Positions 1-64,000 of a stretch of 64,000 bases of DNA are shown here, piece after piece (positions within the stretch are counted from its first letter, which is position 1; the number at the start of each line of letters is the position of its first letter). Source of the stretch: an uncultured Acidobacteriaceae bacterium (GTDB taxonomy: Bacteria > Acidobacteriota > Terriglobia > Terriglobales > Acidobacteriaceae); assembly GCA_963838295.1 (NCBI GenBank), contig CAWIQS010000002.1, positions 19,156-83,155 of the forward strand, in the 5' to 3' direction. Under the pieces are notes generated by a model. The model ran no database searches. It was not told the origin of the DNA and saw only the letters and a list, made by a program, of their open reading frames with translations. The translations under genes were made by a program, and so were the position numbers.

Positions 1-3000
1 TCTGGAAACACGTCCATCAAGTTTCCGGGGCTCTCCGCATCCAGTGGTCATAACTGTCTGCAGATTGATTCTTCGGGATTCATCACCAACACGGGGTCCG
101 CCTGCAGCGCGGGCGGCAGCGGCACAGTCAACAGCGGTTCAACGGGCCAGATCGCCTATTACAACGGCAATGGGGCCGCTGTGAGCGGTATGAGCACCAT
201 CCCGGTTTCGTCGGGCGGAACAGGAGCATCCACGGCAAGCGGCGCGCTCGCGGCGATGGGTGGCGTGTCGATGTCGACAACCGCCGTGCAGACTCTCGCT
301 GGCCCTCTCAACGCATCGGTCAATGGCCAGATGAATGTGATGGCCTTCGGCGCGAAGGGCGACTGCTCGACCGACGACCACAACGCAATCATGGCCGCGC
401 AGACAGCAGCGATTTCCTATGCAGTCAATAACTCGCTTCCGGCTGCAATCTCTTTTCCCAAGCCACCTGGCGGCTGCTATCTGACCTCAACGATTCAGTG
501 GCAAGGTGTCTCGCTTGTCGGCCAGCCCGGAGGAAATGGCGTCAATGCGCCGCATCAGTACAACGTGACCCTCAAGGGTATGCCGGGGCAGGACATGCTG
601 CATGGGGCTGATCCGGTCACCACGAATCCAAACTACAACAGTTCATGGTCGATCAAGGACATCTCGTTTCTGGTTGACAATTCTTCGACTGGAAACTTCC
701 CACATCGCTGGCCGGGTCGCTGGTTTGATGATGGAGCCATGTCAGGGCCGGTTCCGCTTACCTTCACTAATGGCTCGGCAGTTATTACAGGCACTAACAG
801 TTATGTCGTCGGACAGCCTGTTCAGTTAACCACCACCGGATCGCTGCCAACAAACTTCTCCACAGGGACGAACTACTATGTATCAGCAACCGGCCTTTCG
901 AGTAGCCAGTTTGAACTAACCACGAATGGCCTCGGTGGAACTCCTATCGTGGCAGGAAGCGCAGGAACTGGAACGCAGACAGCAGTAACCTACACGTTCA
1001 CCTCATCTAATGCGGACATCGGATGCAGCGACGTAGGGCAACAGATTCTCATTGGCGGCGCGGGCGCTACGGTGACCACAACTACGCTTGCGGCAGCCAT
1101 CACGACCACCACGGCCACCTCTCTACAGATCAGCGGCACCACCTCGGGGTCATGGCCGACGATCTTCGGCTATCTCAAAATAGATTCCGAGATCGTGATG
1201 TATGTCGGGACACAGGCGAACGGAATCTCGACATTGACCGTCTATCGCGGACAGGCGGGAACCACCGCAGCCACACACTTAAACGGCGCGACCGTGACGG
1301 TGATGGGCAACCTTGCGACGACGATCGCAAGCGTGAGTCCCTGCTGGGCAATCGGAAGCGATACGGGAGCCTGGAAGACAGTAACGCTGGCTGCAGCCGC
1401 CACGACAACCATAGCCTCGGCACACAGTTATATTTCCCTGCTCAATCTCCCGGTTGCAACCAATATCGGGAATTGCGCAATCGCCCTCGACAACATGGAC
1501 GCGCTTTCGTCGGACTGGACCTTCCCGAGCGCGAATACCGGAACTTTCTATTCGCACATCGATGATGCGACCTTCAACACCACGAGTGGAGCTACGCCGG
1601 GGAACAGTTGCGCGATGTTCAGCCAGGGCGCCTGGATTTGGTATGGCATCACGGTTGACCACGCCAGTTTCTATAGCGACATGTTTTCCATCGTCCAGGG
1701 GACTTCGGAATTGCATTCGTTTAATGGCGGATTCGGGGATTTCATGGACTGGAATCACCTCGTGTTCACGACCGTCTATTATCCCGCGATCTTTTACAAC
1801 GGCGGCGAAAACAAGTTCAAGAATATAGAAATCACAGCTTTTGCGGGTCCTCAATTCCTGTCTCTAGCTAATACTTACGCTGACGTTTCCGGATGGGACA
1901 TCGAGATCCAGGAGATGGAAACATGGTCTAAGCCTGCTGATACACCTTTTGGCCTGCGTGTCACTGGAAATGGAAGTAGAGTTACAGGATCCATGAGTCT
2001 CTCGGCTGACTCAGGAAATACAGCTTATATTGACGGGGTTGGTGTGGCCTGTCCTCTCGGATGTTTTGCGGATGCGGGAGGCGTGAACCTTTACGGATTC
2101 GGAAACAGCGTCCAGACGTCGATCGGGACTCCAGTTAATGACTTGGGAAAAGGCAACTCCATAACCAGCTACTACAATGCCAGTTTTCCCGGCAGCCTAC
2201 CGGCACCGCGCCCAACAGTCCTGACACCACAAAAAGGGCAGCCCGGACTAATGGGTGGGCTTGAACCGGACTTCGCGGCTGATGGGTACCCGGCTACACC
2301 CTACAGGCACGAAGATCTCTTCCTGTGGCCGAGCGAAATCTTTGTGGGAACTGCTGGGACTAATCCGTGGTCCAGTGTCCATCAGTATGACGTGAACTCG
2401 GCTACCGGCGAAGAAGTCTTCATCGGCGCTGGCGGAAACTACGCCGCATTCTGGCCATTCGAATACTCCAATCACGCCCATCCCGGCGCTCTCACAATCG
2501 GAACCAACTTCCCGGCAGCAAAGGGAACTGCCTACTTCTCGTTGCTGTGCCCAACCGCGACGACGACGAAACCGATGATCTCTACCACGGGGGGGACCAA
2601 TTACCCGTTGGTGGTTACATGCTCCACTTCACTGCAAACCTATGCAATCCCATTCGACTTCACGGGCGCAACAGGAAATGTCCAGATCGGAAACAACAGC
2701 ATTGTCCCCGGTCAGGATTTCTGGCTGGCATGGGCGTATATCGACATTGCCCCGCAATTGCCAGCGGGCACGACGATCGGCGGTGCCGCCCCTGCAACCC
2801 AGTTAGGCCCGACCAGCGGAACCACGAGCGGCGATCTTCCATGCTTCACGAACACAGCAGGCTCATTTGCGGATTGCAGTACGCTAACCGCATTCAATCT
2901 GACCGGATCATCCTCGGCGCATCTGATAGTCAAGGGACCATCTTCACATGCGTATATAACCCTCCAGCCGATCACGAATACTGCTGTGGGAGTGATCGAA

Positions 3001-3477
3001 TATTCGCCCGGAGGTACGGGCGCTTGGCGCGTTGGGCTAACCGGTGACAGCACGAATAACTACGAAATCAGCGACTCGGTTGGCGGCAAGAAGATTGTCA
3101 GTCTTCCGAACAACACGATGCCGGCGGGGTCCATCGGCGGCAACGCGAACGGGGCCACGGCGATAACTCAAGCTGCATCGGATAACTCAACCAACATCGC
3201 AACGGACGCGTTTGTAAAATCCAACCTCCCGCTTTCCGGAACCACGGGAAGCATCGGAGGCTCGGCCCTTGCGCTCGGCGCTTGCACCAGCGGAACCGTG
3301 AACATAACAGGAGCAACCACCAGCATGGCGGTGGTTGCCACTCCGGCGACGTATCCGGGAGACGGGATGGTGTGGCGTCCCTACGTGTCTTCGTCAGGCG
3401 TTGTCACTGTGAAGGTCTGCGCCGGCGTGGCGGGAACACCAACAGCCAGCGCATATAACGTGCGGGTCATCCAATAA
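1..3477 (+). CDS. Large tailspike/depolymerase-like protein (pectate-lyase-3-like beta-helix), 5'-truncated by the window edge
   Basis: Frame is open from base 1 (SGNTSIKFPGLS...) into ORF 181..3477. Contains NVMAFGAKGDCSTDDHNAIMAA, the typical start of beta-helix tailspikes/glycoside hydrolases; Gly/Thr/Ser-rich; adjacent to terminase. Confidence 0.65.
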   Translation, partial: SGNTSIKFPGLSASSGHNCLQIDSSGFITNTGSACSAGGSGTVNSGSTGQIAYYNGNGAAVSGMSTIPVSSGGTGASTASGALAAMGGVSMSTTAVQTLAGPLNASVNGQMNVMAFGAKGDCSTDDHNAIMAAQTAAISYAVNNSLPAAISFPKPPGGCYLTSTIQWQGVSLVGQPGGNGVNAPHQYNVTLKGMPGQDMLHGADPVTTNPNYNSSWSIKDISFLVDNSSTGNFPHRWPGRWFDDGAMSGPVPLTFTNGSAVITGTNSYVVGQPVQLTTTGSLPTNFSTGTNYYVSATGLSSSQFELTTNGLGGTPIVAGSAGTGTQTAVTYTFTSSNADIGCSDVGQQILIGGAGATVTTTTLAAAITTTTATSLQISGTTSGSWPTIFGYLKIDSEIVMYVGTQANGISTLTVYRGQAGTTAATHLNGATVTVMGNLATTIASVSPCWAIGSDTGAWKTVTLAAAATTTIASAHSYISLLNLPVATNIGNCAIALDNMDALSSDWTFPSANTGTFYSHIDDATFNTTSGATPGNSCAMFSQGAWIWYGITVDHASFYSDMFSIVQGTSELHSFNGGFGDFMDWNHLVFTTVYYPAIFYNGGENKFKNIEITAFAGPQFLSLANTYADVSGWDIEIQEMETWSKPADTPFGLRVTGNGSRVTGSMSLSADSGNTAYIDGVGVACPLGCFADAGGVNLYGFGNSVQTSIGTPVNDLGKGNSITSYYNASFPGSLPAPRPTVLTPQKGQPGLMGGLEPDFAADGYPATPYRHEDLFLWPSEIFVGTAGTNPWSSVHQYDVNSATGEEVFIGAGGNYAAFWPFEYSNHAHPGALTIGTNFPAAKGTAYFSLLCPTATTTKPMISTTGGTNYPLVVTCSTSLQTYAIPFDFTGATGNVQIGNNSIVPGQDFWLAWAYIDIAPQLPAGTTIGGAAPATQLGPTSGTTSGDLPCFTNTAGSFADCSTLTAFNLTGSSSAHLIVKGPSSHAYITLQPITNTAVGVIEYSPGGTGAWRVGLTGDSTNNYEISDSVGGKKIVSLPNNTMPAGSIGGNANGATAITQAASDNSTNIATDAFVKSNLPLSGTTGSIGGSALALGACTSGTVNITGATTSMAVVATPATYPGDGMVWRPYVSSSGVVTVKVCAGVAGTPTASAYNVRVIQ

Positions 3478-3728
3478 GACCCGTGCCTTCTTGAGACTGC
3501 ATTGTTCGTTGAAGAAACCGGCTGCGTCAGAACCTGGACCTCTGTTCTCGTTCTGAAGCAGCCGGTGTAGATCGCGACTGCCGGGCATCACCGCGTCACA
3601 GATGCGCGGAGATCGCGACTTCGAAATCGTCTCGTTGCGCGTTTCAGTCGCAATCGAATTGCGATGCACCGATCAAGCTATCTCGCCTTCTGAGACTCAA
3701 AAGAAACGATCAATAAAGAGGAAACGGC

Positions 3729-5252
3729 TTGGAGAACTTTGAAGATATTGTGTTCGAACCCTCTTCGCTGGACGCCGCAGAACTGCTTAACTTTGGAAAA
3801 ATTCTTGACCGTCGGCCTGACCAGTTGCACGGACACAATATTGTGACCGAACTTGCCCGGCAATTGCTGCGCGTACGAACCCGTTCTGGATTGACCTCGC
3901 CCCTGTGCGCCAATACCGTGCAGCAGGCGTTCGAAATGCAGCACGGAGCACGCAACATCGTACTCAAGGCGCGCCAGGTGGGGCTGACGACCTGGGCTGC
4001 CGCTCGATTCTTTCTCAAGACCATCACGCAGCCGGGAACGCTGACCTTGCAAGTGGCGCATACCCAGGAGTCAGCTGAAGAAATTTTCCGCATCGTGCAT
4101 CGCTTTCTCGACTACCTTCCCGATCATTTGCGCAAGGGGTGCCTGCGAACGTCGCGCGCCAATGTGCGGCAAATTGTCTTTCCAGAATTTGATTCCCAGT
4201 ACCGCGTGGTTTCCGCCGGCGAACGAAACGCCGGCCGCGGCATGACGGTGCAGAACCTTCACTGTTCCGAATTGGCGCGCTGGCCCGGCGATCCCGCCGA
4301 GATACTTGCAGGGTTGCGCGCCGCTCTCGCGCCGGATGGCGAAGAGATCCTGGAGTCAACGCCGAATGGTATCGGTGGATGCTTTTATGAGCAGTGGCAG
4401 ACCGCGCCAGAGACAGGAACCGTGCGCCATTTCTTCCCCTGGTGGATGGAACGGCGCTATCGTACCAAGGCCGTCGAAGAGAATTCCCTCACGGATGAAG
4501 AACGAATGCTCATGGCACATCATAGTCTCAGCCTTGCGCAGATCGGGTTTCGACGGAAGACGCAAACCAACTTTCGTGCAATGGCCCGGCAGGAATTCGC
4601 CGAAGATCCCGAGGGCTGCTTTCGCGCCAGCGGCGAATCCATCTTTGAATTGGCAGTGATCGAGCAGAGGCTTGCGTCGGCGCCCGCGCCGCTTGAGCTG
4701 CGCCGCAATGGAGAGTTCGAGATATGGCTTCCTTCCTTGCCTGGTAAGCAATACCTGGTTGCGGTGGACCCGGCGGGCGGTGGAAGCGACGGCGACTACT
4801 CCGCAATCGAAGTGCTGGAGATGGGGACCGGCCTCCAATGTGCCGAGTTTGCCGGTCATGTCGGCGGACTCGAACTGGCACAACTGGTGGCCAGCATCGC
4901 CGCCGAGTACAACAATGCGTGGGTCGTTGTGGAGCGCAACAATCACGGTCACGGCGTGCTTGCGCTCATTGAGAATGTCTGCCACTGCGTGCGGGTCTTC
5001 CAGCAGTCGGGCCAGTCGGGTTGGCCCACCACATCCGTGAGCCGGCCGGCAGCGATTGGGCAAATGAACGCGGGACTCATCGAGCAGCCGGATCACTTCA
5101 TGAGCAGACGACTCCTTGCGGAGTGCCGAAGCTTCGTCCGTCAACCGGATGGAAGCATGGGTGCACGCGCAGGCACGCACGATGACCGCGTAATGGCCAT
5201 GGCGATTGGCCTGGCAGCGCGCGCAGAATTGCTCGTGGCGCGAACCCCATAG
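3729..5252 (+). CDS. terL: Phage terminase large subunit (Terminase_6-like ATPase plus RNase H-like nuclease)
   Basis: Walker A-like LKARQVGLTT, Walker B-like LHCSE, nuclease motifs VAVDPAGG, VERNNHG, HDDRVMA; TTG start after GAGG. Confidence 0.9.
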   Translation: MENFEDIVFEPSSLDAAELLNFGKILDRRPDQLHGHNIVTELARQLLRVRTRSGLTSPLCANTVQQAFEMQHGARNIVLKARQVGLTTWAAARFFLKTITQPGTLTLQVAHTQESAEEIFRIVHRFLDYLPDHLRKGCLRTSRANVRQIVFPEFDSQYRVVSAGERNAGRGMTVQNLHCSELARWPGDPAEILAGLRAALAPDGEEILESTPNGIGGCFYEQWQTAPETGTVRHFFPWWMERRYRTKAVEENSLTDEERMLMAHHSLSLAQIGFRRKTQTNFRAMARQEFAEDPEGCFRASGESIFELAVIEQRLASAPAPLELRRNGEFEIWLPSLPGKQYLVAVDPAGGGSDGDYSAIEVLEMGTGLQCAEFAGHVGGLELAQLVASIAAEYNNAWVVVERNNHGHGVLALIENVCHCVRVFQQSGQSGWPTTSVSRPAAIGQMNAGLIEQPDHFMSRRLLAECRSFVRQPDGSMGARAGTHDDRVMAMAIGLAARAELLVARTP

Positions 5253-5364
5253 CGTGCCGTCAGTTGTCGAATCAACTGAGAGCTGACGGCCGAGAGCGAC
5301 AACTTGCACAGGGGTTTGCGAATTACAATCAGACTTGACTCCAACAGCAGGCAGGTAAACAGGC

Positions 5365-6237
5365 TTGGCAGTTCTGGCGGTGCAGCATATCCGACGCATG
5401 CGGGGTGGCGCACAGGGCCAGTTGATGCTGGGGGCGGACGGTCACGCGTACGTCGTCAAGTTCCAGAACAACCCTCAGCACATGCGCGTGCTGGCGAACG
5501 AATATCTCGCCTCCAAGCTTGCCACGGCGATGGGCCTCACAGCTCCGGTAGTTGAGTTGGTCGATGTCTCGCCCTGGATCATCGACAACACACCCGAATT
5601 GGAGATGGATCTCGGCCGCACCCGCCAGCGCTGCCAACCCGGACTGCAATTCGGGTCGCGCTTTGTCGGCGGCTTGATGCCCGGCCAGGTGGTCGACTAC
5701 CTGCCCGAGGAGCATTTAATTGCGGTAAAGAATCTGGGCGAGTTTGCCGGCATTCTTGCCCTTGATAAGTGGACCGGCAATGCCAACGGACGCCAGGCTG
5801 TGTTCACGCGTAAGGCCCGCGAACGCCGCTACCGCGCTGTATTCATCGATTTCGGGTACTGCTTCTTTGCCGGCGAATGGAAGTTTGAGGATGCGCCGTT
5901 GCGCGGCGTTTACTACCGCAACGACGTCTATCGCGAAATCACTGGATGGGGATCGTTTGAGCCCTGGCTCTCACGACTTGAAACCATGCCGGCCGAAACA
6001 GTCTGGGGCGCGGCGAATGAAGTGCCGCCCGAGTGGTACGGCGGCGATCTGTCAGAAATGGAAGCGCTGGTTGAGAAGTTGCTGGCGCGACGCAGCCGTA
6101 TTCGGGAGTTCATTGAGGCATTCCGGAATTCGGATCGCAAGCCCTTTCCCAATTGGGGCAATATGACCAACGAATCTTCCAGCGGGACATGGATTCCGGA
6201 CCGCTGGGGGTCTACTATCGTCGGCAGGATCATGTAG
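5365..6237 (+). CDS. HipA-like Ser/Thr kinase (HipA_2 type)
   Basis: Gly-rich loop MRGGAQGQL, YVVKF lysine, NEYLASKLA helix, catalytic-loop region DKWTGNANGRQ, IDFGYCF. Confidence 0.75.
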   Translation: MAVLAVQHIRRMRGGAQGQLMLGADGHAYVVKFQNNPQHMRVLANEYLASKLATAMGLTAPVVELVDVSPWIIDNTPELEMDLGRTRQRCQPGLQFGSRFVGGLMPGQVVDYLPEEHLIAVKNLGEFAGILALDKWTGNANGRQAVFTRKARERRYRAVFIDFGYCFFAGEWKFEDAPLRGVYYRNDVYREITGWGSFEPWLSRLETMPAETVWGAANEVPPEWYGGDLSEMEALVEKLLARRSRIREFIEAFRNSDRKPFPNWGNMTNESSSGTWIPDRWGSTIVGRIM

Positions 6238-6275
6238 GCAATGCCTGGCGCCGATGAACGAGGAAACGTGCAGCT

Positions 6276-7121
6276 ATGACGACCGACCATCAGCGACTCA
6301 ATTGTGAGTTTCAATTGTTGCGCTACGCGCCCGATCCGCTGCGCAACGAGTTCGTGCACGTGGGCGTGCTTCTGCGCGAGCAGGGCGCGCAAACGGATCC
6401 GCCCGCCATGGAACTGCGCTTTACGCGCGACTGGCGACGCGTACGCTGTCTCGATCCCGACGCCGACACCTCGGTGCTGGAAGGCATGGAAACCGAACTG
6501 CGCCAACGGCTCCGTCATGACCCCGACGGCAAGATGATGCGTATCCTCGATGAGGCACTTTCCCTTAATGTTCAAATGACAACTCCCAAGGCGTATCTGG
6601 CAGAGAGTCTTCCCGCCGGCGTCGAAGAGTTGATGCGCTTATACGTCGATCCGCCGAAGCGCGAACGCATGCCGCGGCTCAGCGGGCGTGCCGCCATCCA
6701 GTCAGTCATGCGCGCCGAATTTGAACATGCAGGCGTGTGGGACCTGCTGCGCAAGCGCATCCCGGCTTCCGATTACACGCGGCCCGGCGACCCCCTGCGC
6801 CTCGATGCCGGGTACAGGCCAAACGGGTTGATCCGCATGTTTCATGCCGTCAGCCTCGAGCCGGGCCTCGACCTTGCCAAGGTGCTTGCCTACTCCGCGG
6901 CGGGCCTGCGCACAGGTGTGAAATACAAGGAGAAAGCCGATCTTGAGTTGACGGCAATTATCGAGCCTGCCGCCAAACTCGGCGCCACTGACGACGATCC
7001 AGACCGCCTGGCGATGTACCGGTTTGGCGTCGAAACGATGGAAGAAAACCAGATTCGCGTACTGACCACTACTGATATGAGCCGCGTGGCTGAAACTGCC
7101 CGCCGCGAGCTGCACGTTTGA
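6276..7121 (+). CDS. DUF3037-like protein, partner of the HipA-like kinase
   Basis: N-terminal FQLLRYAPDPLRNEFVHVGVLL matches my recollection of the DUF3037 signature; directly downstream of the kinase. Confidence 0.7.
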   Translation: MTTDHQRLNCEFQLLRYAPDPLRNEFVHVGVLLREQGAQTDPPAMELRFTRDWRRVRCLDPDADTSVLEGMETELRQRLRHDPDGKMMRILDEALSLNVQMTTPKAYLAESLPAGVEELMRLYVDPPKRERMPRLSGRAAIQSVMRAEFEHAGVWDLLRKRIPASDYTRPGDPLRLDAGYRPNGLIRMFHAVSLEPGLDLAKVLAYSAAGLRTGVKYKEKADLELTAIIEPAAKLGATDDDPDRLAMYRFGVETMEENQIRVLTTTDMSRVAETARRELHV

Positions 7122-7155
7122 AACTGTCAAGAGCGTGCAGCCACAGGATCAAGGC

Positions 7156-7173
7156 CACTAAGTCGACTTAGTG
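7156..7173. promoter_or_regulatory. Perfect 18-bp palindrome, candidate operator upstream of the head operon
   Basis: CACTAAGTCGACTTAGTG is self-complementary; a partial repeat ACGACTTAGT follows at 7185-7194 in an AT-rich intergenic region. Confidence 0.5.
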
Positions 7174-7350
7174 TATGTTATGCAACGACTTAGTTACTTG
7201 AAAAATATATTTTGAAACTTTGCAGGTAATTATGCGCACATTTCGTAAGATAGATTCTGTTGAGAGCGAGAAAGATCATCTCAGCATGTAGCTCACGATT
7301 TTTGGAACAGTACGCTTCACGGATGACTGTTCACTGACAACTGATCACTG

Positions 7351-7393
7351 AAACAGAAAGGGCATGGTCCTGTAGACCATGCCCTTTCTGTTT
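7351..7393 (+). terminator. 19-bp perfect hairpin, terminator/attenuator-like, just before the portal gene
   Basis: AAACAGAAAGGGCATGGTC-CTGTA-GACCATGCCCTTTCTGTTT; the 3' arm ends in a T-rich tract. Confidence 0.65.
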
Positions 7394-7411
7394 CTAGAAG
7401 GAAGGTAACGC

Positions 7412-8686
7412 GTGAAGGTACGAGATCAACTGCGCATACTCTGGCGGCAGGCTACAGGCAGCGACCGTGTCGCCGTCGACGCGGCGGATGCCAACGCGGA
7501 ACGCAAGACTCTGGCACTGCCGTCGATTCTGAGCCCGGTGCAGTTTCCGGGGCAGTCCTTGCCAAAACCGACCCCCGTTAATCTGCGAAGGTTTGCCGAG
7601 ACTCCCGTGGTACGGCGCGCCATCAACGTCATCAAGGACCGGGTCGCGGCAATGGACTGGCAGGTACGGGTGCGGCGCGGATACGCTGCCGGCGAGGGTT
7701 GCGCTCCCAAAAATGCTGAAGAAACCAGCCGTCGCCTCCTTGTATTGCGACGCACTCTCGAAGAGCCCAATGCCGTCGACAGTTTTCGCACTTTGATCGA
7801 GCAAGTGATCGAGGACGCGTTGACCGGCGGCTATGGCGCGATCGAAATGGAGCCGACCGGCGATCCCGAGAGGCCCGCGATGCTGTGGCCGGTCGACGGA
7901 GCTTCGATCCGCATCAATCCGCGATGGGATGGCCAGCCCGACTCTCCGCGCTACGCGCAGGTTGCTCCCGGTCAGCTGGAATCAAGCGGTGTGGAACTTC
8001 GCGACAACCAGCTGATCTATGTGCGCATGAACCCGCGCAGTTTTACGCCCTTCGGACTCGGGCCGCTCGAGGTTGCATTCGAATCCGTCAATCAGTTTCT
8101 CAGCGCGCATCGTTTTGCCGGCAAGCTGGCGGCAAACTCGGTTGCGCAGTATGCACTCTGGCTCAATGAAGCAACCCCGTCGCAGCACGACCGGCTGATC
8201 CGCTGGTGGCAGGATGAGATCGAAGGGACGGGCCGCGTTCCGCTGATCTCGACAGAGCAGAAGCCGGAAGTCCTGCGTTTCGCCCAGGGCACTGACGCCG
8301 ATCTACGGATTGCATGGCAGGAGTTTCTCATTCGCATGATTGCCAACGCATTTGGCCTGCCGCCGTTGCTGCTCGGCCTTGAGAGCGATGTCAACCGTTC
8401 CACCGCCGCCGAACTGGCGGACGAAGCATTCCGCGGTGCGATTCTGCCGCTCGCACAATTGGTCGCAGGACACTTGACGCGCGATCTTTTTGGGAAATGC
8501 ATCGGCTGGCGAGAGTGCGAATTTGTCTTCAACGATCTCAATGCGCGCGACGAATCGACGGAACTTGCGGTCCAGGTTCAGCTCCTGCAGGCTGGGGTGT
8601 TGACCGTGGATGAAGTGCGCGCCATGCGGGGGCTGGCTCCACTCACGCCATCACCGATATCCGTCTCTCCTGAAATGAATCACTAA
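7412..8686 (+). CDS. Phage portal protein
   Basis: 424 aa; ETPVVRRAINVIKDRVA, LWPVDGASIR, FGLGPLE, IANAFGLPPLLLG, LTVDEVRAMRGL are HK97-type portal motifs. Confidence 0.9.
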   Translation: MKVRDQLRILWRQATGSDRVAVDAADANAERKTLALPSILSPVQFPGQSLPKPTPVNLRRFAETPVVRRAINVIKDRVAAMDWQVRVRRGYAAGEGCAPKNAEETSRRLLVLRRTLEEPNAVDSFRTLIEQVIEDALTGGYGAIEMEPTGDPERPAMLWPVDGASIRINPRWDGQPDSPRYAQVAPGQLESSGVELRDNQLIYVRMNPRSFTPFGLGPLEVAFESVNQFLSAHRFAGKLAANSVAQYALWLNEATPSQHDRLIRWWQDEIEGTGRVPLISTEQKPEVLRFAQGTDADLRIAWQEFLIRMIANAFGLPPLLLGLESDVNRSTAAELADEAFRGAILPLAQLVAGHLTRDLFGKCIGWRECEFVFNDLNARDESTELAVQVQLLQAGVLTVDEVRAMRGLAPLTPSPISVSPEMNH

Positions 8687-8758
8687 GCGGACATGGACAA
8701 TTCGGCCGCTTCGCCTCAACAGCGGTGCGGCCATTTTTCCGAGACAGGCGAAAACATT

Positions 8759-9259
8759 ATGCGATTAGAAGCAATGGCGGTAACGATTCCGCACGTCGAA
8801 GGGCATCCCAACCGGGTGCCGTTCGAAGGCGTGCTGACCGTAGTGAACTCAGCCAGCGATAAGCCGCCGGCCGGCGCGCGCGGTCATCGGGTGATGCTGA
8901 CACGAGAAGCCGCCGAAAAGGCTCTTCCCTCGCTGCTGGGCATGGCGGTGGATTATCGGCCGGGATGGGATGGGCACGACGCGCGCTGCAAGGTCGGTCT
9001 GCTTACTGAAGCCAGCCTTGCGGGCAATCGACTCGTTGTGCGCGGCTACATCTATGCGCGTGACTTTCCTGAAGTCTCCAGGACCATCGCGGTCCACGCG
9101 CCGGAATCGATGGGTATGAGTTATGAGTTAGCCGATGCGCGCGTGGAAGATATGCGTGCCGAGGTTTGGAAGTTGACGCGAGTCACGTTTACGGGCGCTG
9201 CCATTCTACTGCGGGAAAAGGCTGCGTATCGCGCAACCAGCTTCCGCATGGCGAGCTAA
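8759..9259 (+). CDS. Putative prohead maturation protease (HK97/S78-like)
   Basis: Position between portal and scaffold; GHDARCKVG (His) and GMSYE (Ser) resemble the HK97-type protease motifs. Start chosen at ATG 8759. Confidence 0.55.
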   Translation: MRLEAMAVTIPHVEGHPNRVPFEGVLTVVNSASDKPPAGARGHRVMLTREAAEKALPSLLGMAVDYRPGWDGHDARCKVGLLTEASLAGNRLVVRGYIYARDFPEVSRTIAVHAPESMGMSYELADARVEDMRAEVWKLTRVTFTGAAILLREKAAYRATSFRMAS

Positions 9260-9269
9260 CAAAACACAG

Positions 9270-9367
9270 TCGACAGTGAACAGTGAACAGTGAACAGTGG
9301 ATCGTCCCGCCATTCGGCAACGAGCTATACGGTCGCCCCACTGCACACTGTGCACTGTTCACTGTCA
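9270..9367. repeat. Heptamer-armed inverted repeat, (CAGTGAA)n ... (CACTGTT)n
   Basis: GACAGTGAACAGTGAACAGTGAACAGTGG after the protease stop and CCACTGCACACTGTGCACTGTTCACTGTCAC before the scaffold RBS. Confidence 0.85.
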
Positions 9368-9383
9368 CTTAGAAAGGAACACG

Positions 9384-9779
9384 ATGGAGAACAACGACAA
9401 CCAGATCATGGAACGAATGGAAGCGGCCACGAATCTGCTCGAAAGAACCCTTGCACTGCTGGAAGAACGCCAGCGTGCAGGCGAGGTGGAGAAGATCTCC
9501 GCAACCGTGGAGCAAACCAGGCGCGAAACGGAGTTGCAGGAGAAGCTTGCCGACGCTGAGCGCGAGATCGCGGAACTCAAGGCCGGAGCAGCGCAATCCG
9601 CGCTCAATCCGCTGCGCCGCACCATTCCCACCTCAACATCGGAGATGTTGGCCAAGCATGGCATCGCCGAAAAAGGGCCTGTTGACGTCCGCACCCTCGA
9701 TGCGGCGCTTGCCGGTCTAAGCCTCGAACAGCGCATCGCCGTCAAGAGCCAGTTGCTCCGCGCCGGCGCCATCAGCTAA
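9384..9779 (+). CDS. Putative capsid scaffolding protein (coiled coil)
   Basis: Glu/Arg-rich heptad helix, RBS AAAGGA before ATG 9384, located between protease and capsid. Confidence 0.5.
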   Translation: MENNDNQIMERMEAATNLLERTLALLEERQRAGEVEKISATVEQTRRETELQEKLADAEREIAELKAGAAQSALNPLRRTIPTSTSEMLAKHGIAEKGPVDVRTLDAALAGLSLEQRIAVKSQLLRAGAIS

Positions 9780-9794
9780 AAACCGCCAACAGAA

Positions 9795-9870
9795 AACAGG
9801 GAACAGTGAACAGTTCGCGCTGATCGCGCGCCGCTGCTAACTGTTCACTGCCCACTGATCACTGTCCACT
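9795..9870. repeat. Heptamer-armed inverted repeat between scaffold and capsid genes
   Basis: ACAGGGAACAGTGAACAG ... CTGTTCACTGCCCACTGATCACTGTCCAC. Confidence 0.8.
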
Positions 9871-9903
9871 TTTACATCGGCCCCATGGAGGGGGCGAGAC
9901 ACT

Positions 9904-10872
9904 ATGAACGCATCTTTCGCAGACATCCACGCGGCAGCCGACTTCATCGGACCCGGCGCAATCGAAGTTCCCTTATATCAGACCGAGATCTTCGACATCT
10001 GCCGCCGCTCCAGTCCGTTCGGCCAGCGCATCAAGCAGGTTCCGGCCACCGGCCATCCGTCGCGCTTCTTTGAAGAGACGGCATTGCCCAATCCCGGCAC
10101 CGCGGGCTTCGTCAATCCACGCAGCATTGTCGCCCCGGTCGTCAGTCCCACACGTGTAGAACGCAGCGTGCCGCTGAAGGCGATCGTGTCGCAGATCAAC
10201 TACAACCTCTTCGATGTCGAACTCGGCAATCAGCAGCAGCAGTTCGCCTATCTGCAGGCGAAAGACCTGGTCGACACCGTCAATGGCGTGATGCTCGCGC
10301 ACGACGTGGCGCTGTGGAACGGCAACGACACCAGTCTCAGTTCGCCAACTACCACGCAATACATGGGTGCTGTTCCGCAGATCGTTTCCGGCGGCCTGAC
10401 CACGACAATCGGCACCTCGGCCTCCATCGTCGACGGCATTAAGTCAGCCGTGGCGCAAATGGTGGCGAACAACGGATATCAAGTTCGTCCCACGGCCATC
10501 TATGCCAACCCGGTGCTGCTTGACCTGATCGACCGCGAGATGAAGACCGAGTTCAACGTCGTACTCAACTCCGACCAGATCACCGGCGGTTTCCGCGTGA
10601 AGATGCTGTCGACGCAGGCAGGCGACTTGCCTCTGATTCCAGATTGGAGCCTGAGCTACACGGGCACTCCGGGTTCCGGATCGGCTGTGTTGCCCGCGTA
10701 CATCGTGACCGAGGACCTGATCGAATATCACTGGCTCGGCGATCCGGCTCCGCGCATCTTTCAGCTCGGCATGCCTGGCTCTCTCACGCAGCAGTATGTA
10801 GCCGTCAAGTTCGGCGCAATCGTCGTGAAGGGCGCGAACTACGCGCACTACCAGGTGCTCGTGGACCGCTAG
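9904..10872 (+). CDS. Major capsid protein (HK97 fold, predicted)
   Basis: 322 aa, canonical position after scaffold; ALWNGND and PTAIYANPVLL resemble capsid motifs; RBS GGAGG. Confidence 0.7.
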   Translation: MNASFADIHAAADFIGPGAIEVPLYQTEIFDICRRSSPFGQRIKQVPATGHPSRFFEETALPNPGTAGFVNPRSIVAPVVSPTRVERSVPLKAIVSQINYNLFDVELGNQQQQFAYLQAKDLVDTVNGVMLAHDVALWNGNDTSLSSPTTTQYMGAVPQIVSGGLTTTIGTSASIVDGIKSAVAQMVANNGYQVRPTAIYANPVLLDLIDREMKTEFNVVLNSDQITGGFRVKMLSTQAGDLPLIPDWSLSYTGTPGSGSAVLPAYIVTEDLIEYHWLGDPAPRIFQLGMPGSLTQQYVAVKFGAIVVKGANYAHYQVLVDR

Positions 10873-10879
10873 AGCGATC

Positions 10880-10991
10880 CACAGTGGACAGTGAACAGTG
10901 GTCAGTGGACAGAGCCCGCAGCGTCTTTACCGGGTTCGCCGTTCACTGTTCACTGTTCACTGCTCACTGTGCACTGCGCACTGTTCACTGA
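10880..10991. repeat. Heptamer-armed inverted repeat between capsid and adaptor genes
   Basis: CACAGTGGACAGTGAACAGTGGTCAGTGGACAG ... TTCACTGTTCACTGTTCACTGCTCACTGTGCACTGCGCACTGTTCACTG. Confidence 0.85.
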
Positions 10992-11011
10992 ACCCTGTTC
11001 CGGAGGAATAC

Positions 11012-11635
11012 ATGCCCTACCTGCAACCTGCCGACTACAGCAATTATGGATTGCCCGACGGTACTTCCGCCAACTGGATTACTGCCGCGACTGCACTGAT
11101 CAATAGTTTCTGCCGTCGCCCAGATCTCAATATCACGCAATACACAGAGCGCCTCCGGGTTGTCAGCGGATCGCGCACGGTGCGGCTCAGTTATTTGCCC
11201 CTGGCGCCGCTCCGCAGCGCCAACACGCCACTGGTCAGCCTCGAAGGCCGCTATGCGAAACCGCGGCGCGGCGAGGCAATCGACAACGCGCTCGCCGAAA
11301 TTGCCTTTGCCTTTTCGCTTCCCGGCCAGTGGACCGCCATTGATCCCGCCACCGTGGATTTCGATCCGAACACGGGCGAGCTTACTCTACCCTGGAACGT
11401 CTTCGGCTTGCCATTCAACGAAATCTCTGCGACCTACACGGCCGGCCTCGCCACCATCGGCGACGACATAAAAACCGCATGTGCGCAGATCGTCCGCAAT
11501 GCGCAGTCGACACCGGCGCTGAACGCCAGCAAAACGAAGATCGACACGATGCAGATGCAGTACTTCTCAAGTTCGCTGGTGGATGAAACCGTGCAGGCCT
11601 GGTTGCGTCCCTATGTCGCGAACAGGCTGGGGTGA
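11012..11635 (+). CDS. Head-tail connector/adaptor-like protein
   Basis: MPYLQP..., AATALINSFCRR, ATYTAG, DDIKTACAQIV resemble gp6/gp15-type adaptors; RBS GGAGG before ATG 11012. Confidence 0.6.
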   Translation: MPYLQPADYSNYGLPDGTSANWITAATALINSFCRRPDLNITQYTERLRVVSGSRTVRLSYLPLAPLRSANTPLVSLEGRYAKPRRGEAIDNALAEIAFAFSLPGQWTAIDPATVDFDPNTGELTLPWNVFGLPFNEISATYTAGLATIGDDIKTACAQIVRNAQSTPALNASKTKIDTMQMQYFSSSLVDETVQAWLRPYVANRLG

Positions 11636-11638
11636 ACG

Positions 11639-12073
11639 ATGAGCGATACAGCACCACGCAATCCGGTCAGCGCGCCGCAGATGCTTGCCGATGCGCTGCT
11701 ACGCAGCGTTGCCGGTACCACCGCGCAACTGCGCGTGACGGGAACGACCACCGATTCGAATCAGTCCGAGGTCGGCCTGGTGGCGACCACCTTTAGTCAG
11801 GTCGTGATCAGTCCAGTCGTGATGCGCAAGCTTCGCCCAACGATCAAAGAGGCCGATGCGCCGCGCTGGGAGTTGCTGGCCTCGGCCACCGGCGTCCAGG
11901 CTCAGGTAAATGCGCTCGATCTGTCGTCGGCGCAGGCCTTGTTTGCGTTGACTCTGGCCGTCACCATCAGCGGACATGATTACCTCATAGAGTCAGTCGC
12001 ATCCAATGAGGCCTTCGGCCAGGTTTATCTATACCGGCTCTCACTACGAGAGGCTTGCGTGCAATCACTTTAA
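11639..12073 (+). CDS. Putative head-closure/neck protein
   Basis: 144 aa, position after the adaptor, C-terminal beta pattern HDYLIESV...YLYRLSLRE. Confidence 0.4.
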   Translation: MSDTAPRNPVSAPQMLADALLRSVAGTTAQLRVTGTTTDSNQSEVGLVATTFSQVVISPVVMRKLRPTIKEADAPRWELLASATGVQAQVNALDLSSAQALFALTLAVTISGHDYLIESVASNEAFGQVYLYRLSLREACVQSL

Positions 12074-12161
12074 ATTGGGCAGTGCACAAAGATCAGAGAT
12101 CCAATAGGTGGCGGCTATACACCTGATAACTGACCTCTGCTCACTGACCATTGGAGTTCTC

Positions 12162-12647
12162 ATGCAAAACGCGAAAGATTCTTTTTACCTGGCGCTCCGC
12201 ACGCGCCTCACCACGATCAATCCAGAACGAACAGTGCTGCTGCGTGGTGCACTGCGCCCCGGCATTCTTGTCGAAGAGGCTGAGGCGCCACTTGCGCAAC
12301 TACCGTCCGACGTCTTCATTCTGCGTTGGCTGGGGCTCGGCGTCGACACGGATCTAAGTTCCGCGATGGCGGCAGCAGATTGCGAAATCCTCTACGGCAC
12401 ATGCGGCACACAGGCATTCGGCGGGCTCGATCGCGGACGCATGCTGAGCGCCATGGACCAGGAAGTGATGGCCATGCTCGAGCCTTTCTACACACCCAAA
12501 CTCAATTACTCCGTTCAACCCGCGACCGCCATGCAAACGCACGTCTTCTGGGATGAGCCGACTTTTGCGCCCATCAATGTTCAGCGCGACCGGCTCAGCC
12601 GCTCTGTGCGCGTCATGGTCTACAGCTATCAGGAGCAGGGGGAATAA
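12162..12647 (+). CDS. Putative tail terminator/completion protein
   Basis: Size and position before the putative tail tube; start ATG 12162 after GGAG; stop overlaps next start. Confidence 0.35.
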   Translation: MQNAKDSFYLALRTRLTTINPERTVLLRGALRPGILVEEAEAPLAQLPSDVFILRWLGLGVDTDLSSAMAAADCEILYGTCGTQAFGGLDRGRMLSAMDQEVMAMLEPFYTPKLNYSVQPATAMQTHVFWDEPTFAPINVQRDRLSRSVRVMVYSYQEQGE

Positions 12648-13621
12648 TGACAGCTACCTCGTTTGCAGCACCCGCGCCGGTTGCGCGGCGCATGCGCGCC
12701 TACTTTGCCCCCGTGAATCGCATTACGCAGACTCCGGTGCTCTTCGATCCTTCGCAATCAAGTTCGTTTAGTCTCGACGCGCCGCCGTCTCCGTGGATCG
12801 ACCTGGGCTGGATTCAAAACTTCACGCGCAAGCCCACAGGCAAGAGTGGTCCCATCCTTGCCGGCATCCCCGCCGCGCCGCTGGAACAGACACGTGCCTC
12901 GCTCGAGGCTCAACTGAGCTTTGAGTTTCTTGGATGGACAAAGCTGACAATGGCGCTCGCAACAGGCTCGCAGCATATGAACCTGCTGGCTCCCGCTACC
13001 GGTGCAACGTCCGCCGCGGATGGCGCGAAGGCAGCCCCGGCAGCAACCATCCAGATCGGCTCGACTGCGTCCGTCATTCAGCTCGCCACAGCTGACGCGG
13101 CCAACTTCGTCCCTGGCTCCATGATCGCGGTCGATGCGGACTACACAGGTCAGACAGGCTATCTCGGATCTCCGGTCTCCGGCACTTACGTGCGCCAGCC
13201 GCTTACTGATGTTGATTACATCCGACGCATCACCTTCAATGTCGCGCTCGTGCTCGGGGTGAGTACAACGAGCTTGATTCTCGCGCAGCCTCTACCGGGA
13301 GGAGCACCCGCAGCAGGCACAAAACTGCAAGCTATCACCGGCTTTGTCGATCGCGAAGGCGGCAGCTTTTATCACGAGTGGTCGGCGCTCTTTGTTATGC
13401 AGGGTGGCCAGGGCGATCGCATCTTCTTTCACTACCCCCGGCTGCAAAGTATCGCTGGAGCAGAAGAGTCCGCAACACCGCTCGACAACAAGCATCAGGG
13501 AGGACTTGCGCGCATTCTGCTCAAAGGTCAGTTCCTCGCGCTCCCCGTCACCGACCCTCTCGATGGCGAACGCGTGCTCTGCTACCGCAGTTTCAAGCCG
13601 GCAGCTTATGCGCAAATTTGA
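12647..13621 (+). CDS. Putative major tail (tube-like) protein
   Basis: 324 aa following the neck genes, beta-rich; assigned mainly by synteny. Confidence 0.35.
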   Translation: MTATSFAAPAPVARRMRAYFAPVNRITQTPVLFDPSQSSSFSLDAPPSPWIDLGWIQNFTRKPTGKSGPILAGIPAAPLEQTRASLEAQLSFEFLGWTKLTMALATGSQHMNLLAPATGATSAADGAKAAPAATIQIGSTASVIQLATADAANFVPGSMIAVDADYTGQTGYLGSPVSGTYVRQPLTDVDYIRRITFNVALVLGVSTTSLILAQPLPGGAPAAGTKLQAITGFVDREGGSFYHEWSALFVMQGGQGDRIFFHYPRLQSIAGAEESATPLDNKHQGGLARILLKGQFLALPVTDPLDGERVLCYRSFKPAAYAQI

Positions 13622-13684
13622 ACCTGGACTCTCTCAAGCAATGAATATCTTCACGATAACTGCTGCAGGATTCGGACGAACACT

Positions 13685-15997
13685 ATGAAGATTACGATTG
13701 GCGGACAAGACTATACCTCAGCGCTCGACGCGACGCATCCATTGACCATTGAGCGCAAACTCAATGAGCCGTCCGTCTGCCAGCTATGGGTAGCTTTGCC
13801 CACAAACGACTCAGCGACCTTGATGCGCAATCAGCCAATCCAGGTAACCGGCGACGACGGAACTAATTACTTCACCGGCTATCTCGCCGCGAGCCCGATG
13901 CCGGAGTATGCTGGGCTGGGTCTCGAAGGCCCGCGCTATCGCTTCGCGCTCGAGGCCATCAGCGATGAATATCTTCTCGATCAGTTGCCCATGGCGTCGG
14001 GCAAAGGCGCTGCGGGATTGAATGCGGGTCCGCTTCTTTCCTCCCTGGTAGCAAAGACCGGATCGATCGCTATTTCAACCCAGGCGCTCTCGCTCACTAC
14101 TCCCGTTTCCACTTTCACGCCCGCGCCCGGCGCATCGTTCAGCACTGGAGCTGGTGCCGCGTCAAACGAGGCCTGCGCTGCGTACCGTGCAGCAAACGGT
14201 GCTATCACCCTTGCCACAATTCCCGCTGCCATTCACGTTCTCGACGAAACCCAGGGAAACCTGGCGCTCGGCAATCTCGCGCTTTCCGCCGGCGTAAAAC
14301 GCGCTCTCGCCAATGACATCACGGTCTGCGGAGAGCATGAGCCAACGGCGTATGTAACCGAATACTTTCTCGGTGATGGCGTCACCACGCAATTCAACCT
14401 CTCTTCCGATGCCTTTGCGCTGCCGCCCTCACGGTCAACCATCATTCGCGAGTTATTCAATGAAGGACAGATCGACCTTCGTCTCTGGGGCAACCCGGGT
14501 AGTCATAACTATCTGTCGCTCGGGGCAAGCGGACTTAGCATGCAGGGTGGAACCGGAAGGGACGGAGATACGCAGTTAGCCTGGATCGATCCGGTGGAGA
14601 TGGGCGGGACGCTGTTGCTCGAGGCGATTGGTGTGACTCTCGCGAACGGAAGCACTGGAATGCTCGCCGGCCTTTTCAACGGGGAGCAAACGCAGCCGGG
14701 ATGTACGGCGGGATTTCAGGTTACCGCGCAGCAAGGCACGGGGGCCGTTGCCGTGCAGCCGTTCGTGATGGGATTGCCAACAGGCAGTTTGTATCCGATC
14801 AATCCGGCCAATCAATATACGTTGCGTCTGCGCGTGCATTGTCCGGAGTGCGAACGCGGGCTCGCTGTCTATCGGAGTTACTCTGACGGCGGGACCGTGA
14901 GCTATGGCGGTCAATGGAATATCGCTCCAGCTAATTTGCTTTTCGAGATCCAGGAGTTTGTGAGCGGCGTCGCGGGCATGCCAGTCATTTTGTATAACGG
15001 CCAAGTCGTAAGCCTACCGGGCGCAGGCACGGTGGTCGCAGCCAGCTGCATCAACCTTGTAGGTACGATGCGCGCATTGAATCTAAGCAATCTTGGATCA
15101 GGCTGGGTTGTCACAACGCCTGCTGGCGGCGCTCCGTCGACACGTCGCACCGGAACCACCGCCCAGGCAGCCGAGTGTCACGTCGAAAGCACGGGCAGAC
15201 TCATCTTCTATACAGGATTCGCTCCACCGGCAGGCGAGCAGATCGCTGTCAGCTATCGCGCCATGGGCAGATCGGTCGGGCGTAGTGTGAACACCGCCAG
15301 TCAGCAAGCTCTGGCGCAGGCCGGTTTGCCTTCTGTCTCGGCATGGCTCGGCTCGGTAACCAGTCCCGCGCCACGAAGTTCGCAGGATTGCCGCAACGCT
15401 GCGCTTGTAATGCAAATGGGAGCTACCAGCGTAAGCGCACTATGGAGCGGAACATACAAATGCACGCGCGCATCGCTCGACGCCGACGTGTGGCCGGGGG
15501 ATGCACTGCAACTGAATGCGCCCTCAGCTAACCTGAACGCTCAGGTGGTGGTCCGCAACGTTACGCTGAGTTACGCGGCAACCTATCCCGACCTGGTGCA
15601 GTACGCAATTGCCTTCGCGAATGATTGGGCCGATGATCTGGCAATCAAAACAAGCGCTTCCGTTCCCGGCGACACATGGTTGCCAGCTGCCATTTCGCCA
15701 ACCTATCTTCCCAATTTAAATGCCCTCGCGGTAGCAACAATGACCGGGGCCAACGTGATCATTAATGCCGGAGCCACTGCCCCGAGCGGCGGGGGATTCG
15801 AGATACGCCGCCGCGACAATTGCTTCATGCCCGGTGCTGATCCTGACGTGGTGATGCGCGGTTCGCAATCGACCATGACCTTCGCCCGGACTTCAGCCAG
15901 TGATCGGTTCTATATAAGGATGTACAACGGATCGACTCCACCGAATTATTCCGAGTTCTCAGCAGCGCTCATCTTCAACCTGCCTCTGGGCATTTGA
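13685..15997 (+). CDS. Large tail/hub-like structural protein
   Basis: 770 aa, beta-strand rich; N-terminus MKITIGGQDYT...LTIERKLNEPS resembles tail hub proteins. Confidence 0.45.
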   Translation: MKITIGGQDYTSALDATHPLTIERKLNEPSVCQLWVALPTNDSATLMRNQPIQVTGDDGTNYFTGYLAASPMPEYAGLGLEGPRYRFALEAISDEYLLDQLPMASGKGAAGLNAGPLLSSLVAKTGSIAISTQALSLTTPVSTFTPAPGASFSTGAGAASNEACAAYRAANGAITLATIPAAIHVLDETQGNLALGNLALSAGVKRALANDITVCGEHEPTAYVTEYFLGDGVTTQFNLSSDAFALPPSRSTIIRELFNEGQIDLRLWGNPGSHNYLSLGASGLSMQGGTGRDGDTQLAWIDPVEMGGTLLLEAIGVTLANGSTGMLAGLFNGEQTQPGCTAGFQVTAQQGTGAVAVQPFVMGLPTGSLYPINPANQYTLRLRVHCPECERGLAVYRSYSDGGTVSYGGQWNIAPANLLFEIQEFVSGVAGMPVILYNGQVVSLPGAGTVVAASCINLVGTMRALNLSNLGSGWVVTTPAGGAPSTRRTGTTAQAAECHVESTGRLIFYTGFAPPAGEQIAVSYRAMGRSVGRSVNTASQQALAQAGLPSVSAWLGSVTSPAPRSSQDCRNAALVMQMGATSVSALWSGTYKCTRASLDADVWPGDALQLNAPSANLNAQVVVRNVTLSYAATYPDLVQYAIAFANDWADDLAIKTSASVPGDTWLPAAISPTYLPNLNALAVATMTGANVIINAGATAPSGGGFEIRRRDNCFMPGADPDVVMRGSQSTMTFARTSASDRFYIRMYNGSTPPNYSEFSAALIFNLPLGI

Positions 15998-16107
15998 GAG
16001 CAACCATGAACAGTGGACGGTCTTATGCCACCCGGCACTGCTCATGACCGAAGACTACTCACAACTCTGAACTAAAAACTACGGACTGTGAATGCACGGA
16101 GTGCCGG

Positions 16108-16335
16108 ATGCGCATGATGAACGAATTTGAAGCACAGGTGCTGAGCGACCTGAACGTATTGAAGACCCAGATGAACAGCTTGATGGGCGACGGAAACGGC
16201 GGACGAATCGCCGAACTCGAACACCGCATGGAGCGCCACGAACAGAACTGGCAACGCGCCAAGGGGTTTTTGGCGGCATTCAGCGTGCTGCTCGCAGTCG
16301 CAGAGATTGCGGCCGAGGCATGGCATCGGCATTAG
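16108..16335 (+). CDS. Small membrane protein, holin-like position and shape
   Basis: Coiled N-terminus plus one C-terminal hydrophobic helix (GFLAAFSVLLAVAEIAA); last gene of the cluster. Confidence 0.4.
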   Translation: MRMMNEFEAQVLSDLNVLKTQMNSLMGDGNGGRIAELEHRMERHEQNWQRAKGFLAAFSVLLAVAEIAAEAWHRH

Positions 16336-16410
16336 TCACTCCAGCGACAACGGACTCAGGTCAGTGAGCCCGGCTACAGCAATCATCGTAACGCCCTTTA
16401 TAATCACCCC

Positions 16411-16899
16411 ATGAGCGAGAAGCCGTTAGTCGGCGTGGTCATGGGCAGCAAAAGCGATTACGAAGTGTTGTCAGCGGCCGTAGAGATCTTGCAGACGCTC
16501 GAAATTCCGCACGAGGCCCGTATCGTCAGCGCGCATCGCACACCTGATTGGCTCTTCAAATATGCTGAAAAAGCGCGCGAACGCGGCCTCCGCATCATCA
16601 TTGCCGGAGCGGGCGGCGCGGCGCATCTGCCGGGCATGCTTGCGTCAAAGACGCTGGTACCCGTGCTCGGCGTTCCGGTATCCGCCACGCAACTCAACGG
16701 CCTTGATTCCCTGCTCTCGATTGTGCAAATGCCCAAGGGTGTTCCCGTCGGAACGCTTGCCATCGGCAAACCGGGCGCAGCCAACGCCGCGCTGCTTGCG
16801 GCCGAGATTCTTGCCGCGACCGACTCCGCACTCTACGACCGGCTGGCCGCCTGGCGCGCCGCGCGAACTGAAGAAGTAATGAAGCAGGAGCTGCCTTAG
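16411..16899 (+). CDS. purE: N5-carboxyaminoimidazole ribonucleotide mutase
   Basis: VVMGSKSD, SAHRTP, AGAGGAAHLPGM, SIVQMPKGVPVGT. Confidence 0.97.
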   Translation: MSEKPLVGVVMGSKSDYEVLSAAVEILQTLEIPHEARIVSAHRTPDWLFKYAEKARERGLRIIIAGAGGAAHLPGMLASKTLVPVLGVPVSATQLNGLDSLLSIVQMPKGVPVGTLAIGKPGAANAALLAAEILAATDSALYDRLAAWRAARTEEVMKQELP

Positions 16900-18089
16900 T
16901 GTCTGAAGAGTCTCCCCAGAATAAGAAAGTACCGGTGATCGAACCCGGCGGCCTGATCGGCATCCTCGGCGGTGGCCAGCTAGGCCGAATGACCGCCATG
17001 GCCGCGCGCACCATGGGTTATCGCGTCCGCGTTATGGATCCCGAAGCCAAGTGCCCAGCATGCTTTGTTGCGGACCAGACCATCGTGGGGAAGTGGGACG
17101 ATGTTGCCGCCGCGCAAAAACTGGCGAAGGGCGCCGATGCCGTCACGCTTGAGATCGAGCAGATCGGTGTAGATGCGCTGAGCGAAGTTGCCAAAATGGC
17201 GCCGCTCCGCCCTGGCGTCGAACCCATCCGCATTATCCAGGACAAAATCTTGCAAAAAACCTGGCTCGCCGAAAACGGATTTCCGGTCGGCCCCTTCCGC
17301 ATCATCCGCAACGAAGACGAACTTCATCATGCCGTAAAGGTGCTCGCCGGGCGGGTTTTCCTCAAGATCGGGCGCGGTGGATACGACGGCCGCGGCCAGG
17401 CACGCATCGGCATGGAAGCGTTGCTGAACAAGCAGATCGTCACGGATGCATGGACCAGCGTCGGTGAAAGCCCGTCCGTCGCCGAGCAGGCGCTTGACCT
17501 CGCTACCGAGATCAGCGTGATGGCCGCGCGCAGTCCTTCAGGCGAAGTGCGCACATATCCCGCTGCACGCAATCATCATGAAAATCAGATCCTCGCGTGG
17601 AGCGTGCTGCCTTCAGGCATCGCACCGGAAATCGAAGCCCGCGCAGAAAAACTGGCAGCGTCTATCATCGAGAAACTTGGCATCGAAGGGTTGCTTTGCG
17701 TGGAAATGTTCCTCACGCGCCAGGGCCGTCTGCTGATCAATGAACTTGCGCCGCGCCCGCACAACAGTTATCACCAGAGCGAGCGCGCCTGCGTAACCAG
17801 CCAGTTTGAACAACTGGTGCGGACGACATGCAATCTGCCGTTGGGGGATACGTCGCTGATCACGCCAGCCGCGATTGTGAATCTGCTCGGCGACATCTGG
17901 CTCACCTCAACGCCCAACCTTCCCGCGGCGCTTGAGGTTCCGGGCGTGCGCCTGCACCTTTACGAGAAGCGCTCCGCCAAAATGGGGCGCAAGATGGGGC
18001 ACCTTTCAGCGGTAGGCGCAACGCCGGAGGAAGCCCTGGAGCGCGCGCTCGAAGCAAAGCAGCGGCTATTGGTGCCGGCGCGTAAGTGA
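16899..18089 (+). CDS. purK: N5-carboxyaminoimidazole ribonucleotide synthase
   Basis: IGILGGGQLGRM, GGYDGRGQ, NELAPRPHNS, GRKMGHL; translationally coupled to purE. Confidence 0.95.
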   Translation: MSEESPQNKKVPVIEPGGLIGILGGGQLGRMTAMAARTMGYRVRVMDPEAKCPACFVADQTIVGKWDDVAAAQKLAKGADAVTLEIEQIGVDALSEVAKMAPLRPGVEPIRIIQDKILQKTWLAENGFPVGPFRIIRNEDELHHAVKVLAGRVFLKIGRGGYDGRGQARIGMEALLNKQIVTDAWTSVGESPSVAEQALDLATEISVMAARSPSGEVRTYPAARNHHENQILAWSVLPSGIAPEIEARAEKLAASIIEKLGIEGLLCVEMFLTRQGRLLINELAPRPHNSYHQSERACVTSQFEQLVRTTCNLPLGDTSLITPAAIVNLLGDIWLTSTPNLPAALEVPGVRLHLYEKRSAKMGRKMGHLSAVGATPEEALERALEAKQRLLVPARK

Positions 18090-18153
18090 GTTTCCGAGGT
18101 GGTCATTCCTGGTACCTGGCACCCTGTCCTCGAAGTTCGCGATAGATTGCGGT

Positions 18154-18216
18154 GTCATTCTGAGCGAACGGGGCCCCGAACATTATTCAGTTCGGGGTGG
18201 TGAGCGAAGAATCTGC
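18154..18216. repeat. REP-like element, family A (GTCATTCTGAGCG...GAAGAATCTGC)
   Basis: Same end motifs recur at 35273, 37624, 37865 and 39295; internal CCCCGAAC/GTTCGGGG hairpin. Confidence 0.75.
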
Positions 18217-18239
18217 TTTTCTGTCCTTCCAGGCTGAGT

Positions 18240-18581
18240 CTAATCCACGCGAGTAAAGACAATTCTTCCTTCCTCGGGGATAGAGCAGGAGGAATTATGA
18301 GGGCTCACGAGCACAGGAAATGCAGATCCGCCAGGATGGCGGCGAAGATACGCATCGGCAAAGTTGTCGTTTACGAACGGCTGCTTGAATGTTCCGTCGA
18401 ACCGCTGGTCAGCATTCCGATATTTGTAATGGATGACCACGAGAATGCATCCAGTGAAAGACGACTCTCGCACCGACGAAACAACAATTGCATTGAGCAG
18501 GGACCAACCGCTGGTACCGATTCTTCGTGCAAATTTGATTGCCAGGCGCACAAAGAACTCAATGTAAACATCTACGAACAT
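18240..18581 (-). CDS. Hypothetical membrane-anchored protein (DUF3592-like)
   Basis: Hydrophobic N-terminus then YKY...G.F motif and VLVSPHN.SCS, resembling DUF3592. Confidence 0.5.
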   Translation of the reverse strand: MFVDVYIEFFVRLAIKFARRIGTSGWSLLNAIVVSSVRESSFTGCILVVIHYKYRNADQRFDGTFKQPFVNDNFADAYLRRHPGGSAFPVLVSPHNSSCSIPEEGRIVFTRVD

Positions 18582-18740
18582 TGCAGAAAGATAACACGCC
18601 GCCACCAGGGCGAGTCAGATGCGAGCGACGGGACGACCGAAGCATCGCAGGAGCCTCCCGCAGGGGCTAAAGCCCATTCATCATGCAACTTTTTGCGGCA
18701 CGACTAAAGTCGAGCCCTTTCACAATGCATCACTGTGAAG

Positions 18741-20567
18741 CTACGAGCTGAACTGCTCAGCCTTCTCCCAGCGCTTCGGCCGGCGATTCTGCTGCAGGAT
18801 TTTCTTGCGCAAGCGCAGCGACTTCGGCGTAATCTCCACCAATTCATCATCCGCGATGAACTCAATGGCCTGCTCCAGGTTCAGCGTCTTGTAGGGCACA
18901 AGGCGAATCGCGTCATCCGCACTCGATGCGCGCATGTTGGTCAGCTTCTTTTCGCGCACTACGTTGACATCGAGATCGTTGTCGCGCGAGTGCTCGCCCA
19001 CCACCATGCCTTCGTACACATCCACCCCCGCACCGACAAACAGAATGCCGCGCTCCTGCAATCCGTTCAGCGAATAGGTCGTTGTCAATCCCTGGCGGTC
19101 GGCTATCAGGGCGCCCGTGGGCCGCTGCGGAATCTCGCCCTGGTAAGGAATGTATCCATCGAAGAGCGAATTCATGACGATGGTGCCGCGCGTCTCCGTC
19201 AGCATTTCGCTGCGCAGGCCGATCAGCCCGCGACTGGGTACGCGGAAATCCATGCGCACGCGCCCCGAGCCGTGATTGTGCATCTTCGTCATCTCGCCTT
19301 TGCGAGGACCGAGCTTCTCGATTACTACGCCCGTGTGCTGCTCTGGAACGTCGATGGTGAGGTGCTCCACCGGCTCCATTCGTGTGCCTTCGACCACTTT
19401 CGTGACGATCTCCGGCCGACCGGCCAGCAGTTCGAATCCTTCACGGCGCATCATCTCGATCAGAATCGCAAGCTGAAGTTCGCCGCGGCCCAGCACCTTG
19501 AAAGTATCGGGCGAGCCCGTCTCTTCCACGCGGATCGACACGTTCGTCAGCAGCTCTTTTTCAAGCCGTTCGCGCAGGTTGCGGCTCGTCACATACGTGC
19601 CTTCTTTCCCCGCAAACGGTGAATTGTTCACGCTGAACGTGATTGCGATCGTAGGCTCGTCGATAATGATGAGCGGCAGCGGCGCAGGCGTTTCAAGCGA
19701 AGTGATGGTCTCGCCGATGGTGATGCCTTCCACACCGGCCACGGCAACAATGTCACCCATGGTCGTTTCGGTCGTCTCGGTACGCTTCAACCCGGAGAAC
19801 GTAAACAGCTTGGTGATGCGCGTCTTCATCAGCGATCCATCGCGCTTTGAGATATTCACGTCGTCACCCGCATGCAGCGTTCCCTGAAACACGCGGCAGA
19901 TGGCGATGCGTCCGAAGTAGTCAGAGTAGTCAAGATTGGTGACGAGAATCTGCAGCGGCGCGTCGACATCGCCAGTAGCCGCAGGAATCGTCGAAACAAT
20001 CGTCTCGAACAGCGGCTGCAGGTTCTCTCCCGGCTTGGCCAGGTCTAACGTGGCCGTCCCAGCCTTGGCCACCGCATAGAGCACCGGAAAATCCAGCTGC
20101 GACTCTTCCGCATCGAGATCGATGAAAAGATCGTAAATTTCGTTGAGCACTTCCTGCGGACGCGCATCGGGGCGGTCGATCTTGTTGATCACCACGATCG
20201 GCTTGAGTTTTGCTTCGAGTGCCTTGGCCAGCACGTAGCGCGTCTGCGGCAGCGGACCCTCAGCGGCATCGACCAGCAGCATCACGCCGTCCACCATCTT
20301 GAGCGCGCGCTCCACCTCGCCGCCGAAATCGGCGTGACCCGGCGTATCGACAATATTGATCTTGCCGCCTTCAAAATTGACGGCGGTGTTTTTGGCAAGG
20401 ATGGTGATGCCGCGCTCGCGCTCCAGGTCGTTCGAATCCATCACGCGCTCGGCAACTTGCTCGTTGGCGCGGAAGGTGCCGGACTGGCGAAGCATGGCGT
20501 CAACGAGGGTAGTCTTACCGTGGTCAACGTGGGCGATGATGGCGATATTGCGTATCGTCTGGCTCAC
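18741..20567 (-). CDS. typA: Translational GTPase TypA/BipA
   Basis: [59 protein letters not shown]. Confidence 0.98.
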
Positions 20568-20826
20568 AGGTGTAGTGTTCCTTCTCTTCTAGGGCAAATC
20601 TGGATTTGCGCTCAGGTATGGCCTCAGGCGGCCATCAGGTTGGGAATGAATACAAGATGAATGGCCACACAATGCGGCACAATCTATTTTACCAGCATCG
20701 GAAATCGAGCAGAATCTGCGACCTGCGAGCTCCTCTAGATTCGCCAATTCTCTTCCCGGCCAGCGGACGGAAACCTGCCTTCACGAGTTCCACGGTGTCC
20801 GCCCCAGCGTTTACACTCATCGGCAA

Positions 20827-21909
20827 ATGAAACGCACCGTTTCTCCCCGACTCTACCGCCCATCGTTTCTTCACGCCGCGACCCTTGCCATCGCCTTCGC
20901 GCTCGTTAGTAGCGTCCTGCCGCAATCGGCTGCCGCCCAGGCCACGCACTCAGGCAACACCGACCTCACCATCTACGCCATCGATGTGGAGGGCGGCCAG
21001 GCCACGCTGATTGTTTCGCCGTCCGGCGGATCGATGCTGGTCGATTCCGGCTGGCCTGGCAACAACGGCCGCGACGCCGAGCGCATTCAGGCGGCGATGA
21101 AAGATGCAGGCATCACGAAGATCGACAAGGTGCTCATCACCCACTTCCATACCGACCACGTGGGAGGTGTGCCGAATCTCGTCGAGCGCGTCAAGGTCGG
21201 CGAATTTCTCGATCACGGTGTGAACCGCGAGGACTCCGACATCACTCGTCACGACTTCGCAGCTTACGTCAAGGCCATCGGCAACACCCCGCGCCGCACT
21301 CTGCATCCTGGAGATCACATCGACATCCCCGGACTCAATACCACCGTGATCACCGCGGACGGCGAACACATCAACTCGGTGGCAGGCATCAAGCCAGCGC
21401 CCAATCCCGATTGTGCCAATGAGCCGAAGTGGGAGCTCGACACGACCGAAAATCCGCGCTCCACCGGCGTCCTCATTCGCTTCGGTCAATTTAGTTTTCT
21501 CGATCTCGGCGACCTTACCAAGGCGAAGGAGATTCCGCTTGTCTGCCCTGTCAATCTGATCGGGCACATCGACCTTTATCTGGTGAATCATCACGGATTC
21601 AACCTTTCCAACTCGAAGGCCTTTGTCGACGCGCTCCACCCGCGCGTGGCGATCATGGACAACGGCGCGCACAAAGCGGGCAGTCCCGAAGCGTGGCAGA
21701 CCGTGCATGAAAGTCCTGGATTGCTCGACCTGTGGATGCTCCACACCGCCGAAGATTCCGACCCCGCGCACAACAGCGCCGAACCGCTCATTGCAAATCT
21801 CAAAGGCGGCAGCGATGGTGCGTATTTCAAGGTCATTGCACACCAGGACGGCAGCTTCAGCGTCACCAATTCGCGCACCGGCCAGACGAAAACATATCCG
21901 CGCGAATAA
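20827..21909 (+). CDS. Secreted MBL-fold metallohydrolase (ComEC/Rec2-like)
   Basis: Signal peptide, IDVEGGQATL, THFHTDHVGG (HxHxDH), HHG. Confidence 0.85.
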   Translation: MKRTVSPRLYRPSFLHAATLAIAFALVSSVLPQSAAAQATHSGNTDLTIYAIDVEGGQATLIVSPSGGSMLVDSGWPGNNGRDAERIQAAMKDAGITKIDKVLITHFHTDHVGGVPNLVERVKVGEFLDHGVNREDSDITRHDFAAYVKAIGNTPRRTLHPGDHIDIPGLNTTVITADGEHINSVAGIKPAPNPDCANEPKWELDTTENPRSTGVLIRFGQFSFLDLGDLTKAKEIPLVCPVNLIGHIDLYLVNHHGFNLSNSKAFVDALHPRVAIMDNGAHKAGSPEAWQTVHESPGLLDLWMLHTAEDSDPAHNSAEPLIANLKGGSDGAYFKVIAHQDGSFSVTNSRTGQTKTYPRE

Positions 21910-21958
21910 ACGCACAACGTCACGTACAAACGTTCCGTCTCAAATACGAGGAGCACTC

Positions 21959-22918
21959 ATGACCATCTCGCGCCGCAAATTCATCGCCGGAGCAAGTGCG
22001 GCAGCGTCGTTCACAGCCTTCACCCGCGCGGCCCGTGCCACCTGCCCCTTCCGCGTGGCCGTCATCAACGACGAAATCTCGCAGGACTTCGATCATGTCT
22101 GCTCCGTCGTCGCCCACGACTTCGGCCTTCAATGGATCGAACTGCGCAGCATGTGGGGCAAGAACGTCACCGACATGCCCGACGCCGACATCGAGCGCGC
22201 GAAAACCATCCTCGCCAAATACAATCTGCGCGTCACCGATATCGCCAGCCCGCTCTTCAAGACCGACTGGCCCGGCGCGCCGCTCTCAAAACTGAGCGAG
22301 CACCGCGATCAGTTCAAGGCCGACTTCACCTTCAAACAGCAGGAAGACCTGCTCGAACGTTGTATCACGATCGCCAAAGCATTTGGCACCGATCGCATCC
22401 GTTGCTTCGATTTCTGGCGTCTCGAAAACGTCGCTCCCTACCGCGCTGCCATTAATGAAAAACTGCGCGATGCGGCGCGCCGCTGCGCGCGTCACAACCT
22501 CGTCCTGCTGCTTGAAAATGAAATGTCGTGCAACACGGCCACAGGCGAAGAAGCTGCGGCCGCTCTGCGCGCAGTGCCCGAGCACAACTTCATGCTCAAC
22601 TGGGATCCGGGCAATGCGGCCACCTTCCCCAACAGCGAGCCGTTCCCCAAAGGCTATGCCCTGTTGCCTAAGAAACGCATCGGCCACTGCCACGCCAAGA
22701 ACGTTGTCCGCAAGCCCGACGACAAGTGGGAGTGGGCGCCGGTAGGGACGGGCGTTGTGGACTGGGCCGGACAACTGGCAGCATTGCAACGCGATGGCTT
22801 CCGTTATGCCGTGAGCCTGGAGACGCACTGGCGCGGTGCCGGCACGCCCGAAGCCTCGACCCGCGAAAGTATGAAGGGCCTCAAAGATGCGCTCGCAAAG
22901 GCCGGAACGGGCTGCTGA
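21959..22918 (+). CDS. Sugar phosphate isomerase/epimerase (TIM barrel) with Tat-like signal
   Basis: SRRKF Tat motif, LLENE, WDPGN, HCHAKN, SLETH. Confidence 0.85.
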   Translation: MTISRRKFIAGASAAASFTAFTRAARATCPFRVAVINDEISQDFDHVCSVVAHDFGLQWIELRSMWGKNVTDMPDADIERAKTILAKYNLRVTDIASPLFKTDWPGAPLSKLSEHRDQFKADFTFKQQEDLLERCITIAKAFGTDRIRCFDFWRLENVAPYRAAINEKLRDAARRCARHNLVLLLENEMSCNTATGEEAAAALRAVPEHNFMLNWDPGNAATFPNSEPFPKGYALLPKKRIGHCHAKNVVRKPDDKWEWAPVGTGVVDWAGQLAALQRDGFRYAVSLETHWRGAGTPEASTRESMKGLKDALAKAGTGC

Positions 22919-22959
22919 AAGTCTGAACCACCGCTGCGACTGAAAGTGAAGAAGGTGGC

Positions 22960-23283
22960 TTGATGTCTTTTGTGAAGGTCGATAAGCTTCCGGCGACGGA
23001 GCGTTTGCCCGGCTGGCATGGGCGCCACTTTCATCCAGACACCATGACCTTCGCGCACTACGAATTCACTGGCGGCGCGACGATACACGAGCATTTTCAT
23101 CCGCAGGAAGAGATCTACGAGGTCATCGAAGGCAAGCTCGAACTGACGATTGACGGCGAGACACAGATCGTCTGTGCCGGGGTCGTGGCGATCGTGCCTC
23201 CCAATACGCGCCACTCCGTCAAGGCACTCAGCGATGGCCGCGCTATCATCGTCGATTCACCTCGGCGGCCCGAGTTTGAATGA
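22960..23283 (+). CDS. Cupin domain protein
   Basis: HEHFHPQEEIYEVIEG ... VPPNTRH cupin motifs. Confidence 0.85.
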   Translation: MMSFVKVDKLPATERLPGWHGRHFHPDTMTFAHYEFTGGATIHEHFHPQEEIYEVIEGKLELTIDGETQIVCAGVVAIVPPNTRHSVKALSDGRAIIVDSPRRPEFE

Positions 23284-23314
23284 ATTGCACCTGACCATCG
23301 CTGCGAGCTCGCCG

Positions 23315-23986
23315 TTACTGGTTGCTCGACATCTCCTTCGAGCCTTCCACCGCGACGTTATGGGTCTTGGCGATCTGCTCGATCAGTTGAAGATGTTGCG
23401 AAATGATGTTTGAACCCTGTTCGGCAACCTGCTTCAAACTTGGATCCTGGGCAACCTGCGCTTCATCCTTGAAATCCTTCAGATCCTGCTGATGGTCCTT
23501 CACCATCATCGTGATGTATTCGCGGTCGAAGTCCTCACCCGACATTCCCTGTAATTTGGCGATTTCTTTCTTGTCCTTTTTTGAAGGGCCCTTCGGTTCG
23601 GAAACACCAAGCTGCTGCGCAACCGGCTTGAACCATTTGTCGGCCATCTGGGTGTGATCCGAAACCATCTTCTGCGCAAATTGCTTCACATCATTGCTCT
23701 GGGATTTCTGTTGTGCCAACTGCCCTAGCTGCACTTCAGCATCCCCGCCTTCGAGAGCCTTGGTCACAAAGGCCTTCTCGGCGTAGTCCTGTCCGGTCGG
23801 CGCGGTCCCGGGATAGGCACCGGGTCCAGCACCAGGATTTCCTGGAGCCGTGGGTGACGTCGGTTGCTGGCTTGGCATGGTTGGTTGCTGCGGACTGCCG
23901 GGGGCCTGTGCGAGCGCAACAAACCCACTGAGCAAGACCGTCCCAGCGCTGAGGCGCAGCGTGTAAGTTATTCGTTTTAATTGCAT
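23315..23986 (-). CDS. DUF4142 domain exported protein
   Basis: Signal peptide, EVQLGQLAQQK, VKQFAQKMVSDH, FDREYITMMVKDH; RBS GGAGG. Confidence 0.85.
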   Translation of the reverse strand: MQLKRITYTLRLSAGTVLLSGFVALAQAPGSPQQPTMPSQQPTSPTAPGNPGAGPGAYPGTAPTGQDYAEKAFVTKALEGGDAEVQLGQLAQQKSQSNDVKQFAQKMVSDHTQMADKWFKPVAQQLGVSEPKGPSKKDKKEIAKLQGMSGEDFDREYITMMVKDHQQDLKDFKDEAQVAQDPSLKQVAEQGSNIISQHLQLIEQIAKTHNVAVEGSKEMSSNQ

Positions 23987-24246
23987 AATTACCCTCCAAT
24001 TGCTGCGGGCCAAATCTCGACACAGAGATGCCGCGACCGCACGCATGCAATCATGTGCGATGCGCTTCGTTTGAAGAGCGGTTGCTCTGCCCACGCAGCA
24101 CGCCCGCGCTCTAAATCAAGGCATTCGAGAGGTTTTCGATCAGGCAAACAACGGTTCCGAGAAAAAGGGATTTTTATTCCGATCCCGAGCGATGTCATCG
24201 GGTCGAGGGACGATGGCATTCAGCTGACGACGCGCGGCAAGGGTCC

Positions 24247-25530
24247 CTATGAAGAGCGACTACTTGCATAGAGCGCTTCCAGCGCGTCGCACGCCGTCTT
24301 CACGCCGTCTTCGCCACGCAGTTGTTCAGCCACCGCGCGCGCCTTTTGCGCGAACTCCGGTTCGTCCAGCAGCTTGCGCAGCTTCCGCGTCACCTTATCC
24401 GGCGTGTAGTCCGCCTTCTCGATCACCTCGGCCACGCCAAGTCGCTTCATGCGCCGCGCATTGTCAGGTTGGTCGTGCGAATAGGGCATGATCAGCATCG
24501 GCTTGCCCGCGCGCAGACATTGACCCACCGTTCCCACGCCGCCCTGGTGCACCACCAGCGAAGCACGCGAAAACAGCGCGGAGTACGGTGCATACTGGGC
24601 CACGCAAATTGAGGCGGGCAGTTTCTCCTTGAGTTCGTTGCGCGGATCAGCACCAATCAACAGCACCGCCCGTTTCCCCAGTTCGATCGCGGCCTTCGCC
24701 GATACCTGGTAGAAATCTCCGGCAGCCAGCACCGCCGCCGACCCCAGCGTAAACACGATGGGCGGCTCGCCGCTGGCCACAAATTCTTCAAGGTTTGGCG
24801 GCAACTTCGCATTACCAGCGTCCGCATCGTAGTAGGCGAAGCCGGTGATGAGAGTGTGCGGCGGCCAGTCCTTTTGCTCCTCGCCCAGTACGCGCGAAAA
24901 CAGCGCCAGCACCAGGTTGGGCGAATGCTTGGCATCGAATAGCGGATTCTCGCCGCGCGGTAATCCCAGTTCCTGCCGCAGCGCATAAATCGGCTCGGGC
25001 CATTTGCGGCTCGCAAACCGCGCCACGCGTTTGATCACGCGCCCGAATCCCGGCACCTTCTTGTCGGCCTTCGCCAGTTTGGGATACGGCGGCAATACCG
25101 GTGGATCGAATGCGGAAAAGAACGATAGCGGCGCCAGCAGGTAGCTCGCCCACGGAATCCCTGTAATCTCCGCCACAATCGGACCCGCATAATTCAACTC
25201 GCCCAGCAGCAGGAGATCGGCGCGCACCGGTTTGGTCGCGGCATCCAGAAAGTCTTCATACGTCTGTCGCAGCGAAGGAAACAGAAAATCGCGCAGCCCG
25301 TGCTCGGTTCCGTGCTTGATGTCGTACACCATCTCCACGAGCGCGTTATTCGTCGGATCGATGTTCGGCCGAATGGCGCGAAACTCCAGGCCCAGCGGCG
25401 CAATCTTGTTTCGGTAGATTTCCGGCACCGCCATCACCGGCGTATGTCCGCGCCGCTTCAGTTCCAGCGCCAGCGCAATCAGCGGATTGGTATCGCCCAG
25501 CGTGCCGATGTTCGAGAGAACGATGCGCAA
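24247..25530 (-). CDS. Family 1 (UDP-dependent) glycosyltransferase
   Basis: GTLGDTNPLIALALEL, VVHQGGVGT, PYSHDQPDNA; TTG start inferred. Confidence 0.9.
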   Translation of the reverse strand: MRIVLSNIGTLGDTNPLIALALELKRRGHTPVMAVPEIYRNKIAPLGLEFRAIRPNIDPTNNALVEMVYDIKHGTEHGLRDFLFPSLRQTYEDFLDAATKPVRADLLLLGELNYAGPIVAEITGIPWASYLLAPLSFFSAFDPPVLPPYPKLAKADKKVPGFGRVIKRVARFASRKWPEPIYALRQELGLPRGENPLFDAKHSPNLVLALFSRVLGEEQKDWPPHTLITGFAYYDADAGNAKLPPNLEEFVASGEPPIVFTLGSAAVLAAGDFYQVSAKAAIELGKRAVLLIGADPRNELKEKLPASICVAQYAPYSALFSRASLVVHQGGVGTVGQCLRAGKPMLIMPYSHDQPDNARRMKRLGVAEVIEKADYTPDKVTRKLRKLLDEPEFAQKARAVAEQLRGEDGVKTACDALEALYASSRSS

Positions 25531-25663
25531 GGTCAGGTCCGTGGAAGGGAATGGAGACGCACCGATAAGAGTAATGCATCGGAGCAACTTCTCGTGCGGT
25601 CGGAATACAATGGAGCCGCCATACCATTTGTTAACCGAATAGACGTGTCAGGGAGAAAGTCAA

Positions 25664-26719
25664 TTGGCAACAAATGCTCCGCCTTCTTCATTCGGTGCGC
25701 AGACCGCCTCGGGAACATTCCTTCCTATTCGCGCAATCGGTCCTCTTTGGCGCCGATTCCCTGCATATCTCGTGGACAGCTTGATCCTCTACCTCGCCGG
25801 ACGTGGAATTGGAGCGGCATTCTTCAACTCTCTCTCGCAACTGGGCTCATGGGGACGCTTAATAGGTTTCTGCATTGCTCTTTGCTATTTTGCAAGCCTT
25901 GATAGCGGTGTCGGAAATGGGCAGACTATTGGGAAACGATTGTTGCGAATCACGGTTGTTGGTGGACAGGGAAACACAATTTCGCTTGCAAGAGCCGCAC
26001 TTCGCTTCACGGTGTTCGCAATTCCCAGCTATCTATACGGACTTCAATTGCCGCGTGCCATTGATCCGCTCATTGGCTCAATTGTGCTTGGTGTGATTGT
26101 CTTTGGAGTCGGCGGCTCAACCCTCTACCTCATAATCTTCAATCGAAACACTCGACAAGGACTTCACGACCTTCTGGTTGGAAGCTACGTGGTCAATTCC
26201 GAACCAACAGGGCCCTTAAGAACCGAGCCGATCTGGGACACACATTGGCGGATTCTGCGCTGGTGTCTGACGCTTCTCATCTTATTTTCGTATTCCATTT
26301 GGACGTTGGATAAGAAGGTGGAGAAGTCGTCGTCAGTCATTCAATGGCACGAGGATATCCGCCTGATTAATCAACTTGACCGGGTACAGGCGGCGAGCGA
26401 GAAAATTCTCAGGCCTGTCAAATGGAATGGCTTTATGAAGGACAACCCTCTCGTGAGCAAGAAGACCTTAGTAATCACTGTCTGGTGGACGGGCGAGCCA
26501 AAGGACCGGGAGATCTTTGCCGACAGAGTCGCAAAGGTTGTTCTTTTGAACGATGCAAGGGCGCGTGAACAGGATTTGCTTTGGATTGTAGTTGTGCGAA
26601 GCTACGACATCGGCATTGCCTCAGGCGGGAAATCCCAGACATTTACTCACACGCCTGCCGAATGGAGCCAGCGCGTGCTCGGGAATCCGCTAGCGAAGAC
26701 TTCAGCACCGCCCCATTAG
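25664..26719 (+). CDS. RDD family membrane protein
   Basis: WRRFPAYLVDSL, GQTIGKRLLRITV, QGLHDLLVGSYVV. Confidence 0.85.
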   Translation: MATNAPPSSFGAQTASGTFLPIRAIGPLWRRFPAYLVDSLILYLAGRGIGAAFFNSLSQLGSWGRLIGFCIALCYFASLDSGVGNGQTIGKRLLRITVVGGQGNTISLARAALRFTVFAIPSYLYGLQLPRAIDPLIGSIVLGVIVFGVGGSTLYLIIFNRNTRQGLHDLLVGSYVVNSEPTGPLRTEPIWDTHWRILRWCLTLLILFSYSIWTLDKKVEKSSSVIQWHEDIRLINQLDRVQAASEKILRPVKWNGFMKDNPLVSKKTLVITVWWTGEPKDREIFADRVAKVVLLNDARAREQDLLWIVVVRSYDIGIASGGKSQTFTHTPAEWSQRVLGNPLAKTSAPPH

Positions 26720-26812
26720 CGGTTGAATGGAGTTCAGCCATAGCTGAAACTAACCGCCGCCCCGCTTCAGCCTCATTTAATCTTGCAGCAACATAATTAC
26801 GAAGGAGACCCC

Positions 26813-27502
26813 ATGCGCGTCCTGCTCGTCGAAGATGAAGTCCGGCTGGCCGACAATCTTTCTGCGGCACTGCGCGACGGCCCCGGCTTCGCGGTGGACT
26901 GGGCCGCTGACGGCGAGGCCGGCGACGATGCTGCGCGCAATCTCTGCTACGATCTCGTGATCCTCGACCTGATGCTGCCTAAGCTCGACGGCTTTGGTGT
27001 TCTGCGCCGCATGCGCGGCCGCAAAGATGCAACCCCCGTCCTCATCCTCACCGCCAAGGAGGGAAAGGAAGCCATCGTCCAGTTGTTGAACGCCGGCGCC
27101 GATGACTACCTGGCCAAGCCGTTCGACCTGGGCGAACTCCTCGCCCGGGCAAAAGCCCTGATCCGCCGCGGCAAGGGCGCAGCCCACCCTACGCTCAACG
27201 CGCTCGGCGTCACATTGAATTCTCTTGAGCAGACCGTTCACCGCAACGGCACGCTCGTCGATCTGTCGCCCACTGAGTACCACATTCTCGAATACTTGCT
27301 GCACCATCCCCGCAAGGTCGTCAGCAAGCAGGAACTTCTCGAGCACCTCTACGACTACAACTGGGAACACCACTCCAACGTGATCGAAGCGCACGTCTCC
27401 AACCTCCGCAAGAAGCTCGACAGCGCTGTGCCCGATGCCGATCCCGTGATCGAGACGCTACGCGGGCGCGGCTATCGTCTCTCGCCCGAGCCCTCGTCAT
27501 GA
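26813..27502 (+). CDS. OmpR-family response regulator
   Basis: VLLVEDE, DLMLP, GADDYLAKPF, IETLRGRGYRL. Confidence 0.95.
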   Translation: MRVLLVEDEVRLADNLSAALRDGPGFAVDWAADGEAGDDAARNLCYDLVILDLMLPKLDGFGVLRRMRGRKDATPVLILTAKEGKEAIVQLLNAGADDYLAKPFDLGELLARAKALIRRGKGAAHPTLNALGVTLNSLEQTVHRNGTLVDLSPTEYHILEYLLHHPRKVVSKQELLEHLYDYNWEHHSNVIEAHVSNLRKKLDSAVPDADPVIETLRGRGYRLSPEPSS

Positions 27503-28926
27503 CGCGCCGTTCCGCATTTGCAAAAACCAGCATCGCCTTCCGTCTCATTGCTGCCGTGATGCTGGTTGAGCTGGTCTCCGCGGCGCTGGTCATCGCGGTG
27601 GCATGGGGCTACGAGCGCCACAACCACTTCCGCTCTTTTGAAATCATGCTGCGCGGCCGCGCCGACTCCGTCCTGGGCGCTGTGCAGGACGCCGAAGATG
27701 TGGGCGATAACGTGATGCTCGACCTCGCCGACCTGCACGTCCCGTCAGAAGATGTCTACGAGGTGTGGGACGGGCGCGGCCATCTGCTCGGCCGATCGCC
27801 AAACTGGCAGGGCAGTTCCGGCATGCGCGCGCCCGATCATAACGGCTTCTTCCGCACCAGGCTTCGCGATCACGACTACCGCCTGCTCTACATGCGCGGC
27901 ACCCGCATCGTCGATCCGGGCGAGTCCGGCGGCGGCAAGCTGCGTTTTGTCACCATCCTTTATGGCGCGCCCACAGAGCGCGTGTGGAACGCAATCTACG
28001 GTGCCGTCGAATTCTATGCAGCCGGCATGCTGCTGCTGGTGTTGATTACCGGCCCGCTGATTGCCTGGGTATTGCATCGCGGACTCGAGCCGCTTCGCCA
28101 GCTTGCGTCGATGGCGGGGCGCGTCTCAGCCGATTCGTGGGAGTTCTCGCCGCCCGATTCTGCGCGCGAAACCGCCGAGCTTGCTCCTCTCACCGCGGCA
28201 CTTGAAAACGCGCTGCAGCGTCTTGAGCGATCCTTCAATCAACAGCGGGCATTCGTCTCCGACGCAGCACACGAACTCAAGACCGCAGTCGCCGTCGTCA
28301 AGTCGTCGCTGCAGCTGGTGGGCATGCGCCCGCGTACGCCAGAGGAGTACCAGGCCGGCAATGAGCGCGCGTTGGCCGACACCGAACGCATCGAAGACCT
28401 CGTCGCGAAGATGCTTGCCCTAGCCCGTGTGGAAAGTGGAGCAGCTACTGCCGGGTCGACAGCCACATGCGACCTCAATCACTGTGTCTGTACTACCGTC
28501 AGCCAGCTGGAAACTTTTGCAACCGTGCGCCAGGTGGCGATCGCGGTTCGCGACCTTCCCGCCACCGAGTGCGTGGTTTCTCTCAGCCCCGACGACTGCG
28601 CACTCATCGTCTCCAACCTGCTGATGAACGCGATCCAGCACAGCCCACCACATACGCAGATTGACGTGCGCCTGGAGGTGTCTGAAGGCTCTGCTGAATT
28701 CATTGTCGAGGATCATGGCGAAGGCATCGGTCCCGCTGCCCTGCCCCATGTCTTCGAACGCTTCTATCGCGGCGATCCTTCGCGAGCCCGCGCCACCGGC
28801 GGCGCCGGCCTCGGCCTCGCCATCTGCAAAGCCGTGGTTGAAAAAGCCGGAGGCACCATCACGCTGGCCAGCGAACCGGGTCGCGGTACAACCGCAACCG
28901 TGCGGTTGCCTGTCAACACGCGCTAG
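27499..28926 (+). CDS. HAMP-domain sensor histidine kinase
   Basis: Two TM helices, DAAHELKT H-box, NLLMNAIQHS, DHGEGI, GAGLGLAI. Confidence 0.95.
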   Translation: MTRRSAFAKTSIAFRLIAAVMLVELVSAALVIAVAWGYERHNHFRSFEIMLRGRADSVLGAVQDAEDVGDNVMLDLADLHVPSEDVYEVWDGRGHLLGRSPNWQGSSGMRAPDHNGFFRTRLRDHDYRLLYMRGTRIVDPGESGGGKLRFVTILYGAPTERVWNAIYGAVEFYAAGMLLLVLITGPLIAWVLHRGLEPLRQLASMAGRVSADSWEFSPPDSARETAELAPLTAALENALQRLERSFNQQRAFVSDAAHELKTAVAVVKSSLQLVGMRPRTPEEYQAGNERALADTERIEDLVAKMLALARVESGAATAGSTATCDLNHCVCTTVSQLETFATVRQVAIAVRDLPATECVVSLSPDDCALIVSNLLMNAIQHSPPHTQIDVRLEVSEGSAEFIVEDHGEGIGPAALPHVFERFYRGDPSRARATGGAGLGLAICKAVVEKAGGTITLASEPGRGTTATVRLPVNTR

Positions 28927-29211
28927 TGTTATGTCATGGTCAAAATGAGCGAGCGTACAAGAAGCGCCTCCGGCAACAATTTGCCACCTGGATCGAAGTG
29001 GTCCCGATTATTGCCGAGGAGCCAAAGGCGACCGTTCCAAACCGCTGTCGCAGGAAGAAGCCGTCGTACCCGGCCTTTCTTGATACACCGCCGAAATCCG
29101 CAGGCTTCAGAACTGCATCCAACTGATCTGGACGCGCTCCCGATCCTCAGACGATACTGACGCAAGCATCTGAAAGGCGCCCGGAGTCAACTCCGCTGGA
29201 AGGAATCTGCA

Positions 29212-29889
29212 TTGAGCCCCTTCGGAAATACTTCAAATCCGCACCCCGGCCTCTCGCCACGCCCAAGGCATCTGACGCCCAGGGCGATGTTTTTCCTCAT
29301 CGCAATCCCAATTACAGTCCTCATCATCTGGCTTGCGACGCGCACTGACACCATGAAAAGGGCCGCCAGCCTCGGGCAGTCGGTCAGTCACTCTTCCCCA
29401 TTCAGTTCGCCCGAAAAAAAGCCTAAGCCACCCGCCGGAAAGTACGAGCAGCAAACCACCGCGCCTGCTCGCCAGGCACCCTTGTCAGGTTCGTCGAAAC
29501 CGCAGACGCCGAACGCTGCTCCTTCGTCTGCGCAAATTGCGCCGAGTCCCGCCACAACCCCAGTCGTCCCAGCTCCGATCCCCGCAGGCGCGCCCCCTGC
29601 CCCTGTCTCTGCGGCCCGTCCGGCCTACGCGCCGCTGTCCTACAACGCCCGCCACGACAAGGCCTTCGGCGGCTGTTCTGGCCAGCTCATCCTCAGCGGT
29701 GCCGGCCTCCAGTTCACTTGCCCTGGCAACTCCCAGGACAGCATGCAGATCGCTGTCTCTGAGATCAGCGGGATCGATGAAAATGGCGTTCGCCTGGCCT
29801 CCGGAAAGAAACTGCATTTCTCCATCACCGGCATGACCAAGCCTAATGAACAAGCGCTCTTCACCGACTGGTTCAACCGCCTCCATTAA
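29212..29889 (+). CDS. Hypothetical membrane-anchored Pro-rich protein
   Basis: One TM helix, Pro/Ala linker, compact C-terminal domain; start uncertain. Confidence 0.6.
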   Translation: MSPFGNTSNPHPGLSPRPRHLTPRAMFFLIAIPITVLIIWLATRTDTMKRAASLGQSVSHSSPFSSPEKKPKPPAGKYEQQTTAPARQAPLSGSSKPQTPNAAPSSAQIAPSPATTPVVPAPIPAGAPPAPVSAARPAYAPLSYNARHDKAFGGCSGQLILSGAGLQFTCPGNSQDSMQIAVSEISGIDENGVRLASGKKLHFSITGMTKPNEQALFTDWFNRLH

Positions 29890-29916
29890 CGAACGACAGC
29901 AGTAACTCTCCAAATC

Positions 29917-31035
29917 CTATGTACGCGCGAGCCCGCCCGGATCGTTTTGCAGTTCACCTCTTCGCAAAAACGCTTCCAGCTCTGCTCTCCCTTCATGCTT
30001 CGCCCAATCCGCCGGAGTTCCGCGCCACAGCAGGTCTCGCATGTCCGCCCTGGCTCCGTGCTCGATAAGCAACCGCACCAACTCCTCGTGCCCGTTCAAG
30101 GCAGCCTGGTGCAGGGGCGTGCTGTGTGAATGGCTGCCGAGCGGGTTATAGCGATTCGGATCCTCCCCGGCGTCCAGCAGCATCCGAACGATTTCGATAT
30201 GGCCGCCCTGGCTCCCAAGTGCAAGCGCCAGATGTCGCTGCTCGGCATCCGCAGAGCGCAGCAGCCGGCGAGCGTCATCAACGCGGCCCATCGCCGCCGC
30301 AACCGGCAGATCAATGTGCGCCCCACGCGCAATCAACGCATTGGCCGCTGCCAAACTACGCTGCGGAGCCGCAGCATGAATGGCGCCGTCCAGTTCTGCC
30401 CCGTAATCGCATAACAGATCGATCAGCGCAATCTGCACGCCACATTCCTCAACCACCCGTCCCGTCACGACCAGGCCGAGTGCTCCATTGCGCGAAGCCA
30501 GATCCGGTCCTGCATCGAGAATGACTCGAGCGACCTCGACAATATTCTTCGGCAACGTCCCACGCCGAATCGGATTCTCGGCAATGAACTCCAGCAGCGT
30601 CGGGCTGCGAAAATAGTTTCCGCTCTCGAATTCAACATGTTGCAGCACGAGCTTCGGATGCCGCTTCAAATGCTCGCGCAGTCCAGCAGCATCTCCCGCA
30701 TCCAGCAGATCCACGGCGCGTCGAAACTCGGCGTCTTCGATGCGCTCATGGTGCGGCAGCGCCAACCGGCGCGCAAGCTCCGGCGACTCGACATGTGCCT
30801 TCAGCCGCGCCCAGCTTTTGAAGCCGTACTCGCGCGCAATGGTGAATTGCGCATCGCTCAGCGGCAACGCAGCAGCGAAAATCTCCGCATCCGGCGCCCC
30901 ACTGAAGCGCGGGTTGAATTCCCGGATGCGTTGCGCAACACCGGGATCATGGGCGGCATGCCCCTTGCGCAGATCCTTGGCTTGATATTTGAGGTGATTA
31001 AGGTCGGGTTTGGACGGGAATCGCTTTGCCGGCAT
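29917..31035 (-). CDS. Ankyrin repeat protein with N-terminal AQF.IAREYGF.SW module
   Basis: TPLHQAALNGHEELVRLLIEHGA and related repeats; N-terminal LNHLKYQAKDL...AQFTIAREYGFKSWARL. Confidence 0.85.
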   Translation of the reverse strand: MPAKRFPSKPDLNHLKYQAKDLRKGHAAHDPGVAQRIREFNPRFSGAPDAEIFAAALPLSDAQFTIAREYGFKSWARLKAHVESPELARRLALPHHERIEDAEFRRAVDLLDAGDAAGLREHLKRHPKLVLQHVEFESGNYFRSPTLLEFIAENPIRRGTLPKNIVEVARVILDAGPDLASRNGALGLVVTGRVVEECGVQIALIDLLCDYGAELDGAIHAAAPQRSLAAANALIARGAHIDLPVAAAMGRVDDARRLLRSADAEQRHLALALGSQGGHIEIVRMLLDAGEDPNRYNPLGSHSHSTPLHQAALNGHEELVRLLIEHGARADMRDLLWRGTPADWAKHEGRAELEAFLRRGELQNDPGGLART

Positions 31036-31539
31036 GACGAACTTCCTCTCGTGTGCCCAGGTCCGCATGTTGAGGGCTGAAAGTCAGTTCGCAAAATCAG
31101 ATTGTAAGAAAAGGTGGACTTCTGTCCTTCCCGCGGACCGGATGCGCCCTTCAGCGCTGCGAAAAGCGTACCACGAAACGTGCCCCGGTCTGCCATAGCA
31201 ACTGCTCGGTCAATCTTGCTCCACGCCGTGCCGCGTTTCGAATCGACGCAATGGTTCACCTTCGCGCCACCGCACCAGCGTCTCAGAATGTTTACACTTT
31301 CGTTATTGACGGTTAGACACCGGTCAAGACGCGACTCGGAACCTCCATGATCAGAGGACATGGAGATCTCCCTCGCGATAGTGGCAGGTTCTGTCGATGA
31401 GTGGCTCTGGGAAGATTTCTATCTGTTCGGCATCCTGCTGTGCAAGTAGTTGGCGTGTAAGTGCTGAGCTATTGGATTACCTGACTTTTATTCTTTCGCT
31501 GCTGTCCAAGTCTCTCACCACGTCATAGGTATCGGTAAC

Positions 31540-32215
31540 TGTTCGCAGAGTTGCCGTGCGGTGGCGGTCCTTCCAGAGGAGTATAGAGCCATGCCCACAT
31601 GTCTCTGAAGATGAACAGCTGTTGGCGCAGCAGGGGCCAGGAAAGACCAAACACTGGATAGAATCGAAAGGGATGATGGCGCGGGTCATAGTCGGTCTTG
31701 TTGCGGTGGCGGGTGCGAGGAACGTTTCGACGTGTGGTTTGTCAGTGCCTTGAAAAACAGTTCTATTTGCCAGCGGTCTTATAGAACGGCACGGTCTCGT
31801 CTGGATGCAGATGGTGGATCAAGTAAACAGGTCAGTTGCTCGGAGTACTCGATGCGAAGGAACAGCATCGGGCATCTCGGCTGTATCTGCCAAAGAGGCA
31901 CAGAGATGATCTGGTACTGATCACGTTACCTTTTCTGGAACCGCACACTCCTCAACGGTCGTGTAGATCGTGTTGGTCTTCATCTGCGTAACGAAGTAGC
32001 ATTCATCCTTCGTCATTCGGCGTGCATATAAAAGGCTGTACCCGAGCGGTGACGGCCAGGATCGTACCCGCTTTCAGGCGCAAGTCCGCGCTACATTCAA
32101 CACGCTGTATTTGCCCTCCGTCACTACCGCGAACGTTGGCAGGTAGACGTCGTGGTCCAGCAACAGATGCAGCTTGATCGCGCCCTTCTGTTGCGTGTAT
32201 ATGGCCCAGCGAACC
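31540..32215 (-). pseudogene. Degenerate IS4-family transposase remnant
   Basis: Minus-strand fragments KGAIKLHLLLDHDVYLP, AVL*DRWQIELFFKAL and LLRQQLFIFRDMWAWL, broken by stops and frameshifts. Confidence 0.75.
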
Positions 32216-32458
32216 TTCTGAAGAAGCACGATGCGCTCGGGATATTGGCGTTTACTTGTTTGCTGGCTGGTGCATGGAGCCTTGGATTTTTATGGATGAA
32301 TACTCATGGGTACGTTGGCGTGAGCATCGCAGTTGATTTTTTGATCCCGGATGTGTTGTTTGAATGCTAAGTCGAGGAGGAGCACGAGGGTGTTACAAAG
32401 GCTGAACTCAGCTGCGTGCTGATTCAGAGAACTACCCACGGAGGCTCCTCAGAGACAT

Positions 32459-33607
32459 ATGTATTACATCGGACTTGATGTTCACAAGAAAACGATCAGC
32501 TATTGCGTGAAGGACGCGGCCGGCAAGATCCACAGTGAAGGCAAGATCGGATCGACGCGGCGTGAACTTGATGCCTGGATCAAAACCCTTCCCCAACCCC
32601 GGATGATGGCCATGGAAGCGACGATCTTCACCGGATGGATCTACGATCACCTTCTTCCTCATGCTGAAAAAGTGAAGGTGGCGCACCCGCTGATGCTGCG
32701 AGCAATCGCCGCAGCCAAGCGGAAGAACGACAAGATCGATGCCAGCAAGATCGCCGACTGTCTTCGTTGCGATTTTCTTCCGGAGTGCTACATGACATCA
32801 ACCGAGATCCGCGACCGGCGGCGAACTCTGCGCTACCGCGGACTGCTGGTGAAGCAGATGGTTCAGATGAAGAACCGGATCTCGGGTTTGCTGATGGAGA
32901 CCGGCGTGAGCTACAACAAGCAGCGATTGCACAAGGTGGGCTACTTCACCGAGCTGATGTCGGGCAACGAAGAGATCGACTGTGTCAGGCCGCTGCTGAA
33001 GCTGAGCCGGGAGACGATCAATCGATCACAGAAGCTGGACTATGCACTGGTGAGTTCTCTCGAGCGCGACCCGTTGCTGGCCGAGCGGCTGAAGCGGTTG
33101 AGAACCGTTCCCGGAGTGGGTCCGATCACGGCGCTGACCTGGGTTCTGGAGATCGGGGATGTGGTGCGCTTCCGATCGATCAAACAGGCCATCAGCTATT
33201 GCGGACTGTGCGGAGCCGAGAAGCGTTCAGCTGACAAGGTCGTGCGCACGCCGATTTCCAAGCAGCGCAACAAGCATATCCAGCAGGTGCTGGTGGAAGC
33301 GGCGAAGCTGGCACCGCGATACAGCCATGAACTGGCCTTGATCTACGAAAAGGAAAAGAAGCAGAGAGGCAATCGCAACCGCGCCACGCTGGCCGTAGCC
33401 AGGAAGATGGTGTTAACCGGCGGTAATTTCCGCATGCGCGGTAATTCAGGAGTGACGATCAATGAGTGTGGTTTTGGCGGCCACTGCGACAACTACAGCA
33501 GCAGCTGCAAACCACAGCACGGGTGTCATCAGACGAAGAAGTCCGAGCCTGGATGGTATGCAGTCGAACGCAGAAAACAGGACTCGTCGCCTGCCGACGG
33601 CGATTGA
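32459..33607 (+). mobile_element. IS110-family transposase (DEDD recombinase)
   Basis: YIGLDVHK, AMEAT, KNDKIDA, TVPGVGPITA, YCGL, LVEAA, AVARKM; long non-coding stretch downstream. Confidence 0.9.
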
Positions 33608-34194
33608 GGCACGGTGGCAGCCTAAAAAATTGCCCATGAATGAAAGAGTTTGGCCCAACGTCGACCAGGATTATTCCGATGCGCAGACTGCCAGGACCCC
33701 GCAAGTTGCCCACTGGGACGATCGAGTGAAACTCCGAGGCTACCCGTTGAATAGTTTCGGGGCTGGCAAGGAGAACACAAACTCAATCTTCTGTGCGGAC
33801 TCTTCGGGGTCTTAAGACAGCAAATGGATGTGTGGTTCTGCTTGATGCAGGAATCATCTGGCCGAGAGATCCAGCTCTGATTGCGCTTAACGGTGGATCA
33901 CTGGCAATAAGATCCTGAATTGCGCGCACTTCCTATAGACACCGGTGCGCGCCCAGGTGGGCAATCCTCTGTGCTTTGCTCTCTTGATTTCGGAGATATG
34001 TTACCGAGAAGTGGGCTACCCTTCCCTTTGACAAATCTTCGCCCTCCGGCCCATAGCTGTACACGCAATTCCCCGCAGGCGCGGCATCTCCGCCCTTCCT
34101 TCAGCATCCCTTAATCCCCCCGTGGAACAATGTTTGCGCCGGCCAATCTCTCAAAGTTCTCCATCCGATTTGCCGAGCCCACGCGGAGCCGAAC

Positions 34195-35235
34195 ATGCAC
34201 AATCAACGTTGTCTCCCAGCTTTTGCGCGCGCCTTTTTTGCCGCTGCTCTGTCCTTCTCCTTCCTGGCCGCCACGCTCGCGGCGTCGGCACAAGGTCCCT
34301 ATAAAGTTCTCGATCAGTGGAAGCTGGCGGACAACGGTGGATGGGATTACCTGCTGGCCGACTCCGCTGCGCATCGCGTCTACATCACGCGCGGCGATCA
34401 TGTGGACGCCGTCGACGCCATCGACGGCAAACTGCTCGGCACCATCAGCGGCCTTCACGGCACCCACGGTGTCGCACTCGACCCCGACGGCAAGGTGGGC
34501 TACATCTCCGATGGCGGAGGCAACGCAGTGGTCGTCTTCGATCGAACGAATTTTTCCACCGTCGCCACCATTCCCGCCGGCACCAATCCCGACGCCATCA
34601 TCTATGAACCCGCCACCAAATCCGTGTGGGCCTTCAACGGACGCAGCAAGAACATCACGGTGATCGACGCCGCATCGCGCAAGGTCGTCGCCACTATCGA
34701 TGTGCCCGGCAAGCCTGAATTCGCAGCAGCCGACGGCAAGGGCAACGTCTACAACAACATTGAGGACAAGAGCGAAGTCCTCAAGATCGACGCGCGTGCG
34801 CACACCATTACCGCGACGTGGCCCGCCGGCTGCGAATCACCCTCCGGCCTCGCCATCGACATCGCCGGCAACCGCGTCTTCCCCGTCTGCGATGGCAACA
34901 AGATGAGTGCGATCGACACTGCTACCGGCAAAGTCCTCGCCACACCGGCCATCGGCGATGGACCCGACGCGGCCAACTACAGCGCCACCAAGAAACTCGC
35001 TTTTGCTTCCAGCGGAGATGGCGTGCTCTCCGTGGTCGACGCCACCACCTACAAGACCATTCAGTCGCTGCCGACCAAGCGCGGCGCGCGCACCATGACC
35101 TACGACCCGGCAACCGATCGTGCCTACCTCGTAACCGCGGACTTCGGGCCGCGCCCCGCAGCCACGGCCGAGAATCCTCATCCCCGCCCGCCAATGATCC
35201 CCGGCAGCTTCGAGATCATCGTCGTTGGCCGCTAA
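34195..35235 (+). CDS. YncE/YVTN-type beta-propeller protein
   Basis: Signal peptide and repeated V.V.D...VATI...P blades. Confidence 0.85.
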   Translation: MHNQRCLPAFARAFFAAALSFSFLAATLAASAQGPYKVLDQWKLADNGGWDYLLADSAAHRVYITRGDHVDAVDAIDGKLLGTISGLHGTHGVALDPDGKVGYISDGGGNAVVVFDRTNFSTVATIPAGTNPDAIIYEPATKSVWAFNGRSKNITVIDAASRKVVATIDVPGKPEFAAADGKGNVYNNIEDKSEVLKIDARAHTITATWPAGCESPSGLAIDIAGNRVFPVCDGNKMSAIDTATGKVLATPAIGDGPDAANYSATKKLAFASSGDGVLSVVDATTYKTIQSLPTKRGARTMTYDPATDRAYLVTADFGPRPAATAENPHPRPPMIPGSFEIIVVGR

Positions 35236-35272
35236 AGCGTCCCCAACTGCTCTTCTCACATATTTGGAGCGT

Positions 35273-35389
35273 GTCATCCTGAACGTAGCGGCTTGGGTGG
35301 GGTCCCCGGCAACAGGTCTTGGTTGCTGGGGTGACTAGGGGCCCGCGGATGATCCATCATCCGTGGGGTAAGCGGAGTGAAGGACCTGC
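35273..35389. repeat. REP-like element, family A, with two internal hairpins
   Basis: GTCATCCTGAACG ... GAAGGACCTGC ends. Confidence 0.75.
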
Positions 35390-35530
35390 TTCTTAGCTTT
35401 CCTGACTTGTATCGAAAACCGCAGACTCACCACGCTAGTCCGCTCCGGTAAAATCTCACCAGCTTCAACGTCGCCGCCGCGGCCAACCTCGGCGGCGTTT
35501 TCGTCATCCGCACCACATTGAGGTCACCCG

Positions 35531-35863
35531 ATGAGATCAACCCTCAAGGCCGCGCTGCTCGCGGCTCTTCCCCTTGAGATCGTGAACTTGTGGGTCATTG
35601 GCTATCCCACGGCGGGCGGCTCCCTCGCCATTGCCACCCAAAACGCCGGAGTCGCATTACAGTGGGATCTGCTTCACCTTCCCGGCCTCTTCGCCATCGA
35701 CCGCATCCTGTTTCTTCGCGAGCATCCGCACACCTGCTCCGTGATCTTTCTCCTTGCCGGATACATTGACACCGCCATCCTGCTCGCCGCCCTCATCGCT
35801 GCCGTGCGACTGGTGCTCCGTACCCTCCGCAAGCTATCCTCCCCCATGAAGCACGCTCACTGA
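35531..35863 (+). CDS. Hypothetical membrane protein
   Basis: 110 aa with several hydrophobic helices. Confidence 0.6.
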   Translation: MRSTLKAALLAALPLEIVNLWVIGYPTAGGSLAIATQNAGVALQWDLLHLPGLFAIDRILFLREHPHTCSVIFLLAGYIDTAILLAALIAAVRLVLRTLRKLSSPMKHAH

Positions 35864-35889
35864 ATCGGAATGCGGTCCACGGGTTTTCC

Positions 35890-35938
35890 CTAGTCCCTGG
35901 TCCCAAGTCTCTGGTTCCTAGTCCTTGGTCCCAGTCTT
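35890..35938. repeat. Heptamer tandem repeat, consensus CTRGTCC, 7 units
   Basis: ctagtcc ctggtcc caagtct ctggttc ctagtcc ttggtcc cagtctt. Confidence 0.75.
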
Positions 35939-35939
35939 T

Positions 35940-36083
35940 ATGAAGCTCACTCTCGCCATTCTCGCGCTCATCGTCTTTGCCCTGTCCTTCGTGGCGGACT
36001 ACAAATGGCGTCAGTGGATGAACAAGCGCCGCGCGGATCACGATGCAACGCAAGCCTCCGACTCAGATCGCCGATCCCCGTAA
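35940..36083 (+). CDS. Small membrane protein (47 aa), not in the ORF track
   Basis: MKLTLAILALIVFALSFVADYKWRQWMNKRR...: one TM helix followed by basic residues. Confidence 0.55.
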   Translation: MKLTLAILALIVFALSFVADYKWRQWMNKRRADHDATQASDSDRRSP

Positions 36084-36220
36084 CGCGCGAAGGTTACCAG
36101 CACCTGCCTTGCAGCCGTCTCCGATGCCCCACACCCCGTCTTCCAAAGTGGAAATTCCCCTCTGCAACTTTCTTCCTTTGCAGCCGTTACAATGGGTATA
36201 AGGGAGTCGTCCAAGCCACC

Positions 36221-36916
36221 ATGCCCAGTAACCTTGCCCACGCCCTTCGCTTGCCCACGCTTCGCACCGCTGTATGGATGGGCCTCGCCACGGCGCTGCT
36301 CGCGGTCTCGCCCTTCGCGCGCGCCCAGTTTTCTGCACCGGCCACCACGCCCGTGCACGATCCCGCTGCCCTCAGGCCGCCCGCCGGCGCTCACGTGGCC
36401 ATCGTTGAATTTGAAGACATGGAGTGCCCCGACTGCGCCAATGCCAATCCGCTGCTCCGCGAAGCCGCAGCCAAGTACAGCATTCCCTGGGTCCGCCACG
36501 ACTTCCCTCTGCCGTTCCACGCCTGGAGCTTCCAGGCTGCCGTCAACGCCCGCTGGTTCGACACCAAGAGCAAGAAGATCGGCGACGACTACCGCGACGC
36601 CGTGTTTGCCAACCAGCCCTCCATCTCCAACCTTGATGTACTGCGTCAGTTCACTGAGAACTTCGCCAAGACCCACAACATCGCGCTGCCTTTTGCTATG
36701 GATCCCCAGGGCAAATTCGCCGCCGAGGTTAAGGCCGACTACGCGCTGGGTCAGCGCATCGGCATTGAACACACGCCGACGATCTGGATCACGACCGCCA
36801 ACAGCAAGGGCGCGCCGTTTGTCGAGGTCGTCGACCGCACCAAGCTTTATCAACTCATCGACCAGGCCGTTGCCGACACTCGATCGGCGCCTGTAAAAGC
36901 AACGGCACACAAATAA
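36221..36916 (+). CDS. DsbA-family thioredoxin-fold protein
   Basis: EFEDMECPDC, RHDFPL, GIEHTPT; start ATG 36221. Confidence 0.85.
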   Translation: MPSNLAHALRLPTLRTAVWMGLATALLAVSPFARAQFSAPATTPVHDPAALRPPAGAHVAIVEFEDMECPDCANANPLLREAAAKYSIPWVRHDFPLPFHAWSFQAAVNARWFDTKSKKIGDDYRDAVFANQPSISNLDVLRQFTENFAKTHNIALPFAMDPQGKFAAEVKADYALGQRIGIEHTPTIWITTANSKGAPFVEVVDRTKLYQLIDQAVADTRSAPVKATAHK

Positions 36917-36946
36917 TGTCGTTGTAGTTCCGGGCCCCACTTTCCC

Positions 36947-37396
36947 ATGTCAGACTTTCGCCATGTCGTAGAAATTCGAGTTTCACCGGCAGACGTCTGG
37001 AAAGTACTGCTCGATGTCGAACGCTGGCCCGAGTGGACCACCTCCGTCAGCAAGGTCCAGCGCATGGATATCGGCCCTCTGACCCTGGGGAGCCGCACCC
37101 GCATCTGGCAGCCGAAGCTCATGCCCGCCGTCTGGCAGGTCACCTCGCTCGACGAACAGCGCCACATCTTCGCCTGGACCACCCACACATTCGGCATCAA
37201 GATCAACGCCCGCCACCAGGTGGACGCCATCGGCGCGCGCAGCCGCGTCACCCTCTCGCTCACCTACACCGGCGTCGTCGGAGCCGTCCTGGCCCGCGCC
37301 TACCGCGACCTCAACTGGGACTACCTCGCCCGCGAAGCCAACGGCCTCCGCGGCCACTGCGAAGCCCCGGTAGTTCACCACGCGCAGGCGCGGTGA
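36947..37396 (+). CDS. SRPBCC (polyketide cyclase-like) family protein
   Basis: SPADVWKVLLDVERWPEWT. Confidence 0.85.
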   Translation: MSDFRHVVEIRVSPADVWKVLLDVERWPEWTTSVSKVQRMDIGPLTLGSRTRIWQPKLMPAVWQVTSLDEQRHIFAWTTHTFGIKINARHQVDAIGARSRVTLSLTYTGVVGAVLARAYRDLNWDYLAREANGLRGHCEAPVVHHAQAR

Positions 37397-37562
37397 GTGG
37401 TCAGTGGACAGTGGACAGTGGTCAGTGATCAGTGGTCAGTGGACAGTGGACAGTGGACAGTGGTCAGTGGACAGTGGTCAGTGGTCAGTGGTCAGTGGTC
37501 AGTGGTCAGTGGTCAGTGGTCAGTGGTCAGTGGACAGTGGTCAGTGGTCAGTGAGCAGTCGT
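37395..37562 (+). repeat. Tandem heptamer array (CAGTGGW)n, about 24 units
   Basis: Direct reading of CAGTGGT/CAGTGGA units starting at the SRPBCC stop codon. Confidence 0.95.
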
Positions 37563-37623
37563 CAGCTTGAGTTTTCAGTGGTCAGTTATCAGTCTTCAGT
37601 TCTTAGCCATCTGCAAATCAGGT

Positions 37624-37694
37624 GTCATCCTGAACGAAGCGGCTTGGGGCCCCGCGGACCAAAGTCCGTGGGGTAAGCGGAGTGAAGGATCTGC
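37624..37694. repeat. REP-like element, family A
   Basis: GTCATCCTGAACG ... GAAGGATCTGC. Confidence 0.75.
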
Positions 37695-37864
37695 TTTTTT
37701 TAACGCCTGGCCAACGGCCACAAACAAAAGCGGAGGCCGAAGCCCGTTGTCAGGTTTCAGTGGACAGTGAGCAGTGGTCAGGGAGCATCGAGCAATGAGC
37801 GAGTGAGAGCAATAAGCAACCTGAATCGCTGCCCCGGGGCGAATCACAGTAAAAGTTGGTGGCT

Positions 37865-37962
37865 GTCATTCTGAGCGAACGGGGCCCCGAACGTTTTTGG
37901 GGCCCCGAAGAGCGCTTTTGCTCTTTGGGGTAGGTTCGGGGGTGGTGAGTCGAAGAATCTGC
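37865..37962. repeat. REP-like element, family A, with nested hairpin
   Basis: GTCATTCTGAGCG ... GAAGAATCTGC. Confidence 0.75.
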
Positions 37963-38047
37963 TTCTGCATCCTTCCCTTTAGTCCAGCAGAAGTGAGAGT
38001 TCTCCGATAAATTGGGTTCCACAGAGCCCTTTGGAGGAGGACTTCAG

Positions 38048-38314
38048 ATGCGGAAGAGCCGGTACACGGAAGAGCAGATTGTAGGGATATTAAAGGAGTC
38101 GGAGGCGGGTCTGGAGACAGCGGAGCTGTGTCGCAAGCATGGGATCAGCGACAAGACGTTTTACCGCTGGAAGGCGAAGTACGGTGGGCTGGAAGTGAGC
38201 GAAGCGCAGCGGCTTCGTCAACTGGAAGAAGAGAACCGCAAGCTCAAGCAGCTGGTAGCCGAACAGGCTTTGGACATCGTCGGATTCAAGGCGGTGCTAT
38301 CAAAAAAGTGGTAA
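38048..38314 (+). CDS. IS3 transposase OrfA (HTH)
   Basis: MRKSRYTEEQIVGIL...CRKHGISDKTFYRWKAKYGG...LEEENRKLKQLVAEQ. Confidence 0.9.
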   Translation: MRKSRYTEEQIVGILKESEAGLETAELCRKHGISDKTFYRWKAKYGGLEVSEAQRLRQLEEENRKLKQLVAEQALDIVGFKAVLSKKW

Positions 38315-39156
38315 GCCCACAGGCCAGGAGAGAAGCCGTCGCGGTATTTAGGACTGCGACGGACTGTTCGGAACGGCATGCCTGTGGGCAGCTGGAAGTG
38401 TTGCGAGCTATGTTGCGCTACGGTAGGCGGGAGAGGCGCTTTGCCGAAGCCAACGGTCGTCTGCGCGTTCGCTTGAGGGATTTGGCAGAAGATAGACGTC
38501 GCTGGGGCTATAGTGGGTTACATGTTCTGTTGCAGAGGGAAGGCTGGACGGTGAACAGCAAACGGGTCTACGGGATATAGGTGGAAGAGAAGCTGATGGT
38601 GAGTAGAAGTAAGAGGAGATGTGGGATCTGAGTGAAGGTGAGAGTGATGTTGGTAGAGTTAGTAAGGAAGAAGGAGATATGGAAGATGGATTTTTTTTAG
38701 GATGTATTGGTTTTTGGTAGTAAGATAAGTAAGTTGTGGATTGAAGATGAGTATAAGAGGGAGATGTTGGTGATAGAAGTGGATATCTCGTTGTTGGTAT
38801 TGTGAGTAGTAAGAGTGTTGGATAGGTTATGGTAATATAGAGGTTTGTTAGTAAGGATTGTTATTGATAAAGGTATGGAGTTTATTTAGAAGGTTTTGGA
38901 TGAGTGGGTATATGAGAATAAGGTTATATTGTATTTTATTATATGAGGATGGTAGATGGAGAATGGTTATATAGAAAGTTTATATGGTAAGTTAAGAGAG
39001 GAGTGTTTTAAAGAATATTGGTTTTTTACTTTGGAAGATGAGAGGGAGATTATAGAAAGTTGGTGGATAGATTATAAATAGGTGTGTTAGTATAGAGTTT
39101 TGGGTTATTTGATATTTGAGGAATTTGTAAAGGGTTATGTAAATGTGGAAAGTTAA
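38311..39156 (+). pseudogene. IS3 transposase OrfB (DDE) with many premature stops caused by loss of C
   Basis: Frame is kept without indels but codons expected to contain C carry T, A or G instead; stops at 38578 and onward. Confidence 0.8.
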
Positions 39157-39357
39157 AAAAGTTTAAATATTTATATAGTATTGATGTTGTTTGAGAAATG
39201 AATTTGTAGTTAAACTTTAATTAGAGTGCTATTATTTGTATGGATTAAGAAGGGTGTTCTTCGGCATCTCTCTGACCGGACTAGTCACACGGGTGTCATT
39301 CTGAACGAACGGAACCGCAAACGCAAAAAAGAACAGGTGCGTAAGGCCCCTGTTCTT

Positions 39358-39408
39358 TCTGTTCACTGCACACTGTTCACTGTCCACTGACCACTGTCCA
39401 CTGTTCAC
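39358..39408 (-). repeat. Heptamer repeat, same family as 37395, opposite strand
   Basis: CTGTTCACTGCACACTGTTCACTGTCCACTGACCACTGTCCACTGTTCACT right after the radical SAM stop. Confidence 0.85.
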
Positions 39409-40436
39409 TAAAGCTGTATCTTCACCAGCTCGCCCTGCTGCCCCGGCGAAACTGTGCTGGTCTGCGGAGCCCTCCAGTGGTCGATGTGGCTGATGCGGTG
39501 CACGCATCCAATCGTGCAATTCGGCGCGCAGCTCTTCGCCGTCAAAAACTCCCGCTTCACATCCGCGGTCGTGTACTCGCGCAAGCGGCACACCCGGATA
39601 CCCTCTCTGCTGCGAGCAGTAATGCACCAGCCCGTCCTCGCAGATATACAGATACCGCGACCCCGCCCTGCAGCGCCACTCATTCTCGCGCCCCTGCACA
39701 ATCGCTTCCTGAAACGCGTCGAACTGCGCGTAGTTGGTCTTCTTCCGATTCGTCATCTCGAAGTAGACCTTCGCCTCGTCCGGCTTCAGCGGCTTCAGCT
39801 GCCCGTCGCCATCATGAATAATCCCGATCGTCGACTCGAACCCCAGCTCCAGCGCCCGCTTCCCAATCACCAGCGCATCATTCGGATCCTTGAAGCCCCC
39901 GCCCACCACCGAATTGATGTTCACGTGAAACTCGGCATGCTCGGCCAGCATCTGCAGCTTCTTGTCCAGAACCTTCAGGCTCTTCTTCGAGATCTCATCC
40001 GGGCTCCAGATTATCGATCGAGATCTGCATGTGATCCAGACCCGCCGCGATTCAGCCGCTCGATCCGGTCAACATTTAGGAGATATCCATTCGTGATCAT
40101 CCCCGCAATCGCGCCCGTCTTGCGCATGCGCACAATGATGTCATCTAAATTAGGGTGCGTCAGCGGCTCTCCGCCCGAGATCCCGATCATGGCCGTCCCC
40201 AGCCGCCCCAGGTGGTCGATCCGCCGCAGCATCTCGTCCAGCGGGACAGGCTCAGAAACCTTGTCGTATTCGTTGCAGTAGGCGCAGGAGAGATTGCAGA
40301 ATCGCGCCGGAACTATCTGCGCCAGAACAGGATGCGACGTAGACGCCAGCGCCCGCGCCACCATCGCATACTCCCGCGCCTTGCGCCGAGCCGCAATCAG
40401 CTTTCCCCTAGCCGTAGATCTCCGGGGAACTGCCAT
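39408..40436 (-). pseudogene. Radical SAM protein with three apparent +1 frameshifts (real or sequencing error)
   Basis: CNLSCAYC, SGGEPL, ITNG, C-terminal CRAG...YC...C..C..GC; frames join after removing single bases near 40046, 40002 and 39579. Confidence 0.75.
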
Positions 40437-40499
40437 TCTTACTATTGAAACATAGTCCGGACCCACTTTGAGCAGTACGTCAGCCCAACTTCAAATGGA

Positions 40500-41447
40500 C
40501 TATAGTGGCCGGTGAGTTGAGAGCAAATGATTTAGAGCGGATGCTCCGTACTTCCTAGCGAGTCTCTCAAGGAATAGTGGCTCGACGGATTTGATGAAGG
40601 AAAGCATTCCCGAAAACTCGGCGATTTCTTTCTCGTTAAGGGCACCCTGTATGTACCTATGAAACCTAGCCCGGATTAGCCTTTTCTTTTCTCTTCCTAT
40701 CGAGACCACGCCGTCGTTCGCAAGAACAAGACCAGTTACTCTTCTGAGGCCTTTCGTGGAAGCATGAACGGTCTTCGCTTCATTCAGTACCAACCGCGGA
40801 GGTCGGGTTTTCTTACAAATCTCGCCAACCTGCGTTTCAATTTCACGCAGGACCCCTCGGGCGTTCGTTGAGAAGGACAAATCGTCTGCGTATCGGGTAT
40901 AAGTAACGCCGCGTCCAGCGCAAAGAGCACTTACTTTTAGATCGAAGTTGTACAGCAATATATTCGAAAGAAGAGGCGAACTCGGTGCACCAATCGAGAG
41001 TTGAAGAACATTCCCGCGCTTTCTTCTCCAGAATAGAATTCTCGAAATATAGCCGATCTCCTCTTCAGTCCACACAGAGGCGAGAGGGTTCAAACGCATG
41101 AACTTTTGAAAATCCGTCGATTTGATGGACGGGAAGAAATTCTTGAAGTCGAGCTTGCACAGGAATTGGTGGGCCGCATGCGGCGCTGTATTGTCCAAGA
41201 TGCTCTTGCCTTTGCGGTACGCGAAGGCAGCAGGATGAACCGGGAACGCCGCTAAGACATGCTCCATGACCCAATACTGCAGCGGCTTCACCTCACGAGC
41301 AGGCTGCGCAATCGTACGCTTCTTGCCGGGAGTCCTCTTTGCAATCTGGTAGACCTTGTATCGATAAGGCGCAGAATTCACAAGGTAGAGCAAGTCCTTC
41401 GGTGGCAGCGCGAGATCACTCGAAAGCAAGTCCAAAAATTTGCTCAT
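40500..41447 (-). CDS. Retron reverse transcriptase (St85/Ec86-like)
   Basis: KRTIAQP, region X NTAPH, KLDFKNFFPSI, LSIGAPSSPLLSN, YTRYADDLSFS, region Y VTGLVL; 315 aa. Confidence 0.92.
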   Translation of the reverse strand: MSKFLDLLSSDLALPPKDLLYLVNSAPYRYKVYQIAKRTPGKKRTIAQPAREVKPLQYWVMEHVLAAFPVHPAAFAYRKGKSILDNTAPHAAHQFLCKLDFKNFFPSIKSTDFQKFMRLNPLASVWTEEEIGYISRILFWRRKRGNVLQLSIGAPSSPLLSNILLYNFDLKVSALCAGRGVTYTRYADDLSFSTNARGVLREIETQVGEICKKTRPPRLVLNEAKTVHASTKGLRRVTGLVLANDGVVSIGREKKRLIRARFHRYIQGALNEKEIAEFSGMLSFIKSVEPLFLERLARKYGASALNHLLSTHRPL

Positions 41448-42379
41448 GGTGTCGCCCCTGTCGCTCGTCTTTTGAAGGCAGCAAGCGCGCGAGCTTTCTC
41501 TGGTGTCAGGGGTAAATCTTGGCGGAGGAGTGTCCTCAACCTTGATCGATCTTTGGGTGTTTTCGGCGCATAGAGCACATATTCAGGCGCGCCTGCAGGA
41601 TTCATGTAGTAGTCCACGTTTCCATAGCGAAGGGAGGATATAAGTTCAAGCTGCTCAAGTAGGAATAAGTATTTTTTCAGTTCTTGATTCTTTATTATTA
41701 CGTTCAGACCATTGAGGATCTCTTGAATTTCGTGCTGGAGGATCACTACATTCAGCGTGATTAGATCCGCAATCAGAAGCATCAGATGACCATGATCGGC
41801 TTTTCGGAAAGCGGCCGTTTTCGGCTTTTTCGTAAGAATCGCTTGGATCTCTCGTTCCACACCATCGAGCGTGTCGCTTGCACCGGCAGGGTCAATTCTG
41901 GTCGCGCCTCCGCCCGTAGGAAATGAAAGCCACGGGTAAGCTAAGACGCTGTCCGGTCTGATCCTGCGCGTATGCTCCACAAGACCATTTCGAATGAACG
42001 ACTGCTGCCTGAAGTAAGAATCCTCAATGACGACAACGAGCTTATCTTGCAGCAAGTCCATCTGGGAGAAGGCACCAAACTCAGCGATTGCACCTGGACT
42101 TTCTACAAACAACAATACGCAGGCCGAAAGACCCGCAAGGTGCCCTTCCAATTCCAGAAGATCGTCAAATAGCTTTCGGGATTGGTACCACTCGTCCGCC
42201 TTTTCGGCGAGCTGAACTTTCTTGAAGAGGACAGGATTAATCTGTACTTTATCTCTGTAAAAATGGGCGCGGAGGGAGTGTTCGAAGTCGTTTAGAGGCC
42301 CTCCGCACAAAAATATGTAGTCAGGCTGATTCAGAATGGTGAATGCGTTCGAATCTACCGAGTCTGTGAATACACCCAC
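41444..42379 (-). CDS. Retron type II-A effector (nucleoside deoxyribosyltransferase-like N-terminal domain)
   Basis: IFLCGG, DLLELE..LA, FVESPGAIAEFGAF match the Ec86/St85 effector motif ESPGSFTELGAF; ATGA overlap with the RT. Confidence 0.85.
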   Translation of the reverse strand: MGVFTDSVDSNAFTILNQPDYIFLCGGPLNDFEHSLRAHFYRDKVQINPVLFKKVQLAEKADEWYQSRKLFDDLLELEGHLAGLSACVLLFVESPGAIAEFGAFSQMDLLQDKLVVVIEDSYFRQQSFIRNGLVEHTRRIRPDSVLAYPWLSFPTGGGATRIDPAGASDTLDGVEREIQAILTKKPKTAAFRKADHGHLMLLIADLITLNVVILQHEIQEILNGLNVIIKNQELKKYLFLLEQLELISSLRYGNVDYYMNPAGAPEYVLYAPKTPKDRSRLRTLLRQDLPLTPEKARALAAFKRRATGATP

Positions 42380-42409
42380 TCTCGAGCCCGACTCTCTAAC
42401 CGAAATTGT

Positions 42410-42611
42410 TGCTCTCTACCTTCGAGATAAGCGCGTCGAGGAAAAATTTCTCAACGCGTTCCACTCATCGTTGATAATCCGGTTGGCGGCACATAGCGTT
42501 GAGGAAGTTTTCCTCGACGCGCTGGTAAATGCTACCAATCGTTCCCAGTCCGGCGAAACGCCAGACTTCACCCCTGACATTTGAATCTTTGGGTGAACCA
42601 CGTAAAGAGCA
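42410..42611 (-). ncRNA. Retron msr-msd non-coding RNA
   Basis: a1/a2 10-bp pairing (42602-42611 with 42410-42419, one G-U) followed by a candidate branching G at 42601; two msr hairpins (TTCACCC/GGGTGAA and AGTCTGGCG-TTT-CGCCGGACT); 28-bp msd stem 42430-42457 with 42496-42523, 2 mismatches. Confidence 0.8.
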
Positions 42612-42713
42612 TCCCCATTGTGAGCGATGCCTGCCACTGTGTCAACGGGACCGCTCTGACGGGTAGTTGGTCAGTTATCTGAGACCACAAACACGGTGGG
42701 TCGTCCGCTGGGC

Positions 42714-42786
42714 GGGTGGCCCAGGTCCAGCACTCCCAACCCAGCACAAAGGATGGGTGCCCCAGGTGCCGTTTTGGGCACCTGGG
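42714..42786. repeat. REP-like element, family B (GGGTGGCCCAGGT...CCTGGG)
   Basis: CCCAGGTGCC-GTTTTG-GGCACCTGGG hairpin preceded by a partial copy. Confidence 0.7.
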
Positions 42787-42841
42787 AAAGCACCAGCTTC
42801 CATCGTCCTTGTTCAAGAACAGACCCGGCCTCGATTCATCT

Positions 42842-43669
42842 CTACGGTTGGCCGTAGATTTCGGGCGCGGCTTTGGCCCAGCCAGCGTCCGCGTAGCTCT
42901 CCTTCGCATTCACGACGAAGAGGTTGGTCTGCACTGACTCGATGCAGGCGGCGGCGAGTTCGCCCGCGTGCTTCATATTGGCCTCGCCCTGTGCCGCAAA
43001 GAATGCCTTGCCGTCGGCCAATCCTTTATCCGCTTCGTCGAGCGTCCGCATGGGGTTGATGACAACCCACAATCCGCCGTTGTTCTCGCCCCACTTGCTC
43101 TCGTACATGGCCCAGTGACTATTCGGAAATTTGCTGAAGCCATCCACGTACATCTTCACCAGCTCGTTCCATTCCGCATCGTGGCCAGCCTTGATGTGGA
43201 ACGAGGTGAACTCCCAGTAGCGCTGGTGGGGAACGTCGACGGACGCGTGCAGGCTCATCTCGGGGTGATAGATAAACGCCTGGCTGTCGTAGCGGGTCAG
43301 CAGTTCACCATCTGCGAGGTTGGCTGCGTCCATGGCTGCTGCGAACTTGGCATTGGCGTTCTGCGCTTCCTGGTCCTTGCCGTAGGCCTCCAGGGAGTCG
43401 TAGCCAAACATGAAAAGAGCGCGCGTCGGGCCGGAAAGCGAGTCCATGGCGATGTAGTGGGTGGGCCACTTGGCATCGTTGGAGGCCTTGATGAAGTTGC
43501 CTTCCGACTTGATGTGGATGGCGCCGGACTTGCCCGGCTTGAGGTACTCGCGTTGGATGACCAGGACATTGGGCGGCGCTCCTGGGCCAGAATCCTGGGC
43601 CGTGGCGAAGGCGGCGGTTACGACGAAGAGACTCGACAGCGCAAGGGAAAGGATGTTGCGGTCTTTCAT
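42842..43669 (-). CDS. Hypothetical exported protein with two similar halves
   Basis: Signal peptide MKDRNILSLAL...; REYLKPGK and FHIKAGH halves resemble NIPSNAP/ABM-like repeats. Confidence 0.7.
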   Translation of the reverse strand: MKDRNILSLALSSLFVVTAAFATAQDSGPGAPPNVLVIQREYLKPGKSGAIHIKSEGNFIKASNDAKWPTHYIAMDSLSGPTRALFMFGYDSLEAYGKDQEAQNANAKFAAAMDAANLADGELLTRYDSQAFIYHPEMSLHASVDVPHQRYWEFTSFHIKAGHDAEWNELVKMYVDGFSKFPNSHWAMYESKWGENNGGLWVVINPMRTLDEADKGLADGKAFFAAQGEANMKHAGELAAACIESVQTNLFVVNAKESYADAGWAKAAPEIYGQP

Positions 43670-43959
43670 GGTGCAAGCCCTCCTGAGGCTAATGAGCGCG
43701 CGAACAAGAGCGGTGCCGGCCCGGGGAAAGAGCAGCGCAGAACAAGGCGAACGCTGGTGCGCGGTTATAGGTTGGAGAGTGAGATCGATCCGGGTTATCG
43801 AACCCGGCCGTGCATTCCAAGGGGGAGTGGACCCCGGCGTCACACAGGAGGGCGAGATAACACTCGCGCCGAAAATGGTGCTCCTGGAGACGTGGCGCCA
43901 TCGTCGGCGCGGCAGAGGTCAATTGTCAATCGAAATACAAGTTCAACAAACCGGGTGGA

Positions 43960-44020
43960 GGGTGGCCCAGGCGGGTGGCCCTGGCGGGTGGCCCAGGTCC
44001 CTCGCCTTTGGGGACCGGGG
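43960..44020. repeat. REP-like element, family B, with triplicated 13-mer
   Basis: GGGTGGCCCAGGC GGGTGGCCCTGGC GGGTGGCCCAGGT then hairpin. Confidence 0.7.
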
Positions 44021-44071
44021 GATGGAAGCTAGGGACCGCCCAAGCCTTTCAACCAAACTCAACCCCAAGGC

Positions 44072-44632
44072 CTATCCGCCGCTTGCCGGACAGCCGCAAA
44101 GTTTGTCCAGTGCTCCCGAGGCCAGGTAAGCGGACAGCTTGACCAAGAAAATTGCGATGGTTACGTGCGGGCTCAGCTGGATCAGGATATTGAGTGCGTC
44201 CCATATCCACGGCGCAGCTCCCCCAGCGACGGTGACCAAGCCGCGCAGCTTAGCTGGAACCTTGCGTGCAAGCTGCGCGACCAGGCTCTTCCAGCCCCAG
44301 CGACTCCGGCGTTTGCACCATTGAAGCTTGACGCAGAACAACTCCCTTGCCGCTTCGAGGCTCATGTTGAGTTCGGCCAGCAAGGCCTTTACCGCCTCAT
44401 CGAACTGGGTCGTTGTCAACGCGTAGTATTGGCTTCGCGTCATTCCCGGCAAGCCCGGCGCACCATGGGATTTCAGAGCCGATGACACGCGTTGCTGGAT
44501 CCTCGGGTTGGTCTGCGCCACTTCGAGAAATAACGAGTACTCGTCGAAATCCAATTCCTCGTAAGTGCGCGACACCACCCATTGAAGCAATTTCTCAATT
44601 AACGAGGAAGTCCGATCGCGCGTCGTCGCCAT
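44072..44632 (-). CDS. Hypothetical protein, C-terminal hydrophobic helices
   Basis: 186-aa ORF with RBS GGAG; no family recognised. Confidence 0.55.
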   Translation of the reverse strand: MATTRDRTSSLIEKLLQWVVSRTYEELDFDEYSLFLEVAQTNPRIQQRVSSALKSHGAPGLPGMTRSQYYALTTTQFDEAVKALLAELNMSLEAARELFCVKLQWCKRRSRWGWKSLVAQLARKVPAKLRGLVTVAGGAAPWIWDALNILIQLSPHVTIAIFLVKLSAYLASGALDKLCGCPASGG

Positions 44633-44725
44633 AGGCGGCTCCTTTCATTGAAAAGTTTTCCTGGAGTTTTCGGTTGAAGGGAACGCGCATATGCTACCAC
44701 GATCCGTGCGACAGCCGGAATGGGC

Positions 44726-44758
44726 GGCTGCCCCAGGTTTCGCTTTTGAGGCCTGGGA
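44726..44758. repeat. REP-like element, family B
   Basis: GGCTGCCCCAGGTTTC-GCTTTT-GAGGCCTGGGA. Confidence 0.65.
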
Positions 44759-45086
44759 GGCATGTGAGCCCACCACCGACTCTCCAATCGTCAAGTACCT
44801 CAGCAGGTCGCGATGACCGGCGGCCCTCTCGTTACCAACAAGCCGACGACTTTCCCACGCATTGTGAGAGGAGTATCTTCCTCTCATGGCGAGTTTCAAG
44901 CGCAAGGGGCCGAAGTCGACGCGGGCTGGATGTCTGCTGTGCAAGCCACAGAAGCGCCAGGGCCAGCGACTCGACCTGCGCGTCACCTTCAGCGAGCGTC
45001 GCCGCGCGGAGGCAGCAAATTCCGAGCTAGCCTCGTCGGCCGAAACATCCCTTCAAGGTTGAAGTAGTGCAGGACTTGTCCCCTCC

Positions 45087-45539
45087 ATGAAGAACCTGTT
45101 TCAACCGGAGACCGTGCGGGAGTTGAAAGACCGCCTCGCGAATCTCCACCAAGACAGCCCGCACCTGTGGGGCAAGATGACGCCGGCGCAGGCCGTGGCG
45201 CACTGCACCATCGGCATGGAGCTGGCTCTCGGCGACCGGCGTCCGCCGCGTATGCTGATTGGCCGCCTCATCGGGCGCGTGATCAAGCCAATGGCATTCA
45301 AAGAGAACGAGCCCATGCGCCGCAACTCCCCCACCATCCCCGGCTTCGAAGTCTCTGACAACCGGGACCTCCCCGTCGAACGCGAGAAACTCAGCGCCAT
45401 CCTCGACCGCTTTGCCGCCGCCGGTTCTGCCGGTTGCACAACGCATCCGCACAGCTTCTTTGGCCGCCTCACCCCCGACGAGTGGTCCATGTGGATGTAC
45501 AAACACATCGACCACCACCTTCAGCAATTCGGCGTCTAG
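45087..45539 (+). CDS. DinB-like DUF1569 family protein
   Basis: WGKMTPAQAVAHC, HPHSFFGRLT.DEW...YKHIDHHLQQFGV. Confidence 0.85.
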   Translation: MKNLFQPETVRELKDRLANLHQDSPHLWGKMTPAQAVAHCTIGMELALGDRRPPRMLIGRLIGRVIKPMAFKENEPMRRNSPTIPGFEVSDNRDLPVEREKLSAILDRFAAAGSAGCTTHPHSFFGRLTPDEWSMWMYKHIDHHLQQFGV

Positions 45540-45644
45540 CGGCGGGCGGTTCACCCAAGCTCTGAAACTGAACTCCCCGTGTCATCGTGAGCGGAGCAGT
45601 TTGGAACTCCATGAACGCCTCTGCGTCCATGGGGCAAGCCTGAC

Positions 45645-46073
45645 TCAGTTACGGCGGTCGCGGTCGTCATCGCCGTGGCCGCGGTCCCAGTCGTCGTGGT
45701 CGCGCACCACGGCGAGGGCGGAGATGCGGTCATTCCAGGTCCGCGACGGGTCTCTCCGCAGCCTGAAGTTCTTCAGGTTGTCTACATCGTTCTGCACGCG
45801 CATCCTGTCGCCGGAAAAATTCGAGTCGGCGAACATCCGCACCACCGCGCCATTGAACACGCGAATCGAAGAGATCCTGTCATTGAAGCCCGGCGGCATC
45901 GTCGGCCACCGCTCCCCCACCTTCATGCAGAAGTAGTCGCCTGCGAAATTCGCTTCCCGATAGAAGCACGCTCCCATCCTCGGCGGATGGGGTCTACCCC
46001 ATTGCTGCGCGATCGCAGGCAACGTTGTAAGGCACAGCAGAGCAAGAGTGATAAACCACAGTTTCGAACGCAT
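45645..46073 (-). CDS. Exported beta/gamma-crystallin-like (peptidase inhibitor I36-like) protein
   Basis: ACFYREANFAG, FNDRISSIRV, WNDRISAL. Confidence 0.8.
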   Translation of the reverse strand: MRSKLWFITLALLCLTTLPAIAQQWGRPHPPRMGACFYREANFAGDYFCMKVGERWPTMPPGFNDRISSIRVFNGAVVRMFADSNFSGDRMRVQNDVDNLKNFRLRRDPSRTWNDRISALAVVRDHDDWDRGHGDDDRDRRN

Positions 46074-46255
46074 GTCAGTTCCTCGTTAAGCGGGAATTTT
46101 CAAACCCGGAAGCCTGTCCAGCAATGTCTCCCCCGGGACGTCCCGAATTCTACCACCCATCGTCTTGTGGTCTGTATAGCTCAGACACGATTCATTTAAG
46201 CGGCTACTGTCGAGTTGTGAGGTGTCCTCCGACATTTCACAAGGTAAGGAGTTCT

Positions 46256-46678
46256 ATGAACGGTTTGAAGCTCGTAATGTTATCGGCTGTTGCTGGATGC
46301 TGCCTGTTGGCAACTGCTCCCAAAGCACTAGCTCACGGACAAATCGCTGTCGAGATTGGCACCGCTCCCGAGTGTCCGTACGGCTACTACGACAGCTCGC
46401 CATACAGGTGCGCCCCCTACGGCTACTACGGTCCGGAGTGGTTCAGCGGCGGTATGTTCGTCGGAGCGGGTCCGTGGTTCCATGGCCATGAGGGTTTTCG
46501 TGGGCATGTAAACAATCGTTTCCATGTTGACAACGGCTATCGAGGCAGGCTGCCCGAGCGCGGCGAGAAGGCCAGGTCAAACTACCGTCCCGAAGCAAAC
46601 AGGCACTTCAAGGGCAACGAAGTGCGCGATGGCCATGGTCATGCAGATGGCAATAACAGGGATCACGATAAACATTAG
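46256..46678 (+). CDS. Hypothetical exported protein, paralog A
   Basis: Signal peptide; PECPYGYYDS.PY.CAPYGYYG.EWFSGG.FVGAGPWFHG shared with 47816..48238. Confidence 0.75.
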   Translation: MNGLKLVMLSAVAGCCLLATAPKALAHGQIAVEIGTAPECPYGYYDSSPYRCAPYGYYGPEWFSGGMFVGAGPWFHGHEGFRGHVNNRFHVDNGYRGRLPERGEKARSNYRPEANRHFKGNEVRDGHGHADGNNRDHDKH

Positions 46679-46882
46679 ATAATTCGTAAGCCCCGTACAT
46701 GGCCCGACGTCTCCTTGATCAGGACGTCGGGCCATATGCGTCTAATTGGAAAAACCGGCAGGCCCACAGCCCCACAGTTTCTTCGGCCACCGCGCCCCGA
46801 TGAGTGGTCCTACTGGATGCCATAAGCACATCGACCACCATCAGCAATTCGGCGTTTAGCAAGTTCGGCCCTTGCGCCCGAT

Positions 46883-47281
46883 TTGAGGACTTCGTATAGT
46901 GCCCGCATGCATTCCCGGATCGAATGGATTGTATTGTCGGTGGCAGGCGTGCTCGCTCTCGCGTTCTGTGCGCTGCTTTATCTCGCAGCCCGGGCGTGGC
47001 GCAAGATCGCAACCTGGAAGTGGATTACCGGCCTTCTGCTGCTTGTGCCGCATTTCCTGCTGTTGTGGAGCATCGAGGTAGCCCTGCGGAATGGCAACGC
47101 GCCTCAGGGCTCGGCTCGATGGAATGAGGCTTTTGGTGCGGAAGTTTACATGATGTTCATTCTTCCGGTTCCAGCTTTGTTGGGTTCCCTCGGGGCGCTC
47201 CTGATATTCAAGCTCTCCCGGCCGCTGAGCAGGCCAGATGCACAAGCAACGCCGTCGGAGCGCCCGCCTCTTAGCCCCTGA
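46883..47281 (+). CDS. Hypothetical membrane protein
   Basis: Three hydrophobic helices; start uncertain (46883 or 46907). Confidence 0.55.
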   Translation: MRTSYSARMHSRIEWIVLSVAGVLALAFCALLYLAARAWRKIATWKWITGLLLLVPHFLLLWSIEVALRNGNAPQGSARWNEAFGAEVYMMFILPVPALLGSLGALLIFKLSRPLSRPDAQATPSERPPLSP

Positions 47282-47815
47282 TCCCTGGCCCGCCTTCGCC
47301 TGATACCCCGTTCACGCCGGGTGCCTCATTCATGCGCGCCGTTTGCGCTTGAGCGTTATCGCTGCGAACCTTCGCCGCCGGCGTGGCAGAGACTCTGTCG
47401 ATAGAAGCCCCTGCCTCGCCTGCGACGCCCAGCCCGGCCACTCCACTCAGCAGCCAGGTCGCGATGCCCGTGCCAGTCGTCGCCGCGCGGCGCCCGCTCC
47501 TCATCCGCGTTTATGCGTAACGCGCCCAGGCGATGAGTTCGAGTCGAGCGAGGCCGCCAGAGCTTGTCTGTTCCGGTTCGCAATGGATGGTGACGTTCGA
47601 GCGTGAAACGTTTCAAACAATCCGCAAAAAAGTCACAAGGCTCGCAGTTTGGATCGCCGATATCGCCGAGAACGTGTCTCTCATCCCGAGAACGCACCGA
47701 AACAGCTACGATCGCCTCGCTTTGTGGTCCTTATAGCTCAGACAGCGTCCTTCAAACCCGATAGCGTCAGGTTGTGGGGATATCGTATGGCATCCCCGCA
47801 AGGTTAAGGAGAACT

Positions 47816-48238
47816 ATGAAGGGTTTGAAGCTTGTCGTGTTATCGGCTATTGCTGGATGCTGCATGTTGGCAGCCACCCCCAGAGCAATGGCTCATGGTC
47901 AAATTTCTGTTGAGATCGGCCCAGCTCCCGAGTGCCCCTACGGTTACTATGACTCCGCGCCCTATGCCTGCGCCCCTTACGGCTACTACGGCACAGAATG
48001 GTTCAGCGGTGGTGTGTTCGTTGGCGCGGGTCCGTGGTTCCATGGCGCTCAAGATTTCCGCGGCCATGTCGACAATCGTTTCCATCCGGACAATGGCTAT
48101 GCCGGCAAGATGCCGGGACGCGGCGAGAAAGCCGAGCCCACCAATCGTCTCGACAAGAACGAAAACTTCAAGGGCAATGAAACTCGCGATGGCCGCGGTC
48201 ATAAAGACGGCGACCGCAAACCAGACGATAAACACTAA
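47816..48238 (+). CDS. Hypothetical exported protein, paralog B
   Basis: Colinear and highly similar to 46256..46678. Confidence 0.75.
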   Translation: MKGLKLVVLSAIAGCCMLAATPRAMAHGQISVEIGPAPECPYGYYDSAPYACAPYGYYGTEWFSGGVFVGAGPWFHGAQDFRGHVDNRFHPDNGYAGKMPGRGEKAEPTNRLDKNENFKGNETRDGRGHKDGDRKPDDKH

Positions 48239-48518
48239 ATTATTCAGCTAACCTTGGTGGGTATTCGAGGCCCGCTAACCGGCCCGGTGGGCAGTAGCTA
48301 GCCCCTCGGGGGGAGTTAGCCGGTTGGCGAATACCCACCTCTATAAGTGCATAACTTCAATGCCTGGACAATAAGTGAAGATACTGTGTACGCCGCCCGG
48401 AAAGGGCGTACCATGAAAGACGAGCGAGAGTTTCTCTCCTCTTTCAGATTCTCTGAACTAAGGCAGTTCTTCTGAAGTATTTCCCCTCTTAGCCCTTGAT
48501 ATATCGGAAGGGTTACCT

Positions 48519-48725
48519 ATGATCATCACTAAAGTTAAAGTGAAATTAGGCAAAGTTATCTCCTCTCAGCCTTCTGCCTCCGCTGAAACATCCAACTCCG
48601 GAATTCGCGCCTCCGTCGACGATATACGCGTGCGCGCCTTTCACATGTATCAGCAACGCGGCAGCAAGCACGGCAACGACATTCAAGACTGGCTCAAAGC
48701 CGAGCGACAGATCACGCAGCGCTAA
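48519..48725 (+). CDS. DUF2934 domain protein
   Basis: IRVRAFHMYQQRG...G.D..DWLKAERQI. Confidence 0.8.
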   Translation: MIITKVKVKLGKVISSQPSASAETSNSGIRASVDDIRVRAFHMYQQRGSKHGNDIQDWLKAERQITQR

Positions 48726-48779
48726 CGCTCACCCATACCATTCACTGCAAATCTTGCCCAAAGGCTGGAAGAAGAAGTT

Positions 48780-49004
48780 ATGGGTTGCTCCCTGTGTGCT
48801 GATTTCGAACGAGCCCTCCAGGATAGAACGAACGAATGCCATCAAGCCTGTGCGAGCGAAACCTATGGGCGAATCAGCACGAGATTTGTCGCCTATAGCA
48901 ACGTGGAAATGGAACGAGCCAAAAGCGAGCTGGATATGCACCGCTCTGTGTGCGCATCCGTCACCGGCAAAGCTGGCGGACGGCGATCACGCTCAAAGAT
49001 CTGA
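48780..49004 (+). CDS. Small hypothetical Cys-containing protein
   Basis: MGCSLC...H..C; RBS-like GAAG; no family recognised. Confidence 0.45.
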   Translation: MGCSLCADFERALQDRTNECHQACASETYGRISTRFVAYSNVEMERAKSELDMHRSVCASVTGKAGGRRSRSKI

Positions 49005-49049
49005 ACCTCCTGGCATTTGAACTCCGTGGGATAGCCCTATACTGGCGGG

Positions 49050-49667
49050 ATGAAACTCCCACTCATCGGCTCACTTCCCGGTCAGGAACTTGTCGCGCTG
49101 ATTGTGGCAGTTTCGTTTGCCGCCGGGCTCAACGTCTATGCCACCGTGGCAACCCTCGGCCTGCTGGCACACGCGGGCGCGCTGGCGCTGCCTGATTCGT
49201 TGCACCTGCTGGAGAGCTGGTGGGTGATCGGTGCCAGCACGGCACTCTTTGCCGTTGAATTCTTCGCCGACAAAGTCCCCGGCTTTGACCTTATCTGGAA
49301 TGCACTGCAGACCTTCATTCGCGTGCCCGTGGCGGCCCTGCTGGCATGGCGCGCAACGGCGACCCTGAGCCCAGGAGAGCAACTGGCCGCCACGCTGCTC
49401 GGCGGCCTCATCGCCCTCGCCGCCCACGGAGGCAAAACCGCTGTCCGCGCCGCCGTCACACCCTCGCCCGAGCCCTTCTCGAATATCGGTCTCAGCCTCG
49501 GCGAAGATGTGCTGGCCGTCTCGTTGACATGGCTTTCAACCGTGCATCCATACATCGGCGGCGGCATTGCCCTGGCCTTTGTTGTAGCCATCGTGCTTCT
49601 CATCCGATGGGTATGGCGGGCGCTCCGTGCCCTCTTTCGCGGAGCCGAACATGCCGTCGCCGGCTAA
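49050..49667 (+). CDS. DUF4126 family membrane protein
   Basis: SFAAGLNVYAT, EFFADKVPGFD..W, PEPFSNIGLSLGED. Confidence 0.85.
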   Translation: MKLPLIGSLPGQELVALIVAVSFAAGLNVYATVATLGLLAHAGALALPDSLHLLESWWVIGASTALFAVEFFADKVPGFDLIWNALQTFIRVPVAALLAWRATATLSPGEQLAATLLGGLIALAAHGGKTAVRAAVTPSPEPFSNIGLSLGEDVLAVSLTWLSTVHPYIGGGIALAFVVAIVLLIRWVWRALRALFRGAEHAVAG

Positions 49668-49740
49668 TCGTGCCGGTTCAGGATCGAAACCGGGCACGGC
49701 AGATTCTGGCTGCAATCCAGCAGAACTCGAGTTTTTCAGC

Positions 49741-49778
49741 TTGACAGGAAATCAAATATATAACATATTTGTTATATA
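49741..49778 (+). promoter_or_regulatory. TTGACA box plus 9-bp inverted repeat, candidate ArsR auto-operator
   Basis: TTGACA at 49741; TATATAACA-TATT-TGTTATATA at 49757-49778 directly before ATG 49781. Confidence 0.65.
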
Positions 49779-49780
49779 AT

Positions 49781-50140
49781 ATGTCAGCTATACAAAATCT
49801 GGACTCGACGTTCCTGGCACTCGCTGATCCCACTCGCCGCGCCATCCTCGCCCGGCTCGCCCTCGGCGAAGCGACAGTGATGGAGCTGGCCGAGCCCTTT
49901 GAAATGACCCAGCCCGCCGTTTCCCGGCATTTGAAGGTGCTTGAATCAGCAGGGCTTATCGTCCGCCGTATCGATGGTTCCCGGCGACCCAGCCGCCTCG
50001 CGAAGCCGGGTCTCGAGGCCATCGATCGGTGGCTCGATATGTTGCGCTCCGCTTTGACCAGGAACTACGACCGGCTCGACCAGGTGTTGGCCGATATGGC
50101 CCCAAACGCAACCCCAGACACTGGAGGAAAAATCGAATGA
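49781..50140 (+). CDS. ArsR/SmtB-family transcriptional regulator
   Basis: FLALADPTRRAILARL, QPAVSRHLKVLE.AGL. Confidence 0.9.
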   Translation: MSAIQNLDSTFLALADPTRRAILARLALGEATVMELAEPFEMTQPAVSRHLKVLESAGLIVRRIDGSRRPSRLAKPGLEAIDRWLDMLRSALTRNYDRLDQVLADMAPNATPDTGGKIE

Positions 50141-50625
50141 ATACCATGACCAGAATGAGCCTCAGAACCGAAGGCGAAACGCATATCGTCGTTACCCGTC
50201 ATTTCCATGCAAAACCCGAGGCGCTCTACCGCGCCCACACCGAACCCGCCCTCATCAAGAAATGGCTCCTGGGCCCCGAGGGCTGGACCATGCCGGTCTG
50301 CATTAGCGAACTGCGACCGGGCGGCAAGATGCGCTACGAATGGGTGAACCCGTCGAAGGGGGAATTCGGCCGTTTCCACGTGACCGGCGAATACATTGAA
50401 CTCGAACCGTTTAGCCGCATCGTCCATGTGGAGCGCATGTTCCTGCCCGACCCAACCCCCGACAATCACATCGAAACCCGCTTCGAACCAGACGGCGACG
50501 GCACATTGATGACGATGCGCATGACGCTGCCCAACGCGGCCACCCGCGCTCAAATGCTTGCCACCAACATGGAACAGGGGATGGAAATGAGCTACGTCCG
50601 CCTCGAAGGCTTATTTGCAGCCTGA
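50137..50625 (+). CDS. SRPBCC (Aha1-like) domain protein
   Basis: TRHFHA.PEALYRAHTEP...KWLLGP; ATGA overlap with ArsR. Confidence 0.85.
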   Translation: MNTMTRMSLRTEGETHIVVTRHFHAKPEALYRAHTEPALIKKWLLGPEGWTMPVCISELRPGGKMRYEWVNPSKGEFGRFHVTGEYIELEPFSRIVHVERMFLPDPTPDNHIETRFEPDGDGTLMTMRMTLPNAATRAQMLATNMEQGMEMSYVRLEGLFAA

Positions 50626-51017
50626 AAACCTTGCATTATTCCCAGTGCCGGCATCCCCAGTCTTGATCAGGAGGCTGGGGAGCCATGCTGGCAATAACAT
50701 TTGTTGCATGAAAAACTTAACGGGCTCCTCTCTGCCTCGCTTCAGTTCATAAAAGGTTCGCCACCACATCGCTAGACTGCGAATTCGAAGACGGCCCCAA
50801 CCCTTCGTGCTGACCATGTCGTTGGCGGGCGAACTTCCACGGTTACCCCGGCGATGAGAATTTTGCAGCGAAACGAAATCGGTCCGAGTCTATACTTGTA
50901 GAACCTTGCTGCACCGTTCGAGGAGCCAGGGACATCGTGCAAGACGAATTCCTTATCGCGGTCGGGCCTGGGGCGCACGTTGAGCGCCAGTGGGCGATTG
51001 GCGCGCGTGACTCGAAA

Positions 51018-51386
51018 ATGGATGTGGCTGTAAGGCAGTTCTTCCGGCCCTACGTTCTTGCGTTTCTCGCGCTGGCCATTGCGGTTGGCGGCAATGGATA
51101 CGGCTACAAGCTCGCACAATATTTCCAGCACTCCGAGGTTTCCAAGGCCTCGGCCACCCGCATGTGGGTGGACCATCGTGACGATTCTTCGATCACGGTT
51201 GCGCACCAGCAAACACGGCCGCAGCAGATTTCGGCTCTTGAGCTTTTCCTGGTTTTCGCCCCTCAGGTTCCGCGTCTTTCGCGCGACCACGCCGTCACCA
51301 CGCCGGCACCGGTGCGCGTAGCGGCCGTTATTGCTTCGCATATTCCCTTCCGGGCTCCTCCCTCAATCCAACCTTCCCTGGCGTAG
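51018..51386 (+). CDS. Hypothetical protein
   Basis: Hydrophobic N-terminus, ends RAPPS; no family recognised. Confidence 0.5.
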   Translation: MDVAVRQFFRPYVLAFLALAIAVGGNGYGYKLAQYFQHSEVSKASATRMWVDHRDDSSITVAHQQTRPQQISALELFLVFAPQVPRLSRDHAVTTPAPVRVAAVIASHIPFRAPPSIQPSLA

Positions 51387-51495
51387 TCGGCAGTACCGGC
51401 CTGGTTTGTAATCCAATCCATCAGGCCGCATGTATTGCCCTCCGGCTATTCATTCCAACTGAATGAACTTGAAATGCCCACCCGATTAGGAGCGG

Positions 51496-52170
51496 GTGTA
51501 TATGCCAATTGCCTTGAGTGCAATGGAAGTGGAAACGGACGTGCCGATGCTCGATGGCCCCGTCTGCGATAGCCCCCTGTGCGATGGAAGAATCCGGGAG
51601 TTTCTCGAGACCGCTGAGCGGCGCAGGCCGCAGCTGTTGCGAATGGCCCGGCGCTTGAGCAATTCCAACGAAGACGCGGAGGACATCCTGCAGGAAGCGT
51701 TTATGAAAGCCTACAAGGCTCTCGCGAAGTTCCGCGGCGAGTCGCAGATGTCGAGCTGGCTCGGCGCGATTGTGCAGAACACGGCGCATGAGCATCTCCG
51801 CAGCCGCCGGAACCGCGTCTTCGTCTCCATCGAATATCTCAGCCGGGAGGATAACGAGGTCGTTGAGATCGATCTGCCTGACCCTTCCAAAAATCCGGAA
51901 GAATCGTGCCAGAGCAAGGAAATGGCGGAGATCCTGCGCGAGGAAGTGGGCAAGCTGGGTCAGGTGTGCCGTCGCGCGATCGAGCTTTGCATGCTCGAAG
52001 AACGGCCCCAGTTGGAGGCAGCCGATTCGCTCCGGTTGAGTGTAGCCACCATGAAGTCGCGGGTCTTTCGCGGCAAGCGCCTTCTGGGACACGCGGTCTC
52101 ACGACGTCTGGGTGCGCGGCATGGAGTTCTCGCGATGGCAGCCGAAAACCGAGTAAGTTGCGAAATGTAG
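51496..52170 (+). CDS. ECF-type sigma-70 factor
   Basis: DAEDILQEAFMKAY, FRGES..SSWL, TMKSRVFRGK; start uncertain. Confidence 0.85.
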   Translation: MYMPIALSAMEVETDVPMLDGPVCDSPLCDGRIREFLETAERRRPQLLRMARRLSNSNEDAEDILQEAFMKAYKALAKFRGESQMSSWLGAIVQNTAHEHLRSRRNRVFVSIEYLSREDNEVVEIDLPDPSKNPEESCQSKEMAEILREEVGKLGQVCRRAIELCMLEERPQLEAADSLRLSVATMKSRVFRGKRLLGHAVSRRLGARHGVLAMAAENRVSCEM

Positions 52171-52229
52171 AAGAAGGCACTAACGAAGCTCTCCAGCTGA
52201 AGTCCTTTTGAGCGCCGTGGGAACGGCGC

Positions 52230-53096
52230 TCATTTTTCTGCCTCAGGTTTCGGTGAAATATTCTGCGCAACCGTCCGTGCTGCTGCGGCGATGATCCAGG
52301 AAATGAAGAAGGCAGTAAAGGGCAGCCGCCTTTCCGATTGGCCAAAGACCGCCTGCATGTTAGCGGAAACCATGAAGCAGGCCGGCAGCCAGATCAGCAG
52401 CGTGTAGATGGATATCTGCGCAGCTTCTGCCCAGGCAGCCACACGCGGCAGCACGTTGCAGAGCACACCCAGACCGCTCGCAATCTGTCCCGCACCCGTG
52501 AGCCGCGCCCATCCCGCGCGAAAGGGCAGCCATGCCGGAACAAAATGGGCGGTGGCATCGAGATACACAAAATGCGACAACCCGATGGGCGGCAGCGAAG
52601 CGGCGAAGAGCATACGAGCCGCTCGCACACCGCGCTCTCCGGCGGCGAACGCGAACAGCGAACCTTGTGGCAGATCAGCAAGTTGGGCAAACAGCGTCCA
52701 GCCGCCGGAAAGAAGAAGCGTGAGCTCGCCGAGGCCGAGCCATACTCCTTCCGTTTGCGGCGCAACTATGATGGCCGGCAATTTCAGTGAAGCCCAGAGG
52801 ATGAGTCCCGGAAAAAGAATGCGCGCAGCCCACGCGCGGGTGAGGCGGAAAAGCAATCCGCAACCGACGCCCACCTCCAGCAATCCCGTCAGATACGCGA
52901 GCGCGGTGCGCCCCGGCATCCACGGAGCCACGGGCTGCCACACCATGGCAAAGTCGCCGACCACCAGCGCAATCACACCCAGGCCGATCAGGCCGATGGC
53001 GAAAAGGATGAGCGCCGGCTGCTGGCTGCGCGCAGTGTCCTTCGGTGCAGCAGACAGGGTTGCGAATTCGAGAGCTGGCTGCGTTACCGGCATCAT
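52230..53096 (-). CDS. DoxX-like membrane protein
   Basis: Two repeats of G..HF / P.W.P...A.LTG..E...G.G.L. Confidence 0.75.
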   Translation of the reverse strand: MMPVTQPALEFATLSAAPKDTARSQQPALILFAIGLIGLGVIALVVGDFAMVWQPVAPWMPGRTALAYLTGLLEVGVGCGLLFRLTRAWAARILFPGLILWASLKLPAIIVAPQTEGVWLGLGELTLLLSGGWTLFAQLADLPQGSLFAFAAGERGVRAARMLFAASLPPIGLSHFVYLDATAHFVPAWLPFRAGWARLTGAGQIASGLGVLCNVLPRVAAWAEAAQISIYTLLIWLPACFMVSANMQAVFGQSERRLPFTAFFISWIIAAAARTVAQNISPKPEAEK

Positions 53097-53256
53097 GAGA
53101 ATTGGAAGCTAGCCGATTCCTGCCATCATTCCAACTCCGATGTGACGCGTCCACGCGGTGAAGTTCTGAAGCGGTCTGCGGGTGCGGCTTGTCGGATAGT
53201 GGATGCATGGCGGCAGCGTTATACTCCGAGCACTGCATCTCCCATGAGGTCGTTCG

Positions 53257-53790
53257 ATGAAAAAGCTTGCATTCCTTCTGCTCCTGTCGGTTCCGCTCTT
53301 CGCCCAAACCAATGACAAGAAGCCACCCACCACGTTGCGCGGCGTGCTGCTGGAGCAACTGCGCACGACGCATGATCAGGAAGACTGGTTTGTTCCTGTG
53401 AGCATTGCCGTGGACGGACTGACCGCGCAGCAAGCCATGTGGAGTCCCGGCAAAGGCAACCACTCGGTGGGCCAGCTCGCCTATCACATCTGGTATTGGG
53501 ATCAGCGCGCGCTCAACGACTTCAAGGGCGTGAAGAATGAGAAATTCGATGGCAACAACAACGAGACCTTCGATAACTTCACGGCCGCGCAGTGGGACGA
53601 CCTGGTAAAGAAACTCAACCAGGTCATGGCCGATTGGGACAAGGCGGTAAATGATGCCGACGATGCAAAGCTCGCTGCCAGTGCCTCGCTCATCGCGCAT
53701 GTGGGCGCGCACAATGCCTACCATGTCGGCCAGATTCTCTACGTGCGCAAATTGCAGGGCGTCTGGAATCCAGACAAGGGCGTGAAGTAA
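53257..53790 (+). CDS. DinB family exported protein
   Basis: HSVGQLAYH ... HNAYHVGQI. Confidence 0.85.
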   Translation: MKKLAFLLLLSVPLFAQTNDKKPPTTLRGVLLEQLRTTHDQEDWFVPVSIAVDGLTAQQAMWSPGKGNHSVGQLAYHIWYWDQRALNDFKGVKNEKFDGNNNETFDNFTAAQWDDLVKKLNQVMADWDKAVNDADDAKLAASASLIAHVGAHNAYHVGQILYVRKLQGVWNPDKGVK

Positions 53791-53802
53791 TTCATCGAGC
53801 TG

Positions 53803-54372
53803 TCATCGAATCACGACGGTGGCGTGCTTCCGTTGCGCCTGCGTCTCGGGTGAGGCCACTTCTGCTCCGTGCCTGACGATTGTCCATATCCAGCCGAAGA
53901 ACGTGAGCACCAGCACCGGATAGGCAAAGAACGGCAGCGGACGCGAAAGCGGCGTCAACGGCGTTCCCCAGAAGATGTGCAGCGAAACAATACCAAATTC
54001 AACCGCGGCAATCAGCCCGGTCAGTCGCGTCAGGAGCACGAATTCCCGTGGCACGCTGATCAGCGTAAGACCCACCGACCACAGCGCCGTGCCCGCCGCG
54101 AACGCCGGAACACTGGCCTCGAGCGACATGGAAGTGCCCGTGAGCATGATGGCCTCACCGACGGCATAGATCAGGAACCCGACGGCCACTTCGATCTTGC
54201 CGGCGCGAAGATAGCTGAGCGCCAGGATTACAGTGGCGACAATGACGCCTGCCGCATCAATCGCCCAACAGATGGCACGCACATTCGAGGCTGCCACCAT
54301 TGATCCCGCCATCCCCAGGATTGCACCGACCACCAGCCCAGCCACGGCCAGGACTCGCAGTTCTTTTGTCAT
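53803..54372 (-). CDS. Hypothetical membrane protein
   Basis: About six TM helices; RBS AAGGAG. Confidence 0.65.
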   Translation of the reverse strand: MTKELRVLAVAGLVVGAILGMAGSMVAASNVRAICWAIDAAGVIVATVILALSYLRAGKIEVAVGFLIYAVGEAIMLTGTSMSLEASVPAFAAGTALWSVGLTLISVPREFVLLTRLTGLIAAVEFGIVSLHIFWGTPLTPLSRPLPFFAYPVLVLTFFGWIWTIVRHGAEVASPETQAQRKHATVVIR

Positions 54373-54534
54373 GCACGACTCCTTCATATAAGCGCACAAA
54401 TGATGCCGATGCCGGCGCGGCAGCACCATTGTTGCTAAATCACGCTAGTAATGAACCACAGGGGAGTGAACAGGGGCCTGCCGCGAGTCTACACAAGCAC
54501 CTCGAGGGAAGGCACCCGTTTTTTTCGAGACTCT

Positions 54535-56034
54535 TCAGGCGAGGCTTGCCGGGCGCAGCGTCTTGTCCGTCTGGTTGCCTATACGCACGATGATCGGCAG
54601 AAGCGCTTCCACATCCTGAATCGTGGTGCGGAAGTTGACGATGCAGGCGCGCAACGCGTATTTGCCGTCAATGATGGCGTTGGAGAGATACACTTCTCCG
54701 CTTTGCTGAAGTCGCGTGAGCACTTCGCGGTTCAGATCGTTGAGATAGCTATCCACCTCATCGCCACTTTGCTTCAAATCAGGTGGAACATAACGGAATG
54801 TGGTGATGCTGAGCCCCTGTGTCAGCGCTTCAAGCTCAGGATAACCGGCGACGCGATCGAACATGGCGCGCGAAAGGCGGATATCGTCGGAGATCATCTG
54901 CACGTAGCCGTCGCGGCCTGCCTGCTGCAACGCAAGCCACACCTTGAGCGCGCGAAAGCCGCGCGAGTTCTGCGGGCCGAGATCGAAATAATTGATGGCT
55001 TCGACTCCGAAGTGATAGTAGGCCGGGTGGTATGCGAAGGCATCGCGCAGTTTCGATATGTCACGCACCAGCGCGCAGCCCGCCTCGATCGGCGCGTATA
55101 GCCACTTGTGCGGGTCCACAGCAATGGAGTCCGCCGCCCCCATCCCCGCAAATTCAGGCGGTGCATCAGGACATACCGCGGCGAATCCTCCATAGGCTCC
55201 GTCGATATGGAACCACAGATTGAATTCGCGACAGATCTCGGCGAGTTCGGGCAGCGGATCCATGGCCCCGGTGCTGACCGTGCCCGCATTGCCAATTACA
55301 AGAAACGGCTTGTCGCCGGCGTCAAGGTCGGCCCGGATCTGTGCACGCAAATCGCCGAGATCAATGCGCATTCTGTTGTCGACCGCAATCCACCGCACCG
55401 AGTCTGTGCCCAGGCCGGCGATGTCGGCAGCTTTCTGAATCCAGGTGTGCGTCTCCTTCGATCCGTACGCGCGCAACCTCGTGCCATCCACGCCCTTCGA
55501 TCGAATATCGCTCCCGCCCTTTGCCTGGCGCGCCGCGAGAAAGCAGACCATGTTGGCCATGTTGCCGCCGCTGACGAAAAGGCCTCCGCAATCGGTTGGA
55601 TAGTTGAGCATCTCCGCGATCCAGCGAATGCTCTGCGCCTCGATCTCGCTCGCCATCGGCGACAGCAGCCACGCTCCGCAATTGGGGTTCGTCGCTGCCG
55701 CCAGCAGTTCGCCCAGTACACCGATCGGCGCGGCCGACGAGGTGACATATCCCCAGAAGCGCGGGTGTGCGTTAAAACAGGAATGATCGAAAAGCAGGCC
55801 AGTCGCGCGGTTCAGCAACTCCCCCGCGCCGGCGCCCTGTCTTGGCAGCGTACGACTGGCATCCAGCGCTTCACGTATGGCCGAAGGAGATTCGCCCGTA
55901 GTTACAGGCCGTTGCGGAAGCGAGTCAAAAAAATCGGCGATGCGGTCCACCAGTTGATGCCCGGCGACGCGAAAGTCGTCAGAAGATAGATTGAGCGGCG
56001 CGGTTCGCTTTGCGATCGTTTCAGTTTGCTGCAT
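54535..56034 (-). CDS. PLP-dependent group II amino-acid decarboxylase
   Basis: HPRFWGY, SGGNMAN, HIDGAYGG, DPHKWLY. Confidence 0.92.
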   Translation of the reverse strand: MQQTETIAKRTAPLNLSSDDFRVAGHQLVDRIADFFDSLPQRPVTTGESPSAIREALDASRTLPRQGAGAGELLNRATGLLFDHSCFNAHPRFWGYVTSSAAPIGVLGELLAAATNPNCGAWLLSPMASEIEAQSIRWIAEMLNYPTDCGGLFVSGGNMANMVCFLAARQAKGGSDIRSKGVDGTRLRAYGSKETHTWIQKAADIAGLGTDSVRWIAVDNRMRIDLGDLRAQIRADLDAGDKPFLVIGNAGTVSTGAMDPLPELAEICREFNLWFHIDGAYGGFAAVCPDAPPEFAGMGAADSIAVDPHKWLYAPIEAGCALVRDISKLRDAFAYHPAYYHFGVEAINYFDLGPQNSRGFRALKVWLALQQAGRDGYVQMISDDIRLSRAMFDRVAGYPELEALTQGLSITTFRYVPPDLKQSGDEVDSYLNDLNREVLTRLQQSGEVYLSNAIIDGKYALRACIVNFRTTIQDVEALLPIIVRIGNQTDKTLRPASLA

Positions 56035-56194
56035 GGGGATGCCTCGGAGAAATTCTACTGGCTCGCCGCGCTGTCGCGATTCCCGATTCTTGCTCTCACG
56101 GCGGGTTCGAAAAGCCGCGTGCAGTTACCTGCGGAATCATTTGCAACCCCGTCGCCTCCCGCCTGTACAATTGCGTGCATTCGGAGGTCGACGA

Positions 56195-57250
56195 ATGAGT
56201 AAGTTTGCAAGCATTACGGAAACGGTCGGCAATACGCCGGTGGTCAAGATCAACCGTCTCGCACCGCCGGATGTAAACCTCTATGTCAAGATCGAGGCGT
56301 TCAATCCGCTGGGCTCGGTCAAGGATCGTCTCGCTCTGGGTGTGATTGAAGAAGCAGAGCGCACCGGCAAGCTGAAGCCCGGCCAAACGGTCGTGGAAGC
56401 CACCAGCGGAAACACCGGCATCGGCCTCGCCATGGTCTGCGCTGCCAAAGGCTATCCCCTGGTGGTGACCATGGCGGAGACTTTCAGCATCGAGCGACGC
56501 AAGCTGATGCGTTTCCTCGGCGCGAAAGTGGTTATCACGCCGGCCGCGGCGCGCGCCGTTGGCATGGTCAACAAGACTGTAGAACTGGCCGAGAAGCATG
56601 GCTGGTACTACACGCGCCAGTTTGAAAACGAAGCCAATGCAGACATGCATTCGCGCACCACGGCGCAGGAGATTCTCGACGATTTCAAAGGTGAGCGTCT
56701 CGACTACTGGGTCACAGGATTTGGCACCGGCGGCACGCTCAAGGGCGTCGCGCGTGTGCTGGCCAAGGAGCGGCCGGACACAAAAATCGTGGTCTGCGAG
56801 CCCGACGATGCAGCGATGCTTTCGAGCGGCATCGAGCAGGAGCGCAACCCGGACGGCTCGGCGAAGTCCGGTCATCCCAGTTGGAAGCCGCATCCCATGC
56901 AAGGCTGGAGCCCCGACTTCATCGCCAAGCTGGCAGGCGATGCCGTCGCTTCGAAAGCGATCAGCCAGGTGTTGCGCATCGCCAACGCCGATGCCCTCAA
57001 GTGCAGCAAGGAACTCGCCAAAAAGGAAGGCGTTTTCGTCGGCATCACCTCCGGCGGAACCTTTGCCGGCGCGTTGCGCATTGCCGCGGAGGCTCCCAAG
57101 GGATCGACGATTCTCTGCATGTTGCCCGACACCGGCGAGCGCTATCTCAGCACGCCACTGTTCGCCGATGTGTCCGTCGACATGACCGAAGAGGAGTGGG
57201 AGATCGCGCGTTCAACGCCGAACTGCATCCTGCAACCGCCACAAGCGTAG
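56195..57250 (+). CDS. cysK: Cysteine synthase A
   Basis: GNTPVVKI, NPLGSVKDR, EATSGNTGI, GTGGT, PDTGERYLST. Confidence 0.92.
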   Translation: MSKFASITETVGNTPVVKINRLAPPDVNLYVKIEAFNPLGSVKDRLALGVIEEAERTGKLKPGQTVVEATSGNTGIGLAMVCAAKGYPLVVTMAETFSIERRKLMRFLGAKVVITPAAARAVGMVNKTVELAEKHGWYYTRQFENEANADMHSRTTAQEILDDFKGERLDYWVTGFGTGGTLKGVARVLAKERPDTKIVVCEPDDAAMLSSGIEQERNPDGSAKSGHPSWKPHPMQGWSPDFIAKLAGDAVASKAISQVLRIANADALKCSKELAKKEGVFVGITSGGTFAGALRIAAEAPKGSTILCMLPDTGERYLSTPLFADVSVDMTEEEWEIARSTPNCILQPPQA

Positions 57251-57275
57251 CTTCGCGACTTGTCCGCACAAACAG

Positions 57276-57307
57276 CAAGGGCGCCGATTTTCTAATCGGC
57301 GCCCTTG
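57276..57307. terminator. Hairpin terminator between convergent genes
   Basis: CAAGGGCGCCGATT-TTCT-AATCGGCGCCCTTG perfect 14-bp stem. Confidence 0.75.
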
Positions 57308-57326
57308 GTTTCAAAATCTGTCCGAA

Positions 57327-58631
57327 TTATTCAAACTGCGGTGGAAACACCATCTGGAACTCGCGCATTTCACGCTTCAGCTCATCCATCTGCTTCGGGT
57401 CAAACTTGAAGCTGTCCGCGCCGAAAAACTGCTTGTTGAATTGCTCCATCTGCCGGTGTAACTCTTCCATCTGCTTCGGATCGATGCCGAAGTTCTGTCC
57501 CTTGAATGCGTCGCGAAATTGCTCGGCCTGTTTGCGGAATTCCTCTTCTTGTTGAGGCGTGATTTCGAAGTGCATGCCACCGGCGTTGTCCTGCCACTGC
57601 TTGAGCTGATCTCGAAGCGCCTCGCCCTGGTCGCGCATCGACTGCATCGCGGACTCGTCCAGATCAAGGTGCTGCTGCAAATCCAGCATCACATCAGGAT
57701 CGGCAAACGCCATTAACGGGCAGGGGCCATCAGGAAGAAGCTCGTGAAATTCCAGTTCGCTCTTCTTCTTCGAATCCACCTGCAGCGTCAGCGTCGCCTG
57801 CTTCTTGTCGCGAAGCACAGTGACCTGTACAGCCTTTCCCTGGTTGGTGCGCATCGAGCGCTCCCAGTCAGAAACCGTCGCGATGCTTTCAGCGCCAACC
57901 TTGAGGATCACGTCGAAGGCTTTCATGCCTGCGGCAGCGGCCTCGCTTTTGCGCGCAACCTGCTTCACCATCAGGCCATTCTGAATGCCAAGATAGTCGG
58001 CCATTTGCGCAGTGAGCGGTTCAACCAGCGCGCCAACCTTCAGCGTGCTATTGCCGACAAACGGCATGTGGAATCCGCCAGGAAGCGGCGCATCTCCGGC
58101 GCCTCCGGTCCCAAGAATTCCAAGCCCCTCCACCGGCGTGCTGATATCACTGCCGTCATTCAGCTTGTTCCAGATCGCGGTGTCCAGCTTCTTGCGATCG
58201 GCCAGCTGAACAGTAAGCGTCTGCGTCGCACCGTCGCGGCTGACCAGCATCGTCACCTTGCGGCCGGGGGGAATTTCGCGCATCATACGGCCGAAGGCCT
58301 CCGCGCTCTCGACGGTCTGACCGTTGATTTCGAGCAGCACATCGTTCACGCGAAGCCCGACCTGTGCTGCCGGTGCGTCGTGATCGATGAGCGTTACTAC
58401 CGCTCCCCTGACGTCCTTCAGCTTGAGCTTGCTTGCCGAGTCCGAGTCAACGTCCCCGACCAGCACGCCAAGATACCCCTGCGCGCTCGAGTGCAGCAGA
58501 AGAGGGTTAGGTTGTTCCACGATTTGCGAGATGCGTGTCGCCTGTGCCGGCGCCATCGATGGCGCCAGTAGGATTGCGGCTCCCACCAGGGCGACTCCAG
58601 CTTGGATGTAAGGCCTCATAAAGCGGTTCAT
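57327..58631 (-). CDS. PDZ domain exported protein
   Basis: GYLGV, AAQVGLRVNDVLLEINGQ, second PDZ AAAAGMKAFDVILKVG. Confidence 0.85.
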   Translation of the reverse strand: MNRFMRPYIQAGVALVGAAILLAPSMAPAQATRISQIVEQPNPLLLHSSAQGYLGVLVGDVDSDSASKLKLKDVRGAVVTLIDHDAPAAQVGLRVNDVLLEINGQTVESAEAFGRMMREIPPGRKVTMLVSRDGATQTLTVQLADRKKLDTAIWNKLNDGSDISTPVEGLGILGTGGAGDAPLPGGFHMPFVGNSTLKVGALVEPLTAQMADYLGIQNGLMVKQVARKSEAAAAGMKAFDVILKVGAESIATVSDWERSMRTNQGKAVQVTVLRDKKQATLTLQVDSKKKSELEFHELLPDGPCPLMAFADPDVMLDLQQHLDLDESAMQSMRDQGEALRDQLKQWQDNAGGMHFEITPQQEEEFRKQAEQFRDAFKGQNFGIDPKQMEELHRQMEQFNKQFFGADSFKFDPKQMDELKREMREFQMVFPPQFE

Positions 58632-58708
58632 GTTACTTTCCTCGTGTTCCTTCATCCAGGTCCGCACTCTTGTATTGACGGTGCGGTTGCCCGAAGGTAA
58701 GGGGTTCG

Positions 58709-59692
58709 TTATTGAAACTGCGGAGCCCGGCTTAGAACTTCCCGGGACGCCGTGCGGATATGGGGATTATTGTCCGAATTGGCAACGGTAGACAATACAC
58801 GTTTTACGCCCGTATCGGCTTCCACGGGCTCCAGTTCGCTGATCGCCGTCGCGCGGATCCGCGGATCGCTGTCGTTCAGCAATGCTTCCAGTACGGCGTC
58901 GCGAACACGCATGTCCTCGGCCACGTACGGCTGCAAGCCTTCGAGTGCTTTCTCCCGAACAGCCTCGCTCTTGTCGTAGCGCAATGCCACCATTAGAGCA
59001 TCACGGATGCCTTCACCCTGGCAGGAGTGCCCGGCCCGGCATTCGGCCGCCAGCAATCCGACTGAGTCGTCCCGGACGCCTTGCGAAGACGCATTCTCCG
59101 AGGCCAGCATTAGTAACTGGCGAATTGCCGGATCGTCGAGCGAACCCTGGATATGCTGCGGCACCACCTGGTTATACGTGACATCGACCAGCTCACTGTT
59201 GGGCTGGCGCACAATGCTGGAAATGTTGGCCACCTCCGCAGAAATCGGCGCCACCTGCCCGGAGTCGGCTTTGTCGACTGTTGGTGCCGGCGCGCGTCCT
59301 GCGGCATGCGCTGTGCGGGCTTGCGCGTATTCGTAGCCGCCGAGCGTGCCGGCGCCGCCCCCCACAATCAGCAGCAGAACAGCTGCAACCGGGGCAGCTT
59401 GTAGATTCGCAAAGTTGTTCAGGACACGCTGGCCGAAGCGCTCAAACCACCGCTTGGGTGGAATGGCGTCCAGCGATTCTTCCAGGCGAATGCGCGAGCG
59501 GGTGACAAAATTTGGATCGGGTTCAACGACAGGATAGGCGGTGGCCAGCGTCTTCAACGCCAGCAGTTGTTCCCGCTCCTGGCTGCACTCGGTGCAGGCG
59601 GCAAGGTGCCGGTCCAGCTCGTGTACCTGTTCGTCGGGCAGCTCCCCGTACGCTGCCAGAACAATGCGTTCATGGGCAAGTTCGCAGTTCAT
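58709..59692 (-). CDS. Anti-sigma factor (zf-HC2 type) with HEAT repeats
   Basis: MNC...HLAACTEC (HxxxCxxC), one TM helix, C-terminal HEAT-like repeats. Confidence 0.85.
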   Translation of the reverse strand: MNCELAHERIVLAAYGELPDEQVHELDRHLAACTECSQEREQLLALKTLATAYPVVEPDPNFVTRSRIRLEESLDAIPPKRWFERFGQRVLNNFANLQAAPVAAVLLLIVGGGAGTLGGYEYAQARTAHAAGRAPAPTVDKADSGQVAPISAEVANISSIVRQPNSELVDVTYNQVVPQHIQGSLDDPAIRQLLMLASENASSQGVRDDSVGLLAAECRAGHSCQGEGIRDALMVALRYDKSEAVREKALEGLQPYVAEDMRVRDAVLEALLNDSDPRIRATAISELEPVEADTGVKRVLSTVANSDNNPHIRTASREVLSRAPQFQ

Positions 59693-59764
59693 CTCGTTAC
59701 GTCCTTCCAGCCTCTTACAACAGTCCTGCAAATCCGGTCTAAGGCGCTGCTACCCGCGAGGATG

Positions 59765-60490
59765 TTAGCGCACTCCCGCCAGTTGAGTTCTCAACTTTTT
59801 AGTCGCTCTGAAGAGCGTATTTTTGGCGGTTTCTTCCGTGGTATTCAACATCTCTCCAATGGTGCGCAGGCGGAGACCCTGGTAGTGCTTCAATTCAAAA
59901 ACCATCCGCTCACGCGGCGTAAGCTTGCTGAGCGCGGCTTGAATCCGCTCGCCCAGTACCTTGCGATCCAGTTCCTTGCTCGGATTCGAGAATGAACGAT
60001 TGTCCGAGACCGAAGCCAGCACGTCGATCTCATCACCGGAGTGATCCACCACCACGGCCTGGTCTTCACGACGCGTCTTGCGGCGGCGAAGCTGATCGAG
60101 GCAGAGATTGGTCACGATCCGGTAAATCCATGTATAGAACGAGCACTCAAACCGGAAGTTCCCGATATACCGGAATGCCTTGAGAAAGGCTTCCTGGTAG
60201 ATGTCTTCCGCATCCTGCTCTGAGCCCGTCAGGTGCAACGCCAGCCGCAAAACCTGCTGCTCATACTGGCGAACCAGGGCATCAAACGCGGCCCGTGACC
60301 CGGACTGCGCTTCGCGGATCAGTTCCATCTCCGGCGCGCGGGCCTGCAAACGCTCTGCGGCGCGATCCGGTCCGTCCATTGCCCGCGAGGCCATACCTGC
60401 GGAAGATTGTATCGTCCTTTTGGCAGGCCACGCTAAACCGCCGGGCAAAGCCGTTGGCGAAGTTGGGTAGCTCACAGCATCCGATGCCAT
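59765..60490 (-). CDS. ECF sigma factor, cognate to the anti-sigma
   Basis: DAEDIYQEAFLKAF, FYTWIYRIVTNLC, TAKNTLFRA. Confidence 0.92.
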   Translation of the reverse strand: MASDAVSYPTSPTALPGGLAWPAKRTIQSSAGMASRAMDGPDRAAERLQARAPEMELIREAQSGSRAAFDALVRQYEQQVLRLALHLTGSEQDAEDIYQEAFLKAFRYIGNFRFECSFYTWIYRIVTNLCLDQLRRRKTRREDQAVVVDHSGDEIDVLASVSDNRSFSNPSKELDRKVLGERIQAALSKLTPRERMVFELKHYQGLRLRTIGEMLNTTEETAKNTLFRATKKLRTQLAGVR

Positions 60491-60677
60491 CGAGATTTCG
60501 CTCCGGTGGTGCAGACGTTATCGCACTTATGTAGACTGCGCCAAAGCCTGTTTGTGAGCCTCATATGCGGCCAAATCCCGCCGGCGGTGACGACGCGGGT
60601 CCGAAGCCCCGTAGGCAGCGGGTACCAGGTGCCGTCCGCGGGGATTGCGTCGACGGGTGGCTTTACACTGGGAAAGC

Positions 60678-61304
60678 ATGAACAACAGCCTTTTTGCAGG
60701 AATGGAAGCCGGCGGCGGTGAATCCAGCGGCTGGTATACGGCACACTGCGATGGCGGATCGCGGGGCAATCCCGGGCCTGCCGGCTATGGAGCCGTCATC
60801 GAAGACCCGAAGGGCCAAGTGGTGGCCCGCCTCAGCGCATTCCTCGGACCGCAGACCAATAACTATGCTGAATACAAAGGGCTTCTCGCTGTTCTGGCTT
60901 GGGCAAAGGAGCACCACGCGCGTCAGCTCCGGGTCATCTCTGACTCCGAACTGATGGTCAAGCAGATGAAAGGCCAGTACAAAGTGGCCAGCCCCGTCCT
61001 GCGCCCTCTATGGGAAGAAGCGAAAGGCCTTGCCCGCCATCTCGAGCGCTTCGAAATGCGCCACACCTTGCGCGGTGGCAACAAGGAAGCCGATCAACTC
61101 GCCAACGAGGCCATGGACAAGGGGACAGGCCGGCCAGCAGCGGGCAGGCCCGGTGCCGGTTCCACCGCGTCGGGTGCGGGCAATAAATTGACGTCTCGTG
61201 GCTTGAATGATCAGGTTTTAGAGGGCTATGTGAAGGATGGTGTAGTCCATCTGCTCGAAGGTGACCTGCCTGATGGTACTTTCGTAAAGGTCACACGGAA
61301 GTAG
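60678..61304 (+). CDS. Ribonuclease HI family protein with short C-terminal extra domain
   Basis: CDGGSRGNPG, TNNYAEY, SDSELMVKQM, NKEADQLANEAMD. Confidence 0.9.
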   Translation: MNNSLFAGMEAGGGESSGWYTAHCDGGSRGNPGPAGYGAVIEDPKGQVVARLSAFLGPQTNNYAEYKGLLAVLAWAKEHHARQLRVISDSELMVKQMKGQYKVASPVLRPLWEEAKGLARHLERFEMRHTLRGGNKEADQLANEAMDKGTGRPAAGRPGAGSTASGAGNKLTSRGLNDQVLEGYVKDGVVHLLEGDLPDGTFVKVTRK

Positions 61305-61456
61305 ACAGCGCGCCCCACCTCCGGACTCATTCTCGAACCTGCTCTAATCCATACGTATTCTGCTTCATCTGCTTCTCTTGCTGCTCCCCGGGGAATTACT
61401 TCCTGGACTGCGTTGGTTCCCTCGTGCTCAAGAGAGACCTCTGGAGGACACGAACG

Positions 61457-62914
61457 ATGGAACACCGTAAAACCGTTTCATGGGGCCCTCTTTTTCTGCC
61501 TGTGCTCGCCGTCTGTTGCATAGGTATCGCTGCGCTGGTTCTCACCGCGTGCAGCAGAATGTCCGGTAGCGTTCAAACCTCCGGCATGGCAACGGTGGCA
61601 ACCATGATCAGCGACCCGGCAACCTGCGCAACGCCCAACGGCCCCTTCTCGCACGTCTTCGTCACCATCACTGACGTCAAGGCTCACACCAGTTCCACCG
61701 CAGGGCCGAACGATAGTGGCTGGGTGGACCTGACGCCCAACCTCGCCAATGCCCCCAAGCAGGTTGACCTGCTTGGCCTGGCCAACAACCAGTGCTTCCT
61801 TGTCTCGCTCGGCGATCCGCAGCAGCTGCAGGCCGGAACCTACCAGCAGATTCGCATCATCCTCGCAAGCGACAGCACCGCTATCAGTAGCAACTCCTGT
61901 GGCAACGGCGCTGCCAACTGCGTGGAACTCTCAAAGGATTCAAGCTTCCATACGCTGAACCTCTCCAGTGAAGACAAGACCGGAATCAAGATTCCTCCGG
62001 GCCAGATGGCGGGCGGAGGCCTCATCGTGGCGGCCGGAAAAACCACCGACCTCGATATCGACTTCCAGACCTGCCAATCCATCGTGCAGGAAGGCAACGG
62101 CCAATATCGTCTCAAGCCGGTGCTGCATGCCGGCGAGGTCAGCACTGTGTCCGCCTCCATCAACGGCACCGTTCTTGATAAATCCACCGGCAAGCCAGTC
62201 GCCGGCACGGCATGGGTCGCCGTAGAACAGAAAGATTCCAGCGGCGTCGATCGCGTCGTTCAATCGGTAATTGCCAATGCCGACGGCACCTTTGTCTTCT
62301 GCCCATTGACGGCCGGCAACTACGACGTTGTCGTCTCCGGCGTCCGCAATTCCGACGGATCGCTTTATCCGCCATCCATCATCACCGGAGTGGCCGTAGG
62401 CGACACGACCGGCAATATCAACCTCAATCCGCCCGCGCTGCCTACCGCCGGCTCGTTTGCCAATCTCAACGGTCTGGTCACATCGGCGAGCAACACCACA
62501 CCCGCCGCGCCGATCTCCATTGACGTTACGCTGACCGCGCTCGCCACCGTCAACTCCGCCATCTACACCATCCCGCAGCAGCCCGCCGCGACGCCGTTCT
62601 ACGGCATCTCGCAGGTAGTCACAACAGGTGCAGGCCCAGTGGGAACGCCGCCGGTTGCGTGTCCGACAGGCACTGACTGCATCAACTACTCGCTGCCGGT
62701 TCCTTCCGGCGGAGCTTACATCGGGGCCTGGTCAGCAAGTGGAACCACACTCACGCAGCCCGCGCCGCTAGCAAGCTACGCGGTGGATGGAATCACCACC
62801 GATGCCTGCAACGCAACTGACGTGAACTCGAATCCGCCGTTCGCGTTGACGGGGTCAGGTCCGTTCACAGCAGTGGCGATCACAAACAACCTGCAATTTG
62901 CCGGTTGCCCATAG
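61457..62914 (+). CDS. DUF4382 domain exported/lipoprotein
   Basis: LTAC lipobox-like, ISDPATC, HVFVTITDV, AGTYQQIRIIL, DIDFQTCQSIV, YRLKPVL. Confidence 0.8.
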   Translation: MEHRKTVSWGPLFLPVLAVCCIGIAALVLTACSRMSGSVQTSGMATVATMISDPATCATPNGPFSHVFVTITDVKAHTSSTAGPNDSGWVDLTPNLANAPKQVDLLGLANNQCFLVSLGDPQQLQAGTYQQIRIILASDSTAISSNSCGNGAANCVELSKDSSFHTLNLSSEDKTGIKIPPGQMAGGGLIVAAGKTTDLDIDFQTCQSIVQEGNGQYRLKPVLHAGEVSTVSASINGTVLDKSTGKPVAGTAWVAVEQKDSSGVDRVVQSVIANADGTFVFCPLTAGNYDVVVSGVRNSDGSLYPPSIITGVAVGDTTGNINLNPPALPTAGSFANLNGLVTSASNTTPAAPISIDVTLTALATVNSAIYTIPQQPAATPFYGISQVVTTGAGPVGTPPVACPTGTDCINYSLPVPSGGAYIGAWSASGTTLTQPAPLASYAVDGITTDACNATDVNSNPPFALTGSGPFTAVAITNNLQFAGCP

Positions 62915-62929
62915 AAGTAGCCTGAAATC

Positions 62930-62964
62930 AAAAAGGCCGGAGTCTTCAGAACTCCGGCCTTTTT
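62930..62964. terminator. Rho-independent terminator, bidirectional
   Basis: AAAAAGGCCGGAGT-CTTCAGA-ACTCCGGCCTTTTT. Confidence 0.85.
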
Positions 62965-62994
62965 CTTGGGACCTGCGATCCGATTCAAAATCGA

Positions 62995-63040
62995 GGGTAC
63001 CCATCCTCGCGACGCATTTGTTTTTGTCGCAAGGGTGGGA
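62995..63040. repeat. REP-like element related to family B
   Basis: GGGTACCCATCCTCGCGAC ... GTCGCAAGGGTGGGA. Confidence 0.6.
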
Positions 63041-63092
63041 AACCATGAACCCACGCACAACTGCCTTTTTGAGGTCCGGAAGAATATCGTCG

Positions 63093-63281
63093 TTACGCGG
63101 CGTGGGCCAGTTTTTCGTATTCCGCAAACTCGGCGGGACGATTGAGAACAACACTCAAATTCATCAGCGCGCGCGACGAGCACGCAGGGCACTCGCGATT
63201 GGCGTCGCTGACACAATTGCAGTCAAGGCAAAGCACAGCATGATCAAGCGGAATGGTCGATTTGTTCCTGAGAGAAGTCAT
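63093..63281 (-). CDS. Small Zn-ribbon-like protein (62 aa)
   Basis: CLDC-x9-CPAC. Confidence 0.6.
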   Translation of the reverse strand: MTSLRNKSTIPLDHAVLCLDCNCVSDANRECPACSSRALMNLSVVLNRPAEFAEYEKLAHAA

Positions 63282-63516
63282 ATGTGTGGTCCAATCCTTT
63301 GGACTCCTGTATAGAGGAAACCGTATCGCAGCCGGGAGTTGCGCCTTCTACCACGAATGTGGCAGGCAGAGTTTAACCCTTTATGTTCCGACAGCGTGTG
63401 CAGCAGAGTAGTGATCTAAATCACACGATCGTTTCATGCGAGTGCGATTTGAAGGTGCTCCGAGCTCGTCCCGCAGGTACCCCGGAAACTCCGGAACAAT
63501 CCATGAGAAGACCCTC

Positions 63517-64000
63517 TCAGTTCGTCGCCGCGATCGCCTGGCAGATCTTGTCCATCGCGGGAAGTTCCGCCTGGCTGCCCGGCCTGTGTCCATTCACCAT
63601 GATCGAAAACGCCAGCGTTCTTCCGCCCGCTGTCTGCAGATACCCCGACAATGCATTGGTCTCATTCAGGGTGCCGGTCTTCGCCCAGAGCTTTCCCTGG
63701 AGCGGCGTATTCCGGAACCGGCCGTAGAGCGAGCCATCCACGCCTGCGACCGGGAAGGTCCCGCGCCACGGCACTCCCCACGCCTGCCGCGTTGCATACG
63801 AAAGCAACTGCGTATAGGCCCGCGGGGTGATGCGGTCGTCCATGCTCATGCCCGATCCGTCGTAGAAAAAGAAATCCGCATCGCTCACGCCCGCGTCGAT
63901 CAGGAACTGCCTTACGACGCGCGTGCCCTGCGCCAGGCTTCCATCTTTGCCGAATGTCTTGCCTAGGAGCCGCAACAGAAGTTCCGCGTGCAGGTTCTGG
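63517..64000 (-). CDS. dacB: D-Ala-D-Ala carboxypeptidase/endopeptidase (PBP4, S13), C-terminal part; start is outside the window
   Basis: QNLHAELLLRLLG at the window edge, DGSGMS, KTGTL. Confidence 0.9.
   Translation of the reverse strand, partial: QNLHAELLLRLLGKTFGKDGSLAQGTRVVRQFLIDAGVSDADFFFYDGSGMSMDDRITPRAYTQLLSYATRQAWGVPWRGTFPVAGVDGSLYGRFRNTPLQGKLWAKTGTLNETNALSGYLQTAGGRTLAFSIMVNGHRPGSQAELPAMDKICQAIAATN

What the first reader, a model, noticed from the sequence alone, without database searches (positions are those of the whole stretch)
3729..16335. Compact phage head-neck-tail cluster fused to purEK: candidate domesticated prophage or new GTA-like element
Seen: a ~12.6-kb co-oriented set of terL, portal, protease, scaffold, capsid, neck/tail genes and one holin-like ORF. 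It ends 75 bp before purE with no integrase, tRNA, att-like repeat, repressor or replication gene at this boundary. All ORFs are intact, and the intergenic gaps carry heptamer repeats also found among host genes at 37395 and 39358. Established: the R. capsulatus GTA head-tail cluster is of similar size, lacks replication/integration genes and is vertically inherited. Inference: a long-resident, host-controlled virion module (GTA, killer particle or similar), not a recent prophage. I cannot see what lies left of base 1.
Basis: partly seen in the sequence, partly recalled or inferred. Interest (0 to 1): 0.85.

Follow-up and report, generated by a model that had tools for sequence, protein, structure and literature searches.

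The report
Domesticated phage-particle gene cluster, Acidobacteriaceae
A 19.6-kb set of virus head, DNA-packaging and tail-tip genes has been inherited vertically at one chromosomal site, intact and under strong selection, by most genera of the soil family Acidobacteriaceae, so it is a host-owned particle maker (most likely like a gene transfer agent) whose real function has not been shown.

Summary
The phage-like genes are real, but the block is larger than reported: about 19.6 kb. It starts 3.2 kb left of the window with a small ORF and a 1946-aa fibre protein.

Shown here:
- TerL has invariant ATPase and nuclease residues.
- The portal is of the HK97 family, and the capsid protein has an HK97 fold.
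- There is a head-tail adaptor and a Mu gp44/VgrG-type tail hub.
- A HipA-like kinase + DUF3037 pair, a validated defence module, lies between terL and portal.
- The labels protease, scaffold and holin are not confirmed.

There is no integrase, tRNA, att repeat, repressor or replication gene at either edge.

The capsid gene is single-copy in 182 of 301 family genomes (106 of 142 genera). It is absent from about 230 genomes of other Acidobacteriota families. The cluster is collinear in 20 genomes of 11 genera, and every gene has dN/dS of 0.02-0.18. The cluster tree tracks RpoB (Mantel r = 0.86). One lineage has terL and the fibre gene 1.4 Mb from the rest, and two species carry an internal deletion scar at the locus.

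A GTA-like function is the leading guess but is untested.

The parts
1..3477 (+). C-terminal 1158 aa of a 1946-aa fibre or tailspike-like protein ('giant'). The gene starts at own-genome C2:16792, 2363 nt left of the window.
   Evidence: The ORF runs from L001:16792 into the window. It gives a weak pectate-lyase-like hit and PHROG tail-protein hits. The N-terminal ~200 aa are conserved across 11 genera, ~1070 aa within the genus, and the rest is variable.
3729..5252 (+). Large terminase subunit (TerL)
   Evidence: PHROG 2, E 8e-26. Weak match to T4 gp17 in the PDB. Walker A (K80 R82 Q83 G85 T88), Walker B with catalytic E181, and nuclease D347, E402, D485/D486 are invariant in 19 genomes of 11 genera. 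dN/dS is 0.11.
5365..6237 (+). HipA-like Ser/Thr kinase (toxin-type component)
   Evidence: PF20613 HipA_2, 36.3 bits against a cut-off of 27. PADLOC PDC-M66A, E 6.8e-8. Present inside the cluster in 19 of 20 genomes examined.
6276..7121 (+). DUF3037 protein, partner of the kinase
   Evidence: PF11236, 55.7 bits against a cut-off of 22.6. PADLOC PDC-M66B, E 7e-6. The literature describes HipA-like + DUF3037 as a validated defence pair in which DUF3037 neutralises the kinase (PMC12548924, PMC13092281).
7361..7395 (+). Strong hairpin (terminator-like) after an AT-rich spacer, just before the portal gene
   Evidence: Read directly in the sequence.
7412..8686 (+). Portal protein, HK97 family
   Evidence: PF04860, E 7.5e-52. 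The only PDB sequence match is the RcGTA portal Rcc01684, E 1.7e-6. Single copy in 31 of 36 species of the genus.
8693..9259 (+). g188, function unknown. It sits where a prohead protease would. The conserved part starts at M23 (nt 8759).
   Evidence: No Pfam, PHROG or PDB hit. It has 55-89% identity to the window's copy across 11 genera, with invariant H38 and several invariant Ser. dN/dS is 0.06.
9297..9779 (+). g160, scaffold candidate (charged, helical). The likely true start is M30 (nt 9384); the listed N-terminus is a translated heptamer repeat.
   Evidence: Position between portal and capsid, and composition. Homologues align only from residue ~26-40 onward. No family hit.
9904..10872 (+). 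Major capsid protein, HK97 fold
   Evidence: Foldseek: 139 PDB hits at E<=1e-3, and the top 50 are all HK97-fold capsids or encapsulins. The model has pLDDT 53. Single-copy in 182 of 301 family genomes. dN/dS is 0.02. No sequence-family hit.
10898..11635 (+). Head-tail adaptor. The likely true start is M39 (nt 11012).
   Evidence: phrog_442, E 7.2e-17. Weak PDB match to an adaptor gp8.
11639..12073 (+). g144, neck protein candidate (unknown)
   Evidence: Conserved in 18 of 20 genomes. No family hit.
12108..12647 (+). g179, neck or tail-terminator candidate (unknown). The conserved part starts at M19 (nt 12162).
   Evidence: Conserved in all 20 genomes. No PDB or family hit.
12647..13621 (+). 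g324, tube-type or distal-tail protein candidate
   Evidence: Conserved in all 20 genomes. Only a faint hint: 2 of 19 family members hit phrog_476 'major tail protein', best E 0.0011. No PDB hit.
13685..15997 (+). Tail hub or tail-tip protein: gp27 / Mu gp44 / VgrG-type N-terminal domains plus a ConA-like jelly-roll domain
   Evidence: AF2 pLDDT 84.8, pTM 0.81. Foldseek PDB hits include the PVC central spike (9.7e-8), Mu gp44 (1wru, 1.9e-7), and the T5 and DT57C hubs. In BFVD, 263 hits at E<=1e-3; the named ones among the top 50 are mostly tail or minor tail proteins of long-tailed phages, and most have no name.
16108..16335 (+). g75, a small coiled-coil protein with one C-terminal hydrophobic helix (holin-like or membrane-anchored; unproven)
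   Evidence: Sequence. 42-93% identity in 16 of 20 genomes. Kept even in the deletion scars.
9273..10990 (.). Period-7 tandem arrays (ACAGTGA, ACAGTGG, GTTCACT types) in the spacers at 9273-9299, 9346-9369, 9795-9870, 10881-10912 and 10941-10990. Another lies at 7317-7351.
   Evidence: TRF. Genome-wide there are 250 such arrays; the cluster holds 6 against 0.75 expected.
16411..18089 (+). purE and purK, host genes that mark the right edge (not part of the element)
   Evidence: PF00731 and PF02222.

Best explanation
This is a domesticated, chromosomally fixed set of tailed-phage genes. It was acquired near the base of the family Acidobacteriaceae and has since been inherited vertically.

Shown:
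- It encodes a DNA-packaging motor (TerL), a portal, an HK97-fold capsid protein, an adaptor, a gp27/VgrG-type tail hub and a giant fibre with a variable tip.
- All of these are kept intact by purifying selection.
- It has no genes for integration, replication or lysogeny.
- Its parts can lie at separate loci.

Inferred:
1. On a host signal the genes are switched on. The Sigma70_r4 protein encoded beside the cluster in other genera may deliver that signal.
2. Procapsids form on the portal.
3. TerL fills them by headful packaging. No recognisable small terminase was found, so sequence specificity should be low and the cargo mostly host DNA.
4. A very short tail is added: adaptor, two neck proteins, one tube-type ring and the hub. 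There is no tape measure.
5. The fibres bind surface polysaccharide of related cells.

The most likely use is gene-transfer-agent-like delivery of host DNA to kin. The embedded HipA-like kinase/DUF3037 pair is an old passenger. It either defends against phages or arrests the producer cell.
For: Distribution:
- The capsid gene is single-copy in 182 of 301 family genomes and 106 of 142 genera, at 69-93% identity.
- At phylum scale it is in 19 of 21 family genomes and in none of ~230 genomes from other families.
- More than 564 loci were found among GTDB species genomes.

Fixed locus and order:
- The cluster is collinear in 10 species of the genus. It lies next to purE (or BipA where purE is missing) in all 10, and the asparaginase was found on the left in 4.
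- It is collinear in 10 other genera, with purEK adjacent in 5.
- Only one internal stop was found, in 6 gene families checked across those 20 genomes.

Selection and co-divergence:
- Against the closest relative, dN/dS is 0.02-0.18 for every gene. dS is 0.34-0.92, against 0.41-0.52 for purE, purK and BipA.
- The tree of 7 cluster proteins shares its major clades with the RpoB tree. Mantel r = 0.86, p = 1e-4.

No mobility:
- No integrase, tRNA or att repeat at either edge.

Host-style genome evolution:
- In G020 and G025 the block of small ORF, fibre and TerL is intact but lies ~1.37 Mb from the rest.
- The Sigma70_r4 gene lies within 3 kb upstream of the cluster in all 10 other genera. It is unlinked in this genus.
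- Cluster-negative species G475 and G028 keep an internal deletion scar at the same locus.
- Host heptamer repeats fill the spacers.

Functional parts:
- TerL catalytic residues are invariant.
- The capsid and hub folds are supported.
Against: - No particle, packaged DNA or transfer has been observed.
- No small terminase, endolysin or tape measure was identified.
- Six of the fifteen genes counted as part of the cluster have no assigned function.
- The capsid assignment rests on a low-confidence model (pLDDT 53).
- The Sigma70_r4 gene also persists in 18 of 26 capsid-negative genomes, so it is not exclusive to the cluster.
- About a third of family genomes lack the capsid gene, so the element is dispensable.
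- A 19.6-kb cluster might fit into its own capsid, which would make self-packaging possible.
Confidence: 0.55

Rival explanations
1. The particle system is domesticated and vertically inherited as above, but its selected function is not gene transfer. It could be a PBSX-like killer particle aimed at competitors through the fast-evolving fibre. It could be an anti-phage device, for example a decoy or abortive system built around the HipA-like kinase. It could also be a means of releasing DNA or lysing cells for biofilm or nutrient purposes.
For: The evidence for domestication is the same. The fibre tip is hypervariable and has a polysaccharide-lyase-like domain, as in bacteriocin-type specificity determinants. 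A validated defence pair is embedded and conserved in 19 of 20 clusters. The hub carries a lectin or lyase-like jelly roll.
Against: TerL ATPase and nuclease residues are invariant and under dN/dS ~0.1, so DNA packaging is itself selected. A pure killer or decoy would not obviously need that, although PBSX also packages DNA. No toxin or effector gene is seen apart from the kinase.
Confidence: 0.33
2. It is an ordinary temperate prophage or a phage satellite (for example a capsid-forming PICI) that still moves between genomes and happens to prefer this site.
For: IMG/VR lists 30 contigs with this capsid, and the three checked (G536-G538) are classed 'provirus'. Eichorst et al. 2018 grouped what may be the same regions as 'Cluster 153' prophages. 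A block-swapped gene order exists in some lineages.
Against: There is no integrase, att, repressor or replication gene. It is single-copy at the same locus across genera, with dS equal to that of neighbouring host genes. The tree is congruent with RpoB. The loci are split in G020 and G025. Loss is by internal deletion and leaves both ends, not by clean excision. Most IMG/VR hits are short fragments or long chromosomal contigs.
Confidence: 0.04
3. It is a decaying cryptic prophage remnant with no function, which has not yet been deleted.
For: About one third of family genomes lack the capsid gene. Four genus genomes show a split portal. One tail-hub (g770) copy has an internal stop. Two species carry an 18-kb deletion.
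Against: The ORFs are intact in 20 genomes of 11 genera, although the synonymous divergence is saturating. dN/dS is 0.02-0.18 in every gene, as low as in purE, purK and BipA. The capsid protein is as conserved as BipA.
Confidence: 0.03

Closest known systems
RcGTA-type gene transfer agents of Alphaproteobacteria (Rhodobacter capsulatus GTA; viriforms)
   Same: Both are chromosomal head-tail-packaging clusters of 15-20 kb without integration, replication or lysogeny genes. Both are inherited vertically across a large clade under purifying selection. In both, parts and the regulator can lie at other loci. Both have an HK97-family portal and an HK97-fold capsid. The RcGTA portal is the only PDB portal matched by sequence.
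   Different: The origin is independent. Only the portal shows weak similarity (30 bits). Here there is no tape measure, no tail-tube module and no recognisable TerS. The fibre is a giant 1946-2915-aa protein encoded upstream of terL. A HipA-like/DUF3037 pair is embedded. The phylum differs (Acidobacteriota), and no CtrA/GafA-type control is known. DNA packaging and transfer are shown for RcGTA and not here.
FpGTA of Faecalibacterium (PMC12946183)
   Same: Both are compact GTA-type clusters outside the Proteobacteria with a head module and short-tail-type proteins. Both are conserved across a genus or wider, and in both the genes can be spread over two loci.
   Different: FpGTA has experimental support: 40-nm particles, ~8.5-kb host DNA fragments and proteomics. 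It has lysis genes in a second operon. No sequence relationship was tested or seen here. The present cluster is family-wide and about twice as long.
PBSX-type defective prophages (phibacins) of Bacillus
   Same: Both are chromosomally fixed, non-propagating phage-derived particles that still package host DNA. Both offer a possible killer function with strain specificity set by the tail fibres.
   Different: PBSX has a long contractile tail, a repressor and SOS control, and lysis genes. None of these was found here.
'Cluster 153' acidobacterial prophages (Eichorst et al. 2018, PMC5900883)
   Same: These are probably the same regions. The group consists of prophage calls in Terriglobus, Terracidiphilus gabretensis and other Acidobacteriaceae that clustered only with each other and with soil contigs.
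   Different: That paper treats them as likely active prophages of a new viral group. Conservation of locus, selection and lack of mobility genes were not analysed there. The identity with this cluster was not tested here. Their group also includes Koribacter, whereas I found no capsid homologue outside the family.

Membership tests
Gene transfer agent (viriform), general definition | Virion structural and packaging genes in the host chromosome without genes for integration, excision, replication or lysogeny | tested here: met
   TerL, portal, capsid, adaptor and hub are present. There is no integrase, tRNA or att at either edge. The neighbours are the asparaginase and purE.
Gene transfer agent (viriform), general definition | Vertical inheritance across a clade with purifying selection | tested here: met
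   Found in 106 of 142 genera. Same order and locus. dN/dS 0.02-0.18 with host-like dS. Mantel r 0.86 against RpoB.
Gene transfer agent (viriform), general definition | Particles package more or less random host DNA in pieces too short to carry the whole cluster | not testable with these tools
Gene transfer agent (viriform), general definition | Delivery of the packaged DNA to recipient cells with recombination | not testable with these tools
   An experiment is required.
Gene transfer agent (viriform), general definition | Production under host regulatory control | tested here: inconclusive
   A Sigma70_r4 protein gene lies within 3 kb upstream in all 10 other genera and is unlinked in this genus. 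It also persists in 18 of 26 capsid-negative genomes. No expression data are available.
RcGTA-type GTA (Rhodogtaviriformidae) | Homologous head-tail cluster with TerS, tail tube, tape measure, distal tail, hub and megatron genes in RcGTA order | tested here: not met
   No tape measure or tube module is present. Only the portal gives a weak PDB match to RcGTA (30 bits). The other proteins have no sequence match.
Temperate prophage | Integrase or att sites, repressor, replication and lysis modules; patchy distribution and variable insertion sites | tested here: not met
   (none present). (fixed locus, family-wide). (split loci).
Capsid-forming phage satellite (cf-PICI type) | Integrase-bearing mobile island with its own capsid and packaging genes but no tail genes, dependent on a helper phage | tested here: not met
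   There is no integrase. The cluster has its own adaptor, hub and fibre genes. Inheritance is vertical.
HipA-like kinase + DUF3037 defence pair (PADLOC PDC-M66; DS-6/HipAD) | Adjacent genes for a HipA_2-type kinase and a DUF3037 protein | tested here: met
   PF20613 at 36.3 bits (cut-off 27) and PF11236 at 55.7 bits (cut-off 22.6). PDC-M66A and PDC-M66B at E 6.8e-8 and 7.1e-6. Defence activity of this copy was not tested.

The most novel reading that the evidence does not exclude
This is an independently evolved, family-wide gene transfer agent of Acidobacteriaceae, and so a new viriform family in a dominant soil phylum. Its architecture is unusual: an HK97-type head joined through a neck directly to a gp27/VgrG-type hub, with no tape measure and at most one weakly supported tube-type protein (g324). 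It carries giant fibres with exchangeable tips. The embedded HipA-like kinase/DUF3037 pair has been co-opted to control the fate of producer cells.
Probability: 0.4. Interest if true: 0.88.

Novelty: new variant of a known kind. Interest (0 to 1): 0.78.

Why it matters
Acidobacteriaceae are among the most abundant soil and peat bacteria, and almost nothing is known about how they exchange genes. A conserved, host-owned DNA-packaging particle in most of their genera would be a candidate route of gene flow, or of competition, in soils.

It would add an independent origin of GTA-like elements outside the Proteobacteria and Firmicutes. It would also explain why soil and peat virome surveys keep calling this chromosomal region a 'provirus' or part of a 'core virome'.

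The question is directly testable, because cultured Terriglobus, Granulicella, Edaphobacter and Acidobacterium strains exist.

The embedded kinase pair and the tube-less tail are features not described for any known GTA.

Tried and rejected
- Pfam and PHROG scans of the ORFs without an assigned function found nothing usable for g188, g160, g144, g179, g324, g75, o98 and o111.
- Profile searches of the PDB with family alignments of the capsid, g770, g188, g179 and g324 gave no significant hit.
- PHROG scans of ten distant full-length capsid relatives from the representative library found no capsid family. The capsid call therefore rests on fold alone.
- The 'protease' label could not be supported.
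- No att-like repeats were found at the edges.
- The sigma-70 promoter and terminator scan was no better than shuffles.
- Rfam found nothing in the window.
- I tested whether the Sigma70_r4 gene is lost together with the cluster. The link is only partial: 16 of 16 positive genomes against 18 of 26 negative ones.
- I first read three IMG/VR contigs as a circular permutation, which would have meant a free circular genome. I rejected this. Each has one portal, and the g770 homologue follows it, so the order is a swap of two blocks inside a chromosome.
No expression, coverage or junction evidence could be obtained.
- I could not test whether Eichorst's 'Cluster 153' is the same element.
Full report
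**What is there.**
The window is own-genome contig C2:19156-83155. The names sources give to near-identical proteins and contigs place it in Terracidiphilus, family Acidobacteriaceae.

Profile searches identify four things.
- TerL at 3729-5252 (PHROG 2, E 8e-26).
- An HK97-family portal at 7412-8686 (PF04860, E 7.5e-52).
- A head-tail adaptor at 10898-11635 (phrog_442, E 7e-17).
- Between terL and portal, a HipA-like kinase (PF20613) and a DUF3037 protein (PF11236).

The kinase and DUF3037 proteins match PADLOC candidate system PDC-M66A/B. This pair has been shown experimentally to be a stand-alone anti-phage system, in which DUF3037 neutralises the kinase (PMC12548924, PMC13092281).

The other ORFs have no sequence-family match.

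**Extent and edges.**
The ORF at 1-3477 is the end of a 1946-aa protein that begins at C2:16792. It gives weak pectate-lyase-like and phage tail-protein hits.
- Its first ~200 residues are conserved across genera.
- About 1070 residues are conserved within the genus.
- The rest is variable.
This is the pattern of a fibre or spike with an anchoring N-terminus and an exchangeable tip.

A small ORF (o111) precedes it. That ORF is conserved in the genus and moves with the fibre gene.

The block therefore spans about 19.6 kb, from just after a host asparaginase gene to 75 nt before purE.

Upstream of the asparaginase lie host genes: Imm48, GNAT, Maf, GH31, RNase R and SRAP. An integrase with a PrimPol gene sits next to tRNA-Pro 10.5 kb from the cluster and forms a separate small element. 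The two edges of the cluster share no word of 10 bases or more.

**Structure-based assignments.**
- Capsid (g322). An AlphaFold model from 32 sequences was poor (pLDDT 53). Even so, all top 50 Foldseek PDB hits, of 139 at E<=1e-3, are HK97-fold capsid proteins or encapsulins. The call 'major capsid protein' is reasonable but rests on fold alone.
- Tail hub (g770). The 770-aa protein modelled well (pLDDT 84.8, pTM 0.81). Its N-terminal ~230 residues match the central hub or spike family: Mu gp44, PVC and AFP spikes, VgrG, and the T5 and DT57C hubs. A middle domain is a ConA-like jelly roll.
- g324. It gives only a faint hint of a major-tail (tube-type) protein.
- There is no tape measure or sheath gene.

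The inferred particle has an HK97-type head, an adaptor, two small neck proteins, perhaps one tube-type ring, a hub and long fibres. The labels protease (g188), scaffold (g160) and holin (g75) remain positional guesses.

**TerL is functional by sequence.**
Walker A, Walker B with the catalytic glutamate, and the three acidic nuclease residues are invariant in 19 genomes of 11 genera.

**Distribution.**
- The portal is single-copy in 31 of 36 species of the genus. It is absent from 24 genomes of the sister family.
- The capsid gene is single-copy, at 69-93% identity, in 182 of 301 genomes of the family and in 106 of 142 genera.
- In a phylum-wide sample it is in 19 of 21 family genomes and in none of about 230 genomes from other families. 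The order-level sample agrees.
- More than 564 loci were found among GTDB species genomes.
- Only 325 clusters at 50% identity, among 1.84 billion proteins, match the capsid profile.

**Synteny.**
In 10 other species of the genus the order is the same: fibre, TerL, kinase, DUF3037, portal, g188, g160, capsid, adaptor, g144, g179, g324, hub, g75. The cluster lies next to purE (or BipA where purE is missing) in all 10, and the asparaginase was found on the left in 4.

In 10 other genera the order is again the same, and purEK is still adjacent in five. Six gene families were checked for stops across these 20 genomes, and only one internal stop was found.

**Selection and co-divergence.**
Against the closest relative (locus L055), every cluster gene has dN/dS between 0.02 (capsid) and 0.18 (fibre). 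dS is 0.34-0.92. The flanking purE, purK and BipA have dN/dS of 0.02-0.08 and dS of 0.41-0.52.

A maximum-likelihood tree of seven concatenated cluster proteins shares its major clades with an RpoB tree of the same genomes. Pairwise distances correlate (Mantel r = 0.86, p = 1e-4), and the cluster evolves about 3.9 times faster than RpoB. Within the genus the correlation is weak (r = 0.29). RpoB has little resolution there, so some recombination cannot be excluded.

**Signs that the host genome owns it.**
1. Split loci. In two species (G020, G025) the small ORF, a 2915-aa fibre and an intact TerL (69% identity) lie about 1.37 Mb from the rest of the cluster.
2. A linked regulator candidate. A protein with a Sigma70 region-4 domain (PF04545, 34 bits against a cut-off of 24) is encoded within 3 kb upstream of the fibre gene in all 10 other genera. 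In this genus its single homologue is unlinked. Here it is at C1:229300-229815, between dnaB and an aldehyde dehydrogenase gene. It is a candidate activator. It also persists in 18 of 26 capsid-negative genomes, so the link is suggestive only.
3. Deletion scars. Two cluster-negative species of the genus (G475, G028) keep asparaginase, o111 (and o98 in G475), fibre codons 1-116 joined to hub codons 748-770, g75, purE and purK. Loss was by internal deletion and left both ends. It was not a clean excision.
4. Host repeats. Period-7 repeats fill the spacers, 6 arrays against 0.75 expected. The listed N-termini of g160 and the adaptor are translations of these repeats.
5. Rearrangement. In some lineages two blocks inside the cluster have swapped places, while the hub gene stays last.

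**Interpretation.**
A recent or active prophage, a satellite and a decaying remnant are each contradicted by several independent results. What remains is a domesticated particle-forming system that still packages DNA.

Gene transfer is the leading function by analogy with RcGTA and with the recently shown FpGTA. A killer particle or a defence-related role fits the variable fibre and the embedded kinase pair about as well.

By gene content and sequence the cluster is not a member of the RcGTA family. The only link is a 30-bit portal match.

**Literature.**
No paper in the searchable library describes a GTA-like or domesticated element in this family. Eichorst et al. 2018 grouped probable copies as 'Cluster 153' prophages. 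A Sphagnum virome study found a shared 'viral' contig that maps to Acidobacteriaceae chromosomes.

Earlier agents of this scan, working on other genomes of the family, reached the same reading. I consulted their notes after my own tests, and they are not independent evidence.

Noticed in passing
window 38030-39250 (and own genome C3:211099-212365): This is an IS3-family copy whose 3' part has lost almost all cytosines on the + strand: 7 C in 651 nt, with GC skew +0.49. Against the intact copy on contig C3, 188 of 191 substitutions are at C (C>T 121, C>A 55, C>G 12). It is either a basecalling or assembly artefact, or strand-specific hypermutation.
   Followed up: partly
loci L206 (G475:C25) and L207 (G028:C4), homologous to window 1-16335: Two cluster-negative species share the same deletion junction (...GAGTAC-C-GACGG...) between fibre codon 116 and hub codon 748. 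The scar sequences nevertheless follow species relatedness, and the window's genome, which has an intact cluster, is closer to G475 than G028 is. Either the same deletion happened twice at a TAC microhomology, or this is an old polymorphism or a case of recombination.
   Followed up: partly
L139/L168 (G536), L141 (G537), L147/L169 (G538): In some other genera the cluster is block-swapped: [g188..g324] [fibre-TerL-kinase-DUF3037-portal] [hub]. There is one portal per contig, and the hub homologue is confirmed by hhalign.
   Followed up: yes
L001:2140-5399 (own genome C2, 13.8-17 kb left of the window): A separate small integrated element holds a tyrosine integrase next to tRNA-Pro(GGG) and a PrimPol/PriCT primase gene. 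Host genes separate it from the cluster.
   Followed up: no
L001:14412-14816: An Imm48 polymorphic-toxin immunity gene stands alone beside the asparaginase. No toxin gene was seen nearby.
   Followed up: no
window 37392-37565 and 39359-39409; 10881-10990: The heptamer arrays come as inverted pairs: (GGTCAGT/GGACAGT)x25 on one side and the reverse-complement type on the other. They could form long hairpins. The pair at 37.4/39.4 kb flanks the IS copy. Genome-wide there are 250 period-7 arrays, mostly AACAGTG or ACAGTGG types.
   Followed up: partly
window 37620-37700, 37860-37970, 39290-39335: Short repeats starting GTCAT(C/T)CTGA(A/G)CGAA..., with GGGGCCCC cores, recur in the spacers near the IS copy. 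They look like MITEs or REP elements.
   Followed up: no
L036:1511-3844 (G066): This is the only internal stop found among the cluster genes checked in 20 genomes. It is in the hub homologue, at residue 411.
   Followed up: no
L205:8080-8304 and loci upstream of the fibre gene in 6 other genera: A small ORF with a CxxC...CxxC zinc-ribbon-like motif lies just upstream of the Sigma70_r4 gene in 6 other genera (G092, G108, G144, G165, G174, G189). An ORF stands in the same position in the window's own genome, but I did not check whether it is homologous or carries the motif. It has no Pfam hit.
   Followed up: no

Follow-up and report, generated by a model that had tools for sequence, protein, structure and literature searches.

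A cytosine-free tract in an IS3-family element of an uncultured Acidobacteriaceae bacterium: very probably an artefact of long-read metagenome assembly

The right half of an IS3-family insertion sequence (IS) in the genome of an uncultured Acidobacteriaceae bacterium is written almost without cytosine, and this cytosine-free tract is very probably a technical artefact of long-read (Nanopore-type, Flye-style) metagenome assembly rather than DNA of the organism. The element lies within a stretch of 64,000 nt (assembly GCA_963838295.1, contig CAWIQS010000002.1), which was analysed as a whole and is termed "the window" throughout; positions refer to the window unless a contig is named.

The tract is almost certainly not a feature of the organism, and its value is that of a data-quality warning and of a filter rule. 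Species-representative genomes of soil phyla are now largely Nanopore-only metagenome assemblies, and such assemblies hold kilobase tracts from which one base has been erased, as well as poly-G, poly-T or poly-A junk, on the written strand. Dropout tracts of this kind look like low-GC "islands" or like the footprints of hypermutation, of a DGR or of an APOBEC enzyme, and genes that contain them falsely appear as pseudogenes. If the tract were real DNA, it would represent a natural, saturating and strand-specific editing of a bacterial mobile element and the physical trace of a single-stranded stage of copy-out-paste-in transposition; as biology, such a restriction of a transposon by base editing would be unprecedented.

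The cytosine-free tract

The depletion of cytosine is genuinely present in the deposited sequence and lies far beyond chance. The written strand between 38581 and 39240 (660 nt) comprises 211 A, 7 C, 202 G and 240 T, in agreement with the original prediction, which had counted 7 C in 660 nt and noted that G was kept. The GC skew in the C-poor stretch reaches +0.92 to +1.00; the DNA around the tract has a G+C content of 55-60% and a slightly negative skew. A composition scan of all 14 contigs (6.5 Mb) in 200-nt windows for any base below 4% yielded this stretch only (C2:57705-58426, corresponding to 38550-39271 of the window). The same tract was found in none of 40 related genomes, all of which represent different species. 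The features of the locus are compiled in Table 1.

Table 1. Features of the IS locus and its right flank (positions in the window; L020, nearest allele of the IS)
Feature	Position	Strand	Evidence and remarks
Left junction scar	37964-37965		Flank ...AATCTGCTT joined to CTGCATCC; first 4 nt of the IS (TGAG) absent
IS3-family insertion sequence copy	37965-39254	+	Twin at C3:211068-212377, eleven copies on other contigs
Stretch upstream of the ramp	37967-38475		C changed 7/118; non-C differences 1/391, a common allele (vs L020)
orfA, 88 aa, intact	38048-38314	+	HTH_Tnp_1 PF01527, E 3e-25
A AAA AAG slippery heptamer	38302-38308	+	Read in the sequence, kept in 12 copies
orfB (DDE transposase) frame	38307-39248	+	Codon-by-codon comparison with orfB of L020
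Onset ramp	38476-38580	+	C changed 12/27; non-C differences 0/78 (vs L020)
Cytosine-free tract	38581-39254	+	C changed 169/176 (to 39245): 115 T, 46 A, 7 G, 1 deleted
Right junction scar	39254-39255		...GAAGGG joined to flank TGTTCTTCGG; last 9 IS bases GGCAGCTCA absent
Radical-SAM gene, broken	39408-40466	-	Three single extra Cs on the + strand
Reverse transcriptase, intact, 315 aa	40500-41447	-	PADLOC RT_II-A, E 3e-119

The other copies of the element, of which the nearest allele, L020, served as reference for all substitution counts, reveal what has been changed. Wherever the window has T, A or G, cytosine is kept in all 12 other IS copies. In the tract 96% of the cytosines are altered, and 99.4% of the non-C bases (490/493) match the nearest allele; the three non-C differences in 38581-39245 are one common allele and two G>T changes near the 3' end. 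A tabulation against intact copies by context, as had been proposed earlier, gave 115 changes to T, 46 to A and 7 to G. This spectrum upholds the view that simple deamination does not fit, and the same is true for DGRs, since the mutated base is C and the nearby reverse transcriptase (RT) is of the retron type.

The loss of cytosine had been described as ramping up from approximately 38490. A ramp does exist, yet by comparison with L020 it is shorter than apparent, spanning about 120 nt (approximately 38476-38600). Four of the seven scattered C changes upstream of the ramp also occur in L027, a natural but diverged copy in which their effect on the protein is silent or conservative, and to judge from this sequence comparison the four shared changes are probably real alleles. 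Since the scattered upstream changes thus appear to be largely real alleles, the ~120-nt ramp would be the true onset. A long 5'-to-3' gradient starting at 38071 was considered and discarded, because the base at 38071 belongs to the common allele and L027 shares four further positions.

Every C context is affected, irrespective of the 5' or the 3' neighbour. The outcome follows the 3' neighbour: T results when the next base is A, C or T, whereas a C that precedes G mostly becomes A, less often T and least often G. The 5' neighbour is without effect, as the conditional entropy given the 5' base (1.346) is the same as in permutations. A miscall that copies the neighbouring base was dismissed, given that the product is independent of the previous base, and a fully deterministic context rule was also rejected, because NCG yields A, T and G despite the strong influence of the 3' neighbour. 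The share of C>T climbs along the tract, and G>T changes and deletions are found at its end only.

The consequences for orfB are severe: the first 80 codons are nearly normal, and the last 234 codons contain 15 in-frame stops. The codon examples given in the original prediction were reproduced by the codon comparison, where IDNGTEF reads IDKGMEF, TWTMDF reads IWKMDF and VRPHSALGY reads VC*YRVLGY. The frame had been described as free of indels, which is almost correct, except that a few single Cs are deleted near the 3' end and the nine terminal bases of the IS are absent. The proportion of orfB cytosines changed is 77%, 72% and 74% at codon positions 1, 2 and 3, respectively, and as all codon positions are equally affected, no selection acted on the tract.

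Two biological processes were weighed against this pattern. Real hypermutation would have required that the + strand of the right IS half became single-stranded, that its cytosines were deaminated or alkylated and that a translesion polymerase wrote T, A or G. The setting could have been the displaced or transferred strand in copy-out-paste-in transposition, or the DNA could have been broken at the IS end and left with a 3' tail; the hypermutated strand would then have been rejoined without its termini. In support of this scenario, the change is C-specific, strand-coordinated, graded and ends next to the IS end, and the non-C bases are 99.4% unchanged; moreover, mispairing opposite C or G would be expected to yield T > A > G, and the 3' but not the 5' neighbour matters, as if a primer terminus mattered. 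However, the conversion amounts to 96% of 176 cytosines with 30% transversions, which to our knowledge greatly exceeds every deaminase or alkylation cluster reported so far, and we regard hypermutation as quite unlikely.

Alternatively, dCTP (or, in the case of the other strand, dGTP) could have been depleted when the tract was copied, e.g., by a dCTP-deaminase or dGTPase defence, such that the G template was mispaired. Nucleotide starvation would explain why C is almost wholly excluded, G is kept and the spectrum runs T > A > G. Yet a replicative or repair polymerase stalls rather than misincorporates at about 170 consecutive G sites, and starvation would act cell-wide on the strand being made, while nothing else is affected in 6.5 Mb. 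Considering also the strand bias, the junk neighbours and the flank insertions described below, starvation is extremely improbable.

The IS3-family element and its insertion site

IS3 elements carry imperfect terminal inverted repeats (5'-TG...CA-3') and generate a target duplication of 3-4 bp. The element in the window shows an orfA with an HTH_Tnp_1 domain, an overlapping orfB of the DDE type and an A6G site between them. By analogy with the family, the AAAAAAG motif likely serves for the -1 frameshift from orfA into orfB that is usual in IS3 elements. The orfB of sibling copies harbours HTH_21, rve and rve_3 domains, and the window orfB aligns with them codon for codon. The sibling copies end TGAGCTGC...GCAGCTCA, whereas the copy in the window lacks both the complete terminal repeats and a target duplication. 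The element thus belongs to the IS3 family, but the window copy as written is not an intact insertion.

Public sequences contain the identical orfA protein of 88 amino acids in 158 blocks of the collection, and the contigs concerned share no related neighbourhood. The orfA allele in the window is the common one, and that of the C3 copy (E8D) is rare. The IS is highly successful in Danish-type soil metagenomes (copies L020-L032). In the copies L026, L028 and L029 orfB is broken by many single-base insertions and short duplications, which look like consensus errors rather than decay. As 3 of the 11 other copies carry many single-base insertions, IS copies are poorly resolved in such assemblies.

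The complete IS termini, TGAGCTGCATCC...GGGGGCAGCTCA, can be read in the C3, L020 and L022 copies, and comparison with these ends uncovers scars at both junctions of the window copy. The erasure ends at 39254, and the TGTT at 39255-39258 is flank and not IS; hence, the abrupt stop that had been noted near the predicted right end of the element does not lie at a genuine terminus, as the terminus itself is absent. There is no target-site duplication at the window copy. Four related contigs, retrieved via the flanking gene for a 149-aa protein (three with Flye-style names and one SPAdes NODE), all present an empty site, ...AATCTGCTT|TGTTCTTCGG..., and their plain flank at this place also contains TGTT and CTTC, ruling out CTTC at 37962-65 and 39259-62 as a candidate target duplication.

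As far as can be read from the sequence, the scarred junctions are unlike a product of an IS3 transposase and would fit a real insertion with badly called junctions. The related strains have nothing inserted at the site, and what is inserted in the window corresponds to the element over nearly its full length; a genuine IS3-family element probably sits here in a minority of molecules. Under the hypermutation scenario, the absent termini and the absent duplication could instead be read as end-joining after a break. The absent duplication and the truncated termini, together with the empty site in four related strains, might also point to a chimeric read or misjoin, by which an IS fragment was placed where no molecule has it. 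The inserted piece, however, reaches to within 4 and 9 nt of the element ends, which a random chimera would not do, and miscalled junctions of a real insertion are the simpler explanation; the probability of a chimera is accordingly very small. Either way, be it a real insertion or a chimera, the C-free tract is not biology.

The neighbourhood is rich in repeats. A REP-like element beginning GTGTCATYCTGARCGAA is present in three copies (37622-37700, 37862-37964 and 39292-39330), and the IS is located at the end of the second. Heptamer arrays (GTGGTCA/GTGGACA) lie to the left of the IS at 37394-37560 and inverted units to its right at 39362-39412; the copy number of the array varies among five strains. 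Similar C-free or G-free short-period arrays occur across the phylum, and since they are found in both orientations, arrays of the heptamer type are natural and hypervariable.

Flanking genes and neighbouring errors

The radical-SAM gene to the right of the IS is intact in the four related strains (317-341 aa). In the window it is broken by extra + strand Cs at 39578, 39999/40000 and 40045/40046, as determined by comparison with the four relatives, including the SPAdes short-read contig; apart from the inserted Cs, the right flank is the same as in the relatives. The frameshifts in this gene had rightly been taken as a warning sign, and all three turned out to be single spurious Cs. By the same token, the effect is not confined to the IS, as had been assumed. 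C-related errors span approximately 1.6 kb (from 38476 to about 40050), reaching 0.8 kb beyond the IS, all on the written strand, and their kind changes with location: substitutions within the insertion, deletions at its edges and insertions beyond. Cytosine damage in the transposon would not add Cs to a neighbouring gene. Hypermutation thus leaves the three extra flank Cs unexplained, and in the right flank, beyond the supposed break, there is no mirror-image G-coordinated cluster.

The radical-SAM gene is of the MoaA/NifB/PqqE/SkfB type with weak PADLOC matches to pVip and is situated between the IS and a retron; its homologues number at least 8000 and are widespread in soil metagenomes. The retron is a type II-A defence system (40500-41905, - strand). 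The product encoded upstream of the RT (153 aa) aligns with NDT_II-A over the C-terminal half of the latter only (E 8e-24), and on this basis the NDT gene may be truncated or mis-started. On the left side of the IS, a 303-aa ORF is followed, beyond a single in-frame stop, by the 149-aa Polyketide_cyc2 gene in the same frame (36005-37396, + strand). The relatives instead have a Thioredoxin_4 gene of 212-231 aa that ends about 30 nt before the 149-aa gene, and the start of the 303-aa ORF is probably over-extended, as judged from this comparison.

The intact RT gene 1.2 kb to the right of the IS raises the question of DGR-like copying with C as the mutated base and an intact IS copy as the template, all the more as the "template" and the "variable" copy differ at one base only. 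Yet the RT is a standard type II-A retron enzyme with an NDT partner, part of a defence system that makes short msDNA, and the supposed template is located on another contig (C3). The target would be a transposase turned into a pseudogene with 15 stops rather than a ligand-binding protein, the conversion is 96% instead of partial, and tracts of this class show a strand bias as a class. DGR-like copying therefore deserves almost no credence.

Cytosine-free tracts across the phylum

Tracts of 150-182 consecutive non-C letters were searched for in approximately 800 genomes of the family and the phylum. The search sets comprised 401 family genomes and 401 phylum genomes that are at least 90% complete, and an anchored pattern was run in selected genomes. 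Tracts that lack C or G over 150-182 nt or more occur in 22 of 401 family genomes and in 26 of 401 phylum genomes.

Complex, non-repetitive C-free tracts are distributed very unevenly between the strands, with 12 loci on the written + strand and 1 on the - strand. The + strand loci are found in genomes G000, G222, G329, G053, G262 (3 loci), G731, G661, G484, G792 and G746, and the one clear - strand tract is located in G542 at the start of a contig (bases 220-370). Two other reverse-only matches, in G405 and G361, are repeat junk of the (GT)n and AAAG type and likewise lie at contig starts. Long poly-G runs are written as G at 6 of 6 loci (6:0). The natural short-period tandem repeats used as a control, which are frequent in these genomes and also occur on both sides of the IS, fall 13 on the + and 13 on the - strand, and therefore the search is symmetric.

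Several of the tracts border on low-complexity sequence. The G222 tract runs for 1.25 kb without C, is followed by a 65-nt poly-T and has no paralogue in its genome; the G329 tract begins 1.3 kb after a poly-G of 500 nt, and the G746 tract adjoins a poly-A. In addition, homopolymer runs (poly-G, poly-T or poly-A) and (GT)n repeats with lengths from tens up to thousands of bases were observed inside long contigs of species-representative genomes of the family and the phylum (G329:C6:920895-921400; G222:C1:3665207-3665258; G056:C7:3119829 and C29:55210; G766:C4:1160993; G394:C7:1735725; G299:C3:1173518; and others).

No biological process can tell which strand of a contig is the written one. As there are 0-1 credible cases on the - strand, at most about one of the twelve + strand cases could be genuine. 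The tract in the window exhibits the hallmarks of base dropout, i.e., the written-strand orientation and nearby consensus errors or junk, here in the form of bases deleted at the junctions and of three spurious Cs within 0.8 kb. The "strand-specific erasure" of the original prediction thus finds no support as a biological event, since the tract class is tied to the written + strand. Hypermutation is further disfavoured by this orientation of the class and its position next to homopolymer junk. In genome scans, such tracts could be removed by a filter that looks for 150 nt or more without C on the written strand and adds a strand check, and the strand-symmetric natural tandem repeats provide a built-in control.

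Assembly provenance and proposed origin

The Microflora Danica project assembled R10.4.1 Nanopore reads, base-called with Guppy, using Flye 2.9.2 (--meta --nano-hq) and one round of Medaka, and raised the number of Acidobacteriota species in GTDB by 134% (PMC12313526). The genome under study comprises 14 contigs of 11 kb to 1.55 Mb. The IS and the flanking gene recur on ENA contigs whose names (contig_N or _np1212) are in the Flye style, with one SPAdes contig as the exception, and homologues at the locus are annotated as Terracidiphilus or Acidobacteriota. The RT gene has only two records, one on the contig of the window and one on a Logan contig of 1.5 kb from ENA run ERR12035937 (2023); built from the raw reads of this run, the Logan contig is identical to the window from 40425 onward. 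In the Logan look-ups, where absence is uninformative, a 41-aa ORF of the tract had no match and a 239-aa junction ORF was found on its own contig only. Taken together, the signs of provenance fit a Nanopore soil metagenome-assembled genome.

The proposed artefact of assembly or consensus building could have arisen as follows. The IS insertion would have been present in a rare variant covered by one read or very few. Along this piece, C would first have been progressively replaced, by T before A, C or T and mostly by A before G; then some G>T changes and deletions would have set in, accompanied by small deletions at both IS junctions and by three spurious Cs in the following flank. Reads wholly inside the IS would fit clean copies better and hence would not have repaired the tract, and reads from insertion-less strains would cover the flanks only. 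Coverage limited to the flanks would likewise account for the end of the substitutions at the insertion boundary. The fault itself may have originated from a collapse of the base-caller on one read or from a neural consensus step faced with an abnormal pile-up.

The worsening from 5' to 3' and the G222 tract ending in poly-T look like a neural base-caller or consensus model that drifts to T. The constant + orientation may point to a step that acts on the written contig, such as a polisher, rather than on the reads. What speaks against an artefact is that the tract is very clean and holds its frame almost to the end. Such cleanness is easier to reconcile with real sequence, or with an error among the called symbols, than with a noisy pore signal, because a disturbed pore signal is expected to spoil neighbouring bases too. 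A literature search found no published description of such an artefact. A Sanger read with a failed C dye was also considered and was dropped in view of the assembly type and of the presence of the tract class in sister genomes. Among the three readings offered originally, the artefact, then rated at least as likely as the others, is now backed by the strand bias, the junction scars and the flank Cs, whereas the evidence speaks against the two biological readings, synthesis without dCTP and hypermutation.

Comparison with known systems

APOBEC/AID enzymes and clusters in single-stranded DNA (kataegis, yeast) produce C>T changes, with some C>G or C>A after uracil excision, affect a minority of the cytosines and prefer certain 5' neighbours. 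The tract resembles these clusters in being C-specific, strand-coordinated, graded and bounded by a presumed DNA end. It differs in that 96% of the Cs are altered, 26% are changed to A, the 5' neighbour has no effect and the class is biased toward the written strand. The changes are thus not essentially C>T, and a TC or CC preference is lacking.

DGRs share with the locus two copies that differ at one template base only and an RT nearby. DGRs, however, are A-specific and partial in their action, diversify a variable protein domain and rely on an adjacent template repeat and an RT of the DGR clade, none of which applies here: the base is C, the other copy resides on contig C3 and the RT is of retron type II-A.

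GRINS recode proteins, keep the frame open and have a skew that is common to all copies (2021, PMC8256042). Their resemblance to the tract lies in the duplication of more than 500 bp and in the extreme GC skew within a bacterium of high GC content. In the present case a single copy is skewed, its twin is of normal composition, all codon positions are equally altered and 15 stops interrupt the frame; with these stops and a skew not common to the copies, a GRINS was rejected.

Miscalls of Nanopore reads at modified bases are systematic one-strand substitutions that survive into assemblies (Liu et al. 2024, PMC11610603). Such miscalls are isolated sites at methylation motifs throughout the genome, with neither a gradient nor junction scars, whereas here every C of 0.7 kb is concerned. 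The dropout tracts in metagenome-assembled genomes from Nanopore/Flye/Medaka pipelines share with the tract the + strand, a length of approximately 0.7-1.3 kb and the loss of one base with its complement kept, as well as the T-rich outcome, the neighbouring consensus errors and the occurrence in soil Acidobacteriota.

Follow-up and report, generated by a model that had tools for sequence, protein, structure and literature searches.

The stretch of DNA analysed here (the window, 64,000 nucleotides from an uncultured Acidobacteriaceae bacterium) carries on its minus strand a compact cassette composed of a sigma-70-type promoter, a retron non-coding RNA (ncRNA) gene, an effector gene and a reverse transcriptase (RT) gene (Table 1). 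The effector gene, which begins with GTG and encodes 311 aa, and the RT gene, which encodes 315 aa, overlap in an ATGA at 41447-41444; both reading frames are without stops, and a GTG/TTG start is conserved across homologues. The ncRNA, effector and RT are conserved together in related loci, and loci of E. coli, Vibrio and Tunturiibacter are annotated with the same gene order. Upstream of the ncRNA, a consensus scan found 10 of 12 promoter positions to match the sigma-70 consensus. Moreover, in 14 of 15 distinct homologous loci a TTGAC box precedes the a1 core by 36 +/- 1 nt; the fifteenth has two overlapping TTGAC boxes, the first of them likewise at 36. A preliminary description of this DNA had read, between 40500 and 42611, a minus-strand order of ncRNA, effector and RT with ATGA coupling, an RT with YADD, region X and VTG motifs, an effector with an ESPG..AE.GAF motif, and an ncRNA with a1/a2 pairing, a G at 42601, two msr hairpins and a 28-bp msd stem closed by a 38-nt loop. 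All of these features could be located again where they had been placed, although the unit itself is about 35 nt longer upstream than 42611, owing to the 5' end of the ncRNA and the promoter.

Table 1. Features of the retron cassette, in window coordinates.
Feature	Position	Strand	Description
Whole cassette	promoter 42645-42617, ncRNA 42615-42406, effector 42379-41444, RT 41447-40500	-	listed in the direction of reading
Sigma-70-type promoter of the ncRNA/operon	42617..42645	-	-35 TTGACA 42645-42640; 17-nt spacer; -10 CACAAT 42622-42617
Retron ncRNA gene (msr-msd)	42406..42615	-	about 210 nt; full-length covariance-model match, 212.6 bits
a1 inverted repeat	42602..42610	-	GCUCUUUAC; pairs with a2
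Predicted branching (priming) G	42601	-	first unpaired base past the a1/a2 stem; opposite G42420
msr hairpin 1	42567..42597	-	sequence variable; helix 2, double changes in 5/5 modelled pairs
msr hairpin 2	42548..42566	-	GUCUGGCG-UUU-CGCCGGAC; sequence conserved; helix 3
GAUUGG motif and small hairpin 3	42524..42540	-	ATTG invariant; helix 4, covariation weak
msd stem-loop	42430..42523	-	arms of 28 nt (42523-42496, 42457-42430); loop of exactly 38 nt (42495-42458)
a2 inverted repeat	42411..42419	-	GUAGAGAGC; opposing G is 42420
Effector, RcaT/STM3845 family	41444..42379	-	N-terminal NDT-like domain and C-terminal winged-helix domain; 311 aa
Retron RT, St85 family, predicted clade 1	40500..41447	-	315 aa; Pfam RVT_1

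The RT carries its YADD at residues 186-189 (40892-40881) and its VTG at residues 237-239, while the position of the retron 'NAxxH' motif is occupied by NTAPH (residues 86-90). PADLOC recognises the protein as RT_II-A (3e-119). All 25 PADLOC models listed for it are retron RT models, with the best RT_II-A model (396 bits) ranked ahead of RT_I-A (314 bits) and the second and third RT_II-A models reaching only 205 and 194 bits. With 340.9 bits, the RT clears the cut-off of 235 set for the NCBIfam family NF038233 (retron_St85_RT). The closest solved structures are Ec78/Ec83-type retron RTs (1e-64 to 1e-56), and the PDB matches are retron RTs throughout, bar the weakest, an entry titled simply 'RNA-directed DNA polymerase'. 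Judged by NF038233, PADLOC and the nearest structures, the RT appears to belong to clade 1, the St85 family, which is shared with type I-A. The match to Ec86, 1e-42 as against 1e-64 for clade 1, and the much lower scores of the second and third RT_II-A models speak against membership of the Ec86-like clade 9 of type II-A3.

The effector is identified by PADLOC as NDT_II-A (3e-67) and scores 184.5 bits against NCBIfam NF038232 (STM3845_fam effector; cut-off 100), and its homologues carry Pfam PF28093 STM3845. Its AF2 model has a pLDDT of 90.4, and in a PDB fold search with this model the Retron-Eco1 effector was the only match at E <= 0.001, over the full length (281-307 aligned columns); the C-terminal part resembles the winged helices of MarR, PadR and ArsR. 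The ESPG..AEFGAF motif corresponds to residues 92-104 (VESPGAIAEFGAF, 42106-42068). None of 33 effector homologues departs from E78, E93 or E100, F23 is conserved in more than 90% of them, and E100 aligns with E106 of Eco1, the residue mutated in the inactive entry 8qbl (E106A). The catalytic triad of Sen2 RcaT consists of F28, E85 and E107 (preprint 10.64898/2026.10.13.758329). Since the spacing of F23, E78 and E100 (55 + 22 residues) is close to that of the Sen2 residues (57 + 22) and the motif agrees, F23/E78/E100 are predicted to form the catalytic triad here.

In the ncRNA, a1 (GCTCTTTAC, 42610-42602) base-pairs with a2 (GTAGAGAGC, 42419-42411), and G42601, the inferred primer, is invariant in 13 aligned loci. 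The second msr hairpin could also be aligned in St85/Ec78-type ncRNAs of E. coli, Vibrio and Klebsiella. The segment 42524-42540 probably contains the stop of reverse transcription and the RNA-DNA hybrid region, a role suggested by the alignment of an Ec78-type locus from Klebsiella with Eco7 numbering; in Eco7, positions -50 to -55 of the msr pair with msd DNA 72-77 (PMC12673091). The minimum free energy of the ncRNA is -95.4 kcal/mol compared with -66.2 +/- 4.6 for shuffled sequences (z = -6.3), and none of 200 shuffles was as good.

Covariation of the stems in homologous loci, whose absence the preliminary description had named as speaking against its reading, is indeed found. In an alignment of 12 distinct homologous loci, fitted to the model's own structure and in that respect favouring covariation, 94.6% of cells are paired as against 40-47% (about 45%) when the partners are slid, and double changes occur in 35 of the 56 base pairs. 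The a1/a2 helix (helix 1) has 95% of cells paired and double changes in 5 of 10 pairs, and the msd stem (helix 5) 95.7% and 22 of 27. Folding each sequence independently by minimum free energy led to the same architecture as the covariance model. The ncRNAs were aligned with the covariance model, plain MAFFT having misaligned the msd arms, and a stricter match threshold was applied to exclude reverse-strand matches on the palindromic msd.

This covariance model was built from six loci only, namely that of the window and those of five close relatives, which stem from peat metagenomes and from MAGs of Acidobacteriaceae. A search of Rfam with the ncRNA returned no family, even at E <= 10. The acidobacterial model detected a full-length ncRNA directly 5' of the effector gene in three further loci, one of them in an isolate genome. 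Further, it matched St85-family loci of E. coli (2.4e-11) and Vibrio (2.1e-5) and the Ec78-type locus of Klebsiella (1.1e-6), in each case at the expected place. That a model made from acidobacterial RNAs alone also detects these enterobacterial and Vibrio ncRNAs places the ncRNA in structural class IA/IIA1 and the system in type II-A1.

Type II-A1 combines an RT of clade 1 with an ncRNA of class IA/IIA1 (Mestre et al., 2020; PMC7736814). At this locus a retron-clade RT with YADD is accompanied by an adjacent ncRNA with a1/a2 repeats, msr hairpins, an msd stem-loop and the G. The genes follow the type II-A1 order of msr-msd, effector and RT, and PADLOC, NF038232 and the fold match to the Eco1 effector agree on an NDT-like and winged-helix effector. 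The preliminary description of a complete type II-A retron is borne out by both PADLOC assignments, by the passing of both NCBIfam cut-offs and by the covarying stems; its comparison with Sen2 was the right one, the subtype being II-A1 and not the II-A3 of Ec86/Eco1. With high confidence, then, the cassette can be regarded as a type II-A1 retron of the St85/Sen2 family, intact and located in an Acidobacteriaceae chromosome, that would work by a mechanism like that proposed for Sen2, Eco1 and Eco7.

By analogy, the cassette would most likely work as a Sen2-like tripartite toxin-antitoxin system conferring abortive infection. As in Sen2, Eco1 and Eco7, the RT would bind the a1/a2 stem of the ncRNA, prime from the 2'-OH of G42601 and copy the msd part from 42421 to about 42536. 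The product would be a single-stranded DNA of about 112-116 nt, folding as a 28-bp hairpin. Maturation of this msDNA would involve RNase H and probably also ExoVII, whose large subunit is encoded in the genome. The effector, a putative NDT-like, NAD+-using N-glycosidase or ADP-ribosyltransferase, would be kept inactive by the RT-msDNA complex through its winged-helix domain. The effector would then be freed by a phage protein able to modify, bind or degrade the msDNA, and would halt or kill the infected cell. From the intact genes, the conserved catalytic residues, the purifying selection and the conserved promoter we infer a functional anti-phage system.

A retron of the same family could, however, also act in the manner of Eco1, with a dimeric, intrinsically non-toxic RcaT that becomes active only within a retron filament or together with an additional host or phage factor, and would then not be a simple toxin-antitoxin pair. 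Whole clades of RcaT, represented by Eco1, Eco3, Bth2, Vch3 and Cle1, are dimeric and non-toxic (2026 Sen2 preprint, 10.64898/2026.10.13.758329); toxic clades were predicted there by a tetramer ipTM of 0.7 or higher. The sequence of the tetramer interface is so little conserved that the oligomeric state is not readable from it, and among solved structures only the Eco1 effector matches the fold. Against these observations stand the RT, the ncRNA class and the gene order, which all correspond to the Sen2/St85 branch rather than to Eco1, the better match of the RT to clade 1 RTs (1e-64) than to Ec86 (1e-42), and the scores above the cut-offs of both NF038233 and NF038232. Action in the Eco1 manner is therefore rather unlikely here, and a Sen2-like mode of action is preferred.

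That the cassette might be a decaying or inactive remnant, no longer making msDNA or defending its host, seems highly improbable. Such a fate could be suspected from the mobile elements around it (IS110 at 32459-33607 and IS3 at 38000-39250), from the split state of the neighbouring radical SAM gene and from a metagenomic relative in which the RT is disrupted and the effector truncated. Yet both ORFs in the window are full length with all catalytic motifs present, the ncRNA matches its model with 212.6 bits and every helix intact, the promoter is intact, and purifying selection on the family is strong. For the effector and RT genes, both under such selection, pN is 0.12-0.27 at saturated pS, and dN/dS is 0.05-0.12 where computable. 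Local assembly errors are visible 1.3 kb from the cassette, so that single-base errors within it are possible. A misassembly of the metagenome could even have joined a foreign cassette to this chromosome, as its GC content, 10 points below that of the flanks (about 50% vs about 60%), and a cytosine-free stretch 1.3 kb away might suggest. This is hardly credible, however, given that an independent Acidobacteriaceae MAG (locus L004) has the same retron beside the same conserved radical SAM gene, with homologues of the window genes 45027-45554 and 36005-37363 flanking it, one on each side, and given that the close relatives all come from Acidobacteriaceae. DNA homology between L004 and the window starts exactly at 42645.

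In its chromosomal setting the retron is a low-GC insert that is sporadic in Acidobacteriaceae. Of 37 genomes of the same genus, three (this one included) have an RT homologue, as against none of 24 from other families of the order, and the ncRNA search was negative in 200 other genomes of the family. The radical SAM gene lies directly 3' of the RT, at 34 nt here and 2 nt in L004, inside the DNA block shared with L004. It was considered as a fourth retron component and rejected, as its homologues across Acidobacteriaceae metagenomes number at least 8000 (85-92% identity for the best), far more than those of the retron, and as it does not adjoin the retron in the other loci. Its protein matched no curated family, and viperin models matched over the generic radical SAM core only; on these grounds the gene is regarded as a conserved host gene, with the retron as its neighbour. 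PADLOC gave no matches of note among 10 neighbouring ORFs that would indicate a defence island.

The msd itself has peculiarities that bear on the possible trigger. GATC is absent from it, so the Dam-methylation trigger demonstrated for Sen2 cannot apply as such. The 38-nt apical loop contains a conserved UGCCGCCA...GUAU motif in six loci whose synonymous sites are saturated, and each msd arm, both here and in L004, is a near-perfect 25-nt palindrome (GCGTCGAGGAA-AAC-TTCCTCAACGC). As a family-wide rule the arm palindromes were rejected: the pooled score is 56 against 41 +/- 3 for shuffles, but one subfamily drives the excess, and such palindromes are absent from L002, L003, L019 and L024, which are independent loci. 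The absence of GATC, the enlarged loop with its motif and the arm palindromes could mean that the acidobacterial St85-type branch senses a phage cue unlike that of Sen2, through a docking site for an effector dimer and a new trigger target, an idea that is speculative and probably wrong. In this reading the arm palindromes would give a two-fold symmetric msDNA duplex or an alternative two-hairpin fold. Lacking a Dam site, the msd would also be a candidate for finding other triggers.

The cassette adds one more ordinary member to a known family, such genes being already named by standard annotation, and it leaves the current understanding of retrons unchanged. It provides a well-documented case of the commonest retron effector family, its coordinates given to the base and its RNA structure tested, from a soil phylum in which no retron is known to have been the subject of experiments. 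A class missed by Rfam gains a covariance model and an alignment of about 15 ncRNAs. With about 112-116 nt and a 28-bp stem, the msDNA predicted here exceeds the usual length for its class, and its use as an editing template might be explored.

Retrons in Acidobacteriota have been reported in surveys (PMC13712802). A cultured member of the family, Tunturiibacter psychrotolerans, has a pair that NCBI already names 'retron St85 family': its effector is 70% identical to the one described here, its RT adjoins with a 4-nt overlap, and a full-length ncRNA lies upstream (179 bits), whereas its site differs, being between uvrB and a 3-methyladenine glycosylase gene. Type I-A retrons such as Retron-Eco7 (Ec78) and Ec83 provide the nearest solved RT structures (1e-64 to 1e-56) and have the ncRNA class in common with this cassette, as the Klebsiella match shows, but lack an NDT effector. 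Retron-Eco1 (Ec86), of type II-A3, has an effector of like fold, NDT-like with a winged helix, whose catalytic Glu aligns, whereas its RT is of clade 9, compared with the predicted clade 1 here, and is the weaker match at 1e-42. In Eco1 the RT gene precedes that of the effector. The Eco1 effector is dimeric and non-toxic alone (2026 Sen2 preprint, 10.64898/2026.10.13.758329). The closest counterpart is Retron-Sen2 (St85) of Salmonella Typhimurium (msrmsd-rcaT-rrtT), which has the same order of ncRNA, effector and RT, the same RT family (NF038233), effector family (NF038232/Pfam STM3845) and ncRNA class IA/IIA1, a like spacing of the F/E/E triad, and an a1/a2 stem that ends in a G opposite a G. 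The St85 msDNA is 85 nt long, and the msd here is longer, with its 28-bp stem, 38-nt loop and predicted DNA of about 112-116 nt. Unlike Sen2, the retron described here has no GATC Dam site in its msd and resides in a host of the phylum Acidobacteriota, and its RT is only about 40-42% identical to proteobacterial members of the St85 family.

By every sequence-level criterion tested, the cassette on the minus strand is a member of the type II-A1 retrons and not of type II-A3. The ncRNA-effector-RT order and ATGA coupling given in the preliminary description are borne out by the ORF coordinates, with both retron ORFs intact and overlapping at 41447-41444. Its reading as a complete type II-A retron also holds, as PADLOC calls RT_II-A and NDT_II-A, both proteins pass the curated St85-family cut-offs and the ncRNA is present. 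Since the NCBI pipeline names a 70%-identical effector of a cultured acidobacterium "retron St85 family effector protein" and retron surveys list Acidobacteriota hosts (PMC13712802), the cassette is a further example of a known retron type.

Coordinates of the retron features and the adjoining gene in the window
Feature	Position	Strand	Remark
Promoter-like site	42645-42617	minus	TTGACA, 17 nt, CACAAT
ncRNA gene	between promoter-like site and effector start	minus	210-nt non-coding stretch
a1	42610-42602	minus	pairs with a2
Unpaired G	42601	minus	opposite G42420
msr hairpin 1	42597-42567	minus	from the fold
msr hairpin 2	42566-42548	minus	from the fold
Small third hairpin	42540-42524	minus	within conserved GAUUGG..UUUACC segment
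msd stem	arms 42523-42496 and 42457-42430	minus	28-nt arms, 38-nt loop (42495-42458)
a2	42419-42411	minus	pairs with a1
Effector ORF	42379-41444	minus	311 aa, GTG start, upstream of RT ORF
RT ORF	41447-40500	minus	315 aa, downstream of effector ORF
Radical SAM gene	39232-40466	minus	directly downstream of RT; split into ORFs of 151 aa and 239 aa

The RT matches Pfam RVT_1 and, in PADLOC, RT_II-A best (3e-119, 396 bits) with RT_I-A second (314 bits), and it scores 340.9 bits against a cut-off of 235 for the curated NCBIfam model "retron St85 family RNA-directed DNA polymerase". Among solved structures, Ec78/Ec83-type retron RTs come closest to it (1e-64 to 1e-56), followed by Ec86 (1e-42), and the YADD and VTG motifs previously ascribed to the RT are found in its sequence along with the other blocks. 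The effector matches PADLOC NDT_II-A (3e-67) and reaches 184.5 bits against a cut-off of 100 for the curated St85-family effector model, and its homologues carry Pfam PF28093 (STM3845). Across 33 aligned homologues, with identity down to 26%, no substitution occurs at E78, E93 or E100, and F23 is more than 90% conserved; in the inactive Eco1 structure (8qbl), the glutamate aligned with E100 is the mutated residue (E106A). Further, a confident AlphaFold2 model (pLDDT 90.4, pTM 0.88) has significant PDB matches only to the Retron-Eco1 effector, in alignments of 281-307 columns, and its C-terminal part is also similar to MarR/PadR/ArsR winged helices.

The computed fold of the ncRNA (-95.4 kcal/mol against -66.2 +/- 4.6 in shuffles; z = -6.3; none of 200 shuffles as good) is the same as the one described earlier, with the a1/a2 pairing, G42601, two msr hairpins and the msd stem with its 38-nt loop. 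RT relatives were gathered from genomes and metagenomes, among them Acidobacteriaceae and Terracidiphilus MAGs, peat and soil metagenomes and a Rhodospirillales MAG. Every locus with an effector gene and enough upstream DNA carries the same ncRNA elements ahead of the effector, except L007 and L008, two Bdellovibrionales loci whose effector matches are the weakest. In order, these elements are GCTCTTTACG(C/T)G, a variable hairpin, GUCYGGCGYUUCGCCRGAC, GAUUGG..UUAYC, a long inverted repeat unrelated in sequence between loci, and GGUARAGAGC. A covariance model built from six close sequences (R1) has full-length matches in 12 distinct loci. In the R1 alignment, which is fitted to the model and so biased toward the structure, standard pairs occupy 94.6% of cells; shuffling the columns leaves 77%, and sliding the 3' partners by 1-3 columns leaves 40-47%. 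Of the 56 pairs, 35 show changes on both sides (22 of 27 in the msd stem, five of five in hairpin 1). Separate folding of each of 13 distinct ncRNA sequences gives the same architecture, and these independent folds, together with the slid controls, argue that the covariation signal is real; the stem covariation whose absence was to count against the retron is thus present.

Moreover, R1 finds the ncRNA ahead of the effector in three loci that were retrieved separately, by way of effector homologues, including the Tunturiibacter psychrotolerans isolate (179 bits), and detects an RNA gene at the expected place in an E. coli P4-like St85-family retron (2.4e-11), a Klebsiella Ec78-type (I-A) retron (1.1e-6) and a Vibrio St85-family retron (2.1e-5). 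These last matches tie the window ncRNA to class IA/IIA1, which is common to type I-A and type II-A1 retrons (Mestre et al. 2020, PMC7736814). In 14 of 15 distinct loci the a1 core is preceded by a TTGAC box at a distance of 36 +/- 1 nt, and the fifteenth has two overlapping boxes, the first also at 36; the -35 box is also the exact start of DNA homology between the window and its closest relative. Given this conserved position and homology boundary, the retron transcript should start a few bases before a1. The retron lies at 40500-42611 as proposed, and the promoter position extends the unit a little past 42611, to about 42645.

The cassette has a GC content of about 50%, against about 60% in its flanks, and sits among mobile elements (IS110 at 32459-33607, IS3 at 38000-39250). 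Misassembly is argued against by an independent Acidobacteriaceae MAG (L004; RT 81%, effector 61% identical), which has the retron in the same neighbourhood, with the same conserved radical SAM gene directly 3' and homologues of window genes 45027-45554 and 36005-37363 flanking it, one per side. An RT homologue occurs in three of 37 same-genus genomes, the window's own counted, and in none of 24 genomes from other families of the order; under stricter filters the ncRNA model had no match in a sample of 200 other genomes of the family. The Tunturiibacter cassette occupies a different site, between uvrB and a 3-methyladenine DNA glycosylase gene (Pur_DNA_glyco) whose start the RT gene overlaps by 4 nt (L034:4930-6512); its position among DNA-repair genes may be a chance placement. 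The window RT and effector differ in their nearest relatives, L012 being 79% identical in RT and 73% in effector, suggesting that cassettes have recombined. Per site, non-synonymous divergence amounts to 0.12-0.27, with synonymous sites saturated, and dN/dS is 0.05-0.12 in the only pairs with computable dS; a metagenomic relative, L016, is degraded, so retron decay is visible when it happens. A soil-metagenome locus (L017) has an RT 56% identical to that of the window, with no NDT effector detected upstream of it and no ncRNA model match, and may represent a cassette in which the effector was swapped. Pf-type inoviruses of Pseudomonas (PfAC01b and others) carry an St85-family effector and a retron RT, 42.5% identical to the window's, at one genome end; the 5.3-kb stretch examined gave no ncRNA match, and as the effector gene starts at base 1 of the record, this stretch excludes its upstream DNA, the expected place of the ncRNA.

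The radical SAM gene was considered as a retron component and rejected, being a very abundant and highly conserved Acidobacteriaceae host gene; its protein has at least 8000 homologues, of which the best reach 85-92% identity, and falls below every curated family's cut-off. It is intact in L004 (L004:3954-5036, 360 aa, starting 2 nt past the RT stop), and its split in the window probably reflects either an indel error or a recent frameshift. The 3' half of the neighbouring IS3-family element at 37965-39250 (38580-39250, plus strand) is almost without cytosine. Compared by alignment with an intact copy from this genome (L032, G000:C3:211098...), the element has 176 of 179 substitutions at C within 38000-39199 (111 C>T, 53 C>A, 12 C>G), sporadic at 38000-38600 and affecting nearly every C past 38600.

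The msd is long and has a conserved apical motif: in its loop, UGCCGCCA near the 5' side and GUAU in mid-loop are kept in six loci (the window, L004, L010, L012, L014 and L034) with saturated synonymous sites in their coding regions, and the remainder of the loop varies. L015-like relatives have a loop of only 4 nt. Each msd arm is a near-perfect 25-nt palindrome, GCGTCGAGGAA-AAC-TTCCTCAACGC, with 10 of 11 pairs, so the msDNA stem would be two-fold symmetric or could refold as two short hairpins. In L004, whose arm is identical, none of 500 composition-matched shuffles reached it. The palindrome belongs to the window and L004 subfamily; it is weak in L006 and L021, absent in L002, L003, L019 and L024, and not family-wide.

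With the parts, conservation and architecture of the three components observed, the biochemical steps can be inferred on the model of Sen2, Eco1 and Eco7. The RT would copy the ncRNA into msDNA, the effector would be sequestered by the RT-msDNA complex via its own DNA-binding domain and freed when a phage activity acts on the msDNA, and its NAD+-dependent N-glycosidase/ADP-ribosyltransferase activity would arrest the cell. In the Eco7 structure, a branching G and an opposing G terminate the a1/a2 stem, reverse transcription stops about 50 nt past the branching G, and msr -50 to -55 pairs with the DNA 3' end (PMC12673091). G42601 and G42420 form the same arrangement, and Eco7 numbering, transferred by aligning the Klebsiella Ec78-type locus (L040) to R1, would place the stop near the conserved GAUUGG, at about 42536. 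The msDNA would then measure about 116 nt, shortened to about 112 nt by ExoVII-type trimming, and the genome encodes the ExoVII large subunit. Because the msd contains no GATC, a Dam-type trigger cannot act as in Sen2, which may be one difference from that system; another may lie in the effector, which could belong to either the tetramer-forming toxic or the dimeric non-toxic clades. The Sen2 catalytic triad is F28-E85-E107 (preprint 10.64898/2026.10.13.758329), and the spacing of F23-E78-E100 in the window effector (55 and 22 residues) mirrors it.
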